64,000 bases of DNA from Callorhinchus milii (lineage: Eukaryota), in the NCBI RefSeq assembly GCF_018977255.1, contig NW_024704742.1, positions 126,854,001 through 126,918,000 of the forward strand. The letters run 5' to 3'. The notes beneath the pieces were generated by a model that saw nothing but the letters and a program-made list of their open reading frames with translations, did not search any database and had not been told where the DNA came from. Of the stretch, positions 1 through 64,000 are shown piece after piece (the first letter of the stretch is position 1; each line of letters begins with the position of its first letter). The translations under genes and the position numbers were made by a program.

Positions 1-1272
1 TTCATCAATCTTAGTGAGCAACAATTCTGATCCAGCTTCTAAGCCACTGACTAGTCCAAGTGTGCCTTCGGATTCCTTTTCACAAATAATGAAGGTTTCC
101 CCTTTTTGTTCGTTCAAACACATTTCGTCTGCAGTATCTACTGAAGGCAGCAAATTATGCTTATGTCTTGTTGAGGATATGTAGGTGGAAACATCAATCC
201 CCATACTCTGTAACTGGTAACATTTGGTGGAGAAGAGATCCCAGTGTTCAGGACTGGTACACATTGCTATAATGGGTCTTGGTTCTCCTATTTGAATGTT
301 CCCCATCAAATCTGATCGATACGTTTCCTTGATATGGAACAGGTGTTTAATGTCATCAAAGCAATCATCCTTAGATAAAAGACTATAAATGATATTTTCT
401 ATATTTTCATTGAATTCTTCAGGAACATTGTAAAAGCACAGCATTACATCTTGTGGGTCTATTACTTCATCCAACTCGTGCAAAGTAATTAAGTCACTTG
501 ATGACTGAAATCTATTTCTCAACCACTGTATTTCATTTAACATAGCATCTACACAAATGGACACTTCATCCACTGAACCCTTTAGCGAAGACATCTGGGT
601 TTGTAAGTCTATAATGCCTTTGTATATTTTATTAATTCCATGCAACTCTTTAAGTATAAATTCAACATTATCCTCTGACTGGTTTAGTGAGTACTTATTA
701 TCTAAGCAAAATCTGTAAGCATCAACAGTTCGATCAGCACTTATGTCAGGTGCATCAATGAGCAGATCTTGACTGTTTAACTCACTGAATATTTCTTTGT
801 GGTTAAATGTTTGCAAACCATTAATCCATGGAGTGTTGTCCAGAGGTTCTCTATTTGGAAAACGAGTCCTATTTTGTTCGACTGCATCTTGGCCTTTTGC
901 ACAATCATTCATTATTTGTTTCTCCATATTACATACTGTTGCTGGCAAATTACCTTCTTTGCCTGTAGAAGACTTGAAGCCTATTCGTTCATAGCTGGAA
1001 TCCACAGTCTTTAGATTCTCTGATTTGAGGCCACATACAAACATATCAGTTTCAATTTCAACAGAAGGACGGCAGTCTCTGAATCTGGACAAGTTAATAT
1101 CTCTACTGTATCGTAATACTCTCTGCATTTTGTGCTTCAGACTTAGTGAAATGTTGGACTTTGGAAGTTTCTTTTTCTTCAGGGTTTTTGTCTTAGATGA
1201 TTTGAATTTAAAAGGAATAGTAATGCTCTTTTTCCTTTTTAAATTGTAAATTTCATTTCTAGAAAACATCAT
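1..1272 (-). CDS. UNC13B: Brain-isoform (bMunc13-2-type) alternative N-terminal exon, partial; runs off the window start
   Basis: Open frame 1272 to 1 with no stop, absent from ORF track; ATGs at 1272/1269 and 1128 (MQRVLRYS, cf. recalled rat MKRLLRES); DNVEFILKELHGINKIYKGIIDLQTQMSSLKGSVDEVSICVDAMLNEI matches recalled bMunc13-2 DVVEYIIRELQGISRL...GSVDEVSSCVDSVLSEI. Confidence 0.9.
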   Translation of the reverse strand, partial: MMFSRNEIYNLKRKKSITIPFKFKSSKTKTLKKKKLPKSNISLSLKHKMQRVLRYSRDINLSRFRDCRPSVEIETDMFVCGLKSENLKTVDSSYERIGFKSSTGKEGNLPATVCNMEKQIMNDCAKGQDAVEQNRTRFPNREPLDNTPWINGLQTFNHKEIFSELNSQDLLIDAPDISADRTVDAYRFCLDNKYSLNQSEDNVEFILKELHGINKIYKGIIDLQTQMSSLKGSVDEVSICVDAMLNEIQWLRNRFQSSSDLITLHELDEVIDPQDVMLCFYNVPEEFNENIENIIYSLLSKDDCFDDIKHLFHIKETYRSDLMGNIQIGEPRPIIAMCTSPEHWDLFSTKCYQLQSMGIDVSTYISSTRHKHNLLPSVDTADEMCLNEQKGETFIICEKESEGTLGLVSGLEAGSELLLTKIDE

Positions 1273-4200
1273 TACATTGCATTTACAATTAAAACATGCA
1301 GTTTGTAGTTAATATGTACTACACTGAAAGATTTCCTGTGCATTTATAGGTTCTACGTTCTTAAAACACTTTGAGTTGTTACCCACCGTGAAAGGTGCTA
1401 CAGAAATTCAGGTGTTGTTAACCTTTTTCCTTTATGCATTAGTTTCCAGGTTGGTGGTAAGTAAAATGCAGGCTAGTTCACAGATGCTTGAAACAAAACT
1501 ACAGAAACACAGAAACCATAAATTAATCATTTCATAGATTCTAAGACAAAAAAATTATGTTTCAAAGTACAGTATTATGAGCTGGCTTGTAAATGAATCT
1601 TACTTACGATAGCTATATGGTTTCTGAAATATATAAATTTACACCATTCCTTAAAGGAGCAGAAAGATCAGTTAACCACTGCAATTATATTACAGATAAT
1701 CCACCAATTAAAAATACAGGACTAAAGAAAATGTAGATCAGGCGGTACAATTCATTGCAAGCAGAATAACATTCCTGCTTCTCCGCCAGTGTATGAGGAA
1801 CATTGTTAGGCCCTCTGGTTGCCTGATCCCATTCCCAGTGTCACCATGAATAGCAGCGAATACAATACGCTCCTTGTTAGGTCAGTTACTTAAGGTGATC
1901 TGGAAGGGTTGGAACCAGTTAAATTAAAGGGTGTGCTATGTCCTGAATAAAATCCTTTGAAAATAAAATATAATATACATCTGTATGATATACAGTTGAG
2001 GTAATAATTAAAAATGTGCTCACATACAAAGTGGTTTCTCTTGATTAATACATTATAATCCAAAGAACTTCATTCATTTTAATTCTGTCACAAATTAACT
2101 AATTGTTAAATTTACAGCAACATTAAATGCAGAAAAAGAGTTGCAAAGTACAAGAAGGCTATTTCTTAGCATCTGGTAAAATGCAGATGGAAGAAACTCC
2201 TTTGAGAGTATTTATTCTGGCTGAGTGCCGCAAAAACTAAGCAAAAAAATTACCTACCATGTCCTTACTTCTATCAATGTACGTCTTCATTAATGACCTA
2301 GGTTACCAGATTTCAAAGCAGAAATGTTCATTCCCCCTGAGGATGCATTGATAAAGCTTCTATGGTGCATCATTTTTTCTGTTAGATCATTAGTGAATCC
2401 AGCCTCACATCTGACTACCAGCCAGCTTCCCTGCCTTTCTCACATCATCATACTGTTAAAAATAAATGTTTAAATGTAAATTTCATCTGCCATCTGTCGT
2501 TCGGCAGCACTCCAAATATTGCCACACATTAAACTCTATTCATACATTTTGGAATTTTCTCTGAGCCAAGGAAGAAAAGTAATCACAATGACCAATATAC
2601 AAACTACTCATAGCATGGAGTGTAAAGGTTTGTTGATAGAATTTTTTAAAAAATTGGTCAAGTAGTTCAAATATATTTTGATTTAATAATGCACAAACAT
2701 TTTTAAACATCTCTGATATTGGGAATGTTGGATATAGACCAGAAATTATTAAACAGTTGCTGGTATTGAATGTCCCCTGGGGTTATTAAGTGGGTTTGGA
2801 TCTGCTGCAATATGCCTGATAAACTGAATGGAGCCACTTTAGCTACTCCTAATGATAAGCATCTCTGGCTGGCCTTGTGCTGAGAAAATGAGTCACAAGG
2901 ACTATGTTAAAACAACGATTATACTCTTCTACAGAAAACTGAGAATTGTTTTGTTTTACACCAAAAGTACACCAGCGAGACTTGCTTTCCCCATTAAAAG
3001 AGAAATGCAAGTTAAAGGAGAAATCCTGAGAATGCTAACTGATCCACTGATAATCTGTGCAAATTACTTTGTTGAAAGAAAAGTTGATAAAGAGTTGGAG
3101 TAAGCAAGAGCGGGGCAAGAGGCAGGCAGTGAGCAGCTGAGAAACAGAAAAAGTATGGAATTCAGAGGCACTGAAAGAGCAAGAAGGCACAGATAGTTTG
3201 TGTATGTGTGGCCTGCTGACAAATCTGGGCTATCTTGGCTCAAATTTAGAAAGTGTCCACTTGGCGAGGTATCAAAGGGCTGTTCGCATCATAGGGACCA
3301 TACCCCAGCAGGCATCAGTGCTCAGGAGCCAGGAGAGGGGCAGTCATTTTAAATGAGCAAAGAATGCTGTGAGCAAATTCTTTACCTAAAGTCAGACTGC
3401 ACCATTGAGATACTTATAGAAGCTCACAAGCTGGTTTAGTTCATAAAACTACATCTTAAAGTGAAAGTCAACTCCATGAAATTCCTGGTTCATACCCTTC
3501 TCTGTTCTGAGTTAGCTGCTCTCATCTGGATCAACTCAACTAAAGAGGGAAAAATCAGGTTGTGTATCCATTTCTGAGATCTATGCAGTGGACAATGCTC
3601 AGAAGTTCACATGGATGGAGACTGGTTGAAGACAGGATTATGTTTGGCTGTGTTACCCCATCTCCATTTAAACAACTTTCCTTCTGACCGACTCATGGCT
3701 TTGACAACTGAACAAGGTAGTGGAAAATATCTGGGATAAAAACCCAGCATGAGTTTGTACCTTTAGGTGAGGGAGAGTGAAGGAAATTAGAGGCAAGTAA
3801 GTGAACCGAACACAATCTTTTTTAAATAAAGGATCAGATTTTGGAAGGCGGATTTTGTTCCTTTAGCTCATTACTAAAGCTTCCCTTTATCACAAAATCA
3901 TTCTTGAATAGTCAACAGGAGTCTGAAAACCATATCATTTCATGAAGATCGAGATTCTAGGTGCCAATATTAAACAATTTACAATAATATTCCTTGCATT
4001 TGATGTAGTGCCTTATCACGTCTTCGAGACATCTCAAAGCACCTCACAGAATAAACTGTAAAGTAAATTGACTATCTTGTACAGCCTCATGCTGAGTTTT
4101 CTTACAGGCTTGTGAATCTTTGACTTAACTGGAAATAGTCAAGTAGCCTTACAATCTTACTTTCTGGTGGTAAAATGGACATGACAAGAGTTAATGCCAA

Positions 4201-4987
4201 ACAAGCAGTACAAGCTGACACGGCACTTGGAGTATCATTTACAGTTCTGCACCTTGCCTGTAAGCCAAGAACAGTCTGAAGTTTTAAATAATGATACACA
4301 GTGCCAACTGGGTTTACTGTGGATTTAAACCCCTTTCTTTTGCTTTATTCTCAGTTTGCTGTGAAGGTAACAGTTTCTCTGGGTGCAGCTTTAAAACTGC
4401 TCCAATATATTATTTATCCCTTCACCTTATGTCTTCTACCGTTGCCTTCAAAACCCTCTTAAAGAAACTTATTTTTTTTGACCGTGCCTTTGCTGAACAC
4501 CTTCAAAGTCCACCTCTATGGCAATCCCCATCTCTTTTATAAAGCGTTTCATGACATTCATTTTCCGTGGATGGTGGTGAATAATTGCAAGTTATTATAT
4601 AATTTTTCAAACTCAAGTAAAAAAAATCCAAGTGCTTAAATGATACACAAGGTATAACTATAGCTATTGTGCTACATCCCTGGTGTAAGTGATTAATAAA
4701 ATTCCAATAGAATCTTCATCTTAAAATTTTTAAAGCACAAACTTGGGGTAGTATTGCCTGAACCTCCTAGAATTTAATCTGCGTCTAACTGAAATCACAA
4801 CTGAATATAAATGACAATGCATTTATCCGCCACGGCTCATTAACATAGCCCAAAAGCATGCTGTTTTGTCGATACACAGAGACTTGGGAACTAAAAATAG
4901 ACATACCTGTCAAGTTTTTTTTTCTTTCAATACATTTGAACTGTCCATGTCATGATAGACATCGCTCATGGTTGACTCATCTCCAAC

Positions 4988-5102
4988 CTGCACTCTTGAT
5001 AAAAGTCCTCAGCTTTCTGTTGAAGCTAATCCATCTAGCTAAGTTGTACTCAACCTTAATAATGACATGTACAATGTCGCTGTGAAGATTGTGGCATTCC
5101 AT
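4988..5102 (-). CDS. UNC13B: Candidate short alternative first coding exon (MECHNLHSDIVHVIIKVEYNLARWISFNRKLRTFIKSA)
   Basis: ATG at 5102, 38 codons, then CAG|GTTGGA (weak donor, phase 1); amphipathic basic helix; located where alternative N-termini are expected. Confidence 0.45.
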
Positions 5103-6879
5103 ATATCACTCAGCTGGATGCTTTTTGGGCTTTTTTTCCCCCTCTCTCTGACTTAGAGCTGCTTAGCAACAGCTGGCTCCTATCTTCCTCATTATCCACA
5201 GTCAAATTGACAGTGCCTGATCATGGTGTCAATCCCACTCTTTAAACCTGCCTCCTGCCCAAAGCGGTACACTTTAGTTGAAAGCACTGACTGTGCTGGC
5301 CAACCACTAGCGGAAATTCAAAAGGCTAGTACAATTAAGCTGTCAGGACTGACTTACTTCAGAAGGGAAACAAATATATAGAGGATTGTACAATAGCAAT
5401 CCATATGATGTGTAATACACCGTTATTCCTGGCTTTTGCCAAAATCAATTTGATTACACTGCTTAAAATGTAATTATAATGTACACAGAAAAAACCCATG
5501 AAAACATGAACATTATCTCTTTTGTGACAATCATAGGGTGGCAGGTTTTAGAATGTTGGATTTTTTGACGAACACAGAGAAACGGAATTGCAAAGAAAAC
5601 AGCCATTGCCATTATCTGGAAGGCAATGGCTAATGCATCGAGTCGACAAATAGAATCGTGAGGAGGATGCCACACCAACATGATGATGCTGCAAGTCATC
5701 TCCCCGCAAAGCAACAATTACTTTGCACTATAAGAGGTGAAGCCAGCTGCAGGATGTGAAAATGATGCATCTTCATTCACTTTGGAATACGTTATTTTGT
5801 CAAATTAGTTATTTTTGCCTTTCTTTGTACGTACACCCAAAATACATACAAAGAAAATCACCAGAACCAAATACACTAATATTCTACAGTAAAGAGATAA
5901 TTAATGAGCAAAGAAATTTAAATCTCAAACGCAAGCAAAACCTACTTGATATGCAACTTAGTCTCATAGTATCCATTCATTCCATTCCTCTGCCATGTGG
6001 GAGGAATGAGTTATGTGGAACAATTAGACAAGGCTCTTCAGTTTTCAAAGGTGCCAACTTAAAGTGAACTTTATGGACGAATACAAGATTTGAAATGGAA
6101 TTAAGAAAGTAAACACTGTATGTGAGGGGAATGCTAGACCATTGTGTGAGGGAAATACAACAAAAGGCGAGAAATACAGTGTAAACAATTTCAGAATTTT
6201 TTTTGAATCAGTGACAATTCTGTTTTTAACTGAAACCTCACGGGTTGACATTTAATCATTAAACACAGTAAACTCCTGATATATCGTCATTCCAAGGAAA
6301 AGAGCTCGGTGACTCTGTATCCAGTGAGGCAAGAACTAAAATTTCTACTCACAAAGGTCTTGCCGCAACTCACCAGGATGTGAGTTTATAGATTTATAGG
6401 CGAGTGATGAAATAAAAGGGGGACCTAATTCAGATTTTGCATGGCAAGTGCCCGGGATAGTGACAGCATGATGATACAAGCCAGGCTCTTATTATCGGGG
6501 GTTCATTGTATCTCTTTACTGAGTATTTATGCTAACAACATTTACAAGAGCTGGGATATTGCACTGTTTTATAACAACTTTTTAAAAAGTTCACCTTTAT
6601 TCAATGAGCAATAATATATTGTCTGAAATAATTTTTTTAATCTTTCTTTGGACTAAGGTTGCAGGTGAATGTGACAGGTAATTTGTGCACAGCAGTGTCC
6701 TACAAACAGCCATAAAATGAACAAAGTGAAATTATCTGGGGGGATTGTTGGCCAGGACACTGGGAAAATCTCCCTTCTCTTTTCCAATAAAAAAATCTTT
6801 AAAAATGATTTCCATTAACATTCTTTTCTGAGTTTTTTTTTAAATCTAAGGCTATTTCTGTTTTAACAGTCGTGGATTG

Positions 6880-7079
6880 AGTGACGAAAATATTATTTTT
6901 GTAAGGCATTATTACCCTCAGAAAGCGATCCGTCAATCAACTAACAACTGGGTTCCCACTTACTGCAAGGTAATCAGAGACATGTGGAGTAATGAAGCTT
7001 GCCTAAGTATTTGCCCCGCCCAGGAATCGAACACGGGTCCTCTCGCTTGCGAGGCAAGTGCTCTAACCACTGAGCTACA
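6880..7079 (-). mobile_element. Older related SINE, 5' part
   Basis: Reverse complement gtagctcagtggttagagcacttgcctcgcaagcgagaggacccgtgttcgattcctggg. Confidence 0.75.
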
Positions 7080-7819
7080 TAATCAGTTTCTGAAATTCGT
7101 TGGGAAGCAGGGCCTGAAAATGTCACAAAAAAATGGTGGGAATCTTGAAATGAAGATTGTGTGTTCTCGGCTGTTTTGTCACATTAAACTACTTTTCACT
7201 TTGGTTGTTCTTATGGTGGGTTACTGCTTTGCACCACCTATATCAATCGTTACCCTTGCATAAAACCTACAAAGAGAAAGCTGAAGAAGGACTTCAAAAG
7301 CTAAGAATTAAATTTGACCACAGCTCATCTCTTTTTACTCTTAATTTGGCGACTGCTGAAATAATCATAAATTCTATAACTTTAGTTAGTCCAACTAAGA
7401 CAAAAAATATACATCTCTTTAAAGTGTACTTTTATTAATTGCTTCAATGTGTAATCTTTGATTAGAACAAAAATCATATCCCTAGTAAGATGAGCTTTTT
7501 TTTTGGCTGCAGCAAAATCTGTGGGCTTTAACTCTATTTCCACCGTGGGTTTTATTGGACTGAAACATGAATTACAATCACATTCTGATTATCCCACACA
7601 GTATCCTTCCTCCCAAAGGAAGGATGGACATGTGTAATCTCAGAAGACAAATCCCTAGGTTCACACACCGAGCACTCCTGCAATTTATAAATATATTTTT
7701 ATTACACAATCAGAATTTTATCTATTCAACAACATTTTAATTTTCTCTTTTGTAATAACAGCCACTACCGAATAGCAAGTTTCCTTATTCCACACGTCTT
7801 TGTTTATCTGGCAGAAAGT

Positions 7820-8058
7820 ATGAACCCACTTGTTGGTCGATTGGTGGATCACTTTCTGGAGGTAATAATCCCTCCAAAAAATATAATAATTTGGTCACTC
7901 AATCCACCACTGTTTGTGGGACACTTCTGTGCGCAATTGTCTGCCCCGTTTCGCCAACAAAATACACACTTTATAGTATTTTCTGTGACGCGTTTTAAGA
8001 CGTCTCAAAGACGTGATAAGGCGCTATATCAAATACAAGGAATATTATTATTATTATT
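7820..8058 (+). mobile_element. Older SINE, 3' part (similar partial copies at ~3985-4075, 9860-10050, 47690-47822, 51305-51420, 51785-51960, 57495-57605, 62020-62110)
   Basis: ctgtttgtgggacac core and gacgtgataaggcgctatatcaaat..aagg(att)n tail. Confidence 0.75.
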
Positions 8059-9416
8059 ACCTGCTCTGGAGAGAATGTAATCTGTAAATGTTCTGGTCAT
8101 GCGTTCTCAGCTACTTGCTGATTGAAATAAATTTAGAATTAAATAGTGGTGGTCTGAAACATAGTATTTCATAATCCGTATTCTACTTCACAAATGGGGA
8201 CTCTTCTGGTACCCCGAAGTATGTCAAGCCAATCTACAGGTATGCCAATCTCAAATGAGTTACTTTTGGAGTGGAGATTCTGTAAATTGGCCAAGATTTT
8301 TGTTCTTGTTGACCTTACGTTTTGGTCGATCAACAAAATACATTTTCTTGATTGAATATTTCTTGATTTATGGTACAACCAATCGAACGCTGACTTACCT
8401 AGACTTTTGTGAATGTTCAGGGGAAGGGGCATCTTGACGGTTCCATGGGCCACTTCCGGCCTGCTAGCCACAGGTTGGTCACCACTGCTCTAGACCTTAC
8501 ACAATCAGATGGTGCTATTGCAGACTTTTAGCTCTGTAATGTAACTCGATCCAAATCAGAAGTGTGTTAGTTGCATCTTTATTTGTCAATCCAAACTCTC
8601 AAGAATCCAGCACTCTAAACCACACACTTTGTCGCACTCCCAGTGGCCTTTTATACTTTTTTTTATTGGCCCTTTGTTAATTGTCAATTTAATCTTAAAA
8701 GAAGTATCCAACAAGCTCCCTCTGTATCTCCTCCTCAATTTTTGGATGTACACGATGCAGTCTCTTTTGTAAAAGGTGAAGTCAAAGTTAATCTTATCAG
8801 TTGTAGGTACCAATCATCCACACACCTGCAAATACCTGAGTACTTGACATGATGTTCAAGCATCGTCTTTGAGACAATTTTAAACAATGCTGATCTGCAA
8901 ACAAAAATTGGCACAAATGTAACAACATTGCACTGAATACAATACATGGATGTATGGGAGAAAAAGGTAACTAAACCCATTACATGCTGCCTTATATACA
9001 TATGCAGGATTCTGGAATTCAAGTGGTGGAGAGCGCCCTCCAATCTCACAAAGTATTCAGAAGTCTTCTAGGAAGCTGGTCCCTGTTATTGTTTCCCAAC
9101 TTTTTATTCCAATGTGGATCTCAATCAAGTATTGCGAAGAGAATAAGGAGCGAGAAGGAGCACAAGCTCATCACTCGTGTGACAGGCCTGAAATTAAACT
9201 TGGTTTGAAGTTAGCCATCTTTTATCACACACCCACAATGCACACACAGATGGAGCAACGAGATGCTGAAATTCAACAACATGAAGCCAATGAAACAAGA
9301 TCAGAGGTTTGAACAAACAAACTAAAAAAACACGATACAACAATTGATCTGGATTTGTGTTTCATACATTTGGAAACAGGAATAGTCATAAGGCAATGGA
9401 TATACTTTAGTCCTAC

Positions 9417-9507
9417 CTCTCGGATCTGCATTCTAACTTTGTTGATAGCTCGAATCCAGCGTGCTCGAGCAGGAGGGAATGGGGGAGCTTCATCTACATC
9501 ATTGTAG
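9417..9507 (-). CDS. UNC13B: UNC13B calmodulin-binding exon (YNDVDEAPPFPPARARWIRAINKVRMQIRE)
   Basis: Acceptor ttgtttgtctAG, donor GAG|GTAGGA; phase 2 to 0; W-x3-I-x2-V 1-5-8 CaM motif of Munc13-1/ubMunc13-2. Confidence 0.95.
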
Positions 9508-12009
9508 CTAGACAAACAAAAAATAATTCTCAATAAATACCAGTAGGCCAAATAAATTACTTGAATGTGTTTACTGTTTGTTCTAAAAATTTACAAGAAC
9601 AAAAATCAGTTGAAATCAGAAAAAGGCTATTCAACAATTCAAACACATCTCTTCGCCAGACCATGTGCAGCTTGCTCTATTACAGACTCCGCACAATATT
9701 TAAATCTCTTAAACAAAGGTTCTGCAAGGTTTCTTTCTGTAACAAATGTCCTTTGGATGAGATGTTAAACTGAGGTCTTGTCTGCCTGCTCAGGTAGATG
9801 TTAATATCTCAAGGCATTACTCGAAAAGAGAAAGGAGTTTCTCCCAATGTCCTGGCCAACAAATCCACCAAACAAAATTGGTCATTTACTCCATGGTTGT
9901 TTATGAGACATTGTTGTGTGCAATTGGCTGCCATGTTTCACCCACAAAATACAGTCATTCCACTTTACAGTATATCCTGTGAAGTGGCTTTGAGATGTCT
10001 TGATGATAACGTGATAAGGCATTATATCAAATACTAGGGTTATTATTGTTATAAATGTATTCAATAGTGCTGAAGATACTGAGTTTTTAATGGCCTGGTA
10101 CTGGAGTTACAGTTTTGAATCACTTAAAGGACACTATGTTTGCAAAAGGGGAAAGCAGGGAACAACAAGCCTGTATTTGTCCACAGACCGATGTACAATG
10201 TGAAATCCCAGAATACGAGTTGAACTCTATCAACTTTCTTTTCCACATTGGATGGTTGTTTCCTAATGATGACTTTCACAGAGTTCCAGAGGCACAGATT
10301 GTAAACAATATTTGTTTGCTGCCAAGAGACATCACCTCGTACTTCTGAGCAGAATGGCTGAAACAACATGAGTTAAGATGCACTGGTATGGAATTAAAAT
10401 TCTGCCCAAGGTTAGCCTGACTTCCCTGTAACTGGTCATTAATCTGACCTACTGTAGGTTTTCAGAAAAGGTAAGTTGATTCTGACACTATTTTTAACCT
10501 GGCCACAACCACAATTTTGTGTTAGAAAATAACAGTTTTTTTTGTTGTATGCCTACCGAACACATTTCTAGATTTGACTTGACAGCGGCGGGGAGTTAAG
10601 ATTTCCAGTGAGATGTAGTCTGAAGAATACAGTGTGCTTCAGCGTGCCTCGCTGTCAGTTTCTGGTGCGAACTTGGTCACTGAGCCTTCTGAATTTGATG
10701 ATTTATATCCACGGGAAACATCAATCAGCATGTTACTAATGGGCTGCAGTGATGCAGTGAGCAAAAATGGCAACAATGTGCTACTCAACTTCCAGTCAGT
10801 TCAGCAGGACACATACCATCTACCACTGTGTTTAAGCAACACAAACAGCTGGAAACATGAATGTTCCTCTATACTTTATAATATTGCAACAAATACAGTG
10901 GCAACTTAAATGATAACACAAATTTACTGTGAGAGATCTTTCTCTTCGACTGAGAGAATACAATTGAATATGCAACATTTTATTCAGAATTTCAAATAAA
11001 TCATTTTATTATTTGCCATTAAAATTATTTTTAAACTGTAAAACTATGGTTCACATTTTTTTGATGCATCAGAATATTAGTTTTATTTAACCTGCACCAG
11101 ATGCTCTCCAAAATTAGGTAAGCAGGATGCATCCTTCCATGGAAAGAGTTCACATTCCATACAAAGAAAATTGACATATGTAAATGGCATTTATATGCAG
11201 AATTCTGTCTAGTTTGGATACTCTTTACTAATAAAATCAGCTGGGTGTGCATCAGGCACCCGGCTGACTAATAAACACTTCAAAACACTTTTGTGTGGAT
11301 AAATAGCTGTAATACTGCGGGATTGAAAAAGTGTTCCTTGTGTAAGTGGTTGTAATACTGGTGACTCATTGCCAAGAAACAACATCAAAATGTAACCTGA
11401 GCTTTCTCCAGAAAATCTTGCATAAACCACAATGACTCAAGAGATCTCAGCTCCAACCTGAAAGCATCTTGAAGTCTCAAGAGTCGGTGTGATGCACAAG
11501 AGTTTCTCTCCAACAAAAAAATATTCAGCTCACCTCACCTAGCACTTTGTACATTGGTGAGGCACCACTAGTGTTATCACTTAAAATTTCACTGCCTAAA
11601 CCCCATTGAATAAGTTGTTTGCAATGCTGGCTCATAAAAAAAACTTGATGGAAGATTTTCATATCTGGACTTCAATAATATTTATTAAAGACATGTAATT
11701 TATTTAAAAAATATTATTATTTAAGATATTCTAATTACTTTTTAGGAAATATTTCATCAACATTTGAAAACAGAATTTATCAGCTTGCTTCCAATAAATG
11801 GACTTAAAGTACACCTATTCATAAATATAGTTACTTTTTCAAAGTCTTTCAAAGGGATTGATTGCCCCATTGTAAAAATGTTTCAGAAATGAATGTTATT
11901 ATAAACCGATCAGTAGAAAGAAGATAAAATTGTCTTAAAAACTAAGACTGGGTAGCTTTCTGGGTCAATATTATCTAAATATTGTGCTATACATAAACTA
12001 GCTACTCAC

Positions 12010-12342
12010 CTGTCAAGTGGTTTTGCAATCACCTCCAGCTGCTGGGAGATACTGTCGCAGGGAATTTCTGGTAAAACTTCATTCAATTTCTCATCTTTTT
12101 CTAAATCTTCACAAAGTTCAGCTTTCTCGCATTCACTCAAGTTCTCCTGCTCTTCATCGTGGCTGTTGTGCCATTCCTGTGTGTTTGGCCTTAAAGTTCC
12201 TGAGCCTTTAAAGGACTCTCGATCACACCTGTCCTCTGCCTCAGACCCATGGATGCTCTCATTGTCACGGTCAAGTTCACTAAGTTGAGAGCTGCCTTGG
12301 CTGAGGTTTCCTGACGAGCCATATCTGCTACTTCCTGTTGGG
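12010..12342 (-). CDS. UNC13B: UNC13B coding exon ([25 protein letters not shown]...KPLD)
   Basis: Within ORF 12006..12497; acceptor tttgtctacAG, donor AG|GTGAGT; 333 nt, phase 2 to 2; matches recalled ubMunc13-2 [24 protein letters not shown]. Confidence 0.95.
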
Positions 12343-13120
12343 CTGTAGACAAAATCAGAAAGTTTAGCTACTAACTCAAAGCTGTTGCACCAAAGCTTAC
12401 ATGTATAGTGCATAGCAGTCATTAATAATCGGTAGTTTAGCAGTACTTGAATATGATATTTTGCAGCCAATGTATTTGACCCCAATTTGCAAACCATTCT
12501 GAATCATTTTCTCATACATGTTCCAAAAAACATCAATTGCCTATCCATCAGAAACATTTTGTGCAAGTAAATTTTAGGTTTGATTCAAGAATTCCTGGCT
12601 TGTTCAATAATGTAGACTGTTATGCATACATACATAAACCTTAGTTAACTCAATTTTTTGTTTTGGTTCCTTTAATGATCATACTTCAGAGTATGTATTC
12701 AGTGGCATATATTAAGGAACGGTGACAAAACACAGCACCAAAAGCAGCAGGTGCTACTACACTTAGCACACTAAGGACAATACTGCCGCATGGTTACCTT
12801 CACAGAAAGCAAACTACAGCTAAAACTTCCACAAAGCACATTGTAAATGAACTGCACGTTTTGTATGTAAGACGTTTCAGTTGCATTAAATAGTAATTCA
12901 AATTATAGGTAATTAAACAGAGTCAGAGGACTGCCATAATGTTATGGCATAACGTAAGAAAAGTAGATATTTTAACAGGAATAACATACAAACAATTAAA
13001 ATGCAAGGAGAAAGGTTTCAAACAAAAAACACCAAACTACTTCAATATGCCTACTTTATAAATTGCATTATAAATGGTCAACCTACTGGTGCCATTTATC
13101 ATGCGTAAGCTAAGACTGGC

Positions 13121-16100
13121 CTTTTCGCATTCAAAAGGTCCGAACTCTTGAAAGCTTTCTGCTGTGATGCATGGTGGAGCTCTGGAGATAAGTAGGTCTC
13201 AGTGGAAACATCGGTTTCAGTCTCAGTTGTCTTCTCCAAATGTATAGTAACTTCTTCAGATGGCTCCTTTGCATGTAATTCTGAAGCTATTATCTCAGAA
13301 CTACTTTGAAGAGCAGCAATTGAGGCAGTCTCTAGACTTCCTGACAAAAGATTAGCCTGATCATTCAGGGAACTGCTCTGACTTTTGTTTTCAACACTAC
13401 CTACCTTTTCAGACTCTCCTACAATGACCTTATCTGTTAATATACTGCTTTCACTTTTGGTATCTATACTGTGACTAAAGTCTGGAATGGCGTGAGAACT
13501 CTGTCCACTATCATCTCTTGCTACAGGTTGTTTTGTGACTACTGTATGCTCTTGTTTAGCAGCGCTCTCTTTCTGCCAAGGAAAGTGGTCCAGTTTTCCA
13601 AAGACAGATCCCTGTGTGGAATCCTGTGCTTGGCCATTCTCTGCATCAAAAAATGTCTTGGAAAATTTCTTAAAACTAGATAACAAACCAGTTTCCCTGG
13701 ATGGGTCGCTCATAGGAGATGGTTGCTGTGAAAATAAACTGAATGGCTTGCCACTTTCTCGGGAAGACAAAAAACTGAATTTAGATGTAGCAATGCTGGG
13801 AATTTCAAAAACAGATTTCGTCGTCCCATAATCAGCCTTCTGTGGAGTTTTATTTGTTAGTGAGCCATAAGAGGCTGGTCCATCCAAAACCTTGGAATTC
13901 ATTTGCAAAGTGGGTTGATCATTTAGAAGATCTTCAGACTTAACATCTAGCACTAATTCTTGACTGGAACTTCCCAGCTGTGAAATGTCTCCACTTGCTG
14001 CATCAGGAATAAACACATTATCAGGAACATCTTCCACCTCTTCACTTTGCTGTGCATCCGAAACAAGAAAACCTTCACCTGCAACTAAAATATCTGGGTC
14101 TTCTGGCTCCATTGTGTTGCTGGGCATTACTTGACTTGTATCTTCAGTATTGACTGATTCGTTTTCAAGGACTTGGACATCAGTGCTTTCGTAGTCACAT
14201 TGGGTATTATTTTCAATGTAATAATTTTCTGATTCCTGCTCTGATAAAGTGCCAGCAATATTACTGTGAGAAACATCAATAGGCATTTCTTCGATTGTTT
14301 TGAGTGGGTCACCTATACTTTGAGAATTGTTACAAACTTCAAATGTATCAGCTTCTTTTTGCACGAAAGAGGTTTCTAAATTTGCAGCTGGATTAGTTTT
14401 TTCAGCAGGTACCTTAAAAAGGCTAAACAAATCAGGTTTTACAGATGGCATCTGGCTATTATTGTGCGACAAGTTAAAAAAAGTGCTTCTTGGTTGAGCA
14501 CTTGGTCCTGAACTTGAGTTTGCAAACAGTGATGGAAACGAAGTGGTTGAGGTTTTCATAGATTCACTCCCACTGCTAGAAAATAACTTCACTTTTGTCA
14601 TAAAGCCCGAAAACACTTCCATTGAGGAGCCTATTAAAGACTTTTCACCTTCAGACAACTTCTCCCTTGCTTTAAAATCAGTCAGTCCATCAACAGTTGG
14701 GGTTTTCGGAGATTCACACTTTTCATTTAACAAGTTGTTGGATGTATCCACTTGAGAATATTGCGGTTCTGAAACAATCCCTCTTTCTACAACAATCTCA
14801 TCCGAATTGTTTTTCATCTCAATCCCCAAGTCAGAGGCTTCTATATCAGTCTCTTCTGCCAAATTTGGGAGATAGGTTTCAACTTCTGTAGTCCAGGCTT
14901 CATCTGTGTCTGTAGCATTAGCAGGGAAACTATTCTCAGTGTTGTAATCAACGTCAATGTAATCTGCTGTAGGACTCTCATCAATATCAATGTGTTCTGT
15001 AATAGGTCTCTCATCAATATCAATGTGATCTGCTGTCACACTCTCATCAATGTCAATGTGATCTGCTGTAGGACTCTCATCAATGTCAATGTGACCTGCT
15101 GTCAGATTTTCATCCAAAATGTTTTCTGCGGAAACACAGTCCCTAGTATCAACATTATAAACATCATGATGACATGGTACATCTGGGATACTTCTGCTTT
15201 CCATGGGATCTGAATACATGAAGTTTTTAGTAGCAATGATACCTCTATCACAAACATTGTTGGCTATTTTAACTTCACCATTTTCATTAGTTGTCAACGA
15301 ACTTTGCAAAGTGGGTGCACCTAAATCATTATTGTTATAAGTTAAAGGGACCTTTTCCTGCAGAACTGATGTTATTATGTCCACCTCTGGTACACCTTTC
15401 CTGTCTTCACTGCCAGGATCTCTCAAACTGCCAGCAGATAACACATCTCTCTGCCTTGCAAACAAGCCAGCATTATTTTCAGTGGATTCTGAGCAACTTT
15501 GCTTGGAAGGCTCTGGTTTTGTCCTTTTCTCATCCTGAAATGTCAAGTTCAAGAAACTAAAGCTGGAGCTGCTTTCCTTTGGTTTTCTCTCCTCAGCTGG
15601 AGGAGTGGATGAGAAGAACGACGGTAATTTGAAAAATCCTTCTGAGCTGCCTGTCTGCCTAGCTCCAGGAAATGATGCATTACGACTAGGGGTTTGGGTC
15701 TGACTTGCTTGGTCTGTCCCACTGAAGAAAGAAAATAGGCCTTTGTTTGTTCCCTGTTGTTTGGAACTTGAGACATTTGGAAGTTTCCAATCTCCTGCTC
15801 CAAAGGGTAAACTAAAGAGACTGGATTGTTTGGGTTTTTGCTCCTGTTTTCCTGCCTTTGATGGAGAAGCAAATCCACCAGTTTGATTTTCACCACCTCC
15901 TTGAACCTTCGTAGAAACCTGGGAATTAACGTTTTCTGAACTAAACTTATTATCCCAAACTGTGACTGTGGATTTCTTTCTAATATTTTGCTTTACGATG
16001 GGATCAGAAAACTCTGTTGTGGTGATATTTTGTGCAGCATTTATTTCAGTCCCAGGAGGGAGTTCAGTATAGTGCACAGTAGATTCATTGATTACAATTC

Positions 16101-19100
16101 CACCAGTATTTGGGGCAGATCTATTTTGATGCATAGAGGTTTTTTCTGCCTTATCCAAAGCACTTTGCACATTTACTGAGGTTATATCATTTGTTTCATC
16201 CACTGAAGGCACCATTTTAATTTCAGTAGTTTCAAAACCAATATTTGGTTCTCTTAGTGTTCGTTGCTTTTGCAAACTCTTTGACCTTGAGCATGGCACC
16301 TCAGGTCTTAAGGAAGCCAGAAGAGCATTCTCACGTTCGTTCTGCTTGGTGTTATCATGCACAATTTGTTCTGCAAATGGTAGCTTACTTTTATTTTCAT
16401 TCTTACTTGAATTCATTGCATGCTCTGGATGTTGAATTGGATCCATTCTGAAGAATCCTCCAATTGAGCCAAAGAGGGATGAGATGCCAGAAGGCTGTCT
16501 TTCTACATTAGGAACAGATTTCCCAAAATTGTTCTGCTCCTTTTCAAGTGTTTCGTTTACTCTCGACGGAAAAGTCAAGCCTGAAGAATTCTGCTCTTCT
16601 TTGGCACTGGCACTTTTAAAAATGTCAAAGAAACTAGAACTTCGAGTTCCCTCGCTTTTTGATTGAGTCTGACTTTCGGACATGTTAAAAAGTTTGAGAG
16701 GACTTTTGAAGAACGAGTCCTGTGTCGTCGAAGTGGGAATGTGAGGTGCAGTAGGCTGAGAAGATATCAGAGGTGGTTTGGCACTAGCATTAGATTTACT
16801 TTGATTTATCTTTGACATCCCCTCAGGTAATGGCTGCAACACACTTTCAGCTGAGGCCTCGGGATGTGGTAAGTGAGAGTGCAAAGAAGATGACCTAGCC
16901 ACATCTTGATCTGGTAATTTGCGTCTCTGATCAACAACAGATGGTTCGTCATCTGAAACACTTATTGTACTCTTCAAGTGACTGGACATTGATATTAAAC
17001 TTTTTAAACCAGATGCAAATATATTACTTGGTGTGTCATCTTGTGAAGTAATTGAAGGCTGTCTATCCCTAGCATTAGGCTTAGTCTTATCCAGATCATT
17101 TCTTAATAAAGGAGTGGTATCATTGGTCATGTCCATTGTGCTCTTTGATGGGGTGACTGGTGCCGAGTCTGCTAAAGCAGAATTAGAATCCACAGAACTT
17201 TCAACATTTTGTTTTCCAACAAGATCACCCAATGAAGAAAAGAAAGATGTTATCTTTTTGATAGGCTGTTGGTGCTCTTCAGGTTGCTTGATTTCAGAGG
17301 TCTTCTGTGTTGAAGAATCTGATAACTTAACAGAAGAACGAAACAGACTAAACAGTCCTGATGAGGTTGGCACTGATGTCATTTTTGGCTGCGATGTTGT
17401 AGTTGCATAATCTGAGATTTCATTTGCTAGTGTTGTCCTAGATTTAGATTGTTTCTGAGCTGACTGACTACCTGCGACGATTCGAAGATCAAAGGCAGTA
17501 TTCTGAAGTTCTCCGTGAAAATGTTCCATTTGTTCTTCAGAAGAAAAATCCATCCTAAGTTTTTTCAGCCTGCATGTTTTGTACTTTGACGAAAAATCAA
17601 GTGGTTCATCCCTATTCCATTCTATCGACTCTTCAAACAGTTGTGAAAAAGAATCTAAATTCTTCCTTACAAACTGGTCATTCCTTCCCCAAACCAGAGA
17701 AAGATCAAGAGGTCCATCGTCCATTTCAGATTCAATCTGCTCTTCTTCACTGTACCAGAACAAATCAAAATCATTTGAAATGGGCACCTTAAAACCACAT
17801 ACGGAAACCATGTCCTCTCCCAGTCCTACATCGCATTCACCATTCAATTGCCGATAATACTCCCACTCTTCCTGCTCTTCATCTGTCTCTGGTCTCCAAA
17901 CGTACACGTATTGGCCATTGGCATCAGTGAGCAAGGAATATATGTATTCACCATCGCTGTACATGTAGTAGCCATATTCCCCATCTTCTGAAGGCCACCA
18001 TAAGCCATTTTCAAGTAAAGTAAGCCAGTCTTGGTACTCCTGATACCCGCTGATAGAAAATTGATTTTCCCTTTCAGTCATTAATTCTTGTTCATTCGGA
18101 ATAAGCCAAGAAATTGCATTGCCAGAAGAGGAACTTAGATCCATTGGCATTTCAAGACAGGAATCAACAGTTCCATTGAGTTCTAACGAATTCCAATATC
18201 TCTCTAAAGTTTTGCTCAGGTTTTCTTCAGCAGAATTTGCATAATATGAAAATGACCTATAGGAATCACCTGATGCTACACTAAAGTCTAAACACTCAGG
18301 TTCCATAATGTTTTCAGTCCTATTGAAAAATAAATAGCTGCCATCTTCTGGATTAATGACCTCCTTGTTAGATAAATTTATAATATTACACATTTCTGTC
18401 CTGTTGCTCAACTCTCCATATGAAGCCTGGAAGGCATCACAAGCTGCAGTAGAAGCATCTGTCCAGATCAGATTGGAATCTTCTTGAGAATAAAATTCAC
18501 TGAATGCTTCAGTTTTTAATCCTGATTCAAACCGAATTAATTCTGGGTAACTTTGGAATGAATGTGGAGATGAATATATCGATGCTGCATCATTTATTGG
18601 TAATGAATGATATTCAGCCATATCGCTATATGAAGAATTCCAAGGAACCTTGTGTGCTTGTGCTCCGGTTGTAATTTGCTTGGGCCATTCTTGAAATTCC
18701 TGAGGAACATTTTTACAGTATTTTGTCAAAGCTTTAGCCTGCCAAGTACTCGATGCTGCAGGTACATCATTTGGACTCGAATTCTGCACAATATGAGAAA
18801 CTTTTTTCTCATATCGTTTGTCATTTCTGCTTTCTGACATGAGTGGCTGCTTTGAAGGCCACATTGATTGTGTCTGTTTATCAGTGTTCTCCTTCAATTC
18901 AGTTTGCTCATTACTGTCCTTTGGTTTGGAAGTAAAATGTTTAAACAAATTGAAGGAGGACGTTTCTTCATTCTTGTTCTCTGGTGTATTGACAGATTTT
19001 GTGAAAAACGAAGATAAATGATTGCCTTCACTTTGGATCTCATTTCTTGCTTTGCTGGCATCATCACTTTTATTCATGAATTTAAGAAAACCTAAAGGAC

Positions 19101-22100
19101 TGTCATTCTTACTCGTCTCCTCTGATTTCCTCGTTGCTGAATTGAATAAGCCTGAGAAAAATCCTGGCTGGTTGCTGTTTTCTTTATCATTCTCAGGTAT
19201 CTGGTTTGGTTTTACTGCCTCACTTTTATTTCCCAATTCTTCATTTTGTGCTACAACATTTTGATGAGATGAAATTAATGAAATATTTGACAAAGTTGAA
19301 CTTTTATTTATCTCACTTTCTTGCACTGCTCTCTCTATTTTATCTGGATGCTCTTGGTTGCCTACATCTTGTTTTAATAAGGATACATTTTCAGTTGAGG
19401 ATAACTTAAACAAGCCTGAAAGGAATCCTTGGTTTCCATGAATGATTTGTTGTGTGTCGGGAATACTGCTGTACTTTGTTTTTGCACTTCCTGATACGTG
19501 CCTTGGTTCTACAACATCGTGACAAGAGGGAGATTTTGTTGCATCTACAAATAGTACTGGTTTGTTTCGATCTTTTTGCACAACTGATGCATTCACCATT
19601 TTACCTGAATCTTCTTTATCACTCAATTCTTCCTTAGATGTGGACAGGCTTCCACTGGAAGAAAATTTAAGCAGGCTCGAGAAAAAACCTTGCTGGCTAC
19701 TATTTTGTTTGGCTTTTTCAGTAGTAACCTGTTTTTCAGTAGTACCTTGTTTTTCAGTGCCTTTCTCTGGACTTGATGAAAACCTTAAAACACCAAACAA
19801 GCTACTCTGCTTACTTTCTTTTTGTTGTTCACCAGATGTTCTTACACTGTCTGACTGTTTGGCATTCGTTTCTTTTGTTGCAGATGTTCTTTCACCTGTA
19901 GGAAATTTGAACATTTCTGAAAACAGGCCACCCTCAGATTTTGCTTCTTTTGGTTTTTCGGAAGCAACATTTTCAGATGAAAAGAAGGGAAGTTTTAATT
20001 TTCCAACCAGAGAGAACGTTTGATCATCTTTCATCCTTTCTTTCCCAACTCGAATGTCCTCTGTAGATTTGTAAAAAGGAAATCTTGAGACACCTGCAGA
20101 AGGATCCTCCTTGGGCAGAGTACTATCTGATGAAGAAAGGATAATTTGGCTGAATGACTTTTTCAGAGGGTTGAAAAATCCAAAATTAATTCCAGAGTTG
20201 TCAGCACTGTCAGGCTTTGATTGGGAAGAGGATTCCATTTTATCAGAAGCTTTTATGTCTTGTACTACTTCAACACTTCCAACATGATGAGGCACCAGCG
20301 TTTTAGCAGCTTGCTCATCTTTACTTCCCTGTGCTAAAGTGGGTGAAGATTGAACAGTTTCTGATTTGCTGCCCAACCCAATTGCAAATCCTGACTGTTT
20401 ATCTGAAATAGCCCCTTTTTGCTGTTTACTACTTAAATTACTATTCTGCTGCAATGAAGTGTCATCACAATCATCTTGCAAAGCGACACTCATTTCATTA
20501 GAATCAAGCATTTTTTCAAATCTTGGTGAAACTTTTCTTTCTTCACAAGATGAATTCAAAGTATGCCCATGGGTATCAAGATTAGCAGAACTGTTGGCCT
20601 GAAGTTCAGAAGTTTTGTGTTCTTTGTTCTGCCCAGCAGGTTTGTGAGAATCCTGAGCAGAATCTTTCTCTGTGAAGAATTTTAAGGGATTCAATTTTCC
20701 CAGGACTGAATCAATGATTGTATTTTGTGATGAAGATGATGACTGGTTCTTCACAATGTCATAGTCATTATGAGGAGCCGGTTGTATAAGTGAAGTAAGA
20801 GCGGTATTAATGTCAGCTTTCTTCTGCTCCGATGTCTCAGAAGTATTGGATGTAACTGACTTGCTGGTGTCAGCTTCTAATGCTCCTGTAGACTGCAAAG
20901 AAAAAGTTCTTTCCGCTTTATCTTCCATAGATGAAGGTGATGTGAAACTCCTGGACATTGACTTCGGAGAAAACAATTTTACAAGACCAGGGACTTCCCT
21001 ACTCTTTTCATCTTCATTTTCAAGGGAAGTGGGAACCATTTTTTCCACAGAGGCTGAAGACTGTTTTTTATTTCCTCCTACTTTTTCACCTATTGAATTG
21101 AATAAAGACTGCATGGTATTCTTTACTCCAGTCAAGTCTGGAATAGGGTCTAGTTTTTGATCACTATCATCACAATTAACATTTATCGAAGAGCCTTTCG
21201 GTCTCCTTTGTCCTTCTTGTCTTCTTGGTTGAAGACAGTCACCACTGTCTTCAACACTGCAACGTTGCAGGGTCTCATTTTCTCCTTGGGACTTTCTGAA
21301 AGTTCTGTTGTGTCTCTTTGGAAGTGAACCAAACTTGCTCATTTCTTCTTCTTTTTCAGCCAAGTATTCAGATACAGACTCCACCAAACACTGAAGTTCA
21401 TCCATTGCATCAACATACTCCTCATTCATTTCCTCACCTTGAGAGGAATGCAACTTTCCTCTGAACTCAGATTCTTCATCAAGGTGATGATCGTAGCTGA
21501 GCTGGTACTTTTTCTGAGGGCCATGCATTCCACGAAGATCATGTTCCCTGTACTTAATGCAAGGAACGGTGCTTTCATGCCAGGACTGTCCCATTAATAT
21601 ATCTTCCTCTTGCTCATCGTCAGATCCAAATGAGCAGCGAAGTTCATCAGAGCCACTGCTATCATACTCACCACAGATTTCCCCTAGTATCCTTTTCTCC
21701 AGCATCTGCTCATCGTACACTTCCTCTAGGCATTCATCTATATCTATCATGTCATCAGGTTCATTATGGAGCAACTGATTTTCTCTCCACTCATTACTTT
21801 TCACCATAGATCCATGTTCATATCCATTTAGTTGCTGGTTATATTGCTCATCTACTCCGGAAATGTCATGACTATATAGTACAGGATCACTTTGATTACA
21901 TTTCTGACTTTTAGATTTGATTTCAGGAAGGCCACTAAGGACGCCTTGCTCTGCATCAAGACTTCTTGAAAGCATTTTCAATGTGCCATCCTCTAAACTA
22001 TTGTATCTGCATTTCTTTTTCCTCCTCCTATCTATCGTATTGTATTCTTCCGGATAACTAGAGTGGCTGGGAACATGCGATTGCCCAGTTAAGGACCGGT

Positions 22101-22336
22101 TACACCTCAATGAGTGTCGCGGTACTCTTTCTGCACGTTCCCTGCATTGCTGACTTTTTCTGATCGCACAGCTCTTCTTTGCAGTTTCTTCTTGCCAACT
22201 TCTTTGACTTTCGACTAAAAAGTTTTCAATGAGCAGTTTCCCTAACTTGTCATATTTATGTTCCCACTCTTCCTCCCCAACTCCAGAATCGACTGGTATA
22301 ATTCTAACTCTCTCTTTAAATGCTAAAGCTTTTTGG
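13121..22336 (-). CDS. UNC13B: Giant (~9.2 kb, ~3070 codon) coding exon of a long UNC13B isoform; Ser-rich, probably mostly disordered
   Basis: Stop-free ORF 13099..22110 extends in frame upstream (QKALAFKERVRIIPVDSGVGEEEWEHKYDKL...) to a phase-2 acceptor ccttaccaAG at 22337; lies between two UNC13B exons on the same strand. Both boundaries are inferred; 3' end is a GC donor at 13120 or a stop at 13099. Confidence 0.85.
14948..15105 (-). repeat. Coding minisatellite, ~5 x 33 bp (11 aa, TADHIDIDESP-like) inside the giant exon
   Basis: Repeating unit ...ctctcatcaatgtcaatgtgatctgctgt... visible in DNA and protein. Confidence 0.92.
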
Positions 22337-22696
22337 CTTGGTAAGGATCAAAGTTTGTGTAAAGGTGTAGAGAACAAAATGATTTGGAAACAAACAGAAA
22401 AGGGTAGGATAAACAAAAAAGAATCACATTGAAAATCTCAAATCAGTAGAGAACTGAGAACACAAAACTAAAATGACACACTAAAAAAAACAAACTCATA
22501 TCAGATAAATACATTTTGCTAGGGCTGATGAGTAAATTTTCACTGGTTTGGTTCTTTTGATTTAAAAGTAGTTGTACCCTAAACATAGACATAACATATA
22601 TGAAAACATTAAAGGCATGCAAACAGCTGCCAATGGCCTTCTTCACAGCACCACAGTACACGGTAACATCAAGGCTGTAAAGAGAGCAGAACCCAC

Positions 22697-22822
22697 CTAT
22701 CGGACAGATCTAGAGACTGCCTACTTTCGAGGGAGAACTGGCGGCTGGTTAGCTGACTAGACTCAGATGGAGACTCTAGATCACTACGACCATTCGCAGC
22801 AGAATCTACGCTATCATATCGT
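22697..22822 (-). CDS. UNC13B: 126-nt symmetric cassette exon (RYDSVDSAANGRSDLESPSESSQLTSRQFSLESRQSLDLSD)
   Basis: Within ORF 22669..22863; acceptor ttttccctaccAG, donor AG|GTGGGT; phase 2 to 2, compatible with both neighbours. Confidence 0.8.
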
Positions 22823-23719
22823 CTGGTAGGGAAAATGAATGACAGTAGGAAACAGGAGGACACATGATTATTGATTGTTCACTTCATTTTACAGCTTACT
22901 ACTGTTATTGCTTACTGCATGTAAATTAAACACAATCGATACTGATCTTGCTACTCAAATGAATTGGCAAGGTGCTACCCTCCAGAATATATAAATCCAA
23001 CTCTAATGATTTCTTTGTATTTTCTCATCTAGAAGAAATGTGCTTCATCATATAAATCTTTTCTCTGATGAACAATAAATTGAATAGATTTTATCTGGAA
23101 AATGAAATACCCCAAAGTAAGGCATGAAACATTTACAAATTGAGTTTTCTTTGGGTAAGTGTGGAATGATTAATAAGTACAAACACATAGCCAGTCATAC
23201 TTTGGCTAAGATCATTTTCAACTCTAACGAAATAACCCGCATTGGCTCAAACGCCAATGCTATTATTTCAATGAAATGGGAAACTATTGAGATTGGACAG
23301 CATCAAGTGAAATATTTCAATCTATTAACAAAGGCAATTTGACAACAGTCTATAAATATTTGTATACTTGCAATGTTTAACATGCCAGTTATAAAGAATT
23401 AATCCTTGATCTTAATAACAGTTGTACAAGATAACAATACCATCAACTTGGTAGTTATTTATGTAATTTATTTCAATAATGCACAAATTAAGCCGAGCAT
23501 TTGTTTTTGCTTTCATTTGATGGAATACAATATCTTATCAATCTTTTTCATCCTTACCAGCTGTCTGAATTAAAGTTATAGGAATCAAAAGAACAGAACC
23601 ACAGATTTAAATAATTAAAGCACAAAAACGTCTTCAAAATAAATATGCTACAGCAACATTTTCTGAAGACACAACAAAGTCACATTTCAAAAAAGAGAGA
23701 GATTTTCTCCCCTTCCCGT

Positions 23720-24100
23720 AACCCATAGCTCAGTGAGCAAATGTATTATTTGGCGTAATTAATGAGCCACTAAGATCAGGTGGAACTTCTGGTATACGTC
23801 AAGTTAGTTGATCTCACCCTGAACAACAGTAAAGGCACTATGGTTAGCCTCAAGTGCTGCATTATTGAAGGAGAACAAGCAACCACTACTCCTGTTCATA
23901 CTCCTTTTTCAGCGACCCTGCTGTAAAGAGCATGTGTCAGCTGAAGACAGGATTTGATGATAACCACACCAAACTTTTAACGTTCACAGTTGAAGGTCAT
24001 GCACACAAAAAAAATTAATGCCCGAGCTTGATACCGGAAAGCTGCTGGCATCAATAGTACTGCATTACAACATGCTTCCCTGCCTTTGGAAGAGAGAATA
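23720..24100 (+). repeat. Ancient SINE-like interspersed repeat (related copies ~3490-3790 and ~27375-27600)
   Basis: Shared motifs tagctcagt, agttag(c/t)tgatctca, accctgctg and tgaagacaggatt among the copies; family not identified. Confidence 0.4.
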
Positions 24101-25166
24101 TTTAGAAAAAAAATTAAAAGAAAAAAATAAATACCCTATTGCCACAGTGGGATTGCAAAAACATTTATCAGTGAAATGGCAGCCATCAAATTGGTAAAAA
24201 GTGCCTTATGACATAAAGTGATTCTTCTCCAGGGAAACCCATTAAATCAGATTCCTGAGAACTTGGCTCTGACAAGATCTCGGATCAGTACAAAGATATT
24301 GTGAGTTGGCTCAATATAGACATGGTTCCCTGTAGGAAAGAACCTCACATCCCAAATGTCCCTTTCCAAGAAGTCTTCCGCAAAATGTGATTCATTTTGT
24401 GCAGGTTCATCACATAATAATTGATCGCAGGTGATAAATGTTGTGCTGCTCCATGATGCGAAAATCCCTTTGCCAAGCTATATGCAAAGTAATTTTACAT
24501 TGTATCATCAAGCATCTGTTAGATTGCAATGCTTCAAATTTTTTTTACATAATTTGATTAAAATGTGAACATTAATATTGGAGAGAGCCAAACAGGCATT
24601 TGAAAACATGCACATTTTTAACGAAGTGGATCCCTTCCACCTGGACAAGCAAATAAACTTCACCATCTATTGGAGAGGAAAATGAGGAAGATTAGACAGG
24701 CACTCAAGTCCTTAACCATTGTTCAACAAAATTGCATTTCCTTGATCTCCTATCTTCCACCTTGAGTTAAACCACTTAACTGCAAATTGGCCACTTAAGC
24801 AAGAGAACAACTAGGACAGGAAATCAACAGAAAGGAAATATGTGTCTAATAAATCATATGGCTAAAATAGAACTGGGATGTTGAGAAAACCTACAAAGAC
24901 TGCCATCATCTGCCTTGAAGGTCTAGAATGAAAGACATTACCATGGAAGGAATAACTCAAACATTGGAAAAACAGCAGCTTAGCAAGTTACTAAACTTAT
25001 TGTAGTGTAATGATACAGGTCAATTTTTTCAGCTTTAAAAAAATTCTAGGCTTTCCGTTTTTTGCACAGATACTGACCAGGTTGTTTGCATGATATAATT
25101 ATTTAAACATTTTTGTGAGTTTCAGCAGCAAAACTATTGTCAATCTTTCTAAAATAGATGACGTAC

Positions 25167-25383
25167 CTCATTTCTTTCCGATCGCAGTAATCAAGGTCAT
25201 AGTTTAGGTCAGTGTAGGGGTCCCTTGAGCCACCTTGGAGCTGTAATCGTGATTGAACTGGGAACTGATGAACAGATGCATTTGGCTGAGAGGTGGTGTG
25301 GTAAGGAGGTGGAATACTGTTGCTTGTCTCACTACGATAATCACTATCCCTATCATCAACAGCACTGTCTGGATCTTCAAGTG
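25167..25383 (-). CDS. UNC13B: UNC13B coding exon ([40 protein letters not shown]...DRKEM)
   Basis: Within ORF 25103..25435; acceptor ttctttttAG, donor AG|GTACGT; 217 nt, phase 1 to 2; highly conserved Munc13-1/2 motif. Confidence 0.96.
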
Positions 25384-25752
25384 CTAAAAAGAAAAAATAG
25401 AAATAGTTCACATCTATAATCCATAACATATGCATAACTTAGGAAGCAGCACTTGGCATTTTAATTTGCAAATTAACCAATTTATTACTCAACAAGCTAA
25501 TCAGAATTTAATAGGCAACATGAAAATGTGCCTAGTCCAATGTACTGTATTTAGCCAGGTCAATTTTTGCAGGTTAAAAACTTTCTGCAAATTCTAGTAA
25601 ATATTCAATTTTTCTGCACACCAGAAGAAAGAACAAACTTGTCAATTTTCTCTTACATTAATACATTAAATAGAAACAATTTGGATAGGTTGCTTCTCTT
25701 TCTATCCAATGATGTGCAGATATTAAAGCAGGTTTGTCCTTAGAAGAGGGAA

Positions 25753-25791
25753 CATGCATGCTCGTTTGATAGATATCTCAATATTCATGCA
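25753..25791 (-). promoter_or_regulatory. Two intronic TGCATG (RBFOX-type) sites downstream of the microexon
   Basis: Plus-strand catgca at 25753 and 25786, i.e. UGCAUG in the pre-mRNA. Confidence 0.45.
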
Positions 25792-26071
25792 TACAGTGGT
25801 CATTTTCTGGCTTTAGTTTTCATAATGGGGAACAGAATAAATAGAACACAGGTTCTACAGAATAAATGCAATGGTTGCACATCCCAAAACAAGACACAAA
25901 GAAAGAAAAAGCTGTGCAGACACAGACAACAAAAGGAAAAAAACTGCTACGGTATCAATACAATATGAGGGATCCATGTATCCCCTATATGCATGAATAC
26001 TTCAGGTCTCTCCTGTCGGAGCATGCTAATGTAGGAGCCAAGGTACTTGTGAAGAATAAATCATTACATAC

Positions 26072-26107
26072 TTTGTTGCTCTCCCCATCCGAAATAACTC
26101 CAATTGC
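26072..26107 (-). CDS. UNC13B: 36-nt symmetric cassette microexon (CNWSYFGWGEQQ)
   Basis: Acceptor tttgcatccaccAG, donor A|GTATGT; phase 1 to 1; peptide matches recalled Munc13-1 CNWNYFGWGEQ segment that precedes DPDSAVDD. Confidence 0.88.
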
Positions 26108-28324
26108 CTGGTGGATGCAAACGTTGGCAAAGAAGGGGAAAAAGAAGACTTCAGCAAACCAACAGATTATAATGTTGGGAAAAAACTGCTGTTTTGCTTT
26201 TCCATTGTAGAAACCTTAAACTTTAGACCCTGCTCACAGAAATGATGCAAAAACATGATGACAATAAATATGGGGGGTGGGGAGGGAAACATTCATTTGT
26301 TTAATAAAAGGGAGGCCTAATTTGCAGTGTTTCCTAACAGAATTTATCAATAAGGAATCAGCCATGTAAACAGTGACTTTTTCTGGTAACCGGAAACAAG
26401 TCACACACGGCTGCAAGAACTCCACTCCCATCAGATCTACATCTATAGTGGAATTCCCAGAGTCGATGAGAATTCTAAAGAGAATTTAATAATATGGCAA
26501 ATTTGACCCCAATCTCTCTGTGCGTATGTTCGTGTTGAACACCTTTTCTGAACAAAATACATGGATTGATCCAAAAATCACACGTTTAAATCATGTTTAT
26601 TTCTTTAAGTCAAGCATTTCCATTTGAAACTATGATCCAAAGTAAGTGTTATATCAACATGGTACACTCTGCTGGGGATATTTATATATTCTTATCTCAG
26701 ACCTCTTCATTCAGTGAATTCTTGGATGCACAGAGATGGAGAAAAGGGAAAAAAGCAAAACACAACTTCATTTTCGGGTGCAGAAAATATTTCTAAAGTT
26801 CTATTCCCATCTGAAAAGGCTTGACGTGGATGACAACTGAAAACAACTATAGTAAGAGCATACAACATTGGAAATTCTACACAAGACATCTTAAGTGTGT
26901 GTCGCCATAGTGACTGATGATGTTGAACAAGGAAATTGGAGTAAACCAACCACTACTGAAAACACATGGCATTTCAGGTGTGATGTACTGTTGCATTCAA
27001 CAAAGTTTGTACACAACATTACTTCTACCTTTCTGGCCCATACCTAGACTTCCCAAGAGAGCTTGTTGCTTACCAATCAATGCAGTGCAAAATATTACAC
27101 GATTAAATCATGTTTATAGAATGTTGGTTACTAGCAGTACCACAAACAATGAATCTCCTAACTCCAATACAGGAACAGGGGAAAATACCCCCAAGGAGAC
27201 ATATCTCCTATACAGAGGCAAGTAAGAAAATAAGAAAGCCAAGCATTGGGATTGAACTAAAGGCATGTCACCAGGGTGCCATTCGTGAGCAAAACAGATT
27301 CTTTAGGAGGAAATTATCCTTAAAATTAAGGAGGGGTTAAAAACAGAGCATTCTGGGCTTCCCTTGTAGTTCTGCGCTTCAGTAGTTAAATGAATAGTAA
27401 TATATTACTGAGATACAGAGAATAGGAAGGTCATAGCTTTGATACTTTGTCTAATGTTATTATTTATAATATATTATACACTAGCTGATCTCAGCCAGTA
27501 TGTCAGTGTGGGCACTTGAACGTGATCTCAGTAACCTTACTAGTGACAAGGAAAAACATTTGCACAATTCCTGATATCAAGTAAACCCTGCTGGGATAAG
27601 GTAAACTCGCATAAGTCATATCAGGCGGGTCCATAACATTTAATACGATTTACACAAAGTATGCAGGCAACCTTGCATAAGTCACATCATATACGACTTA
27701 TGCAAAGTTTTTATATAACCAACAGATAACCAAAACAGTAATCAAGTACAAGGTCTTTGTCATCAACTTGTGTTTAGATGTACCTATATTGGCTGATACC
27801 ATGATGACGGGTCAAAACCTAGTTTTACATACTTGTTACACTGTACTGCATTGCATATGCGGTACTTTACCACTGCAGCCAGTAAGTGGTCAAGACGTGG
27901 TTTCCCATGATTGTTTCAAACAAGTGCAGTAGTGGTGTTACAAGTTAGGAGATGATTTGCACAGGATTTAGGATTATTTGGGACGTTATGATGTAGCTGT
28001 TTATCTGACTTATAAAATATAATTAGTGCACAGAACTCTAAGTGTTATTTGTTAGGAAACTAATGGTTCATTAACAAATTAGGTGATTATACAATTTATA
28101 AAGAGACGACTTGTGTGAGTTTTACTGTATGCAAATTACCTTCTGCTACAGTTACCTACAGACACTCACTGCTCAGGCTCAGACATGAACAACAGCTATT
28201 TGGATGAGCTGCTTAGGATTGCTTGCACCAATGAAGTTTGAAGGATGACAATTTGTGTGAAGAACCAAAGATTTTCAGTAATCATCACCCTAAGATGAAC
28301 CAATTTCAGTAGATGCAGGAAAAA

Positions 28325-28532
28325 ATAATAATCCCTCCAAAACCAAAAACAATAATAAATTGGTCATTTTCAATCTACGACTGTTTGTGGGACATTGCTG
28401 TACGCAATTGGCTGCCGCGTTCACCCACAAATATACAGTCAATTCACTTTACAGTGTGTTCTGTGAAGCGCTTTGGGACGTCCTCCCGACGTGAAAAGCG
28501 CTATATCAAATGCAAGGATTATTATTATTATT
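28325..28532 (+). mobile_element. Same SINE, 5'-truncated
   Basis: Core, hairpin and (TTA)n tail match the family. Confidence 0.9.
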
Positions 28533-31500
28533 AGGAAAGGGAAGCTAGGCCATTCTGTTTTGCATGCAGCAGAACATTTAGTTTATTCTTTTTTAAAAAA
28601 TCATGAAAACATGCAATAATAATAGAAAGAAAGTCATGAAACTGGAGATCAGCAATGATGCACTTTCCAACATCTAACACTGAGATAAATAGAATAATAA
28701 GAAAGAAATTCAACATTCACAAAAATAATTTTTTAAAATCTTGCCTCAAAGAATGTTGGGTTGAGAAAAAGTTTTGCAGTTTCCTTCTTCTCTTGCAGGC
28801 TGAGAGCAGCCACACAGCCTTTTTTAAGCTATCGGACTAGTTGATCTGGGTCACTGACATCTCAGTGGCCACCATCAATGCCACTTGCTGGGTGCCTCAG
28901 CATGAGGTTTGATAAGGTGCCGTCAGCTGACACTCAGGATGGATTCTAGGAATCCAGCTGGCTGTGCTGTTGCTAAAAATTGCAAACTCCACCAACTGAG
29001 ACAAATTAACTGATTTGAAAGGCAGCACAACACCCCTTTTGACTTTAGGAGTCAAGTACTCAACCATATCAACAACCAGATTCCACTATTTTCACAGAAA
29101 AGATCCAGCTACAATTCTAAACCAGTTCAAGAAAGTGTTAGATGTAACTTCACACAACTTAAATGGTTACAGAGGTGAAGTGGATTATACGAATAATCAA
29201 CAATATCATTTTAGTTTGTCTGCTATTTAACTAAATTCATTAAAACTTTTTAAAGCACCTTGGGACATCCACCTGAGGTAGAATTTGATATGTAAATGTA
29301 AATTTGTTATTATAGAATATCATTTGATCAAAATTGAAATTATAACTTTGAAATATACTTTTTGGGAGGAGCAACAAAAAGAGAATTGTTTGCACTTTAC
29401 ATTCAACCAAACTAAATATAATAAAATGGTTACCGAACATCTCTGGAGGTAGAGCCTAGTGTTCATTCCCTAACAATTGGGAGAATAGAATTTCATGCAC
29501 ATAATATCACCTTTAAAATTAACTTTGAAAAATCAAAAAAAAGTATCAATGATGTATTTTTGAACTGAATATTTCATGCGCAGCAATGCAATATGATAAA
29601 AATGTCTACACATCAAGCAAACTAATGTACATGCAATATCATCCCCAATAAGGTACAAAGTCATTTTCGCTTCTGGAGTTCTTACAATCTCCCCATTGCA
29701 GGCCAGTAATTAACCAATTCAATACTTTTTGTTTTCGGACTTTGAGATATGCAACATGAACATAAGATGATGAGGGATGCTAGGGATTACTTCAGTACTT
29801 TATACCAGGACAGCAAACAAATAATAAATTCTGCAATAGTATTAAAAGACATGCCAATGACATGTGCGGCAGATCAATACTACACCAATTTAATCACCAT
29901 TACCCACAGATTCAACATGAAAAGCTAGAAATTACACATGTATCCAAATGGATTTAGTTTCAGAATCCCACATCCAATCTCGTAGAAATGTCAGAACCCT
30001 GAGAGATGGGACAGATAGACTAGAGATGTGCATGAAGCATGAAATGGAATGTTATGGCTTGAGGCTGTATTTTTACTGCAACTTAAGAGGCATGAGGAAG
30101 TCACTTGAAAGAGGATTATACAAAGGAAAGGTTTTATTGTATCTCACGACTCCCCACAGAAGAGCCAGAATAAACCAAAAATGGCTTTCTACCACCACTT
30201 ACAGAATGTTTAATTCAAAACTTATTTTATTGGAGGGTAAGCTTCCCATTTCTCCTGGGTCACACAACTTTGACTGTTCTACTCACAAACGTCTATAAGT
30301 GCAACTGTGAGCTAGACATCAAGAAATTCCCTGAAGCAACAAAGATGGCTCCTCCAAACTGCTGATTAACCTTCCTCTCGCTGAGGTGATGGCTGACTTT
30401 GTTAATACTTTCAATCAATGACTCAACTGTAATCAGGTACACAGAAATTGAACCTGTTTGTCACTACTCCATGATACAGTCAATTCAACCTTCAATAGGT
30501 TGTGTCACGCCACCATCTCTTTGAGGAAATTTGATGTGAAATAATGGTAAATCTTGCAACCAGTCTCAACTTATTTTACACTTTAAACACATTCTGCTGA
30601 TGTATTAACTTGGATATACTGTATCATATATCTCATTGCTAACATTCCTTGCTAACCAAAAAGGATTATAAATCACAATTTTTAATTTCAATAAACTGAA
30701 ACGTCTATTTGTCTTTTTATAGGAAACTTGCTTGGGATATGAAAAATTCAAACAGAATTGATAGAACATTTTATTTTTCATTCCTCTTAGCAGTGGGGGA
30801 TTTTATTTCATAAAGATATTTTGCAATAGCAAATAGCTACAGATGAGGAGAAATCCCAATTAATGACAAACAATGAAGAAACAGCAACCTATTTTGGAAG
30901 CTTGCCCTTCTGTGATATTGTTACACTCCACCAAACCTGTCCTTGATTTGGCTCGTGAATTTAATACAGCCCTGAATCAGTGAACCGTGTGCTCATTCAT
31001 GCTAGGTCCTTGTTGGATTATTGGAATTGTGACAGGATAGAAAGTGACAGATGAATGAGGGCCAGTAAATGCTAATAAGATGGCTTATCCTTTTTTTAAA
31101 AAATGTAGAAAGTGTTCCACCTTCACACTATTCATGCATCTTCCGACAGCTTACTAGAGTATAAAAGAAAACTTAAATCCCTTGTTATTGCAGATACAAT
31201 CATCCTTTTACTTTTCATCTCAATTTCTGGAAGCCTAAAACTAACAGATGGAGGATGATTTTTTCTGCTCCAAGTAGAATGATTTGTTGAATATCTCGGA
31301 TTTCTGCCATAAGCTATGGTCCTGGATTAAGGTCCTGGATTTTATATAGCATGTGTTACTCCAAAACATTTCTAACCACTTCACCGGTAATTGATGTGAA
31401 GTATAGTGGCTGTTTATTTGTGAGCAACAGCGCAGTCAATTTACACAAGCAAATTTACACACTGAAAGCTGACTCCATATAATCGTATAGTTAGACAAGA

Positions 31501-31754
31501 GCAATAAAGGCCGGAGTTCAGCACTCTTCATTCTTAATTGCTGAAATAACTGAAAACAAGTTTGCTCTTCGATAACATTAAAAAGACTAATATCTAATGT
31601 TGGAGTTCTGTGCTGATCAGTATGTGTTCAAAAGTCCAAAGCTCAGGATATGAGCCTGATGAAATGTGGAGTGGCAAGGATGGCTGCACTGCTGGAAATG
31701 TTAACTTTGGGGAGCATAAATGCAGCACTTAAGTCCTGGAGCATCCTGAAGGGG

Positions 31755-32080
31755 TAATAATAGTAATAATCCTTGCATTTGATATTGTGCTTTTCACGTC
31801 GGGAAGACGTCCCAAAGCGTTTCACAGAACACAATGTAAAGTGAATTGACTGTTTACTTGTGGGCGAACGCGGCAGCCAATTGCGCACAGCAAAGTCCCA
31901 CAAACAGTCGTAGATTGAAAATGACCAATTTAATTATTGTTTTTGGTTTTTGGAGGGATTATTATTAGGCTCTGTGTGGAGTAAGGAAACTTGCCCAAGG
32001 TTTCGCCCTCTGCCTGGAATTGAACTCAGATCTCTCACTTGCAAAGCGAGTGCTCTAACCACTGAGCTACAGGACTCCAC
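31755..32080 (-). mobile_element. Full-length copy of the same SINE
   Basis: Near-identical to 56598-56920. Confidence 0.92.
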
Positions 32081-33589
32081 ATGCTATGTAAGCTATGAAA
32101 AGTGGCATGATCAGCTCTAGTTAGCAACAATTATTATTTAGTAGAAAATTCAGTCATTTTAGGTAAATGAAAGAATTTTTCAGTCACGTAGAATCTTAGA
32201 GGAGTTTTTTTTAAATATAAGCATAGCTTTCAGGACTTCATACTCACCAAGACACAATCAAAAACTGGTCCCTTTCATATAAATATTTATGAACTTACAG
32301 ATGGGACATGTATCATCTCCTTCATTAAAAAAAAACTAATTAAACTAAGTCGAAGAGGTTTAAATTCTAATTATAGTGTGACCTCAGAAGATAACTTCCC
32401 AACTTCACTTTTTCCATCTTCTGCACAGCCATCCTAAGGTGCTCTCAGAGTGAGACTGCCAATATATCCTCAAATTATGAAGTTTTATACTGTGTGCCAG
32501 ACAGAATAGATCTGGATTGAAACTGCCCAAACGCATTTCACCTGCTCCTGCTGACAACAGAAAAAATCATTTCCAGCATTCGTCCCCAGAAGCAAAAATG
32601 CAGTATTTTAATCCAACACACCATCTTGCTTCCCCTTTATTTCTGGATTCAAAAAGAGACCTAGTAATAAGACATTGGCTGGCAAGTTGAATGCCAAGTT
32701 CTCATTTTCATTTCATATTACTAGGGAAGGTGCTAAGTAGACACTGAATGTAGAAAAAAAAGTGGTAATCATCTCAGGACATTCTCAGGAGTCTCCTTGA
32801 AGTTGACTTAGGACCAGAAATAAAAATATTTTTGGCTAATGAATGATGCATGAATAGAAAGCGAACATAATAAAATAAAATGGATTAAAATGGAAGAAAG
32901 GCAAAATAATTGTTTAGTTTTATTCATGACAAGCCCATGCCACAATCTATGTCCCTTATTTCAACAGTATGTGCTGGCGATGTATCAAGGGGAAGGTGAA
33001 AAGAAAGAAATGGTGATTGTGACTCTCAAACCCATTTACGTTCAATCTGGCAAAATGAAACATTTTTGAATGTATTCTCAATCTGAAGGGCTTAACACTT
33101 TCAAATTCAGTGTTTTGCTCTGCAACAATATAGTATCAAGAATTTCAATAAAGTAAATAAAATGAATTATGTTTCTCAAATTGAAGTTAACAACTTGATA
33201 TAATATAAATCGGCCTATACTGAGGCCTAGGAGCGCCCTGCAAACATGCACCATTATTGACAGCAGTGTTGTGCATCAAGAATGCGTACCTCTTGAAAAT
33301 TGAAAAGGGAATATTTACTTCAAAATGCTGAGCAGCAAATAAAACACTGGAATCGTATGTTTTCAAAAAAATGGAAAAACAAAATAAAACTGATGGTATA
33401 TAAGCAAAAAACCTCTAAATACTTCTCATTTCATGTGAACCATCTAACTACAAACCTCAAACAAACCACTGTGCAGGGAATACTACAAGTAAACATAAAA
33501 ACAATATGAACTATAGATGTGAGAAAGAAAAGCACAATAAATATGTTTTCAAGCTGTGGCAAATATGTTCAGCACTTTCCTTTACTTAC

Positions 33590-33647
33590 AACACTGGGAG
33601 GGAGCAGTTGGCAAAGGTTTGTTCTCAGCTTCTTCATCAATTGAATA
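33590..33647 (-). CDS. UNC13B: UNC13B coding exon (YSIDEEAENKPLPTAPSQC)
   Basis: Acceptor gccttccAG, donor T|GTAAGT; 58 nt, phase 0 to 1; matches the Munc13 YS..EE..KPLP...QC segment. Confidence 0.92.
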
Positions 33648-34257
33648 CTGGAAGGCACAGGAGAGGCAAGAATCAAATATAAGACAAAATCACATAGTTC
33701 CTTGTGTTCATTAAAACTGTATTACATCACTGAAGAAAGTGTCATTGAGATTAGCTCTCCCATTATGTTCCCTTATATTAACTGCAAATACATTAGCTTG
33801 TGGCTAAAGCTGAAAAAGTCTAAGACAGCAAATAAGTTGAAAGAAGTCTGTAAATCTGCTTTCTCTCTCCCTCCCTTCCACCCAACCCTCCCAAATGGTT
33901 TGCCCCACACTGTGGTCAGTGAGTCTCCAAGGAACCAGATTGAAAATATTCTGTTATTGCATGCGATAGTACTGCCTCACTATTAGTACCATGTATAAAC
34001 AAATTATTTTATTAAGATTTGCCCAAGCTTCTTTTGATTGGATAGATATTTTTGTTTGCCTTAAACAATGGTTGCAGAAACTAAAATTTATCAATTTTGA
34101 TGAGGCGTTTTTCAGTGTTTAATAATGGTGTTCCAAAATGAAAATTCCCTTACATTATAGATATCACATCAGTCACTTTTGCCCAGTTATTGTATATTTT
34201 ATACTTACTTTTGCACTAAATGCACTATATTGCAACTGCTCAGTTTCTTACACCTAC

Positions 34258-34331
34258 CTCATCATGATCCTTTATGGCATTCAACTGTTCAAGTTTTTGA
34301 GTCCAATATCTTGCTTCTTCTTCTGGGATAT
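34258..34331 (-). CDS. UNC13B: UNC13B coding exon ([25 protein letters not shown])
   Basis: Acceptor cattctatAG, donor GAG|GTAGGT; 74 nt, phase 1 to 0; [10 protein letters not shown] is a Munc13-1/2 signature. Confidence 0.95.
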
Positions 34332-37300
34332 CTATAGAATGAAGACAATGGAACAGAAATAAATTTTCAGTTATCTGACTTTGATATTCCATCATGCCAA
34401 CCTCTATAATCTAGAGAAAGCACTGCAAACACACATACAAAATGGAATATTTGGGCATAAAGTTCTAGCAGCCAATGTTTGTCATTTTTGTTTGTAATCT
34501 AATGTTTTCACTTTGTGAAGCCTGAGTATTCCACGTTCCTTTCAATTTCAGATCCCAATTCTGATGTACAGGATGCCTTCATGAGATTCATGAAAATAAC
34601 TTGGTGACTTCACCTGCAAGTTCTTCTGTGGGGAATACCTGAGGCCCACAATTTCACCAAATATTAGCTTGCAAAACCATTTTGTCTGAGAATTTAAGAT
34701 CACACAGATTTGTAGACGATTCTTAAATTCAGTCTCAACTTGGAAGCTGGCTTCTTTTCTTTAGAGCCACAGAAAACCAGCTTCAATATTGAAGAAATGA
34801 AATTAGAATTTTCCACAATTCTACACACGCTAAATTTTCAAGACAAAATGGTCTTATAAGCTAAACCATTTTATACTTCCAGGATTTCTCTAACAAACAA
34901 ACTCAATACGTGCGTTGCTGAAGATTTGAATTTTCAGCTGATCATTCCATGGTGCATCACAATGATCCTATTCCTCTCCAAAAAATGTTTTGTTTAATTA
35001 GTTTTATATTTTTCTCTGACATGTTAGGGTTCTTCAAGCCTCACCACTTATTCCTGGCTTCCTTGTTGAGAAAGCAATCTTATTGATCTGTTCACAGGCT
35101 TCTGGCAATTTCACTCTTGAAATGGCTACACAGTGGTACACAACAGCAGTACAATAAAGTTCCTTGTACTCAGTAAAAACACAAGATGGTGCTCCATATT
35201 CGCAAGCGGCTCAAATATAAAGGGATGTAAATCCCGACCACAGTAACAGCTCTCCAATTATACACATCAGCTAATTATGGACCAACATTTAAGGCAAACA
35301 AAGTAGTTTATGTCCAGATTGCCTTCCTTGACCAACTGAGGGAGAAAAAAAGGAAGTGCACAGAGAGAAAATACTGAGTGCAGAGTTTAAAACATAGGGA
35401 AATAAAACTTCCTAAAACTAAAAATGCTGAATATTATACAACACAAACCTTTGACATCAATCTCAGATTTGTGTAATTTCTTTTAGTTTCCTGGTAGAAA
35501 AAATTACTGCTGTGATCCTCATGCCTTGGACTATTGTCCGATTTAGATCTAGGGAAACCTCTTTCATCTCCCTCCAGGGGTATTTTAAATGTGACACTCA
35601 TTAATTAACCTCAAAAGGATTTGGCTGAATAATCCCAATAGGATTGAAATCCTGAATAGACTCCCTTAGGTTTCACATCTCAAACTCAATATCTTCGGGC
35701 ACCAAGCTCATTGCTCAACTGACTGAGCCACCTGGGATTCTGAAATTGATTTTGGGCCATGGAATGATCATAATTATGAAACCAGCACTGAACTTATGTA
35801 ACACAGTTTGTAATACAATGCAACAACAATAAATTCCAAAGTACAAACAAAAATGTCTAATATTTCCTACGAGCTTTACTTTAAACTTAAATTTACGCTT
35901 ACTCTGCAAAAACACATTCCGCCTCTCAAAACAAGAAATTGTGCAAAATGAAAATCACACTCCACTTAAAAGCACACATAGAAGCTCTTTATCTTACAGT
36001 GCATATCCAATGTCCCGATCACTATTTTCTGAATGTGAAGAACATTTTTTATTAAATTGCTTTACAATATACCGTTCAAAGCAACAGAAATATTCAGGAT
36101 CTGCCATACTTTATTTCATCGAGTGCAATAGAAGTAGAAAGCACATTTTTCAATCAAAAATAGCACTAGAAACAAATCTACAACACAAGGAAGAAAATAG
36201 AAAACCTATAATCAATAGAAAACCTATAGTCATGGGAATATTGTAAAAGATACATATCTGGACAAACAATTCAAAAGGAGCGAGTTTCTTCCAGTCCACT
36301 GGCCAAAAATCTTCCAAAATAAATTGATCGTTCACTTTGTGGCTGCTTGTGGGACCTTGTTATGGTTGTGAATTGGCTCCAACATTTACCTTCAAGTAAA
36401 CAATCACTGCATTTGACAGTAATTACCTGTGAAGCACCTGGAAACATTAACATCACCAGTGTTGTATTAAAGGCAAGGATTATTATAAAATTCTAAATGT
36501 CTCTGCAAAAATGTTCGTTTGACCCACCATCTTATCTTCATCCTCAAAGCACCCAACATTTGTTAAACCCTATTTGTGAACTTTGTGCTTACCAGAGGTG
36601 AAGGATATCAGTGCTGAGCCTGGAAACACTTCTAATGCTTGGCACCGAGTTCCAGGATCAGGCACTCAAGGGTTTTACTTATTGAGGTCCAGAGAAAAGC
36701 TCCATCTGCTCTGCTCCGACAATACGCCTCAACAGCACCAATGTGTCAATTCCAATTCCCACATCAGCCAGTTTGAATGTTCTCCCAATTAGTACCAAAT
36801 TAAGGCCAGTTTTTGTCATGTGGTCTCCACTGGTAAATCAGTTGAGATTTTGCCAATGTTTTTCATACAGGATTCTGACAAGCACGAGGAAGAAGACCGG
36901 AGCAGCTCAACCCATCTGTCTGATCTGGTTTGGAACTCAGATCCCAGAGGTAGAAGGAATACCTCTTTACAGCACATTCAGTCCCAAGCCTTGTTCTTTT
37001 AACATTTCATTTGCTGTGGTATGTCAGTGCCCAGTGACAAAATACAGTAAATCCTGTAAAGCTCTGAGATGTTCTCCCGCTGTGAAAGGTGCCACATCAA
37101 ATGCATGGATTAATTATTACCCTAACCCAGCTACACTGGCTGACTATCCCCCTGTGCATCAACTTCACGATATTTTTCCTCAACTTCAAATACCTCCATG
37201 ACCTTGAAGTATTCTATCTCTGTGATCTCCTGCTACCCAACTCCCCTGGCCACTCCTTTCTCTGAACAAATGTATGCCCCAACCACTCTGCCCACCATTT

Positions 37301-38719
37301 GAGGGGGAACCTTCAGCCACTTTGCTCATTTCTTCTGGAACTTTCTCCCAATTTTCCTCCACCTTACCTCTCTGTTTAAATCCCACCTGAAGCCCTACCT
37401 CGTTGACTTTCTTTAGGCTACTTTCCACTCCCTCACTCTCCTGTAAATTATTATTTTTTATTATTCTTGCACCAGCAAAATATTCTTTCATTGACCACTG
37501 AAGGGCTGTACCGTGCTTTACAAAAAAAATCCTGTCAACTGACTCTAAAGGGCAGTAATAGCATTAAAAATCAATATTCCAACTGAGTTTCTCTCATCTG
37601 CCTTGTCTTTCACTATTCTGCAACATAGCTGCAGGCAAACACTTAAACTGAATTCCTCATTTTGTCTATATTTAGCTTCACTGTCCTTTCTGCTGCAGTC
37701 GTAGCATTAAATCAGAATTGTGAAACATTTCAGGGATGAACTTTTCTTCCCTAGACTGAAACAGCTAAAAATATAACTTAGATATGATAACTATCATCGA
37801 TGATAATTTTCATATGATGGGTCACATTGTTCCAAACTAAGTTAGAAAGATATTAAACTAGCAAATGTGGAAAATGTGTTTGTATTGCAAGTTACTGCAC
37901 CGAGAGACAGATTAATGCAGATTCATATGACAATGATTTTGGTAATTCCACAATTTCTCAAACTGAGAAATTACGCAAATGTAATTTTTTAAAAAAAAAC
38001 TCATCAGCCCCTATTTAATTTCCCTTTGACAGGTACAAAATAGTAGCTGATGTGGAAACACTTAAAAGAATCTTTTATGAAAATATGTGCAACTGCTTTT
38101 TTGTGGCAATAGTACCACTGTGCATCAGAATTTCAACACAATTTGTACCATTGTAACAGATATAAAAGGATATTGCAAACAAAACACCATGGTAACATTA
38201 GTTATCAACAACTTGCAAATGATATAGCACCCTGCAGGGTGGCTTCTCAAAGCACTTAAACTCAAAACTCATTTGAGTTTTCAGTCAAATAAACACTGCT
38301 TCTCCCAAGATTTCCTCTTAAAGCAGTTATATTTTCTTCTTTCCACTTTTAATTGGCCTTTTCGTACCACCAAGGCTAAAAATTGGGAATCCTTCTCCCA
38401 CCTCAGTCAGTCACTCTGGGTGGGCAATTGAAGATGTAGGAGATATCATTTTATTTTTATAAAAATAACTGTTTTTGTCATACTCATTATTTCCCTTTTT
38501 GTGAAAAATCTTCCACCCTCTATTCTGTCATGGCCTGGTTTGAGACCGACATCTTGGATGATGTTCCACCAATATTTGAAGCTGTTTTTCCAATATGCTG
38601 CGTCACAATGCTCCTCCCTCTAATACATGGGAGCTTTTGGGCACATAAGTAAAGGAACGAAAATTCAATTCACACATGTCTCAGAAAACACAAAACAGCA
38701 AAAGGAATTCTATGTCCTC

Positions 38720-39100
38720 TGGAGGGGTACTGAATACAAGAGCAAAGAAGTAATGTTAAATTACTTTATTAAAATTGTTAGACATGGTTGAGGCTGCAAC
38801 TGGAGTACCATGTCTCGTTTAAGATCCCTCATTAAAGGAAGGAAATCACAGTCATTAAAAGGCCGCAGTGGAAGTTCACATGGATGATACCAGGGATTAG
38901 AGGCTAAAGTAAAGTGGAGAAGACCAAATGTCGACTTTGTTTGCTGGAGAAAAAGGATCTGATAGAGATTTTTGAAACTGTGAATAGATTTGATTTGAGT
39001 GTAATTATTGAGAGACTATTTTCACTGATCAGTGAGTCAGCAAAATGACAGCATAAATTGATGATCATCACCAGAAAAGGGGTGGATGAGAGATGTTTTT
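38720..39100 (+). mobile_element. Highly degenerate CR1 fragment
   Basis: gaatacaagagcaaagaagtaatgtta, aactggagta, gatctgatagagatttttgaaa resemble 53920-54180. Confidence 0.55.
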
Positions 39101-40037
39101 CAAAACCATATACAGACAGTCAAAATATGAAATATCTTACCTCAAAGGTAACATGCTGAATCCATGAAAATATTTTAAAGGGATTTGGATAAATATTAAA
39201 GGTAACATTATTAAAGGATACTGGGAAAGACCAAAGAAATACAATGAGAGCAGATAAACCCAGTGGGGAAGCAAACACCAGCACAGGCATGACATGCTGT
39301 GAACTTTCTATGATTTCTACAATTCGACAGACACAAATGGGTTTAACAGTGATTTTTATCGTGCCTGGGAGGCACACTCGTTGAGCAGTACCTCATCACC
39401 TCTGAGAGGTGAGTTCAAATCCAGCTTACCATGAGGATAATGTCTCTTCTCTCTGTTGGCTGTTAAAAGAGTCCTAAATAAAATGAGTGTGGACAGCATT
39501 GAACCAGTTTCTTGAGGTACTGGTGCCAAAGCACAGAACTGTCATTTCAGTTAGAACATTCACTATAATTTTTAAGGCAGCGTCTGGTGAAACAGCATTG
39601 AATCACAGCCCCAACAACTGGGAAAAATAGCAGCTATATTTCTTGCTCACTAATAAAAAGTTATACATGTTGAATTGTCCGAGGGCTGGACAAAATGTTC
39701 GTCTACAGCAGGGGTAGCCAAAATACAGCCCGCAGGCCGTATCCAGCCCACCAAATGATTCTATCCGGCCCGTCATTGTGTCTACCAATAGAAAAAATTA
39801 TAGTTCGTTCAGTCCCAGAAAGGGTTAGGGTTAGGGTTTTAAATGCGTTTCTTACTTTTGTCACAGCATTGATTTTTAATTGCTAATGTCGTTAGTTTTT
39901 TTCTACACAAATTTCACATTTGAATTAGACCAGGAACATCAGCCAATCACACTGCTTAGTTGTGTGCACGCTCCCTTAAGTGTTGAATCAGACTGACGTC
40001 AGAAATGTATCCGAAATCCCGGGATCCCAGGATGTAT

Positions 40038-40118
40038 CCCGGGATTCGAAACTGTAAAGCGCTCTGAGACACCGTCCGGCGTGGAGGGCGTTATATAAAT
40101 CCAAGTTGTTGTTGTTGT
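40038..40118 (+). mobile_element. Short 3' tail fragment of L2 family B in the hAT 5' region
   Basis: gcgctctgagacaccgtccggcgtggagggcgttatataaatccaag(ttg)n is nearly the reverse complement of 54546-54620. Confidence 0.8.
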
Positions 40119-40193
40119 ACGGATCGGCAAATTTTTCAAACACGGCGTGGCAACCGTGGCAATAATTTTCACTGATGAGGACGTTAATTCGAA

Positions 40194-43100
40194 ATGAGTT
40201 TATCAAAGAAGCAGAAAGTGGATCCTGAAGGCCGAATATTCAACAACAACAAGATTCCATTTATAGCGCGCCTTTCACGTCGGGAGGACGTCCCAAGGCG
40301 CTGTACAGTTGGGTCAGGACCCGAGCAGGGGGGAAATGGTCAGGGGGAGGGAAGGGAGGGAGCGAGGAGTGGGTAGAGAGTCGAGAGGGGAGCTGAAGGC
40401 ACGGTCAAAGAGAAAGGTCTTGAGACCAGCCTTGAAGGACGAAAGGGAGGAGGCGGCGAAGGCACTGGGGGATGGAGTTCCAGAGCCTAGGCGCTGAGAG
40501 GCTGAAGACCCGGCCACCGATGGTAGGGCGGTTGGGGCGGGGGATGTGGAACAGACCGGAGCCAGAGGAACGGAGGGTACGGGCAGGTAGGTAGGGGGAT
40601 AGTAGGTTGGAGAGGTAGGAGGGAGCAAGGCCGTGAATGGCCTTGTAGGTGAGGATGAGGATCTTGAAATCGATCCTCTGGGGGATGGGGAGCCAGTGGA
40701 GGCGAGCGAGGGTGGGAGTGATGTGGTCCCGAAGCCTGGTGCGGGACAGTACACGAGCTGCAGAGTTCTGAATGACCTGCAGCTTGTGGAGGGAGGTGCC
40801 GGGAAGGCCGGCGAGGAGAGAGTTCCCATAGTCCAGCCTTGAGGTGATAAAGGCGTGGACCTTTCAGCAACGTGAGGGGTGAGGTAGTGCCGTAGTCTGG
40901 CGACATTCCAGAGGTGATGGAAGGCGGTGCCAGTTGTGGCGCGGATATGAGGGAGAAAGGACAGCTCAGGGTCGAACAGAACCCCGAGGTTCGACTGGCT
41001 TTGAGAGGTGGAGAGTGCAGCCTTGGATGCTGATGCTGTCAGCGCCTGAGGTGCGGAGGCGCTGACGCGAGCCAATTAGGAGGGCCTCAGTTTTGCGCAC
41101 GTTGAGCTGAATAAAGTTGTCTCTCGTCCAGGACTCGATGTCAGACAGGCAGCTGTCAGGACATCGGTGGTCGTGGAGTTGAGGGTAGAGGAGGAAAGGT
41201 AGAGTTGGGTGTCATCCGCATACATGTGGAAGTTAACCCCATGTCTGCGGATGATGTCACCGAGGGGGAGCATATAGAGGGTGAAGAGGAGGGGACCGAG
41301 GACAGAGCCCTGAGGGACACCGCACGAGACAGTGCGGGGGCCGGAGGAAAAAACATTCGTGGAAACAAAGTGAAGACGGTGGGAGAGGTACGACCTAAAC
41401 CACTCAAGGACAGGGCCTTGAAGGTTGAGGTGGGAGGACATGCGGTGGAGGAGGATAGCATGGTCGACCATATCGAATGCTGCCGATAGGTCGAGGAGGA
41501 CGAGGAGGCAGAGGGAGCCTGGTCATAGATGGTCAGGATGTCATTGGTGAACTTGACCAGGAGTTTCTGTGCTATGGGCAGCACGGAAACCCGACTGAAG
41601 GGGTTCGAATAATGAATGGGTGGAGAGGAAAGAGCGCAGCTGGGAGGCGACAACTCATTCCAGGACCTTGGACAGGAAAGGGAGGTTGGAGATGGGCCGG
41701 AAGCTTGATAGCTGCGACGCATCAAGGGAGGGTTTTTTCAAGGTGGGAGTGATGGTGGCAGTTTTTAAGGGAATGGGAACAGAGCCAGAGGAGAGGGACA
41801 AAGAATGGACTTCTAAATATTTTTGTACCAGTGTGGGTGGAAAAGCTATGCGCTTAATTTGCAAAGAAAGTGTGGCAGCGTTCAAAGACTACAACTTGAA
41901 TCGTCATTTTGAGAGCAAACATGCTTGCAAATATAAGAACGTTTCTGCCGAAGAAAAAGAAAAGAAAGCTGATGAGACGGTTGTTCGATTGCAAAGAGAG
42001 CAAAGCATTTTCACAAAACAATTTGCATCCCAGGATGAGATTACAAGAGTGAGTTACGTGATTGCACACAAAATCGCCAAGAGCAGCAAACCATTCTCTG
42101 AAGGAGAATTTATAAAGGAATGTCTGGTTGACTCTGCCTTGATGTTATGCCCAGACAAGAAAAAACAGTTTGAGAACATTAGCTTGTCAACGCGAACTAT
42201 TGTGAGATGTGTCGAAGATATCTCTGAGAACCTGTATCTGCAGTTAAAAAATAAAGCAAGCAATGTTGCATGTTTTTCACTGGCACTCGATGAGAGTTGT
42301 GATGTCAAAGACACAGCCCAGTTGATAATTTTTATTCGAGGTATCACCAAACATTTTGAGCTCACAGAAGAATTGGTATCAATGCAGTCAATGAAAGATA
42401 CGACAACTGGAGAAGATTTTTGGAGGCAGTGAATAAGTGCATCTTAAAATTAGGGAGTGGAGTGGAAAAAATTGGTGAATGTGACCACCACCGATGGAAG
42501 CCCAAATCTGATAGGTAAAAATGTTGGGTTACTGAAAATAATTCAAGATCAAGTCAAAGAAATAAATCCAGAACAGAATATTGTTTTTCTACACTGCATT
42601 ATCCAGCAAGAGGTCCTCTGTAACAGTGTTCTAAAACTAAGCAATGTTGTGGAAAGTGGTCAACTACTATCGAGTAAGAGGATTAAACCACAGGCAGTTT
42701 GTAACTCTGCTTGAGGAATTGGAATCCGAGCACACAAATGTTCTGTATCACACAAATGTAAGATGGCTTAGTTTAGGAAAGGTCTTGAAAAGAGTGTGGG
42801 AACTAAGAGCAGAGACTGATTTATTTTTGGATATGTAACAAAAAAATTTGGATTTCCCACAGCTGAATGACGCGAATTGGCTCTCTGATTTCACATTTGC
42901 AACAGAAGGGGGCCTTTGTGTACGATTTGTATCGCAGTGTCATGTCATTTATGACAAAATTATTTCTTTTATCGTGTCAGATAGGAAACTTTCCAACTTT
43001 GCAGCAGATTACCGTTTGCGATCAAAGTCTTAAAAAGTATACTTCGTTACTACTTGACTTACATGCCGAAGTTTCTCGCCGATTCCAGGATTTCAATTTG

Positions 43101-43488
43101 ATCAAAAATGACCTGTCATTGGTCTCTTCACGTTTCTCATTTGATGTTGACAAAGCCCCATTTGACCTCCAACTCGAGCTTATTGACCTGCAATGTGATT
43201 CATTGCTTGCAGAGCAATTAAAATCAGTGCCGCTTCCCAGTTTTTACGCCTCTCTTAATGAATATACCATTCAAAAAATAAAGGCTCATGGCCAGAGGAT
43301 GCTTGTGCTGTTTGGATCAACATATATGCGAGGAGAAATTTTCTGTGATGAAATTCAATAAATCAAAACATAGATCTGCGATGACTGATGACCACCTTGC
43401 AGCAGTTCTCCACATTGCAACAACGGAGACGATTCCTGACTTCAATTGTCTGGTTAACTCACATCAGCGCTTTCATTCTTCTCATTGA
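40194..43488 (+). pseudogene. Disrupted hAT transposase (GTF2IRD2/Charlie-like)
   Basis: MSLSKKQKVDPEGRIFN, then L2 insertion, then KEWTSKYF...ICKE...NLNRHFESKH...FSLALDES.D...TTDG...LHCIIQQ...VRWLSLGKVLKR...FGSTY; several frameshifts and stops. Confidence 0.92.
40245..41799 (-). mobile_element. L2-clade LINE (family A), 5'-truncated 3' end, inserted in the hAT transposase
   Basis: [25 protein letters not shown] and [10 protein letters not shown] motifs; 3' hairpin and (TTG)n tail. Confidence 0.93.
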
Positions 43489-44784
43489 GTGAGCTTCTCA
43501 CATTCTCATCAATATGTGAATATATGAATAATTATCGAATAAATGTCTCCTTAATAAGTTGTTTTTATTTAACCTAATTTTAATGAATGTCAATTATATA
43601 GACTTTATTTTATGCATGTACAAGTGTAAGAGTTGATTTCGAGCTATTATTAAGCATTTGCATGTATATTAAGTGTGTGGCCCTCGAAGCTTACTGAAAC
43701 TCGTGAAGTAGCCTGCCAGCCAAAATAATTGCCCACCCCTGCTCTATAGGCAAGAGTGTAGAATAGGTTTTCAGATGGTTTTAACTGCCTTTTCTATTCT
43801 TACAATAATCATACCAGATTACATTTCTGTCCCCCTCTCTCCTTCACACACACACACTCAGAAAAATCAATATCCTAACGCTAAACATTTTGAAAAGTGA
43901 ATGACCAGATGTGATAACATTCAAGCCAGCAACTACAGTGTATAAAGTTTTTTTTAAAATAGTGCTACCTGTCTAGATGGAAGCTTACAATACTCATCCA
44001 ATTTAAATAATTACATCATCATTCTACTCATGTAATATCAATTCTCTGAACTCTTCACCTTATAATATTTGTCGACCAATACCTAACAAAATATTTCCTA
44101 AGTTTCCTTAGTCTACACACCTGACAAGGCATGTGGACTAAGGAAACTTGCCCAAAGTTTCGCCTTGCTGGGAATCAAACCTAGGTCCTGGGTTTGATAA
44201 ATGAGTCCAGTGGACTCCTTCTGGAGTCTTCCTAATAAGCCAGCTATTAAGGAGTTGATTGATTGATTGATTAAATATTATAATACACAGACATGCAATT
44301 CAATCTATCCTTTTTGAACTTGTGTCTTTTCTCCACAAGAATCAATTGAATCCCACTCAAACTCCATACTCTTCTTAATATCTCTTCTCTTCAAGCCAAG
44401 CATGCAATTTTCTTTTTAAATAATTTATGGACCTTGCTTCAACTACATCTTGTGACGGAGAATTCCATAGTCTTACCACTCACTTTGTGAATTTTTTTTT
44501 CTACCCTTCGCCTTCCTTTATGTATTTGCTCTGGTTGGGAGTTTACTCCCTATATCCATTATTCTGCAACCCTAAAACAAATCTGATCTCTAGTCTCATT
44601 TGACGTTTTTAAGTCAACACTACAAAGGAGACAAACATATTCATCTTTTTCTTTAAGTACCATATGGTATCACTGAGGCACTATAGATTTTATTGAGCTT
44701 GCAGTTATAAACTGAAATGTTTACCTGCAAAACATTAAGATTTAAGAACGCAAGTTTTTTTTAAAAAAATTTGGTTAGTAGAGT

Positions 44785-45140
44785 ATTGGTTAGTAGAGCA
44801 TTCGCCATGTCATCAAGAGGACCCAAGTTCGATTCCTGGGTAGGGAGAAACGTTAGGCAAGTTTGCTTACTTTACCCCTCTGTTTACCTAGCAATAAGTA
44901 GGACCCCGTTGTTAGTCAATTGGCGGATCACTTTTCCAGGTAATAATCCCTTAAAAAATAATAATAATTTGGTCACTCAATTCACAGCTGTTTGTGGGAC
45001 ACTGCTATGCACAATTTGCTGCTGCGTTTTTCCTACAAAATATAGTCAGTTCACTTTAGTGTAAAATTATGTGAAGTGCTTTGAGATGTCTTGAAGAAGT
45101 GACAAGTCACTATATCAACTGCAAGGATTATTATTATTAT
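44785..45140 (+). mobile_element. Older related SINE subfamily copy
   Basis: tRNA-like head (gttcgattcctggg), Deu-like core, tail tgcaaggattattattat. Confidence 0.75.
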
Positions 45141-47280
45141 ATTTACAACATGCAATACACATTTTCAACAATAGGGTGTTAACATTGTGCTCTAATTGTT
45201 TTGCACGGGTTGCCATATCAAGCAGGAATTAAAATAGCAAAGAATGTCACCATTAACAGAGTCGTCACTCCTCTCAACAGTAATTGAATGTGAAGCGCTT
45301 CAAAATTTTAACATAAGGTGCTATAGAAATTTAATATCAATGTTCCAAAATGGCTATTTATATACGTGAATTGATACTGCAATGTACCTTCTGGGGGTGA
45401 TGCAATTTTAATTAATTGGCAATTGAGCAAAATATTGTAGTTTCAGGGAAGGGTTTCCACTTGCACAGCTGGCATATTTTTATCATTCTTTTTCCAGAAT
45501 GATTTTGTGTAGGAGGTGGTTCAAATCACTCAGAATATAATCACACTCTGAACATGCTGCCTATAGTTAATTTGCCAATAAGAAGCAATCTTAACAAAAA
45601 AAACTATGCTCAGTCAATTAAAGAAATTATATTTTTGTTGTACTGTATAAGCCTCTAACTTCTGAAAGTCACATCCTTGGACACATTTATTCAGTCCTAC
45701 TCATTTCAGACTTTGACACTCCTTGCTCGGACAGTGGGATTACAATGGTTCTTTATCATTTCCATTAATCTGTGGTACTGTAAATGATCAACTCCCATGT
45801 GCATACAACACAGAGCAAGAAGCAATGCCTAAAAATCAGATTTTCTCCATTTTGTTCACATAACTAAAAAAAGCTAACTCATCCACAAATACCTCTTTTG
45901 TGAATTGTATATAAAATGCAGCATTCGGAAATGCACTTGATACTAAACAGTAAGCGTAAGCTAACTCGTGTTGAATCACTCCAGTCAACTGGAACAGGAT
46001 AGCACAGCAGAGTCCACATACCAGCCAGCAATATTTCACAGAGCAAAGCACTAACATCAAAGCGAGATAATCTTTTCCTCCCCTTCTGTAGGTTGAGCTT
46101 TAATCTTGAATCACAGAAAGGAATAATATTTTCCACAAAGGTAGGCCAGATCACGCAGTCCATCTGGTTTTGGAAGTCTGCTGGAGGGATGGGAGGCAAG
46201 ACTTGAAATGAGGGAGGAGGGGGAAAGAAAGGCGTAACAATTTAAATTATTCACTATTTTCCAGAAGTAATACTGAAAGAACATGAATGGCACTATATCA
46301 AATGCAAGGATTATTGTCATTTTACACACGCAAAAGGAAATAAATCTGCATGCATCCATATAATCCTACCTCTTTGTGAGGCATTTGTGAGGCACTCCAA
46401 CATGCCACCCCATGTGAAGGGTGCAATATAAGTTGTTGTTGATGATTGGCAATATTATGGTAGTGATATAAATCATTGTGCAGAAGGGAAAAGGGGAGTA
46501 TTGTTGCACATTACATATGAATTATTTATATATTTCTTAGAGATGATGTCATTCTGAGAACAAATGGAAATATGAACAAAAGCTTTGTATTGCTAGCAAG
46601 AAGATTTGAAAGGGTTTCCAAGTTCCTGGCACAGGTAAAGCTAGTTCACAGAGCATCATAATCTTCATTAAGACACTAGAAACAGAACACTTCAGTTACT
46701 TCAAATGCAAATAGGTTATGGTACAAAACGCACTTCATATTGTTTCAACTTTGTTCAGAACTGAAGCTCAATCTTCAAAGCAAACACCAATGTAACAATG
46801 ACCTCATGAAAGTGCCCTTAAAGTCTAATTAACAGATATATTCATCACTACAGTTATAATCAGACAAACAGAAAACACAGATTGCACCTGCATCAGTATA
46901 AATAATATGGATGCTTTGTAAGAGGTTGCATAACCACATTATATTCTTTCTGTCAACTCATTCTATCACATAACTGTCTTGCATCCTCTGCTATCTCCTT
47001 GTATCTATGTAAAAAAATGCATGCAATCACCCATGTGGTTATCTGTGACAATAGGCAACTCTTGTATCGATTGAATATTCATAAATAAATCCTTTGCCAA
47101 GAACAGGCTAAAGAAATTCTACTGAAAAATATCCACATCGAATTAGGACATTGCGCAACTGACAGTATGGATAGCTAATCCCACAAAACAGGACGGTTAC
47201 CTTCAGGAGTTAGTCCTTTCCTATTTAAATACTGTATATGGCAATTTAATGATCATTCCAATTACCTATGAGATACTCAC

Positions 47281-47404
47281 CAAAGGGCAATTCAAAACGG
47301 GTGTCTAACAGGATTTTATGTGGTGTTGGACTTTTGGTTCCACAAATCTCATCGTCCTTCATTAAAACCTCTGCATCCAAAATTGTCCATTCTCCTGGTC
47401 CTTC
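47281..47404 (-). CDS. UNC13B: UNC13B coding exon, end of C2A region ([41 protein letters not shown])
   Basis: Manual translation; acceptor ttttaacAG, donor G|GTGAGT; 124 nt, phase 0 to 1; close to recalled mammalian Munc13-2 EGPGEW...[12 protein letters not shown]. Confidence 0.95.
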
Positions 47405-49148
47405 CTGTTAAAACATAAGCCCCAGTTAAATTCATGCTAGACCTAAGCAAAACATAAAAATCTTGCACCTTGAGTATTAAGAATATCAAAAGTAAACTCA
47501 ATGACTCACAATAGTTTCAATCATTTTCTGATACAAGATCATCCTTCTTTCATACCTAAATGTTTAGGTGCTAATATCCATTTTATACCCAAAATTTACA
47601 TTTTGAATCATTTGGCCAAAATGTTTGAGCTCATCGTATAAGAGATATCAGTGCTAGGAATGGATAATTTTATGAATATTTTAAATAGGAATGCTTGTGG
47701 GACACTGCTGTGTGCAATTGGCCACCCTGTTTCTCCCTCGAAATACACAGACAATTCACTTGAGACATCTCAATGATGTGATAAGGCGCTATATCAAATG
47801 TAAGGATTGTTATTATTATTATCAATTTTAAACTTCAATACCCAGTTTCAGCATCACGTACACCCGTGAGAAATATAATGTGAGTCAGCAGAGAAGCAAA
47901 GCATTTCTGCCCTCAAAACAATGCAAGTTAACCTTAGGCTCCAACTTTAACCAATCTAAATGATTCAATTTCCTTACCAGCTGCCTGATGGGCTCCTGAA
48001 TGCTGATTCAACACACATGAGCAGTGAACTTATACACAAACACAAATTGTACTGATGGATCAATGCTAACTACCCAGAAATGGCTAGACCCCGTACAAAC
48101 CTCCCATCAATAAATGGATCCCACACTAACTTATTATCCCTGACTAGATCCCATTCTCACTACTTAATCATTGGCGGGATCTGAACTCAGAATCGAGAGG
48201 TGAGTCGGCAATATGCTAAGACTCCAAAACCAACAGCCCCATTATTCTACTGAAACATTACTATTAATTACATATGCATCTTTGTCAAATTATGTTTCCT
48301 TTCTGTATAGAAGCCTTTCTGTATGGAAGTCAATTAAACACAATCTATGAAGGCACACTCAGTTACGCTGAAAGATTTAAGTGAGGCATTTTGACAAATA
48401 CACCAACATTTCCAATTACTGGTGGATGCACATTCTACATTAGCAGCAGTGAAAATAAAAGGCTTTTCACTATCACTTTCATTCAGACAATAATACAATC
48501 CTACCATATTGATTTTTAAATTACAATTAATACCACTGATCTATTATAAATTATTAATCTTTTCCTGAAGAAAGGAAGTGTTCACCACTGCGCTGCAAAA
48601 AGCACATCAAATGTGCCACAGGGAAAATGGATGACAGCAAAAAGAGAGCAGCTAATGTGTGGTATTGATTTAAACAAACACTCCTGGGCTTTTCACGTGT
48701 TAAATGTTTTTCGGAAAAGATCATTGTGGACTGAAGTGATCTTCCCTGCAGGTAAAATGCAGTCACAAAAATGAACTGGTCTGAGATTGACAGCTAGGAA
48801 AACAATTCCAGTTAATATGATGTAATAGCAACCAGTTTATTAGAAATTAAATCATATAAAAATAAGAGGTAAGAAGCTCTTATAAAAATAACATATATTC
48901 TCCAATTTTTTTAGTCAAACGTCGTGACTAGTTTTGTAGACAAAAACAACTAGTGAGGTCCCATGAAAAGCATTGAAGTGAATGGCCAACAAGTCTGGTG
49001 ACAGGAAGAAACATGCCTCTCTCTTTTTCAATAGTGCCATGGGATTGTTAACTGTTTTGCGAAAACTAACATCTGCAGATCTGTGCTCTTTTCTCCAATG
49101 ATACGATAAACATTTCTATTCTTACAAATGACAGCTGCACAAGAAAGG

Positions 49149-49466
49149 AATAATAATAATAATAATCTTTGCATTTGATATAGCGCTTTTCACGTCAGGA
49201 GGACGTCCCAAAGCGCTTCACAGAACACACTGTAAAGTGAATTGACTATATTTGTGGGCGAACTCGGCAGCCAATTGCGCACAGCAATGTCCCACAAACA
49301 GACGTAGATTGAAAATGACCAATTTATTATTGTTTTGGGTTTTTTGGAGGGATTATTATTAGGCGTGTGGAGTAAGGAAACTTGCCCAAGGTTTCGCCCT
49401 GCCTGGAATTGAACTCAGGTCTCTCGCTTGCAAAGCGAGTGCTCTAACCACTGAGCTACAGGACTC
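49149..49466 (-). mobile_element. Full-length copy of the same SINE
   Basis: Near-identical to 56598-56920. Confidence 0.92.
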
Positions 49467-50689
49467 TGAATAAATGGTATTTCAATATCTTGCAGCCATC
49501 TGGACACAGTAAGACTGTAAATGCGGGTACAAATGACTGCCACGTTTTTCTACAAACACTACATTTTGCAGTAAATACCTGTGAAGCGCTTGGGGACCTT
49601 TCAAAATGACAAGGTGCTATAAAAATTCAAGTTTTCTTTCTCATAAAGGAATTGAAAGCTGGTGATTTTCCTGGTAGTAATAACTAAACTAGTCTCCTGG
49701 TGAATAATTAAGAATAATTAATTACATGCCTACTGCAGACAAAAATCAACCATTGATCTCTGCACAGTCTGGAACTGTATAAAACATGCAAAAGGTTAAA
49801 TATGTTTCTTCAATGAAAAATGAAGTGTTTTACAAAAATAGCCTGCAGACCTCGTTTATAGTGTGGTGCAGTGAGGGTCACAGAAACCCAGATTCAGTGT
49901 CCCTGCTCTTGTACTTACACCAACCTGGGAATACCATTTATGTCCTTAACCACCTTCAGAAGAGTGAAATGCAATTTCCGATCTTTTGGAAACTATATTT
50001 GGACTGCAATTTTAGGGTCAAAATTGCGACAAAATCCGTTCCTGAATCAAAGGAATTGAACCGAGAGAGTAATATAATTGTACTGAACAACTCCAAAGCA
50101 TATATGGTAGTCCTGAAAAGCACACAACTGTTGGGGCTTTGAAGCCAGAGAGTATTCTCAGTAGTTCAATATTTATGTGAAATTCATTTTGTGAAATCAT
50201 GTTTTACTAAGAACATCTGCAATCGAATTTATGATGAGACACTCTCCTTTCCATTGACAAAACTGTCAGAATAAATTTCAGCTACACTAAAGAGCTTTAG
50301 TAAAGGTCACAGCATGAGATTACATTGGACTGTTATGTATGCAATTACCACACAAACTCATGAGGTCACGGACCGCCACATGGCCTGCTACTGCTTTTGT
50401 TACTGAGATCTGAGAATTCTCCATGCACTGCAGGTCTGTCACGTGATAGCATTGAGGTACTATATTCCAAAGCGATAATCCAAATCATTTGGGCACCCTA
50501 AAAGACAATAATCCTGATACGTAATGTCCTCTATTAACTTAGCTCCAATGATCAGCTATGAATAGCCTCCCAACATACTGTCATTAGAAATGACCAATCG
50601 CTATTTGGGTGAAGGGTTAGAAACAGAAGAAAAACAAATACTTGTTGCAAGTCAAAACAGTTACTACAATTTCGACAATGCAACGTAAC

Positions 50690-51060
50690 AAAAAACACTT
50701 AAAAGATGAGTAGAGGCTGAAGAGTTTGAGTCTTCATGTCAGAGCAAATAAGCTTCAGGGGTGCTATGATTGATATGTTTAAGATAATGACTTTGAGAGG
50801 ATAAATTATGAGAAAATCAATGCTGGGAGGTGATCTGTGGACAAGAAGGCATGAATTTAAAATTATAGCTAGAAGTGAGGAAGTTTTTTTTTCCCAAAGG
50901 GTTATCAGAATATGGAATAAATTGCCAAGTCTAGCTGCTGGATCAGAATCAATTAAGGCATTTAAAACACAATTAGATTAGCAAATACAAAGAGAGGGTA
51001 GCACTGGGTATAAGGAAACAGCAGCGAATTGGGATTAAGGTAGATATCTTCATTAGAGAA
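50690..51060 (+). mobile_element. Degenerate CR1 3' fragment
   Basis: gatatgtttaagataatg, ttttttcccaaagggttatcagaatatggaataaattgcc and tttaaaacacaattagat resemble the CR1 ORF2 C-terminus. Confidence 0.6.
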
Positions 51061-52379
51061 TCAGTAACACTAATACAATAGATTAGAACGACTTCCTACT
51101 GCATCATAGATTTCTATAGTTTTCCAATAGTATATGTAAACATAGATTTCTTTGGTTCTATTGATTGTGTAACAGTGGCAGTGACAGAGCACAAAGGACA
51201 TGACAACTGTGGTTGCTTTCCTCCTGATGTTGATGACTTCACTCGAGCCACTCAATACAGTTAAACCTGTCACATTCATATGTGCTTCCTTTCAGTCATT
51301 CCACCGTAATAATAATAATGATAATCCTTGCATTTGATATCGCGCCTTATAAGGTCTTCGAGACGTCTCAAAGCATTTCACAGAATATACTGCAAAGTGA
51401 ATTGACTGTATATTTTGTGGCCGAAAAGCTGTATAGTAAATTGTCAAAATCAACTGAATATTGCAAGAAAAAGAAGAGGGGATTGGGTTAAGAACAGTTC
51501 ATTGACTGGAGATGATAGCACCAGTAGAGGTTCAGTCAGCCAATTGGCGTCCTTCAGGAATTAATTAAATGTTTCCTGAATTCTAGCCATTATTGTTTTA
51601 GTTAAAATTACAAACATGATGGATTCATTAACTCAGTAAATTGGTTCAAATCCATTCTGCCACCCTGTTTGCCTTGTTTGTAGAATTCATTGCCTACAAT
51701 AAAAATAATTTTGCATAAATATCCAAAGTATAATCACACAGACTAGCAGCTTTCACTGTGTTCTGCTGATGATGGTGTCATGATAATAACAATCCTTGCA
51801 TTTGGTATAGTGTCTTTCATGTCAGGAGGATGTCCCAGAGCGCGTCACAAAATTTACTGCAAAGTGGAGTGACAAAATCAACGAACACGGTAGCTAATTG
51901 CGCACAACAAACTGCCAAAAAAATCCATGGAATGAATGACCAATTTTATTTGGGGGATTGTTAGCCAGATTAGGCCTTCTCAGGGAGTTTTTGGCTCACA
52001 TAGTCCTTGATACAATGACAACAACTTGCATTTATTGGTCCTTTTACCTGAGCAACGTCTCAGAGCGCTCAAGAGCGGTGTGGTTTGACACTGAGCTGGA
52101 AATAGAAGGGAGGTGACCAAAGGCATAATCGAAAAGGAAAGTCTTCAGATAAAGATGCATGTCTTGAGATGATAAAGACCAAGACAATACAACAGAATAA
52201 AATACTGAACTTGTATTTCACATCAACAATTCATCAGTATATTTCCCCAAATTCTATTGTCTGGCTCGCATTCCATTCTTTATCGCATGTGTGTTGTCAA
52301 AAATTGTTCAATCTTTACACCGAGCTGAGTAGACAACTGTTGCCAGCAGAGGGGGCTGCATTACATCAGAGACAAATAC

Positions 52380-53340
52380 AACTTTCCTTCAAGCTTCTTT
52401 ATGATTTAAGTTACCAACACCGTACTCTCACTCTCTCTGCAACTATCCTCCTTGACTTCTCTATTGCTTTCAACACCACTGACCACTCTATTGTCCCACT
52501 GACCACTTCACCTCTCTTCCCTCATCCAACTCCATGGCTCTTTTTTGGTTCCAATCCATCCTGATCCACTGCCTCCTCTGTTTCTCTCCCTGCTCTCGCA
52601 CTGTCACTTGTGGAGTACCTCAGCATTCTATCCTCAGCCTCTTCCTTTTCATCATCAACATGTATCCTCAGCTATGTCATCCCAGACACAGGGGTTCCAA
52701 TTGTATGCAGATGACACACAAGTTTACTTTTCCACTTCTACTCTTGATTCCAGGTCCACCAATGTTCTGATCACTTGCCTGTCAGATATCAGTGTGAGGT
52801 ACGAGCTTCTCTAATTCAATATGGATATTACAGAAGCCTTTCTCCTCGGCTCCCGCCAACATCTCCTCTCTCCTGGCTCTGACCTCCTCAACCTCCCCGG
52901 CCACTCTCTCAAACTCATTAAACCAGTGAAACTTGCCATTTGTTTGATCCTCAGCTTTTCTTTCTCCCTCACATCCAGTCCCTGACCGAGGCTGCATTCC
53001 TACCTCACATCCACTGCCACCAAAAAAAACATTCGCCCCTTTTCTAATGCACTCCATGCTGGTCTCCCTATCTCCACCATTCACAAGCTGCAACTTATCC
53101 AAAAGCTTCAACAGTCCTCAGTAGGTTCTCCCAGGGATTTCAAGTTCTACACCATCATAACAAATGCATCCACATCCTGTTTCTCCTCATCTCTTTGATC
53201 TTCTCCTCTGCTCCGCAAACTTAGGCTTGCTGCACATCCCCAACGCTCGCTGCTCCAGTAGTTGACTGAGCCTTCAGTTTCTTACGTCCCAAACCTCTGC
53301 AACTCCCTCTCTCTATTCCTCCACCTTACTCCAAACTACT
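52380..53340 (+). mobile_element. Old degenerate L2 fragment
   Basis: Remnant motifs LLDFSIAFNTTDH, CGVPQ, LYADDTQVYFS, CLSDI across frames. Confidence 0.8.
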
Positions 53341-53819
53341 TTCTCTTTTTTGAATGGTACCCTTGGATCTTAAGCAAGCAATTGGGATTTGCTTTTAACA
53401 TCTCATCTGAAGCACTACACCTCCGACAACCTCAACATTGCACTGAACTGTCAGCTAAGATAATGAGCTCAAAAGCACAACTTTGCTTTTAAGACTAAAC
53501 CAATAACTTCAGTTGTTTCAAGAACCCAGTTCTGTAAAGTATACTGATGCAACATTAAACCATCAGTGGAGCATCACTTTTCTTTGCAATTAGTGAGTCA
53601 TACTTCATTTAATCACCCACGCAATAAAGTGTACAAAACTATGATAACCATGCTAATCAAAAGATGAGCACATTTGATGCCATCATAGCAAGATCTTTGT
53701 GACAGACATGGGATGCAAATAAAATTCCACTGTAGAGCTGCCACTTCCATCCCACAAGGTCATTTGTACTAAATACTCTGGGTTCCTCAGAAATACAAAG
53801 CACCACGGCATTTAGTGTT

Positions 53820-54530
53820 CAGAGGGTTTGGGTGTCCTTATACACCAGTCACAAATAGTATGCAGGTACAGCAACCAACTAGGAAGGCTAATGGCATGTT
53901 GGCCTTTATTGCAAAAGGGTTAGAATACGAGAGTAGGGAAGTCTTGCTGCAACTTTATAGGGCTTTGGTGAGACCGCACCTAGAATATTATGTGCAGTTT
54001 TCGTCTCCTTATTTAAGAAAGGACATACTTGCCTTTGAGGGGGTGCAGAGTAGATTCACTAGGTTACTTCCTGGGATGAGGGGATTGACCTATGAGGATA
54101 GGTTGAGTAAACTAGGCCTATATTCTCTAGAATATAGAAGAATTAGGGGTGATCTTATAGAAACATATAAGATTCTTATGGGGCTTGACAGAGTAGACAG
54201 TGTGAGACTGTTTCCCCTGGTAGGAGAACCTATAACTAGAGTCTTAAGATTAAGAGTCAGCCCTTTCGAACAGAGTTGAGGAAACACTTCTTCACTTAGA
54301 GGATAGTGAATTTATGGAATTCTCTACCCCAGAAGGCTGTAGATGCTCAGTCCTTGAACATATTCAAGACTGAGATTGATAGATTTCTAAAGGATAGAGT
54401 GATTAAAGGATATGGGGATAAGGTGGGCAGATGGAGTTAGGTTAAAAGATCAGCCATGATCTTATTGAATGGCGGGGCAGGCTCGAGGGGCCGAAGGCCT
54501 ACTCCTGCTCCTAATTCCTGTGTTCCTATA
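53820..54530 (+). mobile_element. CR1-clade LINE 3' fragment
   Basis: LQLYRALVRPHLEYYVQFSSPYLRKDI...RRIRGDLIETYKIL; CR1-type tail cctactcctgctcctaattcctgtgttcctat. Confidence 0.92.
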
Positions 54531-54545
54531 TTCCTATTGAATGTT

Positions 54546-57235
54546 AACAACAACAACAACAACTTGGATTTATATAGCGCCCTCCACGCCGGACGGCATC
54601 TCAGAGCGCTTCACAGTAACAAATCCCGGGGCCGAGCCAGAGGGAGGGGGAAGAAGGTGACCAAAGGCGCGGTCGAAAAGATAGTTCTTCAGAAGGGACC
54701 TGAAAGTAGGAAGAGAGGGAGCGAGGCGAAGGGAGTGAGGAAGGGAATTCCAGAGCCTCGGGGCATAGTGGCTGAAGGCACGGCCGCCGAGGGTGGAGCA
54801 GAGGACTCAGGGGATGAGGAGGAGGCCAGACCCGGAGGAACGAAAGCAACGGGTACTGTTTTGAGGAGAGAGGAGGTCAGAGAGGAAGGGGGGTGCAGAG
54901 GAGTGGAGGAATTTGAATACAAGGGTGAGAATCATGAAATCGATCTTCTCTGGGACAGGCAGCCAGTACAGTCTGGCAAGGACTGGGGTAATCGGAGAAC
55001 GTAGTTTGGTGCGGGTGAGAATGCGGGTGGCAGAATTTTGGATGATTTGGATTTTATGGATGGTGGTGGATGGGAGACCGGTGAGGAGGGCGTTAAAGTA
55101 GTCCAGCTGAGAGGTGACAAAGGCATGGACTAGGGTTTCAGCAGCCTTTGGAGAGAGGTATTTGCGGAGATGGGCGATGCGTTGGAGGTGGAAGAAAGTA
55201 GTGCTGGTGAGGGACCGGATGTGGGGGAGGAAGGATAATTTGGGATCGAACCTGACGCCAAGGTTGCGTACAGGTTCGGAGCGTTTTAGGGGTAGGTCGG
55301 GTAGCTGGAGGAGGTGAGAGCCGTGGGATTTGAGTCGTTGACGCGAGCCAAAGAGTATGGCTTCCGTCTTGTTGATGTTCAGTTGAAGGAAATTTGCGCT
55401 CATCCAGCCCCTGAGATCTGACAGGCAGGCTGACAGAACATCAGAGGACTGGGGATCGCAAAGAGAGGTGGAAAAATAGAGTTGGGTGTCGTTCGAGTAC
55501 ATGTGGAAATGTACCCCATGTCTGCAAATGACATCCTCAAGAGGGAGTATGTAGATCAGAAAGAGGAGAGGGCCAAGGATGGATCCTTGGGGTACCCCAC
55601 AGGTAACCGGGTGAGAGCGGGAGGAGAAGCCGTTTGTGCAGATGTACTCCTGGCAGTTCGTGAGGTAGGACTCGACCAGGCGAGTGCGGTCCCACTGAGG
55701 TGGATGACAGAGGAAAGGCGGTGGAGAAGGATGGCGTGGTCGACTGTGTCAAACGCCTCAGAGAGGTCCAGGAGGACAAGGAGGCAGAGGGAGCCCTGGT
55801 CACAGATAGAGAGGATGTCGTTTGTGACTTTCACAAGCGAAGTCTCTGTACTGTGGGCAGAGCGGAAACTGGATTGGAGGGGTTCGAAATGGAAGTGGGT
55901 GGAGAGGTGTGCGCGAAGTTGATTGACTAAAACGAGTTCTAAGACTTTAGCGAGGAAGGGCAGGTTAGAAATGGGGCGGTAGTGGTTGGGGTTTGAGGGA
56001 TCTAGGGAAGGTTTTTTGAGGAGGGGGCTGATGACAGCAGTTTGAGGGGGGCAGGGACTGATCCGGAGGTTGATGACTGGTTGATGACGTCAGCCAGTAG
56101 TGGGCAGAGGAGGGGGAGCTGGATGACCAGCAAGTTGGTGGGGAGGGGGTCGAGGCAGCAGGTGGTGGGTTTCATGGAGGTGATGCTGGGTGAGAGGGAG
56201 GAGGGAGAAATGGGGAGGAAGGAATGTAGGATGGAGGTGGTGGTAGGAGCAGATGATGGGGAGGGTAAGGGGTCAGAGGGGGGTTGGTGGTGGGTGACAA
56301 GAGGCAGTTGGATGAGGCTGCCTGGCGGATTTTGTGAATTTTAGATGAGAAGAAGTCCATGACCTCCTCGCACTTGGCATTGGATATGAAGATTGAGGAG
56401 GCCTGAGGGGGGGCAAGGAGGAGGCAGTGAGTGGTGGAAAAAAGGACTTTCGGGTTGTGTTTAGCCTCCAACACGAGGTTGGAGTAGAAGGCCGTTTTTG
56501 CGCGTCAGGGGGAGTTTAGGTGGAGGTTGAAATCGCCCATTATGAGCAGGCGCTCGGAGCAGAGGGACAGGGAAGAGAGTAGGGTGGAGGTGTCTGTATA
56601 ATAATAATAATAATAATCCTTGCATTTGATATAGCGCTTTTCACGTCGGGAGGACGTCCCAAAGCGCTTCACAGAACACACTGTAAAGTGAATTGACTGT
56701 ATATTTGTGGGCGAACGCGGCAGCCAATTGCGCACAGCAATGTCCCACAAACAGTCGTAGATTGAAAATGACCAATTTTATTATTGTTTTTTTTTTGGAG
56801 GGATTATTATTAGGCGTGTGGAGTAAGGAAACTTGCCCAAGGTTTCGCCCTGACTGGAATTGAACTCAGGTCTCTCGCTTGCAAAGCGAGTGCTCTAACC
56901 ACTGAGCTACAGGACTCCACATGGAAGGAGCCGGGGGGCTTAGGGGGGGCGATAGACCAGGAGGATTTTCAATGGGAGAGAGGGATAGAAGATGGTGAGG
57001 TGCTCGAAGGAGGGGAAGCAGCCAGAGGAATAGGGGTTAAGATCAACGGAGGCTTTGGAAATGAAGGCCACCCTGCCGCCACGTTGGTTTGGACGGGGGG
57101 TGTGGTGGAAGATGTAGTTTAATGGGGAGGCTTCCACTCGAGGGACGGGGTCATTGGGGGAGAGCCAGGTTTCGGTGAGCCCAAGAATGTCAGGATGAGG
57201 TTGTGGATGGTGAGGGCTTTATTTGTGAGAAAGCA
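54546..57235 (-). mobile_element. L2-clade LINE (family B), ORF2 remnant with APE endonuclease and RT, internally deleted and interrupted by a SINE
   Basis: LGLTETWL, LVYRPP and GDFNLH (APE); LLDLSEAFDTVDH and DTQLYFS (RT); (TTG)n tail at 54546. Confidence 0.92.
56598..56920 (-). mobile_element. Full-length tRNA-Ala(TGC)-headed SINE with Deu-like core and L2-derived tail, inserted in L2 family B
   Basis: Head GTGGAGTCCTGTAGCTCAGTGGTTAGAGC...TTGCAA...GAGTTCAATTCC (A/B boxes); core ctgtttgtgggacattgctgtgcgcaattggctgccgcgtt; (TTA)n tail. Confidence 0.92.
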
Positions 57236-58109
57236 TTGAAACAGCTACTCAGGCAACAAATTCACACTGGCACTTTTTTCTACATGAGCAAGCTAATCTA
57301 ATCCCATACTCCTACTTTCCCCACACATCCTTTACTTCCTCCTCTTGAAACATCGATTTAATTCACTTTAAATAATTTACAGACTATGGGGCAGAAATTC
57401 CACATTCTAAACATCTAACCTCCCTTTCAATTATATCTGTGATCTGATATTTGTGTCCTCATCACTGACTCATCAACCAGTGGAACCAATCTTTCACCCA
57501 TAAAATATACAGTCAATTCACTTTACAATGTATTCTGTGAAGCACTTTGGGAAGTCTTGAAGACGTGATAAGGCGCAATATTAAATGCAAGGATTATTAT
57601 TATTATCACTTTACACTATTAAACTTCCATCAAATCATTGGCTCCAATTTAGTTTCTCTTTTGAACTGCAACCCCTTCTTGCCTGGTAACAGCAAGTGAA
57701 TTTACAATGCATCTGTTGCATTGTTTTTACATCCTTCCTATAAAGAGTTGTCCAAACTGTACGTAACATCACAAGTGAGGTTTGGATGAAAAAGGCTATT
57801 TGGACCATGTAATCTCAGCCTTCCCACCCTACCAGGTTCCCACCACAACATTAAGCTACTGTGGCCTCAACCACTTTCCTTGTGACCTGTTCCAGTCATT
57901 AATTACCCTCTGAGTAAAGAAATACTTCCTGTTATCTACTCTAAATTGCCCTTTGCAACTTTAAACTTATGTTCTACTACCTTAGCGCATTCATTTCTCA
58001 ATCCCATTCAAAATTGTGTTCATATCTATGAGACATATTTCAAGATTGATGAGCCCCAGCTCGTCTAATCTTTTTTTTTAAAGTCCAATCTTTTGTTTGT
58101 CTACAAAAC

Positions 58110-58305
58110 GTGGAGTCCTGTAGCTCAGTGGTTAGAGCACTCGCTTTGCAAGCGAGAGACCTGAGTTCAATTCCAGGCAGAGGGCGAAACCTTGGGCAAG
58201 TTTCCTTACTCCACACAGAGCCTAATAATAATCCCTCCAAAAAACAAAAACAATAATTAAATTGGTCATTTTCAATCTACGACTGTTTGTGGGACATTGC
58301 TGTGC
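58110..58305 (+). mobile_element. Same SINE, 5' half (3'-truncated)
   Basis: gtggagtcctgtagctcagtggttagagcac...gggacattgctgtgc. Confidence 0.9.
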
Positions 58306-58699
58306 AATTAATTAATACAAAGAGCAAGAGTGGTCCAGGACAGACTACCTGAAATACACGCTTAACATTTGACCCAACTTCCCATCACAATGAGCCTCTG
58401 CCAACCAATCTGAATCCATGACCATGTCTTGCCCTTGATATCAGCTTGTGAAGGAATCCTCGACATGGTACTTTGTCCAATGTCTTTTGGAAGTCCAGAT
58501 ACACTATGTCATATAGCTTCCCACAGTCAATTTTGGTTGTCACCTTCTCTAAAAGTCAAAAGTTGGTCGTGCAAGATCTACAATTTGTAAGGCTATGGAG
58601 AAAGAGTGTGGGAGTGGGTCTAATAGGAAAGCTCTTTCAAAAAGCCGGCACAGACATGATAGGCCAACTGGCCGCTTTCTGATTCTGTGATCTACCCTT

Positions 58700-59982
58700 T
58701 CTGTGACCATCTGCGACCAGGGCTCCCTCTGCCTCCTCGTCCTCCTCGACTTATCGGCCGCATTCGATACATTCGACCACGCTATCCTCCTCCACCACTT
58801 GTCCTCCCACCTCAACCTTCAAGGCCCTGTCCTTGAGTAGTTCAGGTCGTACCTCTCCCACCGTCTTCATTTTGTTTCCACAAATGGCTTTTCCTCCAGC
58901 CCCCGCACTGTCTCGTGCGGTGTCCCTCAGGGCTCTGTCCTCAGTCCCCTCCTCTTCACCCTCTATATGCTCCCCCTTGGTGACATCATCCGCAGACATG
59001 GGGTTAACTTCCACATGTATGCGGATGACACCCAACTCTACCTTTCCTCCTCTACCCTCAACTCCACGACCACCAATGTCCTGACAGCTGCCTGTCTGAC
59101 ATTGAGTCCTGGACGAGAGACAACTTTCTTCAGCTCAACGTGTGCAAAACTGAGGCCCTCCTGATTGGCTCGCGTCAGCGCCTCTGCACCTCAGGCGCTG
59201 ACACCATCAGCATCCAAGGCTGCACTCTCCACCTCTCAAAGCCAGTCACGAACCTCGGCGTTCTGTTCAACCCTGAGCTGTCCTTTCTTCCTCATATCTG
59301 CGCCACAACTGGCACCGCCTTCCATCACCTCTGGAATGTCGCCAGACTACGGCACTACCTCACCCCTCACGCTGCTGAAACTCTGGTCCACGTCTTTATC
59401 ACCTCAAGGCTGGACAAAAGGAACTCTCTCCTCGCCGGCCTTCCCGGCACCTCCCTCCACAAGCTGCAGCTCGTGTACTGTCCTGCACCAGGCTTCGCGA
59501 CCACATCACTCCCCATCCTCGCTCGCCTCCACTGGCTCCCCATCCCCCAGAGATTCAAGATCCTCATCCTCACCTACAAGGCCATTCACGGCCTTGCTCC
59601 CTCCTACCTCTCCAACCTACTATCCCCCTACTTACCTGCCCGTACCCTCCGTTCCTCTCTCCGGTCTGCTCCACATCCCCCACCCTAACCGCCCTACCAA
59701 CGGTGGCCGGGCCTTCAGCCTCTCAGCCCCAAGGTTCTGGAACCCCATCCCCCAGTGCCTTCGCCTTGCTTCCTCCCTTTCCTCCTTCAAGGCCGGTCTC
59801 AAGACCTTTCTCTTCGACCGTGCCTTCAGCTCCCTTCTCGACTATCTACCCCTTCCTCGCTCACTCCCTTCCCTCCCCCTGACCATTTCCCCCCTGCTTG
59901 GGTCCCGACCCAACTGTCCAGCGCCTTGGAACGTCCTCCCGACGTGAAAGGCGCTCTATAAATGAAATCTTGTTGTTGTTTC
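58700..59982 (+). mobile_element. L2-clade LINE (family A), 5'-truncated
   Basis: Closely similar to the reverse complement of ~40245-41530; YADDTQLY; tail gacgtgaaaggcgc...ttgttgttg. Confidence 0.93.
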
Positions 59983-62189
59983 TAAACCTGTACGGGCAGT
60001 CATTTAATAGGTGTTTTATTCAAAAAAAAATTCTAATCGGCTCCATCATTTTTCCAATTCAGACTAATGGGTTTAGAGTTGCCACATGTGATTCAATTAC
60101 CTTTCTTGAATATGAGATCAATATGTGCTGCATCCAGTCTGTTGGAACTTCATTGGTGGTGAGTGATTCTTCATAATGTCTAACAGTGTTACACAAATAT
60201 TCTCCCTTGTAACCCCAAGAAATTTGGAGTACAGTTATTATTATTATTATTACAGTTCATTTGTACCAGGGAATTTGTTGTTATTCAGCCTCTTGAGCCT
60301 ATTGAGATCCTCAGCCTCACTTATGCCATTCCTGAAGTTCAAGCAATATTTGCTGGAATACTGCGGGGCACATCTTTCGTGTCCTCCCTGGTAAAAACCT
60401 TCAGGAAGTAATCATTTATTAGATTCACCATCTCCACCATCTCTTAACATCCCAACTGTATTAGATGTGTCACTTCATGTGAAACTCGAGATTTACTGAA
60501 GAAGGAGCAACTAAGTATATAGAGCCAAAACTGGAGAATGGAACTGAGGACTGTCAATATAGAAGATAGGACCAGCATCAATGACCAGGTAGAAGCCGAA
60601 TAAAAACATTTTCAATACTTATGCTAGCTGTCTGCTCTATTACCATATTTTCTACTGAGTTGAAATTGAAATACAGAAAAGAAAAATACAATAAAAAATA
60701 TGCAATTTCAGATCAAATATAATCTTTTTGTAGAATGGATCATGATCAATATTAAATGTGTGTGTGTTGTAAGAACATCTACAACTTGAATTCTGGTCTT
60801 CTGTCCCCATAATAGCCATCTGACCCTCAGCAAAGATATTATGGATAATGTCATGAGAGATATGCCAAGCTGGCTCAAATTGAAATCATTAAAAAGACAT
60901 TAGGTGGGATATATTTCTACTCGAAAATAATGGAGTTTGTACTTTGTTATGAACAAATTCCATTTCTAAAATGTTCCATTTTCACAATAATCAATGAATG
61001 TAAAAAAAGTGAATATGTTTGCCCAGCAGAGGTCAGCATTAAAAAAAAATGGTTCAACTTAAGAATGGTGTTAAGTTATTAAATCCACCTGGTGCAAATT
61101 ATTTTTAAAATACAAGGATAAAGGTTTTCTCATTTACATGCTCCCTCTTGCCAACATATTGCGCAGACAGAGTTTAATGTATTTTTCCACTTCCACTCGA
61201 TTCCAGTGGCAAGCTTTCAGTTTCTACATCCCTAACCTATGGAAGTCACTCCCTCTACCCACCCCATCTTTTCCTCTCTTGGTCTTTATGTCCCATCTTA
61301 AAACCTCCTTCGACCACACCTATTGTCACCTCCCCCTTGCTATCCCTTGCTCTTCAACCAGCCAAGACATTATCCCATATACACTATATAAATTCAAGTT
61401 GGTGTAAAATTAACTTTTTTTTTATCATTTCCATCAGAGGATGGATAGTGAAACAGTATTCCCACTGATTTGTCAATTGGTAACAAAGATTGCAACTTTT
61501 TTGGGGTCCGCTGAGTGTCTGACACATGCAGAAACCCATCACCATGATTAGCAGTACCCAAACACAGTTACGAGAATGCCACCTACACTTGGAAGCTTTC
61601 TGTTGTTTGTCCAGCGAGGACCATTCCACTTGATAGGGCTTGGCTTTGGCTTGCAGGGTTAAAAGGAGCTGAGTGGGAAGAATCTCTGTCCCCAGTCTGC
61701 CATTGAAACAGACTGGCTGGGCTATCAGTGCACTGGAGTACTGTGGACCTACCTGCCTTAGAAACTGAGCTATCAAGACAGCCACACAATTGACTCGATT
61801 CCAACAATCCATTGCCAAGCATATTATCTTTGAGCCAGTTCAGCTGTCAGTAAGTTTGTAACCATTAGAATTTCCTCTGTCAATTCTCTGCCTGCCTTTC
61901 ATCTATCTTCAAATCCTACCTTTAAACTGACCTTGTCGACCAAGTCCATGGTCACTTATTCTCCATCGTTCTATTTCCAACCTGCCACTGTGCAGTGCTC
62001 TGAGATGCTATCCTGCATTAATAATAATCCTTGTATTTGATATGGTCTTCTAGATGTCTCAAAGCGCTTCACAGAAAATACTGTAAAGCAATTGACTATA
62101 TTTTGTGGGCATTAAGGGCAATATATGACTTCAATTGATCTTGTTTACCTCTCTCCCAAGGAGGACAATCCAAGTTGGTCATTTCAACA

Positions 62190-62910
62190 GTGACGAGCAC
62201 ATCTTTGAATAATAATTCAGTGATTTTTATAAAACACTGGTAAGGCCACCAATGTGGATGCTGTGTTCCGTTCTGGGCACCACACTAGTATATGTTTGTG
62301 GGACACTGCTGTGCGCAATTGGCTGCTGCATTTCGCCCACAAATATATGGTCAATTCAGTTTTCAAGGCTGAGACTGATAGATTTTTTAAAAAATAGAGG
62401 GATTAGGGGATAGGGCAGATAATTAGAGTTAGGTCAGAAGATCAGCCATGATCTTATCAAATGGCGGGGCAGACTCGAGGGGCTGAATGGCCTACTCCTG
62501 CTCCTAATTTTTATGTTCTTATGTTCTTTACAGTATATTCTGTGAAGCACTTTGAGACGTCTAGAAGACATGAAAAAGCGCTATATCAAATGCAAGGATT
62601 ATTATTATTATTTACCATGATGGTACCAGGAATGAGGTACATCAGTTATCAGAAGAGGCTAGAGAAGCTGGGATTATTCTCCTTACGAGCAGAGAAGGTT
62701 AAGAGGAGACTTAATAGAAGTTTTCAAAATTATGAGGGAATTCGATAGGGTGAACAAGGAGAAACTATTTCCACTGGCGGGTGGGTCGGTAACCCGAGGA
62801 CACTGATTTAAAATAGTTGTTAAAAGAAAGAGAGGGGAAGTGGGGAGAAATGTTTTCACACAGTGAGTTGTTTGGGTCTGGAATGCATTGTCTGAAAGGT
62901 GGTGGAACCC
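62190..62910 (+). mobile_element. Nested cluster: old CR1 fragment containing a partial SINE that itself contains a CR1 3' end
   Basis: CR1 motifs YKTLVRP (~62230) and RLEKLGLFSL..RGDLIEVFKI (62612+); SINE halves ~62295-62360 and ~62528-62610; CR1 tail ~62362-62527. Confidence 0.75.
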
Positions 62911-62919
62911 GATTCGATA

Positions 62920-63180
62920 ACACTGGCCTGCGGTGTGAGACGATGGTGGAGTCAGGCAATATTGCGGAGGTTGTGGAAGTCAGAGCGGGTCATGGCACAG
63001 ATGTGGGGTAGAAAGGATAGTTGAGGGTCAAACAAGATGCCAAGGTTCTGGACTGGCTTAGTAAGGTGGAGTGTGTATCCTTGGATGGTAAGGCTGTCAG
63101 AGCCTGAGGTGTGGAGGCGCTGACAGGAGCCAATTAGGAGGGGATTCGTCTTGTTGATATTCAACTGAAGAAAGTTAACT
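62920..63180 (-). mobile_element. L2 fragment
   Basis: NINKT..LLIGS.QRL...NLGILFDPQLSFLPHI, as in the other L2 copies. Confidence 0.8.
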
Positions 63181-64000
63181 CAGAAAGTATCAGAAATTCC
63201 TTGCAAGCTTCCTGGTGAGCAACAGGCCGTGGTGGAATTTAAAAAGGAATTTTTAAAAATAATTAACTATTGAAGAGGCAGAATATAAATCAGTACAGGG
63301 AAAAAACGGAGAATTGGGATAAGACCAGTTAGCCTCAATGGAGAAACTGGCAGCAACACAGATTTGATGTGCTCTTCCACTGCTCCAATTTCCATGAATA
63401 TAAGAACACATGGATTGCTACACAAAAGAAGACCAAGGCCCATCCAGTTCGCCTTCCACCATCCTGGTAGTCGCGTGCACATGTCGTGTCCCAAACTCTA
63501 TACTGTATACCAAGATATTATTTCCTAAAAGAAATCTATCTGATTTGCTTTTGAAGGAACATTACTTTCTGCGTCCACCGTGTCCTTATGAATCTATTAA
63601 ATTATGTATTATGAGCAAAATAACTTTTAAACTAATACCAATGGCAGCAAACACCAGCTGGGTTTATACTGACTGCTCATGTCAGTGGGTTCTGGGTCAG
63701 TAGTTCAAGTGATCCACCCATTTTTTGAGCCCTGCCAGTACTTTGCTGCTGCTAGAATATAAAAAAGAATAATAGAAATTTGGCAGTGTCGTATTGTTCA
63801 TTTTCATTCACATTTCACAGAGCTAGTGGTGGAAATCCTAATTGTTGGTAATCACAGAATTGATAACAATTACTGTCTTTTTTCTCTGACCCTCAGTAGC
63901 TACGTTTTCTGATTTAACAGTATGTAATTACTATTATATAAAAAAATCATCGCCCACATAAAAGCAACAATATAATTACTATTATATAAAAAAATCATCT

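Follow-up and report, generated by a model that had tools for sequence, protein, structure and literature searches.

The window, a stretch of 64,000 nucleotides of the Callorhinchus milii genome, begins within a large coding exon on the minus strand. A stop-free frame opens at position 1308 (-), runs off the window at base 1 and continues beyond it as far as contig position C1:126852723, closing after 861 codons. Its first pair of methionines lies at 1272/1269, where the residues MMFSR resemble the MMFARS or MFSRN of relatives, and the start given in the database lies at 1128; we annotate 1..1272 (-) as the 5' portion of the bMunc13-2 (UNC13B) N-terminus, which is encoded by a single exon. A database protein of 1933 aa unites this big frame with C1, C2 and MUN domains. 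The C1-domain exon, one of three Munc13 C1 exons in the genome, is situated about 18 kb beyond the left edge of the window, downstream of the big exon, and C2A-type exons are found inside the window, upstream of it; this arrangement identifies the gene as UNC13B and the exon as one of the bMunc13-2 type. The exon has anole, horse and electric eel orthologues that are named unc-13 homolog B. A C2A-region exon of the same gene (47282..47407, -) is 79% identical to two fish Munc13 proteins, which either contain C2A motifs or align to the C2A exons of the paralogue, and this shows UNC13B to have both kinds of N-terminus. The big exon, which also contains coil and calmodulin-site-like blocks, follows the C2A exons and precedes the common C1-C2B-MUN exons. 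For splicing and expression of the exon in C. milii we rely on the database gene model and the published rodent protein (PMC5379939); no RNA run was recovered with the exon, and contigs assembled from four sequencing runs showed no joints or loose ends when compared with it, a result that says nothing on splicing or expression. A word-indexed search with the window's exon matched its own product alone (1 of 221 candidates).

Within this exon, positions 672 to 190 (-) encode 161 residues, the exact translation of which contains DNVEFILKELHG...EIQWL followed by MLCFYNVPEEFNENIENIIYSLL...HIKETYRS...GEPRPIIAMCTSPEHWDLF...LQSMGIDV, precisely as quoted in the original prediction, which had seen here a coiled coil and an RRM-like segment resembling the ORF1p of LINE retrotransposons. 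The module opens with a coiled coil (module residues 1-57; 502..672, -), modelled as a helix over residues 2-57 with pLDDT values of 82-93 across residues 1-50. This is followed by a poorly conserved linker (448..501, -), only 17% identical among UNC13B sequences and modelled with pLDDT <50 at residues 60-71, a stretch that continues the coil in UNC13C and in free-standing ORF1p. The structural model, structure searches and profiles identify the next segment as an ORF1p-type non-canonical RRM (residues 76-163; 184..447, -), and the post-RRM sequence that completes the frame within the window (1..183, -) is devoid of the ORF1p C-terminal domain (CTD) according to a profile of that domain. The order of motifs that had been cited for the rat protein recurs in the named UNC13B protein of the horse, with LYLYGLPE...IREAYR...PRPTVVKL...HRDFIL.

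An AlphaFold2 model computed from 25 aligned Munc13 sequences, with neither ORF1p sequences nor templates in the input (mean pLDDT 74, pTM 0.43, RRM pLDDT 55-84), shows a long helix followed by a beta-alpha-alpha-beta-beta-alpha fold, the last strand being truncated at the end of the query (H2-57, H59-70, E77-80, H91-101, H108-111, E114-119, E134-138, H142-156). The coil (model helix 2-70) stands immediately upstream of one RRM, in the same order and with the same spacing as in the human LINE-1 ORF1p structure 2ykp. When this model was used as a Foldseek query, ranks 1-11 were all occupied by chains of human LINE-1 ORF1p at E-values of 6e-3 to 6e-2, with no match at E <0.001. Comparison with 48,161 chains by VIA-align returned three at Z>=8, all of them ORF1p (rmsd 2.1-3.0 over 79-86 residues aligned across model positions 72-161), their Z-scores of 8.4-8.8 only just exceeding what unrelated models may reach; the next-best row (Z 6.4) is a coiled coil, and none of the 47 further rows listed exceeds Z 6.4, almost every one of them being aligned to the coil alone. 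Both structure searches place ORF1p above all canonical RRM and ferredoxin folds. A single-sequence model of the RRM plus 30 residues had a pLDDT of 48, and a homotrimer prediction run without an alignment scored 0.12 against a mark of 0.32.

The window protein by itself matched neither Transposase_22 (PF02994) in Pfam, the check that had been suggested for it, nor any relevant PDB sequence, and Transposase_22 was likewise absent from Pfam searches with the paralogue and four UNC13B RRMs. This Pfam family was matched by merely one of 48 free relatives of the module, and a search of the genome with PF02994 gave no match for the module or for the control, and is hence uninformative. Profiles of the module reach further: one built from four UNC13B RRMs, containing neither coil nor UNC13C sequences, placed four ORF1p sequences at the top of 177,635 PDB sequences, weakly (E 0.06-0.28), and these four are the ones that contain the RRM. 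The UNC13C paralogue segment alone has as its best PDB matches human LINE-1 ORF1p 2ykp (E 5.9e-5) and the RRM-only entry 2w7a (E 0.024). In a profile-profile comparison with hhalign, the UNC13B RRM aligned to a profile of 30 free relatives with a probability of 99.0 and a pairwise E-value of 2.6e-18, and the latter profile in turn retrieved 2ykp (E 2.3e-15) together with 2ldy, an RRM-CTD entry (E 8.2e-11). An RRM profile of seven UNC13B orthologues, from which the window protein was omitted, scored >15 bits on 105 of 150 search hits, these having been selected by a profile that included the window protein, and on none of the 150 reversed sequences. The ORF1p RRM is further characterized by two salt-bridge pairs, E165-R215 and E169-R202 (PMC6428221), the equivalents of which, placed by counting along the alignment of UNC13C with 2ykp and thus in terms of residue identity only, are E85, E89, R119 and R132. 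The first two belong to the loop P84-E85-x-x-x-E89 (406..423, -), corresponding to P164, E165 and E169 of human ORF1p; R119 (316..318, -) corresponds to R202, the partner of E169, and P131-R132 (277..282, -) to P214-R215, of which R215 is the partner of E165. The loop and the four salt-bridge equivalents are invariant in all 25 Munc13 sequences, these four constituting four of the ten invariant columns among the 86 columns of the RRM (naive chance 1e-4). The RRM of the module is therefore homologous to that of ORF1p, and the profile and structure matches on which the original prediction was made to depend are present.

A two-row profile run over 1.84 billion representative sequences yielded 438 hits at E<=0.001. 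Among the best 150 of these 438, coil and RRM occur together in 9 Munc13 proteins, a further 35 have just the coil, 104 are free proteins of 94-591 aa that contain the RRM, and 2 are others. Named free relatives come from soft corals, an anemone, oysters, a scallop, a limpet and a snail. Two of them, 265-267 aa in length, bear the label 'protein unc-13 homolog C-like', which most likely stems from their likeness to the UNC13C exon; being stand-alone members of the LINE ORF1 family and not Unc13 proteins, they do not place the module in an invertebrate Unc13, the finding that had been named as contrary to a retrotransposon origin. Metagenomic sequences contained 79 loci encoding relatives of the module, 24 of them with at least 2.5 kb of downstream sequence. 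Several of these LINE ORF1 loci are near-copies of one family. A match to reverse transcriptase (RT) on the same strand lies about 1.6-2.5 kb behind the free relative in 17 of the 24, and in two further loci Pfam detects an endonuclease or RT. Invertebrate LINE ORF1 proteins encoded in front of an endonuclease-RT ORF2 are thus the nearest free relatives. Among the ORF2s that follow these nearest ORF1s, at least three kinds of C-terminus are present, which we provisionally take to be of the CR1/L2-group, RTEX-like and L1 types. As the nearest relatives come from several LINE clades, the donor need not have been an L1 element; type II ORF1 is described from the L1, CR1 and L2 clades in the available text of PMC4120745. 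Two free ORF1 queries run over the whole C. milii genome matched the UNC13C exon alone (E 1e-17 and 2e-16) and no live element. The genome holds two real matches to the module, both of them Munc13 exons, and the module is single-copy and not borne by a mobile element.

The second of these exons was recovered by a genome search with the segment itself, in which the one other real match, about 36-37% identical over residues 2-160 (E 4.8e-23), lies on contig C26 within a frame of 1079 codons, which constitutes the N-terminal exon of UNC13C. The genome yielded a third match, located on contig C22, but this has no score for the RRM and represents a generic coiled coil. The likeness between the two paralogues spans both coil and RRM, with mean identities of 47% in the coil, 4% in the linker and 31% in the RRM (8 UNC13B and 17 UNC13C sequences). 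Searching with the UNC13C segment yielded 445 protein matches, the best 120 of which are all UNC13C proteins of species ranging from sharks to birds, with module identities of 76-100%; identity among them reaches 96% over the coil window, lies at 64-70% over the RRM and falls to 38-48% just downstream, and UNC13B protein identity is also highest over the module. Named UNC13B-type proteins with the full module are found in basking shark, emu, anole and horse; the RRM of a gecko protein is cut short. In a tree of seven UNC13B, seven UNC13C and 40 free modules, the last being the 40 best-scoring of 63 full-length ones, the UNC13B and UNC13C sequences lie together on one side of a branch with support of 100/99, and a tree of the RRM alone has the same branch at 99/100 with the bootstrap unsettled; these trees, of 169 and 92 columns, are unrooted, contain no vertebrate L1 row and show a long UNC13B branch. 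The two paralogues also share a second block about 400 residues downstream, common to all six UNC13C exons and to none of the six reversed ones, at low scores of 2.4-13.9 bits; this block coincides, by position only, with a predicted calmodulin site, such sites having been predicted at 572-594 and 719-742 of bMunc13-2 in the available text of PMC7017353.

The big frames of UNC13B and UNC13C each terminate at a candidate phase-1 donor, upstream of a small exon whose phases agree among the three paralogues. Between the phase-1 donor of the big exon and the phase-0 acceptor of the next small exon a mini-exon is expected, but none was located in UNC13B. UNC13A has no coil or RRM match in the 100 kb from before its first exon to its C1 exon. 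The modules of UNC13B and UNC13C are hence of common origin and are present from sharks to mammals. As both versions occur in shark and mammal alike, the capture precedes the duplication that separated UNC13B from UNC13C as well as the jawed-vertebrate split of about 450 million years ago. Over 875 shared C-terminal columns, in a UNC13B-led alignment without outgroup, A and B are 88.6% identical, B and C 82.9% and A and C 79.9%, an unrooted hint that their common ancestor already possessed the exon. When profiles of the RRM alone are scored, UNC13C comes closer to the free ORF1s, with scores of up to 70 bits, than to tetrapod UNC13B, with 23-32 bits, which requires fast evolution in UNC13B. 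Structure, profiles and trees therefore uphold the predicted exaptation of a LINE ORF1 before cartilaginous and bony fishes diverged. The module is not, as had been supposed, specific to this isoform, since coil and RRM alike occur in UNC13C and are older than the duplication; the large size of the single exon, cited as fitting a retro-origin, proves weak evidence, as the ORF1-like part accounts for only about 165 of its approximately 850 codons.

Several features of ORF1p have been shed by the Munc13 versions. A CTD profile gave at most 0.5 bits on all 15 Munc13 N-termini, against >15 bits on 113 of 119 free proteins, indicating loss of this domain; the resemblance to ORF1p of the L1TD1 type that had been proposed concerns the RRM and the position of the coil, not the CTD, and does not require an L1 source. 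In the window protein the RRM has a net acidic composition (6 K+R, 15 D+E), and more generally K+R number 6-11 in eight UNC13B sequences, 14-17 in 17 UNC13C sequences and on average 17.6 in 30 free RRMs. Of the 33 coil-only UNC13B-like proteins, 11 were looked up, and the seven with names all belong to ray-finned fishes, in which the UNC13B RRM thus appears to have been lost with retention of the coil.

Based on these observations, we consider it highly probable that the segment descends from a type II LINE ORF1, a fragment of which, comprising the coiled coil and the RRM with loss of the CTD, was captured once before the UNC13B/UNC13C duplication and domesticated; as such, it is derived from type II LINE ORF1p without being itself a member of that class. 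Alternatively, the RRM alone might come from ORF1, with the ELKS1-binding coil contributed separately by host or intron sequence. Consistent with this, a coil-only profile did no better on 119 free ORF1s (median 2.05 bits) than on reversed sequences (2.3 bits), the RhxxhE trimerisation motif of the ORF1p coil (PMC5940361) and its KhxxhE variant are found in none of the 25 Munc13 sequences as against 10 of 30 free proteins for the R-form and 23 of 30 for either form, and the ray-finned UNC13B proteins show that the coil can be kept without the RRM. The ORF1 origin of the coil is accordingly drawn from its position, the shared frame and the continuous UNC13C alignment: coil and RRM share a single frame and a single exon and are ordered and spaced as in ORF1, the profile of free ORF1s gives one unbroken alignment with UNC13C (profile positions 16-229), and the alignment of UNC13C with 2ykp likewise crosses both elements. 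Moreover, ORF1 coils evolve rapidly (PMC5940361), so that weak likeness is what would be expected of a genuine ORF1 coil, and we regard a separate source as unlikely.

That UNC13B and UNC13C each captured a related LINE ORF1 independently would account for UNC13C RRM profiles ranking free ORF1s above tetrapod UNC13B and for the low identity of the two paralogues in RRM and linker, and the available text of PMC12129022 shows that ORF1 exonisation has recurred in vertebrates. Nevertheless, the grouping of the two on one branch, for the module as for the RRM alone, the far greater identity of their coils, the second shared block and their same location in the gene render two captures very improbable. 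Convergence, through a generic coil that happens to adjoin a common ferredoxin-like/RRM fold, could be argued from the want of a single-sequence match for the window protein and from the weak Foldseek E-values; it is largely refuted by the rank of ORF1p above every canonical RRM and ferredoxin fold, the invariance of ORF1p-specific salt-bridge residues and an unbroken chain of profiles leading to ORF1p, leaving it with scarcely any probability. As LINE ORF1 domains are modular and exchanged (available text of PMC4120745) and our trees are unrooted, one may also envisage the opposite direction, an old Unc13 host domain having been taken up by LINEs. Against this, cnidarians and molluscs have the full CC-RRM-CTD form in several LINE clades, whereas that of Munc13 is truncated and, as far as the named hits show, confined to jawed vertebrates, and the available text of PMC8066380 and PMC5379939 reports the worm and fly Unc13 N-termini as unrelated; we therefore give such a transfer virtually no credence.

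Under the preferred single capture of an ORF1 fragment, a LINE would have inserted in sense orientation into the ancestral unc-13 gene of vertebrates, in an intron that separates the C2A exons from the common C1-C2B-MUN-C2C exons, and its ORF1 would then have become part of a large alternative first exon. Gene duplication would subsequently have given rise to UNC13B with both N-termini, UNC13C with the ORF1 N-terminus only and UNC13A without the module. In rodents, the coil at residues 145-187 of bMunc13-2 binds the C-terminus of ELKS1 and targets the protein to active zones, and the Munc13-3 coil does not bind ELKS1 (available text of PMC5379939). By position and likeness to the paralogue, the coil at 502..672 is the probable equivalent of this ELKS1-binding coil. 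We propose that an ORF1 coil was re-employed here, changing from an oligomerising stalk to a protein-docking coil that may serve as a Munc13 anchor with no need of RIM. The invariance of the salt-bridge residues suggests that the RRM has been retained as a folded unit. In UNC13B it most likely plays a structural part or binds proteins instead of RNA, given the loss of the CTD, the scarcity of basic residues and the disappearance of the domain in ray-finned fishes; to judge from its composition, the still basic UNC13C RRM would be a better candidate for binding RNA or acidic lipids. A broader and decidedly more speculative scenario, which we offer as a doubtful possibility, would combine these elements: a single ORF1 capture in a stem vertebrate before the A/B/C duplications might have created a second, RIM-independent Munc13 anchor, after which A kept C2A, C the ORF1 exon and B both, with the coil still oligomerising Munc13 or pairing with ELKS and the basic Munc13-3 RRM binding RNA or acidic lipid.

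The ORF1p-likeness of UNC13C has been noted before. Kitao, Ichiyanagi and Nakagawa (2025, PMC12129022), screening for ORF1p-like exons with MMseqs2 against Dfam ORF1ps and an AlphaFold model, list mouse UNC13C 223-404 as a coiled coil plus RRM similar to L1 ORF1p (Methods, Suppl. Fig. S8), and the likeness also appears in Fig. S6 of a preprint (bioRxiv 10.1101/2024.04.25.591049). Their UNC13C exon contains the same module, the analysis of which the available text leaves 'outside of the scope'; that text offers no dating and no tie to bMunc13-2, ELKS1 or the gene duplication. UNC13B and Munc13 are absent from the main text of PMC12129022, UNC13B is absent from its text-form supplement files, and UNC13 is absent from the main texts of Frith 2022 (PMC9004415) and PMC13343379. 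The supposition that the case was undescribed thus has to be given up for UNC13C and stands for UNC13B, as our literature search, in which subscription papers were scarcely covered and which may have missed an earlier mention, found nothing linking UNC13B with ORF1p or Munc13 with retrotransposon domestication. What we add is the UNC13B case, its single old origin in common with UNC13C, the LINE (not necessarily L1) context, the pattern of losses and the placement of the published ELKS1-binding coil within an ORF1-like module. Previous work on the N-termini themselves described a coil 52% identical between bMunc13-2 and Munc13-3, with conservation that reaches from fishes to humans (Kawabe et al. 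2017, PMC5379939), the rest being called unrelated (PMC5379939, PMC8066380), and a 2021 paper gave them just 54 residues in common and no homology to known proteins (PMC8066380). In contrast to these statements, taken from the available text of both papers, the common region found here extends over about 165 residues and includes a folded ORF1p-type RRM.

Compared with type II LINE ORF1p (human L1 2yko/2ykp/2w7a/2ldy; CR1 and L2 clades, available text of PMC4120745), the Munc13 module shares the coil followed by one non-canonical RRM, the P-E-x3-E, R and P-R signature and the top structure match; it differs in having no CTD, no RhxxhE motif and no ORF2 in cis, in being single-copy and in being fused to a 1200-aa host priming core. 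With Lyosin (ORF1p-MYL4), the ORF1 exons of RFX5, NUP42 and USP4, and L1TD1 it has in common the retention of a LINE ORF1 as host coding sequence, and Lyosin too lacks the CTD and has a conserved RRM (available text of PMC12129022). As in other fusion exons, the sequence is ORF1-derived, in frame in a host protein and orthologous across distant lineages; L1TD1, on the other hand, is a stand-alone eutherian gene. The Lyosin, RFX5, NUP42 and USP4 exons are at most somewhat >280 million years old according to the available text of PMC12129022, whereas the Munc13 module occurs in sharks and mammals and in two paralogues, and unlike them it belongs to a core synaptic protein and includes a coil with a published binding partner. 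The known domestications of LINE ORF1 are few, and the available text of PMC12129022 includes none with a settled molecular job. The module described here is located in a core presynaptic priming factor and overlaps the coil that targets bMunc13-2 to a subset of synapses. If the broader scenario above is correct, the present case would be the first LINE ORF1 domestication with a defined role in neurotransmitter release. To our knowledge, no older domestication of a LINE ORF1 exists, should the capture indeed date to the vertebrate stem. The finding accounts for N-termini deemed unrelated or without homologues, supplies domain boundaries at about residues 145-305 in mammals and makes the role of the module testable, the ray-finned fishes providing a natural deletion of the RRM in UNC13B. 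As a lead only, we note ESM Atlas matches to unnamed clusters from chordates and arthropods (0.90-0.91) and to a Baculo_FP_2nd cluster (0.89).

Among the free, stand-alone relatives of the Munc13 coil and RRM module that belong to the LINE ORF1 family, some matched further domain families. Three of the 48 scanned (the relatives designated P0174, P0187 and P0192) end in a NADAR domain (E 1e-35 to 1e-42), and from their sequences we propose that they are LINE ORF1-like proteins joined to an ADP-ribose hydrolase fold. Baculovirus FP25K is akin to LINE ORF1; the presence of a Baculo_FP_2nd domain in one free relative, P0202, and of a Baculo_FP_2nd cluster at rank 8 in the ESM Atlas agrees with this kinship. 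Two soft-coral members of the same family (P0295 and P0311, 265-267 aa) bear the database name 'protein unc-13 homolog C-like', and such names on LINE ORF1 proteins can misdirect hunts for invertebrate Unc13.

Within the Munc13 proteins themselves, the UNC13C-like protein P0131 of the cod family retains the coil and no longer has the RRM, which makes a second loss of this domain among fish. In the emu the product of the bMunc13-2 exon is annotated twice, on two large contigs (P0134 and P0290, each 826 aa); conceivably these are sex-chromosome copies. Immediately past the RRM, a contig from sequencing run X2 lacks two bases (coordinate handle L002:8655, window about 155), a gap that, on the sequence, would shift the reading frame. 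It is either an allele or an assembly error; each of the three other runs either does not show it or leaves the position uncovered.

Within UNC13B lies a 3082-codon open frame (window 13099-22347, minus strand), a giant exon in which a Pfam scan found no match; two fish Munc13 proteins align with short stretches of it. Elsewhere in the window, two plus-strand open frames of 277 and 164 codons (41599-43361) appear to be pieces of a hAT-type transposase, and broken L2- and CR1-like reverse-transcriptase fragments are found in introns (40314-41737, 53773-56089 and 59029-59947), two of which, used as reverse-transcriptase queries, hit LINE ORF2s.

Follow-up and report, generated by a model that had tools for sequence, protein, structure and literature searches.

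A PxDLS motif cluster in a giant UNC13B exon as a probable ribbon anchor of retinal Munc13-2

A cluster of PxDLS motifs encoded by a giant internal exon of UNC13B probably anchors a giant retinal form of Munc13-2 to the synaptic ribbon through the RIBEYE/CtBP cleft. The exon, its reading frame, its orthology from shark to human and its conservation pattern are established here from a window of Callorhinchus milii DNA (the whole stretch analysed, 64,000 nucleotides); binding, tethering and priming by giant Munc13-2 we infer. PxDLS motifs, ALPS motifs and Munc13 are known, RefSeq contains the isoform, and supplementary tables list the exon; no description of the combination and its function, of giant Munc13-2 or of its motifs was found in the literature searched (subscription journals and bioRxiv supplements excluded).

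Results

A giant internal exon of UNC13B

All the motifs lie in one frame of a 3,082-codon open reading frame on the minus strand (13099-22347). A cassette exon of UNC13B with inferred boundaries spans 13121..22336 (minus strand; 9,216 nt, 3,072 codons, frame-preserving), with a predicted AG acceptor before 22336 and a predicted GC-type donor (AG/GCCAGT) after 13121, and with these ends it stays in frame with both neighbouring exons; acceptors further inside the exon, at 22309 and 22303, would also preserve the frame. On the same strand, homologue mapping and splice joints place an upstream UNC13B exon at 25167..25383 and a downstream one (SPTGSSRY...) at 12010..12342. The next exon, of 91 nt, lies at 9417..9507 on the minus strand (ARARWIRAINKV); it has the length of the mouse exon used for orthology, and we take it to be the calmodulin-binding segment. 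An alternative in-frame exon of 126 nt lies upstream of the giant exon at 22697..22822 (minus strand), with joints only in X1, one of the four C. milii runs. None of the splice joints listed for these runs (X1-X4) enters the giant exon. The runs, guessed to be RNA, are represented by contigs only, from which levels cannot be ranked; contigs skipping the giant exon occur in all four, and one 9,356-nt contig of X1 covers the exon and continues past both predicted splice sites.

Residues 1280-1680 of the frame matched 104 proteins, the best being shark sequences (57% and 49% identity), followed by reptiles, birds, gar, frogs and mammals, and the gene name, where given, was UNC13B. Full-length homologues mapped C2A-region exons at 47407-47282, 34332-34249 and 25384-25167, the flanking exons match, and homologues join the giant exon to C2A, C1 and MUN domains. 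Because homologues map C2A-region exons upstream and UNC13B exons downstream, the frame is a giant internal exon of UNC13B in a cartilaginous fish. A search of the C. milii genome with the motif block returned one significant match, the block itself.

The human counterpart (NP_001358118, 4,340 aa) carries residues 254-3002 as an insertion of 2,749 aa relative to the 1,591-aa short form, which aligns with residues 1-253 and 3003-4340. The giant human form is ubMunc13-2 (UNC13B, about 1,590 aa) plus this insertion, with the same gene, C2A start and C-terminal core, and the pattern P.D[LF][ST] is absent from the three short isoforms checked (1,591-1,602 aa). The papers examined give only ub and brain-specific splice forms for Munc13-2 (PMC11536687, PMC7660176). 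The exon order in the window (217, giant, 333 and 91 nt) is that of mouse (235, 8,367, 315 and 91 nt), the mouse orthology resting on exon order and lengths together with hamster, vole and human sequences. The giant exon keeps the frame in mouse, human and C. milii, and the frame is open in all lineages examined.

A conserved cluster of PxDLS-type motifs

The preliminary description had reported PMDLS, PLDLS and PLDFS on the minus strand, and all three lie where it placed them and share the frame of the giant exon: motif 1, PMDLS, at 18133..18147 (aa 1401; PIDLS at aa 1472 in human), motif 2, PLDLS, at 17698..17712 (aa 1546; human aa 1609), and motif 3, the non-canonical PLDFS, at 17590..17604 (aa 1582; human aa 1645). 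PLDLS is the canonical CtBP motif. The consensus P-x-D-L-S/T is satisfied by motifs 1 and 2, and PLDFS and AFDLR deviate from it. AFDLR is a fourth, looser site on the same strand at 17482..17496 (xLDLR, xIDLS or xVDLS in homologues, with D invariant); weak minus-strand sites are RMDFS at 17542..17556 (KVDFR or KVDLR in homologues, with D 0.79 and F 0.67 conserved) and CLDFS at 18280..18294 (SLDLS in birds, lost in mammals), and PIDVS lies outside the cluster at 14269..14283. Motifs 2 and 3 are separated by 31 residues in five of the six homologues measured and by 30 in the sixth. Strict P.DLS occurs twice against 0.098 expected (P=0.004, 20,000 shuffles of the open reading frame); P[LMIV]D[LF]S, a pattern picked post hoc with the motifs already seen, occurs three times against 0.03 expected, a count reached in 0 of 20,000 shuffles. 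The patterns used for an RRT-type second CtBP motif had no match in the open reading frame, and PLDFS paired with CtBP was not found in the literature searched.

Conservation over orthologous giant exons placed the three core motifs in the top 1% of 5-mers of the whole exon: in an 18-species panel PLDLS ranks at the 99.9th percentile, PLDFS at the 99.8th and PMDLS at the 99.1st. Among the looser sites of the preliminary description, AFDLR (94.5th) proved conserved, CLDFS (76.6th) weakly so, and PIDVS (44.5th) stands at background. Because of these ranks PIDVS is dropped from the motif set as noise and CLDFS is treated as weak; the three core motifs and AFDLR hold as candidate sites. Motif columns score 0.91-1.00, apart from the second position of motif 1, which varies among M, I and L; identity in the 10-residue flanks is 0.23-0.37 and the exon mean is 0.22 in the same panel.

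The homologues were collected with the motif region as query, which favours conservation of that region; among the 161 obtained, motif 1 as P.DL[ST] is present in 156, motif 2, as the downstream PxDL[ST], in 156, and motif 3 as PxD[FY][ST] in 153, with all three together in 146 and a strict PxDL[ST] in 160. Re-anchoring of the motif counts by BLAST covered all 161. A counterpart of the AFDLR site was found in 145 of 147 anchored homologues, the 14 others having been dropped for a missing regex anchor. P, L, D and L of motif 2 are invariant in 34 aligned sequences; among the homologues, four frog sequences lack its final S/T, and motif 1 is absent from one set of fish sequences. Human carries PIDLS, PLDLS and PLDFS; the hamster and vole sequences either match these or show PVDLS.

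A search of 1.84 billion representatives returned 63 matches, of which 46 were new (38 complete, 5 partial and 3 unanchored). Ten of these 46 were looked up and eight were named, as fish and a snake, and no jawless fish or invertebrate is among the named matches. A strict motif is present in 33 of the 38 complete divergent representatives and motif 1 as P.DL[ST] in 15, with all three strict motifs in only 9. The variants are PVDLT, PMDLT, PIDLT, PINLT, PMNLT and PVDFS/T, with PVDLS at site 3 (in one fish sequence, P0406), and the changes stay at positions 2 (L/I/V/M), 3 (D/N) and 5 (S/T). An N variant of the PxDLS motif is tolerated. The motifs thus form a conserved island whose substitutions remain within the motif class, and such drift within CtBP-motif letters between free flanks would be expected of a short motif selected by a CtBP-type cleft. 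It is likely that the motifs bind a CtBP-family cleft.

PxDLS partners of CtBP include adenovirus E1A, Bassoon and nuclear co-repressors. Motifs 1 and 2 resemble these in their exact consensus, predicted-disordered context and expected substitution pattern, whereas motif 3 has F at position 4, site 4 lacks P, and the host is a cytoplasmic fusion factor instead of a transcription factor.

Predicted structure of the motif region

An AlphaFold2 model of aa 1300-1636, built from 34 sequences, has low confidence overall (mean pLDDT 47.6). Its sole confident stretch (pLDDT 57-79) is a small aromatic and acidic module between motifs 1 and 2, predicted to fold as a helix, four strands and a helix (17845..18054, minus strand; aa 1432-1501), and 5-mers of this module are equally conserved (SLLTD 0.99, WWPSE 0.93). 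The motifs lie outside it at a pLDDT of about 50 or below, a low confidence that is no proof of disorder, and their context is accessible and disordered by prediction. Pfam gave nothing above cut-off for the module or the whole open reading frame (one sub-threshold match, Gp34_trimer, E 0.03), a PDB sequence search with the module region gave 0 matches and a protein atlas search no usable match. Fold searches were run with the low-confidence 337-aa model and not with the module folded alone, so their outcome (best Z 4.0; no Foldseek match at E<=0.001) does not imply a new fold. The module had been missed by the preliminary description. Between motifs 2 and 3, the conserved spacer NLxxFSQxFEES (17626..17661, minus strand) is likely helical.

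Complex prediction, which had been proposed as a check of CtBP binding, paired the B-domain of shark CtBP2/RIBEYE (P0169, 612-948) with aa 1535-1595 and gave a score of 0.49 against 0.00 for the best control, with a partner pLDDT of at least 42 and agreement between runs in at least 72% of contacts; the score dropped to 0.00 once CtBP was replaced. In the benchmark, 5 of 78 solved complexes scored 0.60 or below, as did all 4 passing mismatches (of 180); the benchmark covers no peptides, and CtBP-PxDLS complexes have already been solved, so that the score may be memory. By the tool's own statement, a pass does not discriminate family members. The prediction lends weak support to binding and changes its odds little.

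ALPS-like amphipathic segments along the exon

Twelve ALPS-like amphipathic segments, F-rich and S/G/T-rich, are distributed over 13648..21129 on the minus strand, at 21129-21073, 19932-19900, 19692-19654, 19431-19396, 19161-19129, 17358-17323, 17268-17209, 17028-16987, 16641-16606, 16494-16444, 14634-14587 and 13695-13648. They have the bulky hydrophobic face, the S/T/G-rich polar face and the few charges of ALPS sequences, and several contain lysines. The criteria used to call them are our own and were set post hoc with the sequence already seen; by these criteria the 12 segments compare with 2.9 +/- 1.8 in shuffles (maximum 8 of 200), and four out of five alternative threshold sets also show an excess over shuffles, the remaining one giving 3 against a shuffle maximum of 4. 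Enrichment was found in 15 of 15 homologues (8-23 segments against 0.7-3.6 in shuffles), and the human insert has 12. The rate of 3.9 segments per 1,000 aa compares with 0.45 in nine RIBEYE control sequences (three full length), and identity among homologues is 0.47 within the segments against 0.20 outside them. These helices had been overlooked in the preliminary description.

Exon inclusion by tissue

In mouse the exon is an 8,367-nt Unc13b cassette of 2,789 codons (chr4:43,169,968-43,178,334), for which the ASCOT table reports 94.0% inclusion in rods and 0 in brain and eight other organs (PMC6952364 supplementary file 3). This table, based on splice-junction counts, has 37 of 81 mouse samples measurable and 44 not; the other 36 measured samples show at most 14.1% inclusion, with 10.1% in olfactory neurons and 1.3% in cochlear hair cells, which bear ribbons (PMC6952364). 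The enrichment in ribbon-bearing cells that the preliminary description had proposed to look for is thus present in mouse rods, whereas hair cells have next to none. Human inclusion is 21-24% in cerebellum, 11% in skeletal muscle, 4% in testis and at most 2.1% elsewhere, in a table with no retina column (PMC6952364); cerebellum, skeletal muscle and testis are ribbon-less tissues.

A second source, whose metric takes in reads from the exon body and leaves bipolar cells unseparated, gives an inclusion of 0.91-0.94 in whole wild-type mouse retina; in Aipl1-/- retina, which is without photoreceptors, the value is 0.79-0.96 (PMC4991804 supplementary file 3). Because inclusion persists in the Aipl1-/- retina, the giant exon is not photoreceptor-specific. 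Unc13b is not mentioned in the main texts of PMC6952364 and PMC4991804. Another exon of the same gene, the Musashi-dependent Unc13b exon, is also rod-enriched (82%, PMC6952364); as a candidate for the giant exon it was rejected, being 39 nt long and far downstream (chr4:43,254,307), and the giant exon is a separate one that persists in the photoreceptor-less retina.

Discussion

A proposed scaffold inside a priming factor

The closest comparison is with Piccolino, whose multiple PXDLS motifs, with spacers of about 25 and 45 residues, crosslink RIBEYE B filaments while the clefts stay accessible (bioRxiv 2026.04.28.721253). Piccolo's RIBEYE-binding motif is PVDLT and needs the RIBEYE cleft (PMC10760060), and Piccolino's ALPS motif binds vesicles (PMC13394108). 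Giant Munc13-2 would resemble Piccolino in being a retinal product of splicing, very long and disordered, that carries several PXDLS-like motifs and ALPS-type helices, and its 31-residue spacer is close to the shorter Piccolino spacer. The two differ in motif count (three or four against seven) and in amphipathic segments (about 12 against one described); unlike in Piccolino, a folded module splits the cluster, leaving a gap of 130-140 residues, and the scaffold sits inside a priming enzyme. No second significant locus was found in the C. milii genome, and the named matches are UNC13-type, none of them Piccolo; we propose an analogy with Piccolino and do not claim membership of its family. There is no mention of Munc13 in bioRxiv 2026.04.28.721253.

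In the mechanism that we propose, retinal splicing would separate the C2A region from the calmodulin/C1-C2B-MUN-C2C core by an insert of about 2,750-3,070 residues, mostly disordered. By avidity, as in Piccolino, the three or four motifs would occupy adjacent B-domain clefts of the RIBEYE lattice, and the dozen amphipathic helices might hold small, curved vesicles in the manner of Piccolino's ALPS motif. Priming of vesicles, at the ribbon base or close to it, would then fall to the MUN core of that chain and would not require RIM. In our estimate the main partner is probably RIBEYE at retinal ribbons; tethering of vesicles by the helices is a tentative assignment. The wider proposal, that Munc13-2 at rod and probably bipolar ribbons is a giant of about 480 kDa with its own Piccolino-like scaffold, helices and MUN core, and not the textbook protein of 190 kDa, is possible but somewhat doubtful.

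Published observations bear on this mechanism in both directions. ubMunc13-2 is used at photoreceptor and bipolar ribbons, photoreceptor RIM2 lacks the Munc13-binding domain, and Munc13-2 is at the ribbon base, priming apparently occurring while vesicles are on the ribbon (PMC11536687). The exon is included in mouse rods and Munc13-2 is found at the ribbon base, where the giant form, known from transcripts, may meet a CtBP-family protein. Counting against ribbon anchoring are the localisation of ubMunc13-2, which sits at the ribbon base, extends laterally over about 336 nm and does not coat the ribbon (bioRxiv 2021.05.28.446138), the mild knockout, in which the b-wave falls by only about 30% and membrane-associated vesicles are unchanged (PMC11536687), the near-absence of the exon from hair cells, which are reported to function without Munc13 (PMC7660176), and its inclusion in cerebellum and muscle. 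The MINFLUX paper gives the size of Munc13 as about 190 kDa (bioRxiv 2021.05.28.446138).

A ribbon-docking exon would account for the arrival of Munc13-2 at photoreceptor active zones despite a RIM2 without the Munc13-binding domain. If the proposal is true, giant Munc13-2 would be the missing RIM-independent link among ribbon, tether and priming, ribbon-synapse work with the 1,590-aa form would have used the wrong isoform, and the 8 kb of human coding sequence would be a candidate region for variants in retinal and synaptic disease. The presence of the exon in about 94% of rod transcripts makes the hypothesis cheaply testable, on three or four five-residue sites in one exon.

Alternative explanations

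The tissue distribution bears first on the identity of the partner. The motifs might bind CtBP1 or soluble CtBP2 in place of the ribbon lattice, making the giant isoform a presynaptic or membrane anchor of CtBP1 that also serves cerebellum and muscle. Bassoon and Piccolo are presynaptic anchors for CtBP1. The paralogues are indistinguishable by motif alone, complex prediction is likewise blind to the family member, and the genome has several CtBP-like loci; such an anchor fits the presence of the exon in transcripts of human cerebellum (21-24%) and muscle (11%), as it does the action of CtBP1 on ribbon condensates (bioRxiv 2026.04.28.721253). Inclusion is, however, by far highest in rods, RIBEYE accounts for most ribbon protein (PMC10760060), and its arrayed clefts suit several motifs (bioRxiv 2026.04.28.721253), so that we regard CtBP1 or soluble CtBP2 as the unlikely choice in place of the ribbon; docking on RIBEYE and anchoring of CtBP1 are compatible, and both can hold.

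The folded module invites a different explanation, in which the conserved block is a single surface for another partner or for the protein itself, its DL/DF repeats docking on the aromatic module of the exon itself or on another active-zone protein and the likeness to PxDLS being partly coincidental. The motifs flank an equally conserved module that matches no known fold, P is often missing or F present at sites 3-5, and the spacing of motifs 2 and 3 is nearly fixed. Against this, substitutions obey the CtBP motif alphabet to the point that site 3 reads PVDLS in one fish sequence, the motifs are not confidently packed on the module in the predicted model, and the weak complex score of 0.49 became 0.00 with CtBP replaced; we consider this explanation quite unlikely.

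An improbable third possibility concerns the end of the exon: an isoform of C2A plus giant exon with a stop at 13099 would lack the priming core and could be a ribbon scaffold, a decoy, or a nuclear CtBP partner acting through the basic cluster described below. It would account for the 43 of 161 homologous records that terminate no more than five residues from KR[PL]V, 8 of which begin at the C2A methionine, but many of these records come from ORF calling on genomic contigs or are models possibly missing a weak donor, and the donor sequence itself may account for KR[PL]V. A second, later end (43,178,928) is found among the downstream exon ends in the mouse retina table (PMC4991804), and the X1 contig passes both predicted splice sites; the latter may, however, be unspliced RNA or DNA, the ASCOT value derives from splice-junction counts, and the frame is kept in mouse, human and C. 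milii.

That the motifs are functionless matches arising by chance in a long, disordered, serine-rich exon is hardly credible, for although five-residue motifs easily arise in long disordered proteins and PIDVS and CLDFS are background-like, the top 1% conservation from cartilaginous fish to human between variable flanks already contradicts chance, as do the enrichment over shuffles and the frame kept open in all lineages examined.

Other conserved blocks

Two further blocks of the giant exon are conserved. An acidic, helix-like block (DAMDELQCLVESVSEYLAEKEEE) lies at 21343..21411 on the minus strand, with 5-mers at 0.92-0.93 identity. At 22012..22044 (minus strand), YxTIDRR occurs together with a basic cluster, a possible short motif or nuclear signal, and YxT[IL]DRR is found in 130 of the 161 homologues.

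A conserved aromatic module and other blocks of the giant exon

Between the PMDLS and PLDLS motifs of the giant UNC13B cassette exon lies a 70-residue aromatic module (17845-18054, minus strand; W..LLE.G.WWPSEDG.YGYY.Y.DG.Y.YSLLTD..GQY.Y), conserved to the same degree as the PxDLS-type motifs themselves. The module is predicted to be folded, and no match to it was found among Pfam families or solved folds, making it a candidate unnamed domain. Upstream of PMDLS, a conserved NL[SC]xK site (18364-18381, minus strand), which reads ALNLS in fish and VxNLCKKD in amniotes, could be a further degenerate motif site. Also on the minus strand, two highly conserved segments lie near the exon start, YxTIDRR followed by a basic cluster (22012-22044) and an acidic helix-like segment (21343-21411), and five acidic tandem repeats of 11 residues with the core HIDID/YIDVD occupy 14947-15093.

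Exon ends, neighboring exons and CtBP-like loci

At the 3' end of the giant exon, a likely GC-AG donor was located (AG/GCCAGT, cut after AG; 13099-13125, minus strand), read-through of which yields KRPVLAYA-stop. Among the 161 homologous records, 43 end within 5 residues of KR[PL]V, frequently in A-stop, and a truncated UNC13B isoform consisting of C2A and the giant exon is possible. An alternative 126-nt exon (22697-22822, minus strand) was present in one of the four runs, the same one in which one contig spans the whole giant exon. In the upstream introns, open frames judged by eye included LINE reverse-transcriptase-like fragments (40300-42000 and 53700-60000) and a DNA-transposase-like frame in pieces (41599-43361).

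The C. milii genome harbors four CtBP-like loci (handles L001-L003, L006, L007 and L012), at C1:67.10 Mb, C7:24.01 Mb and C13:10.95 Mb and on C945. Beyond the CTBP1 and CTBP2 genes that would be expected, the CtBP-like copies on C13 and C945 are extra.
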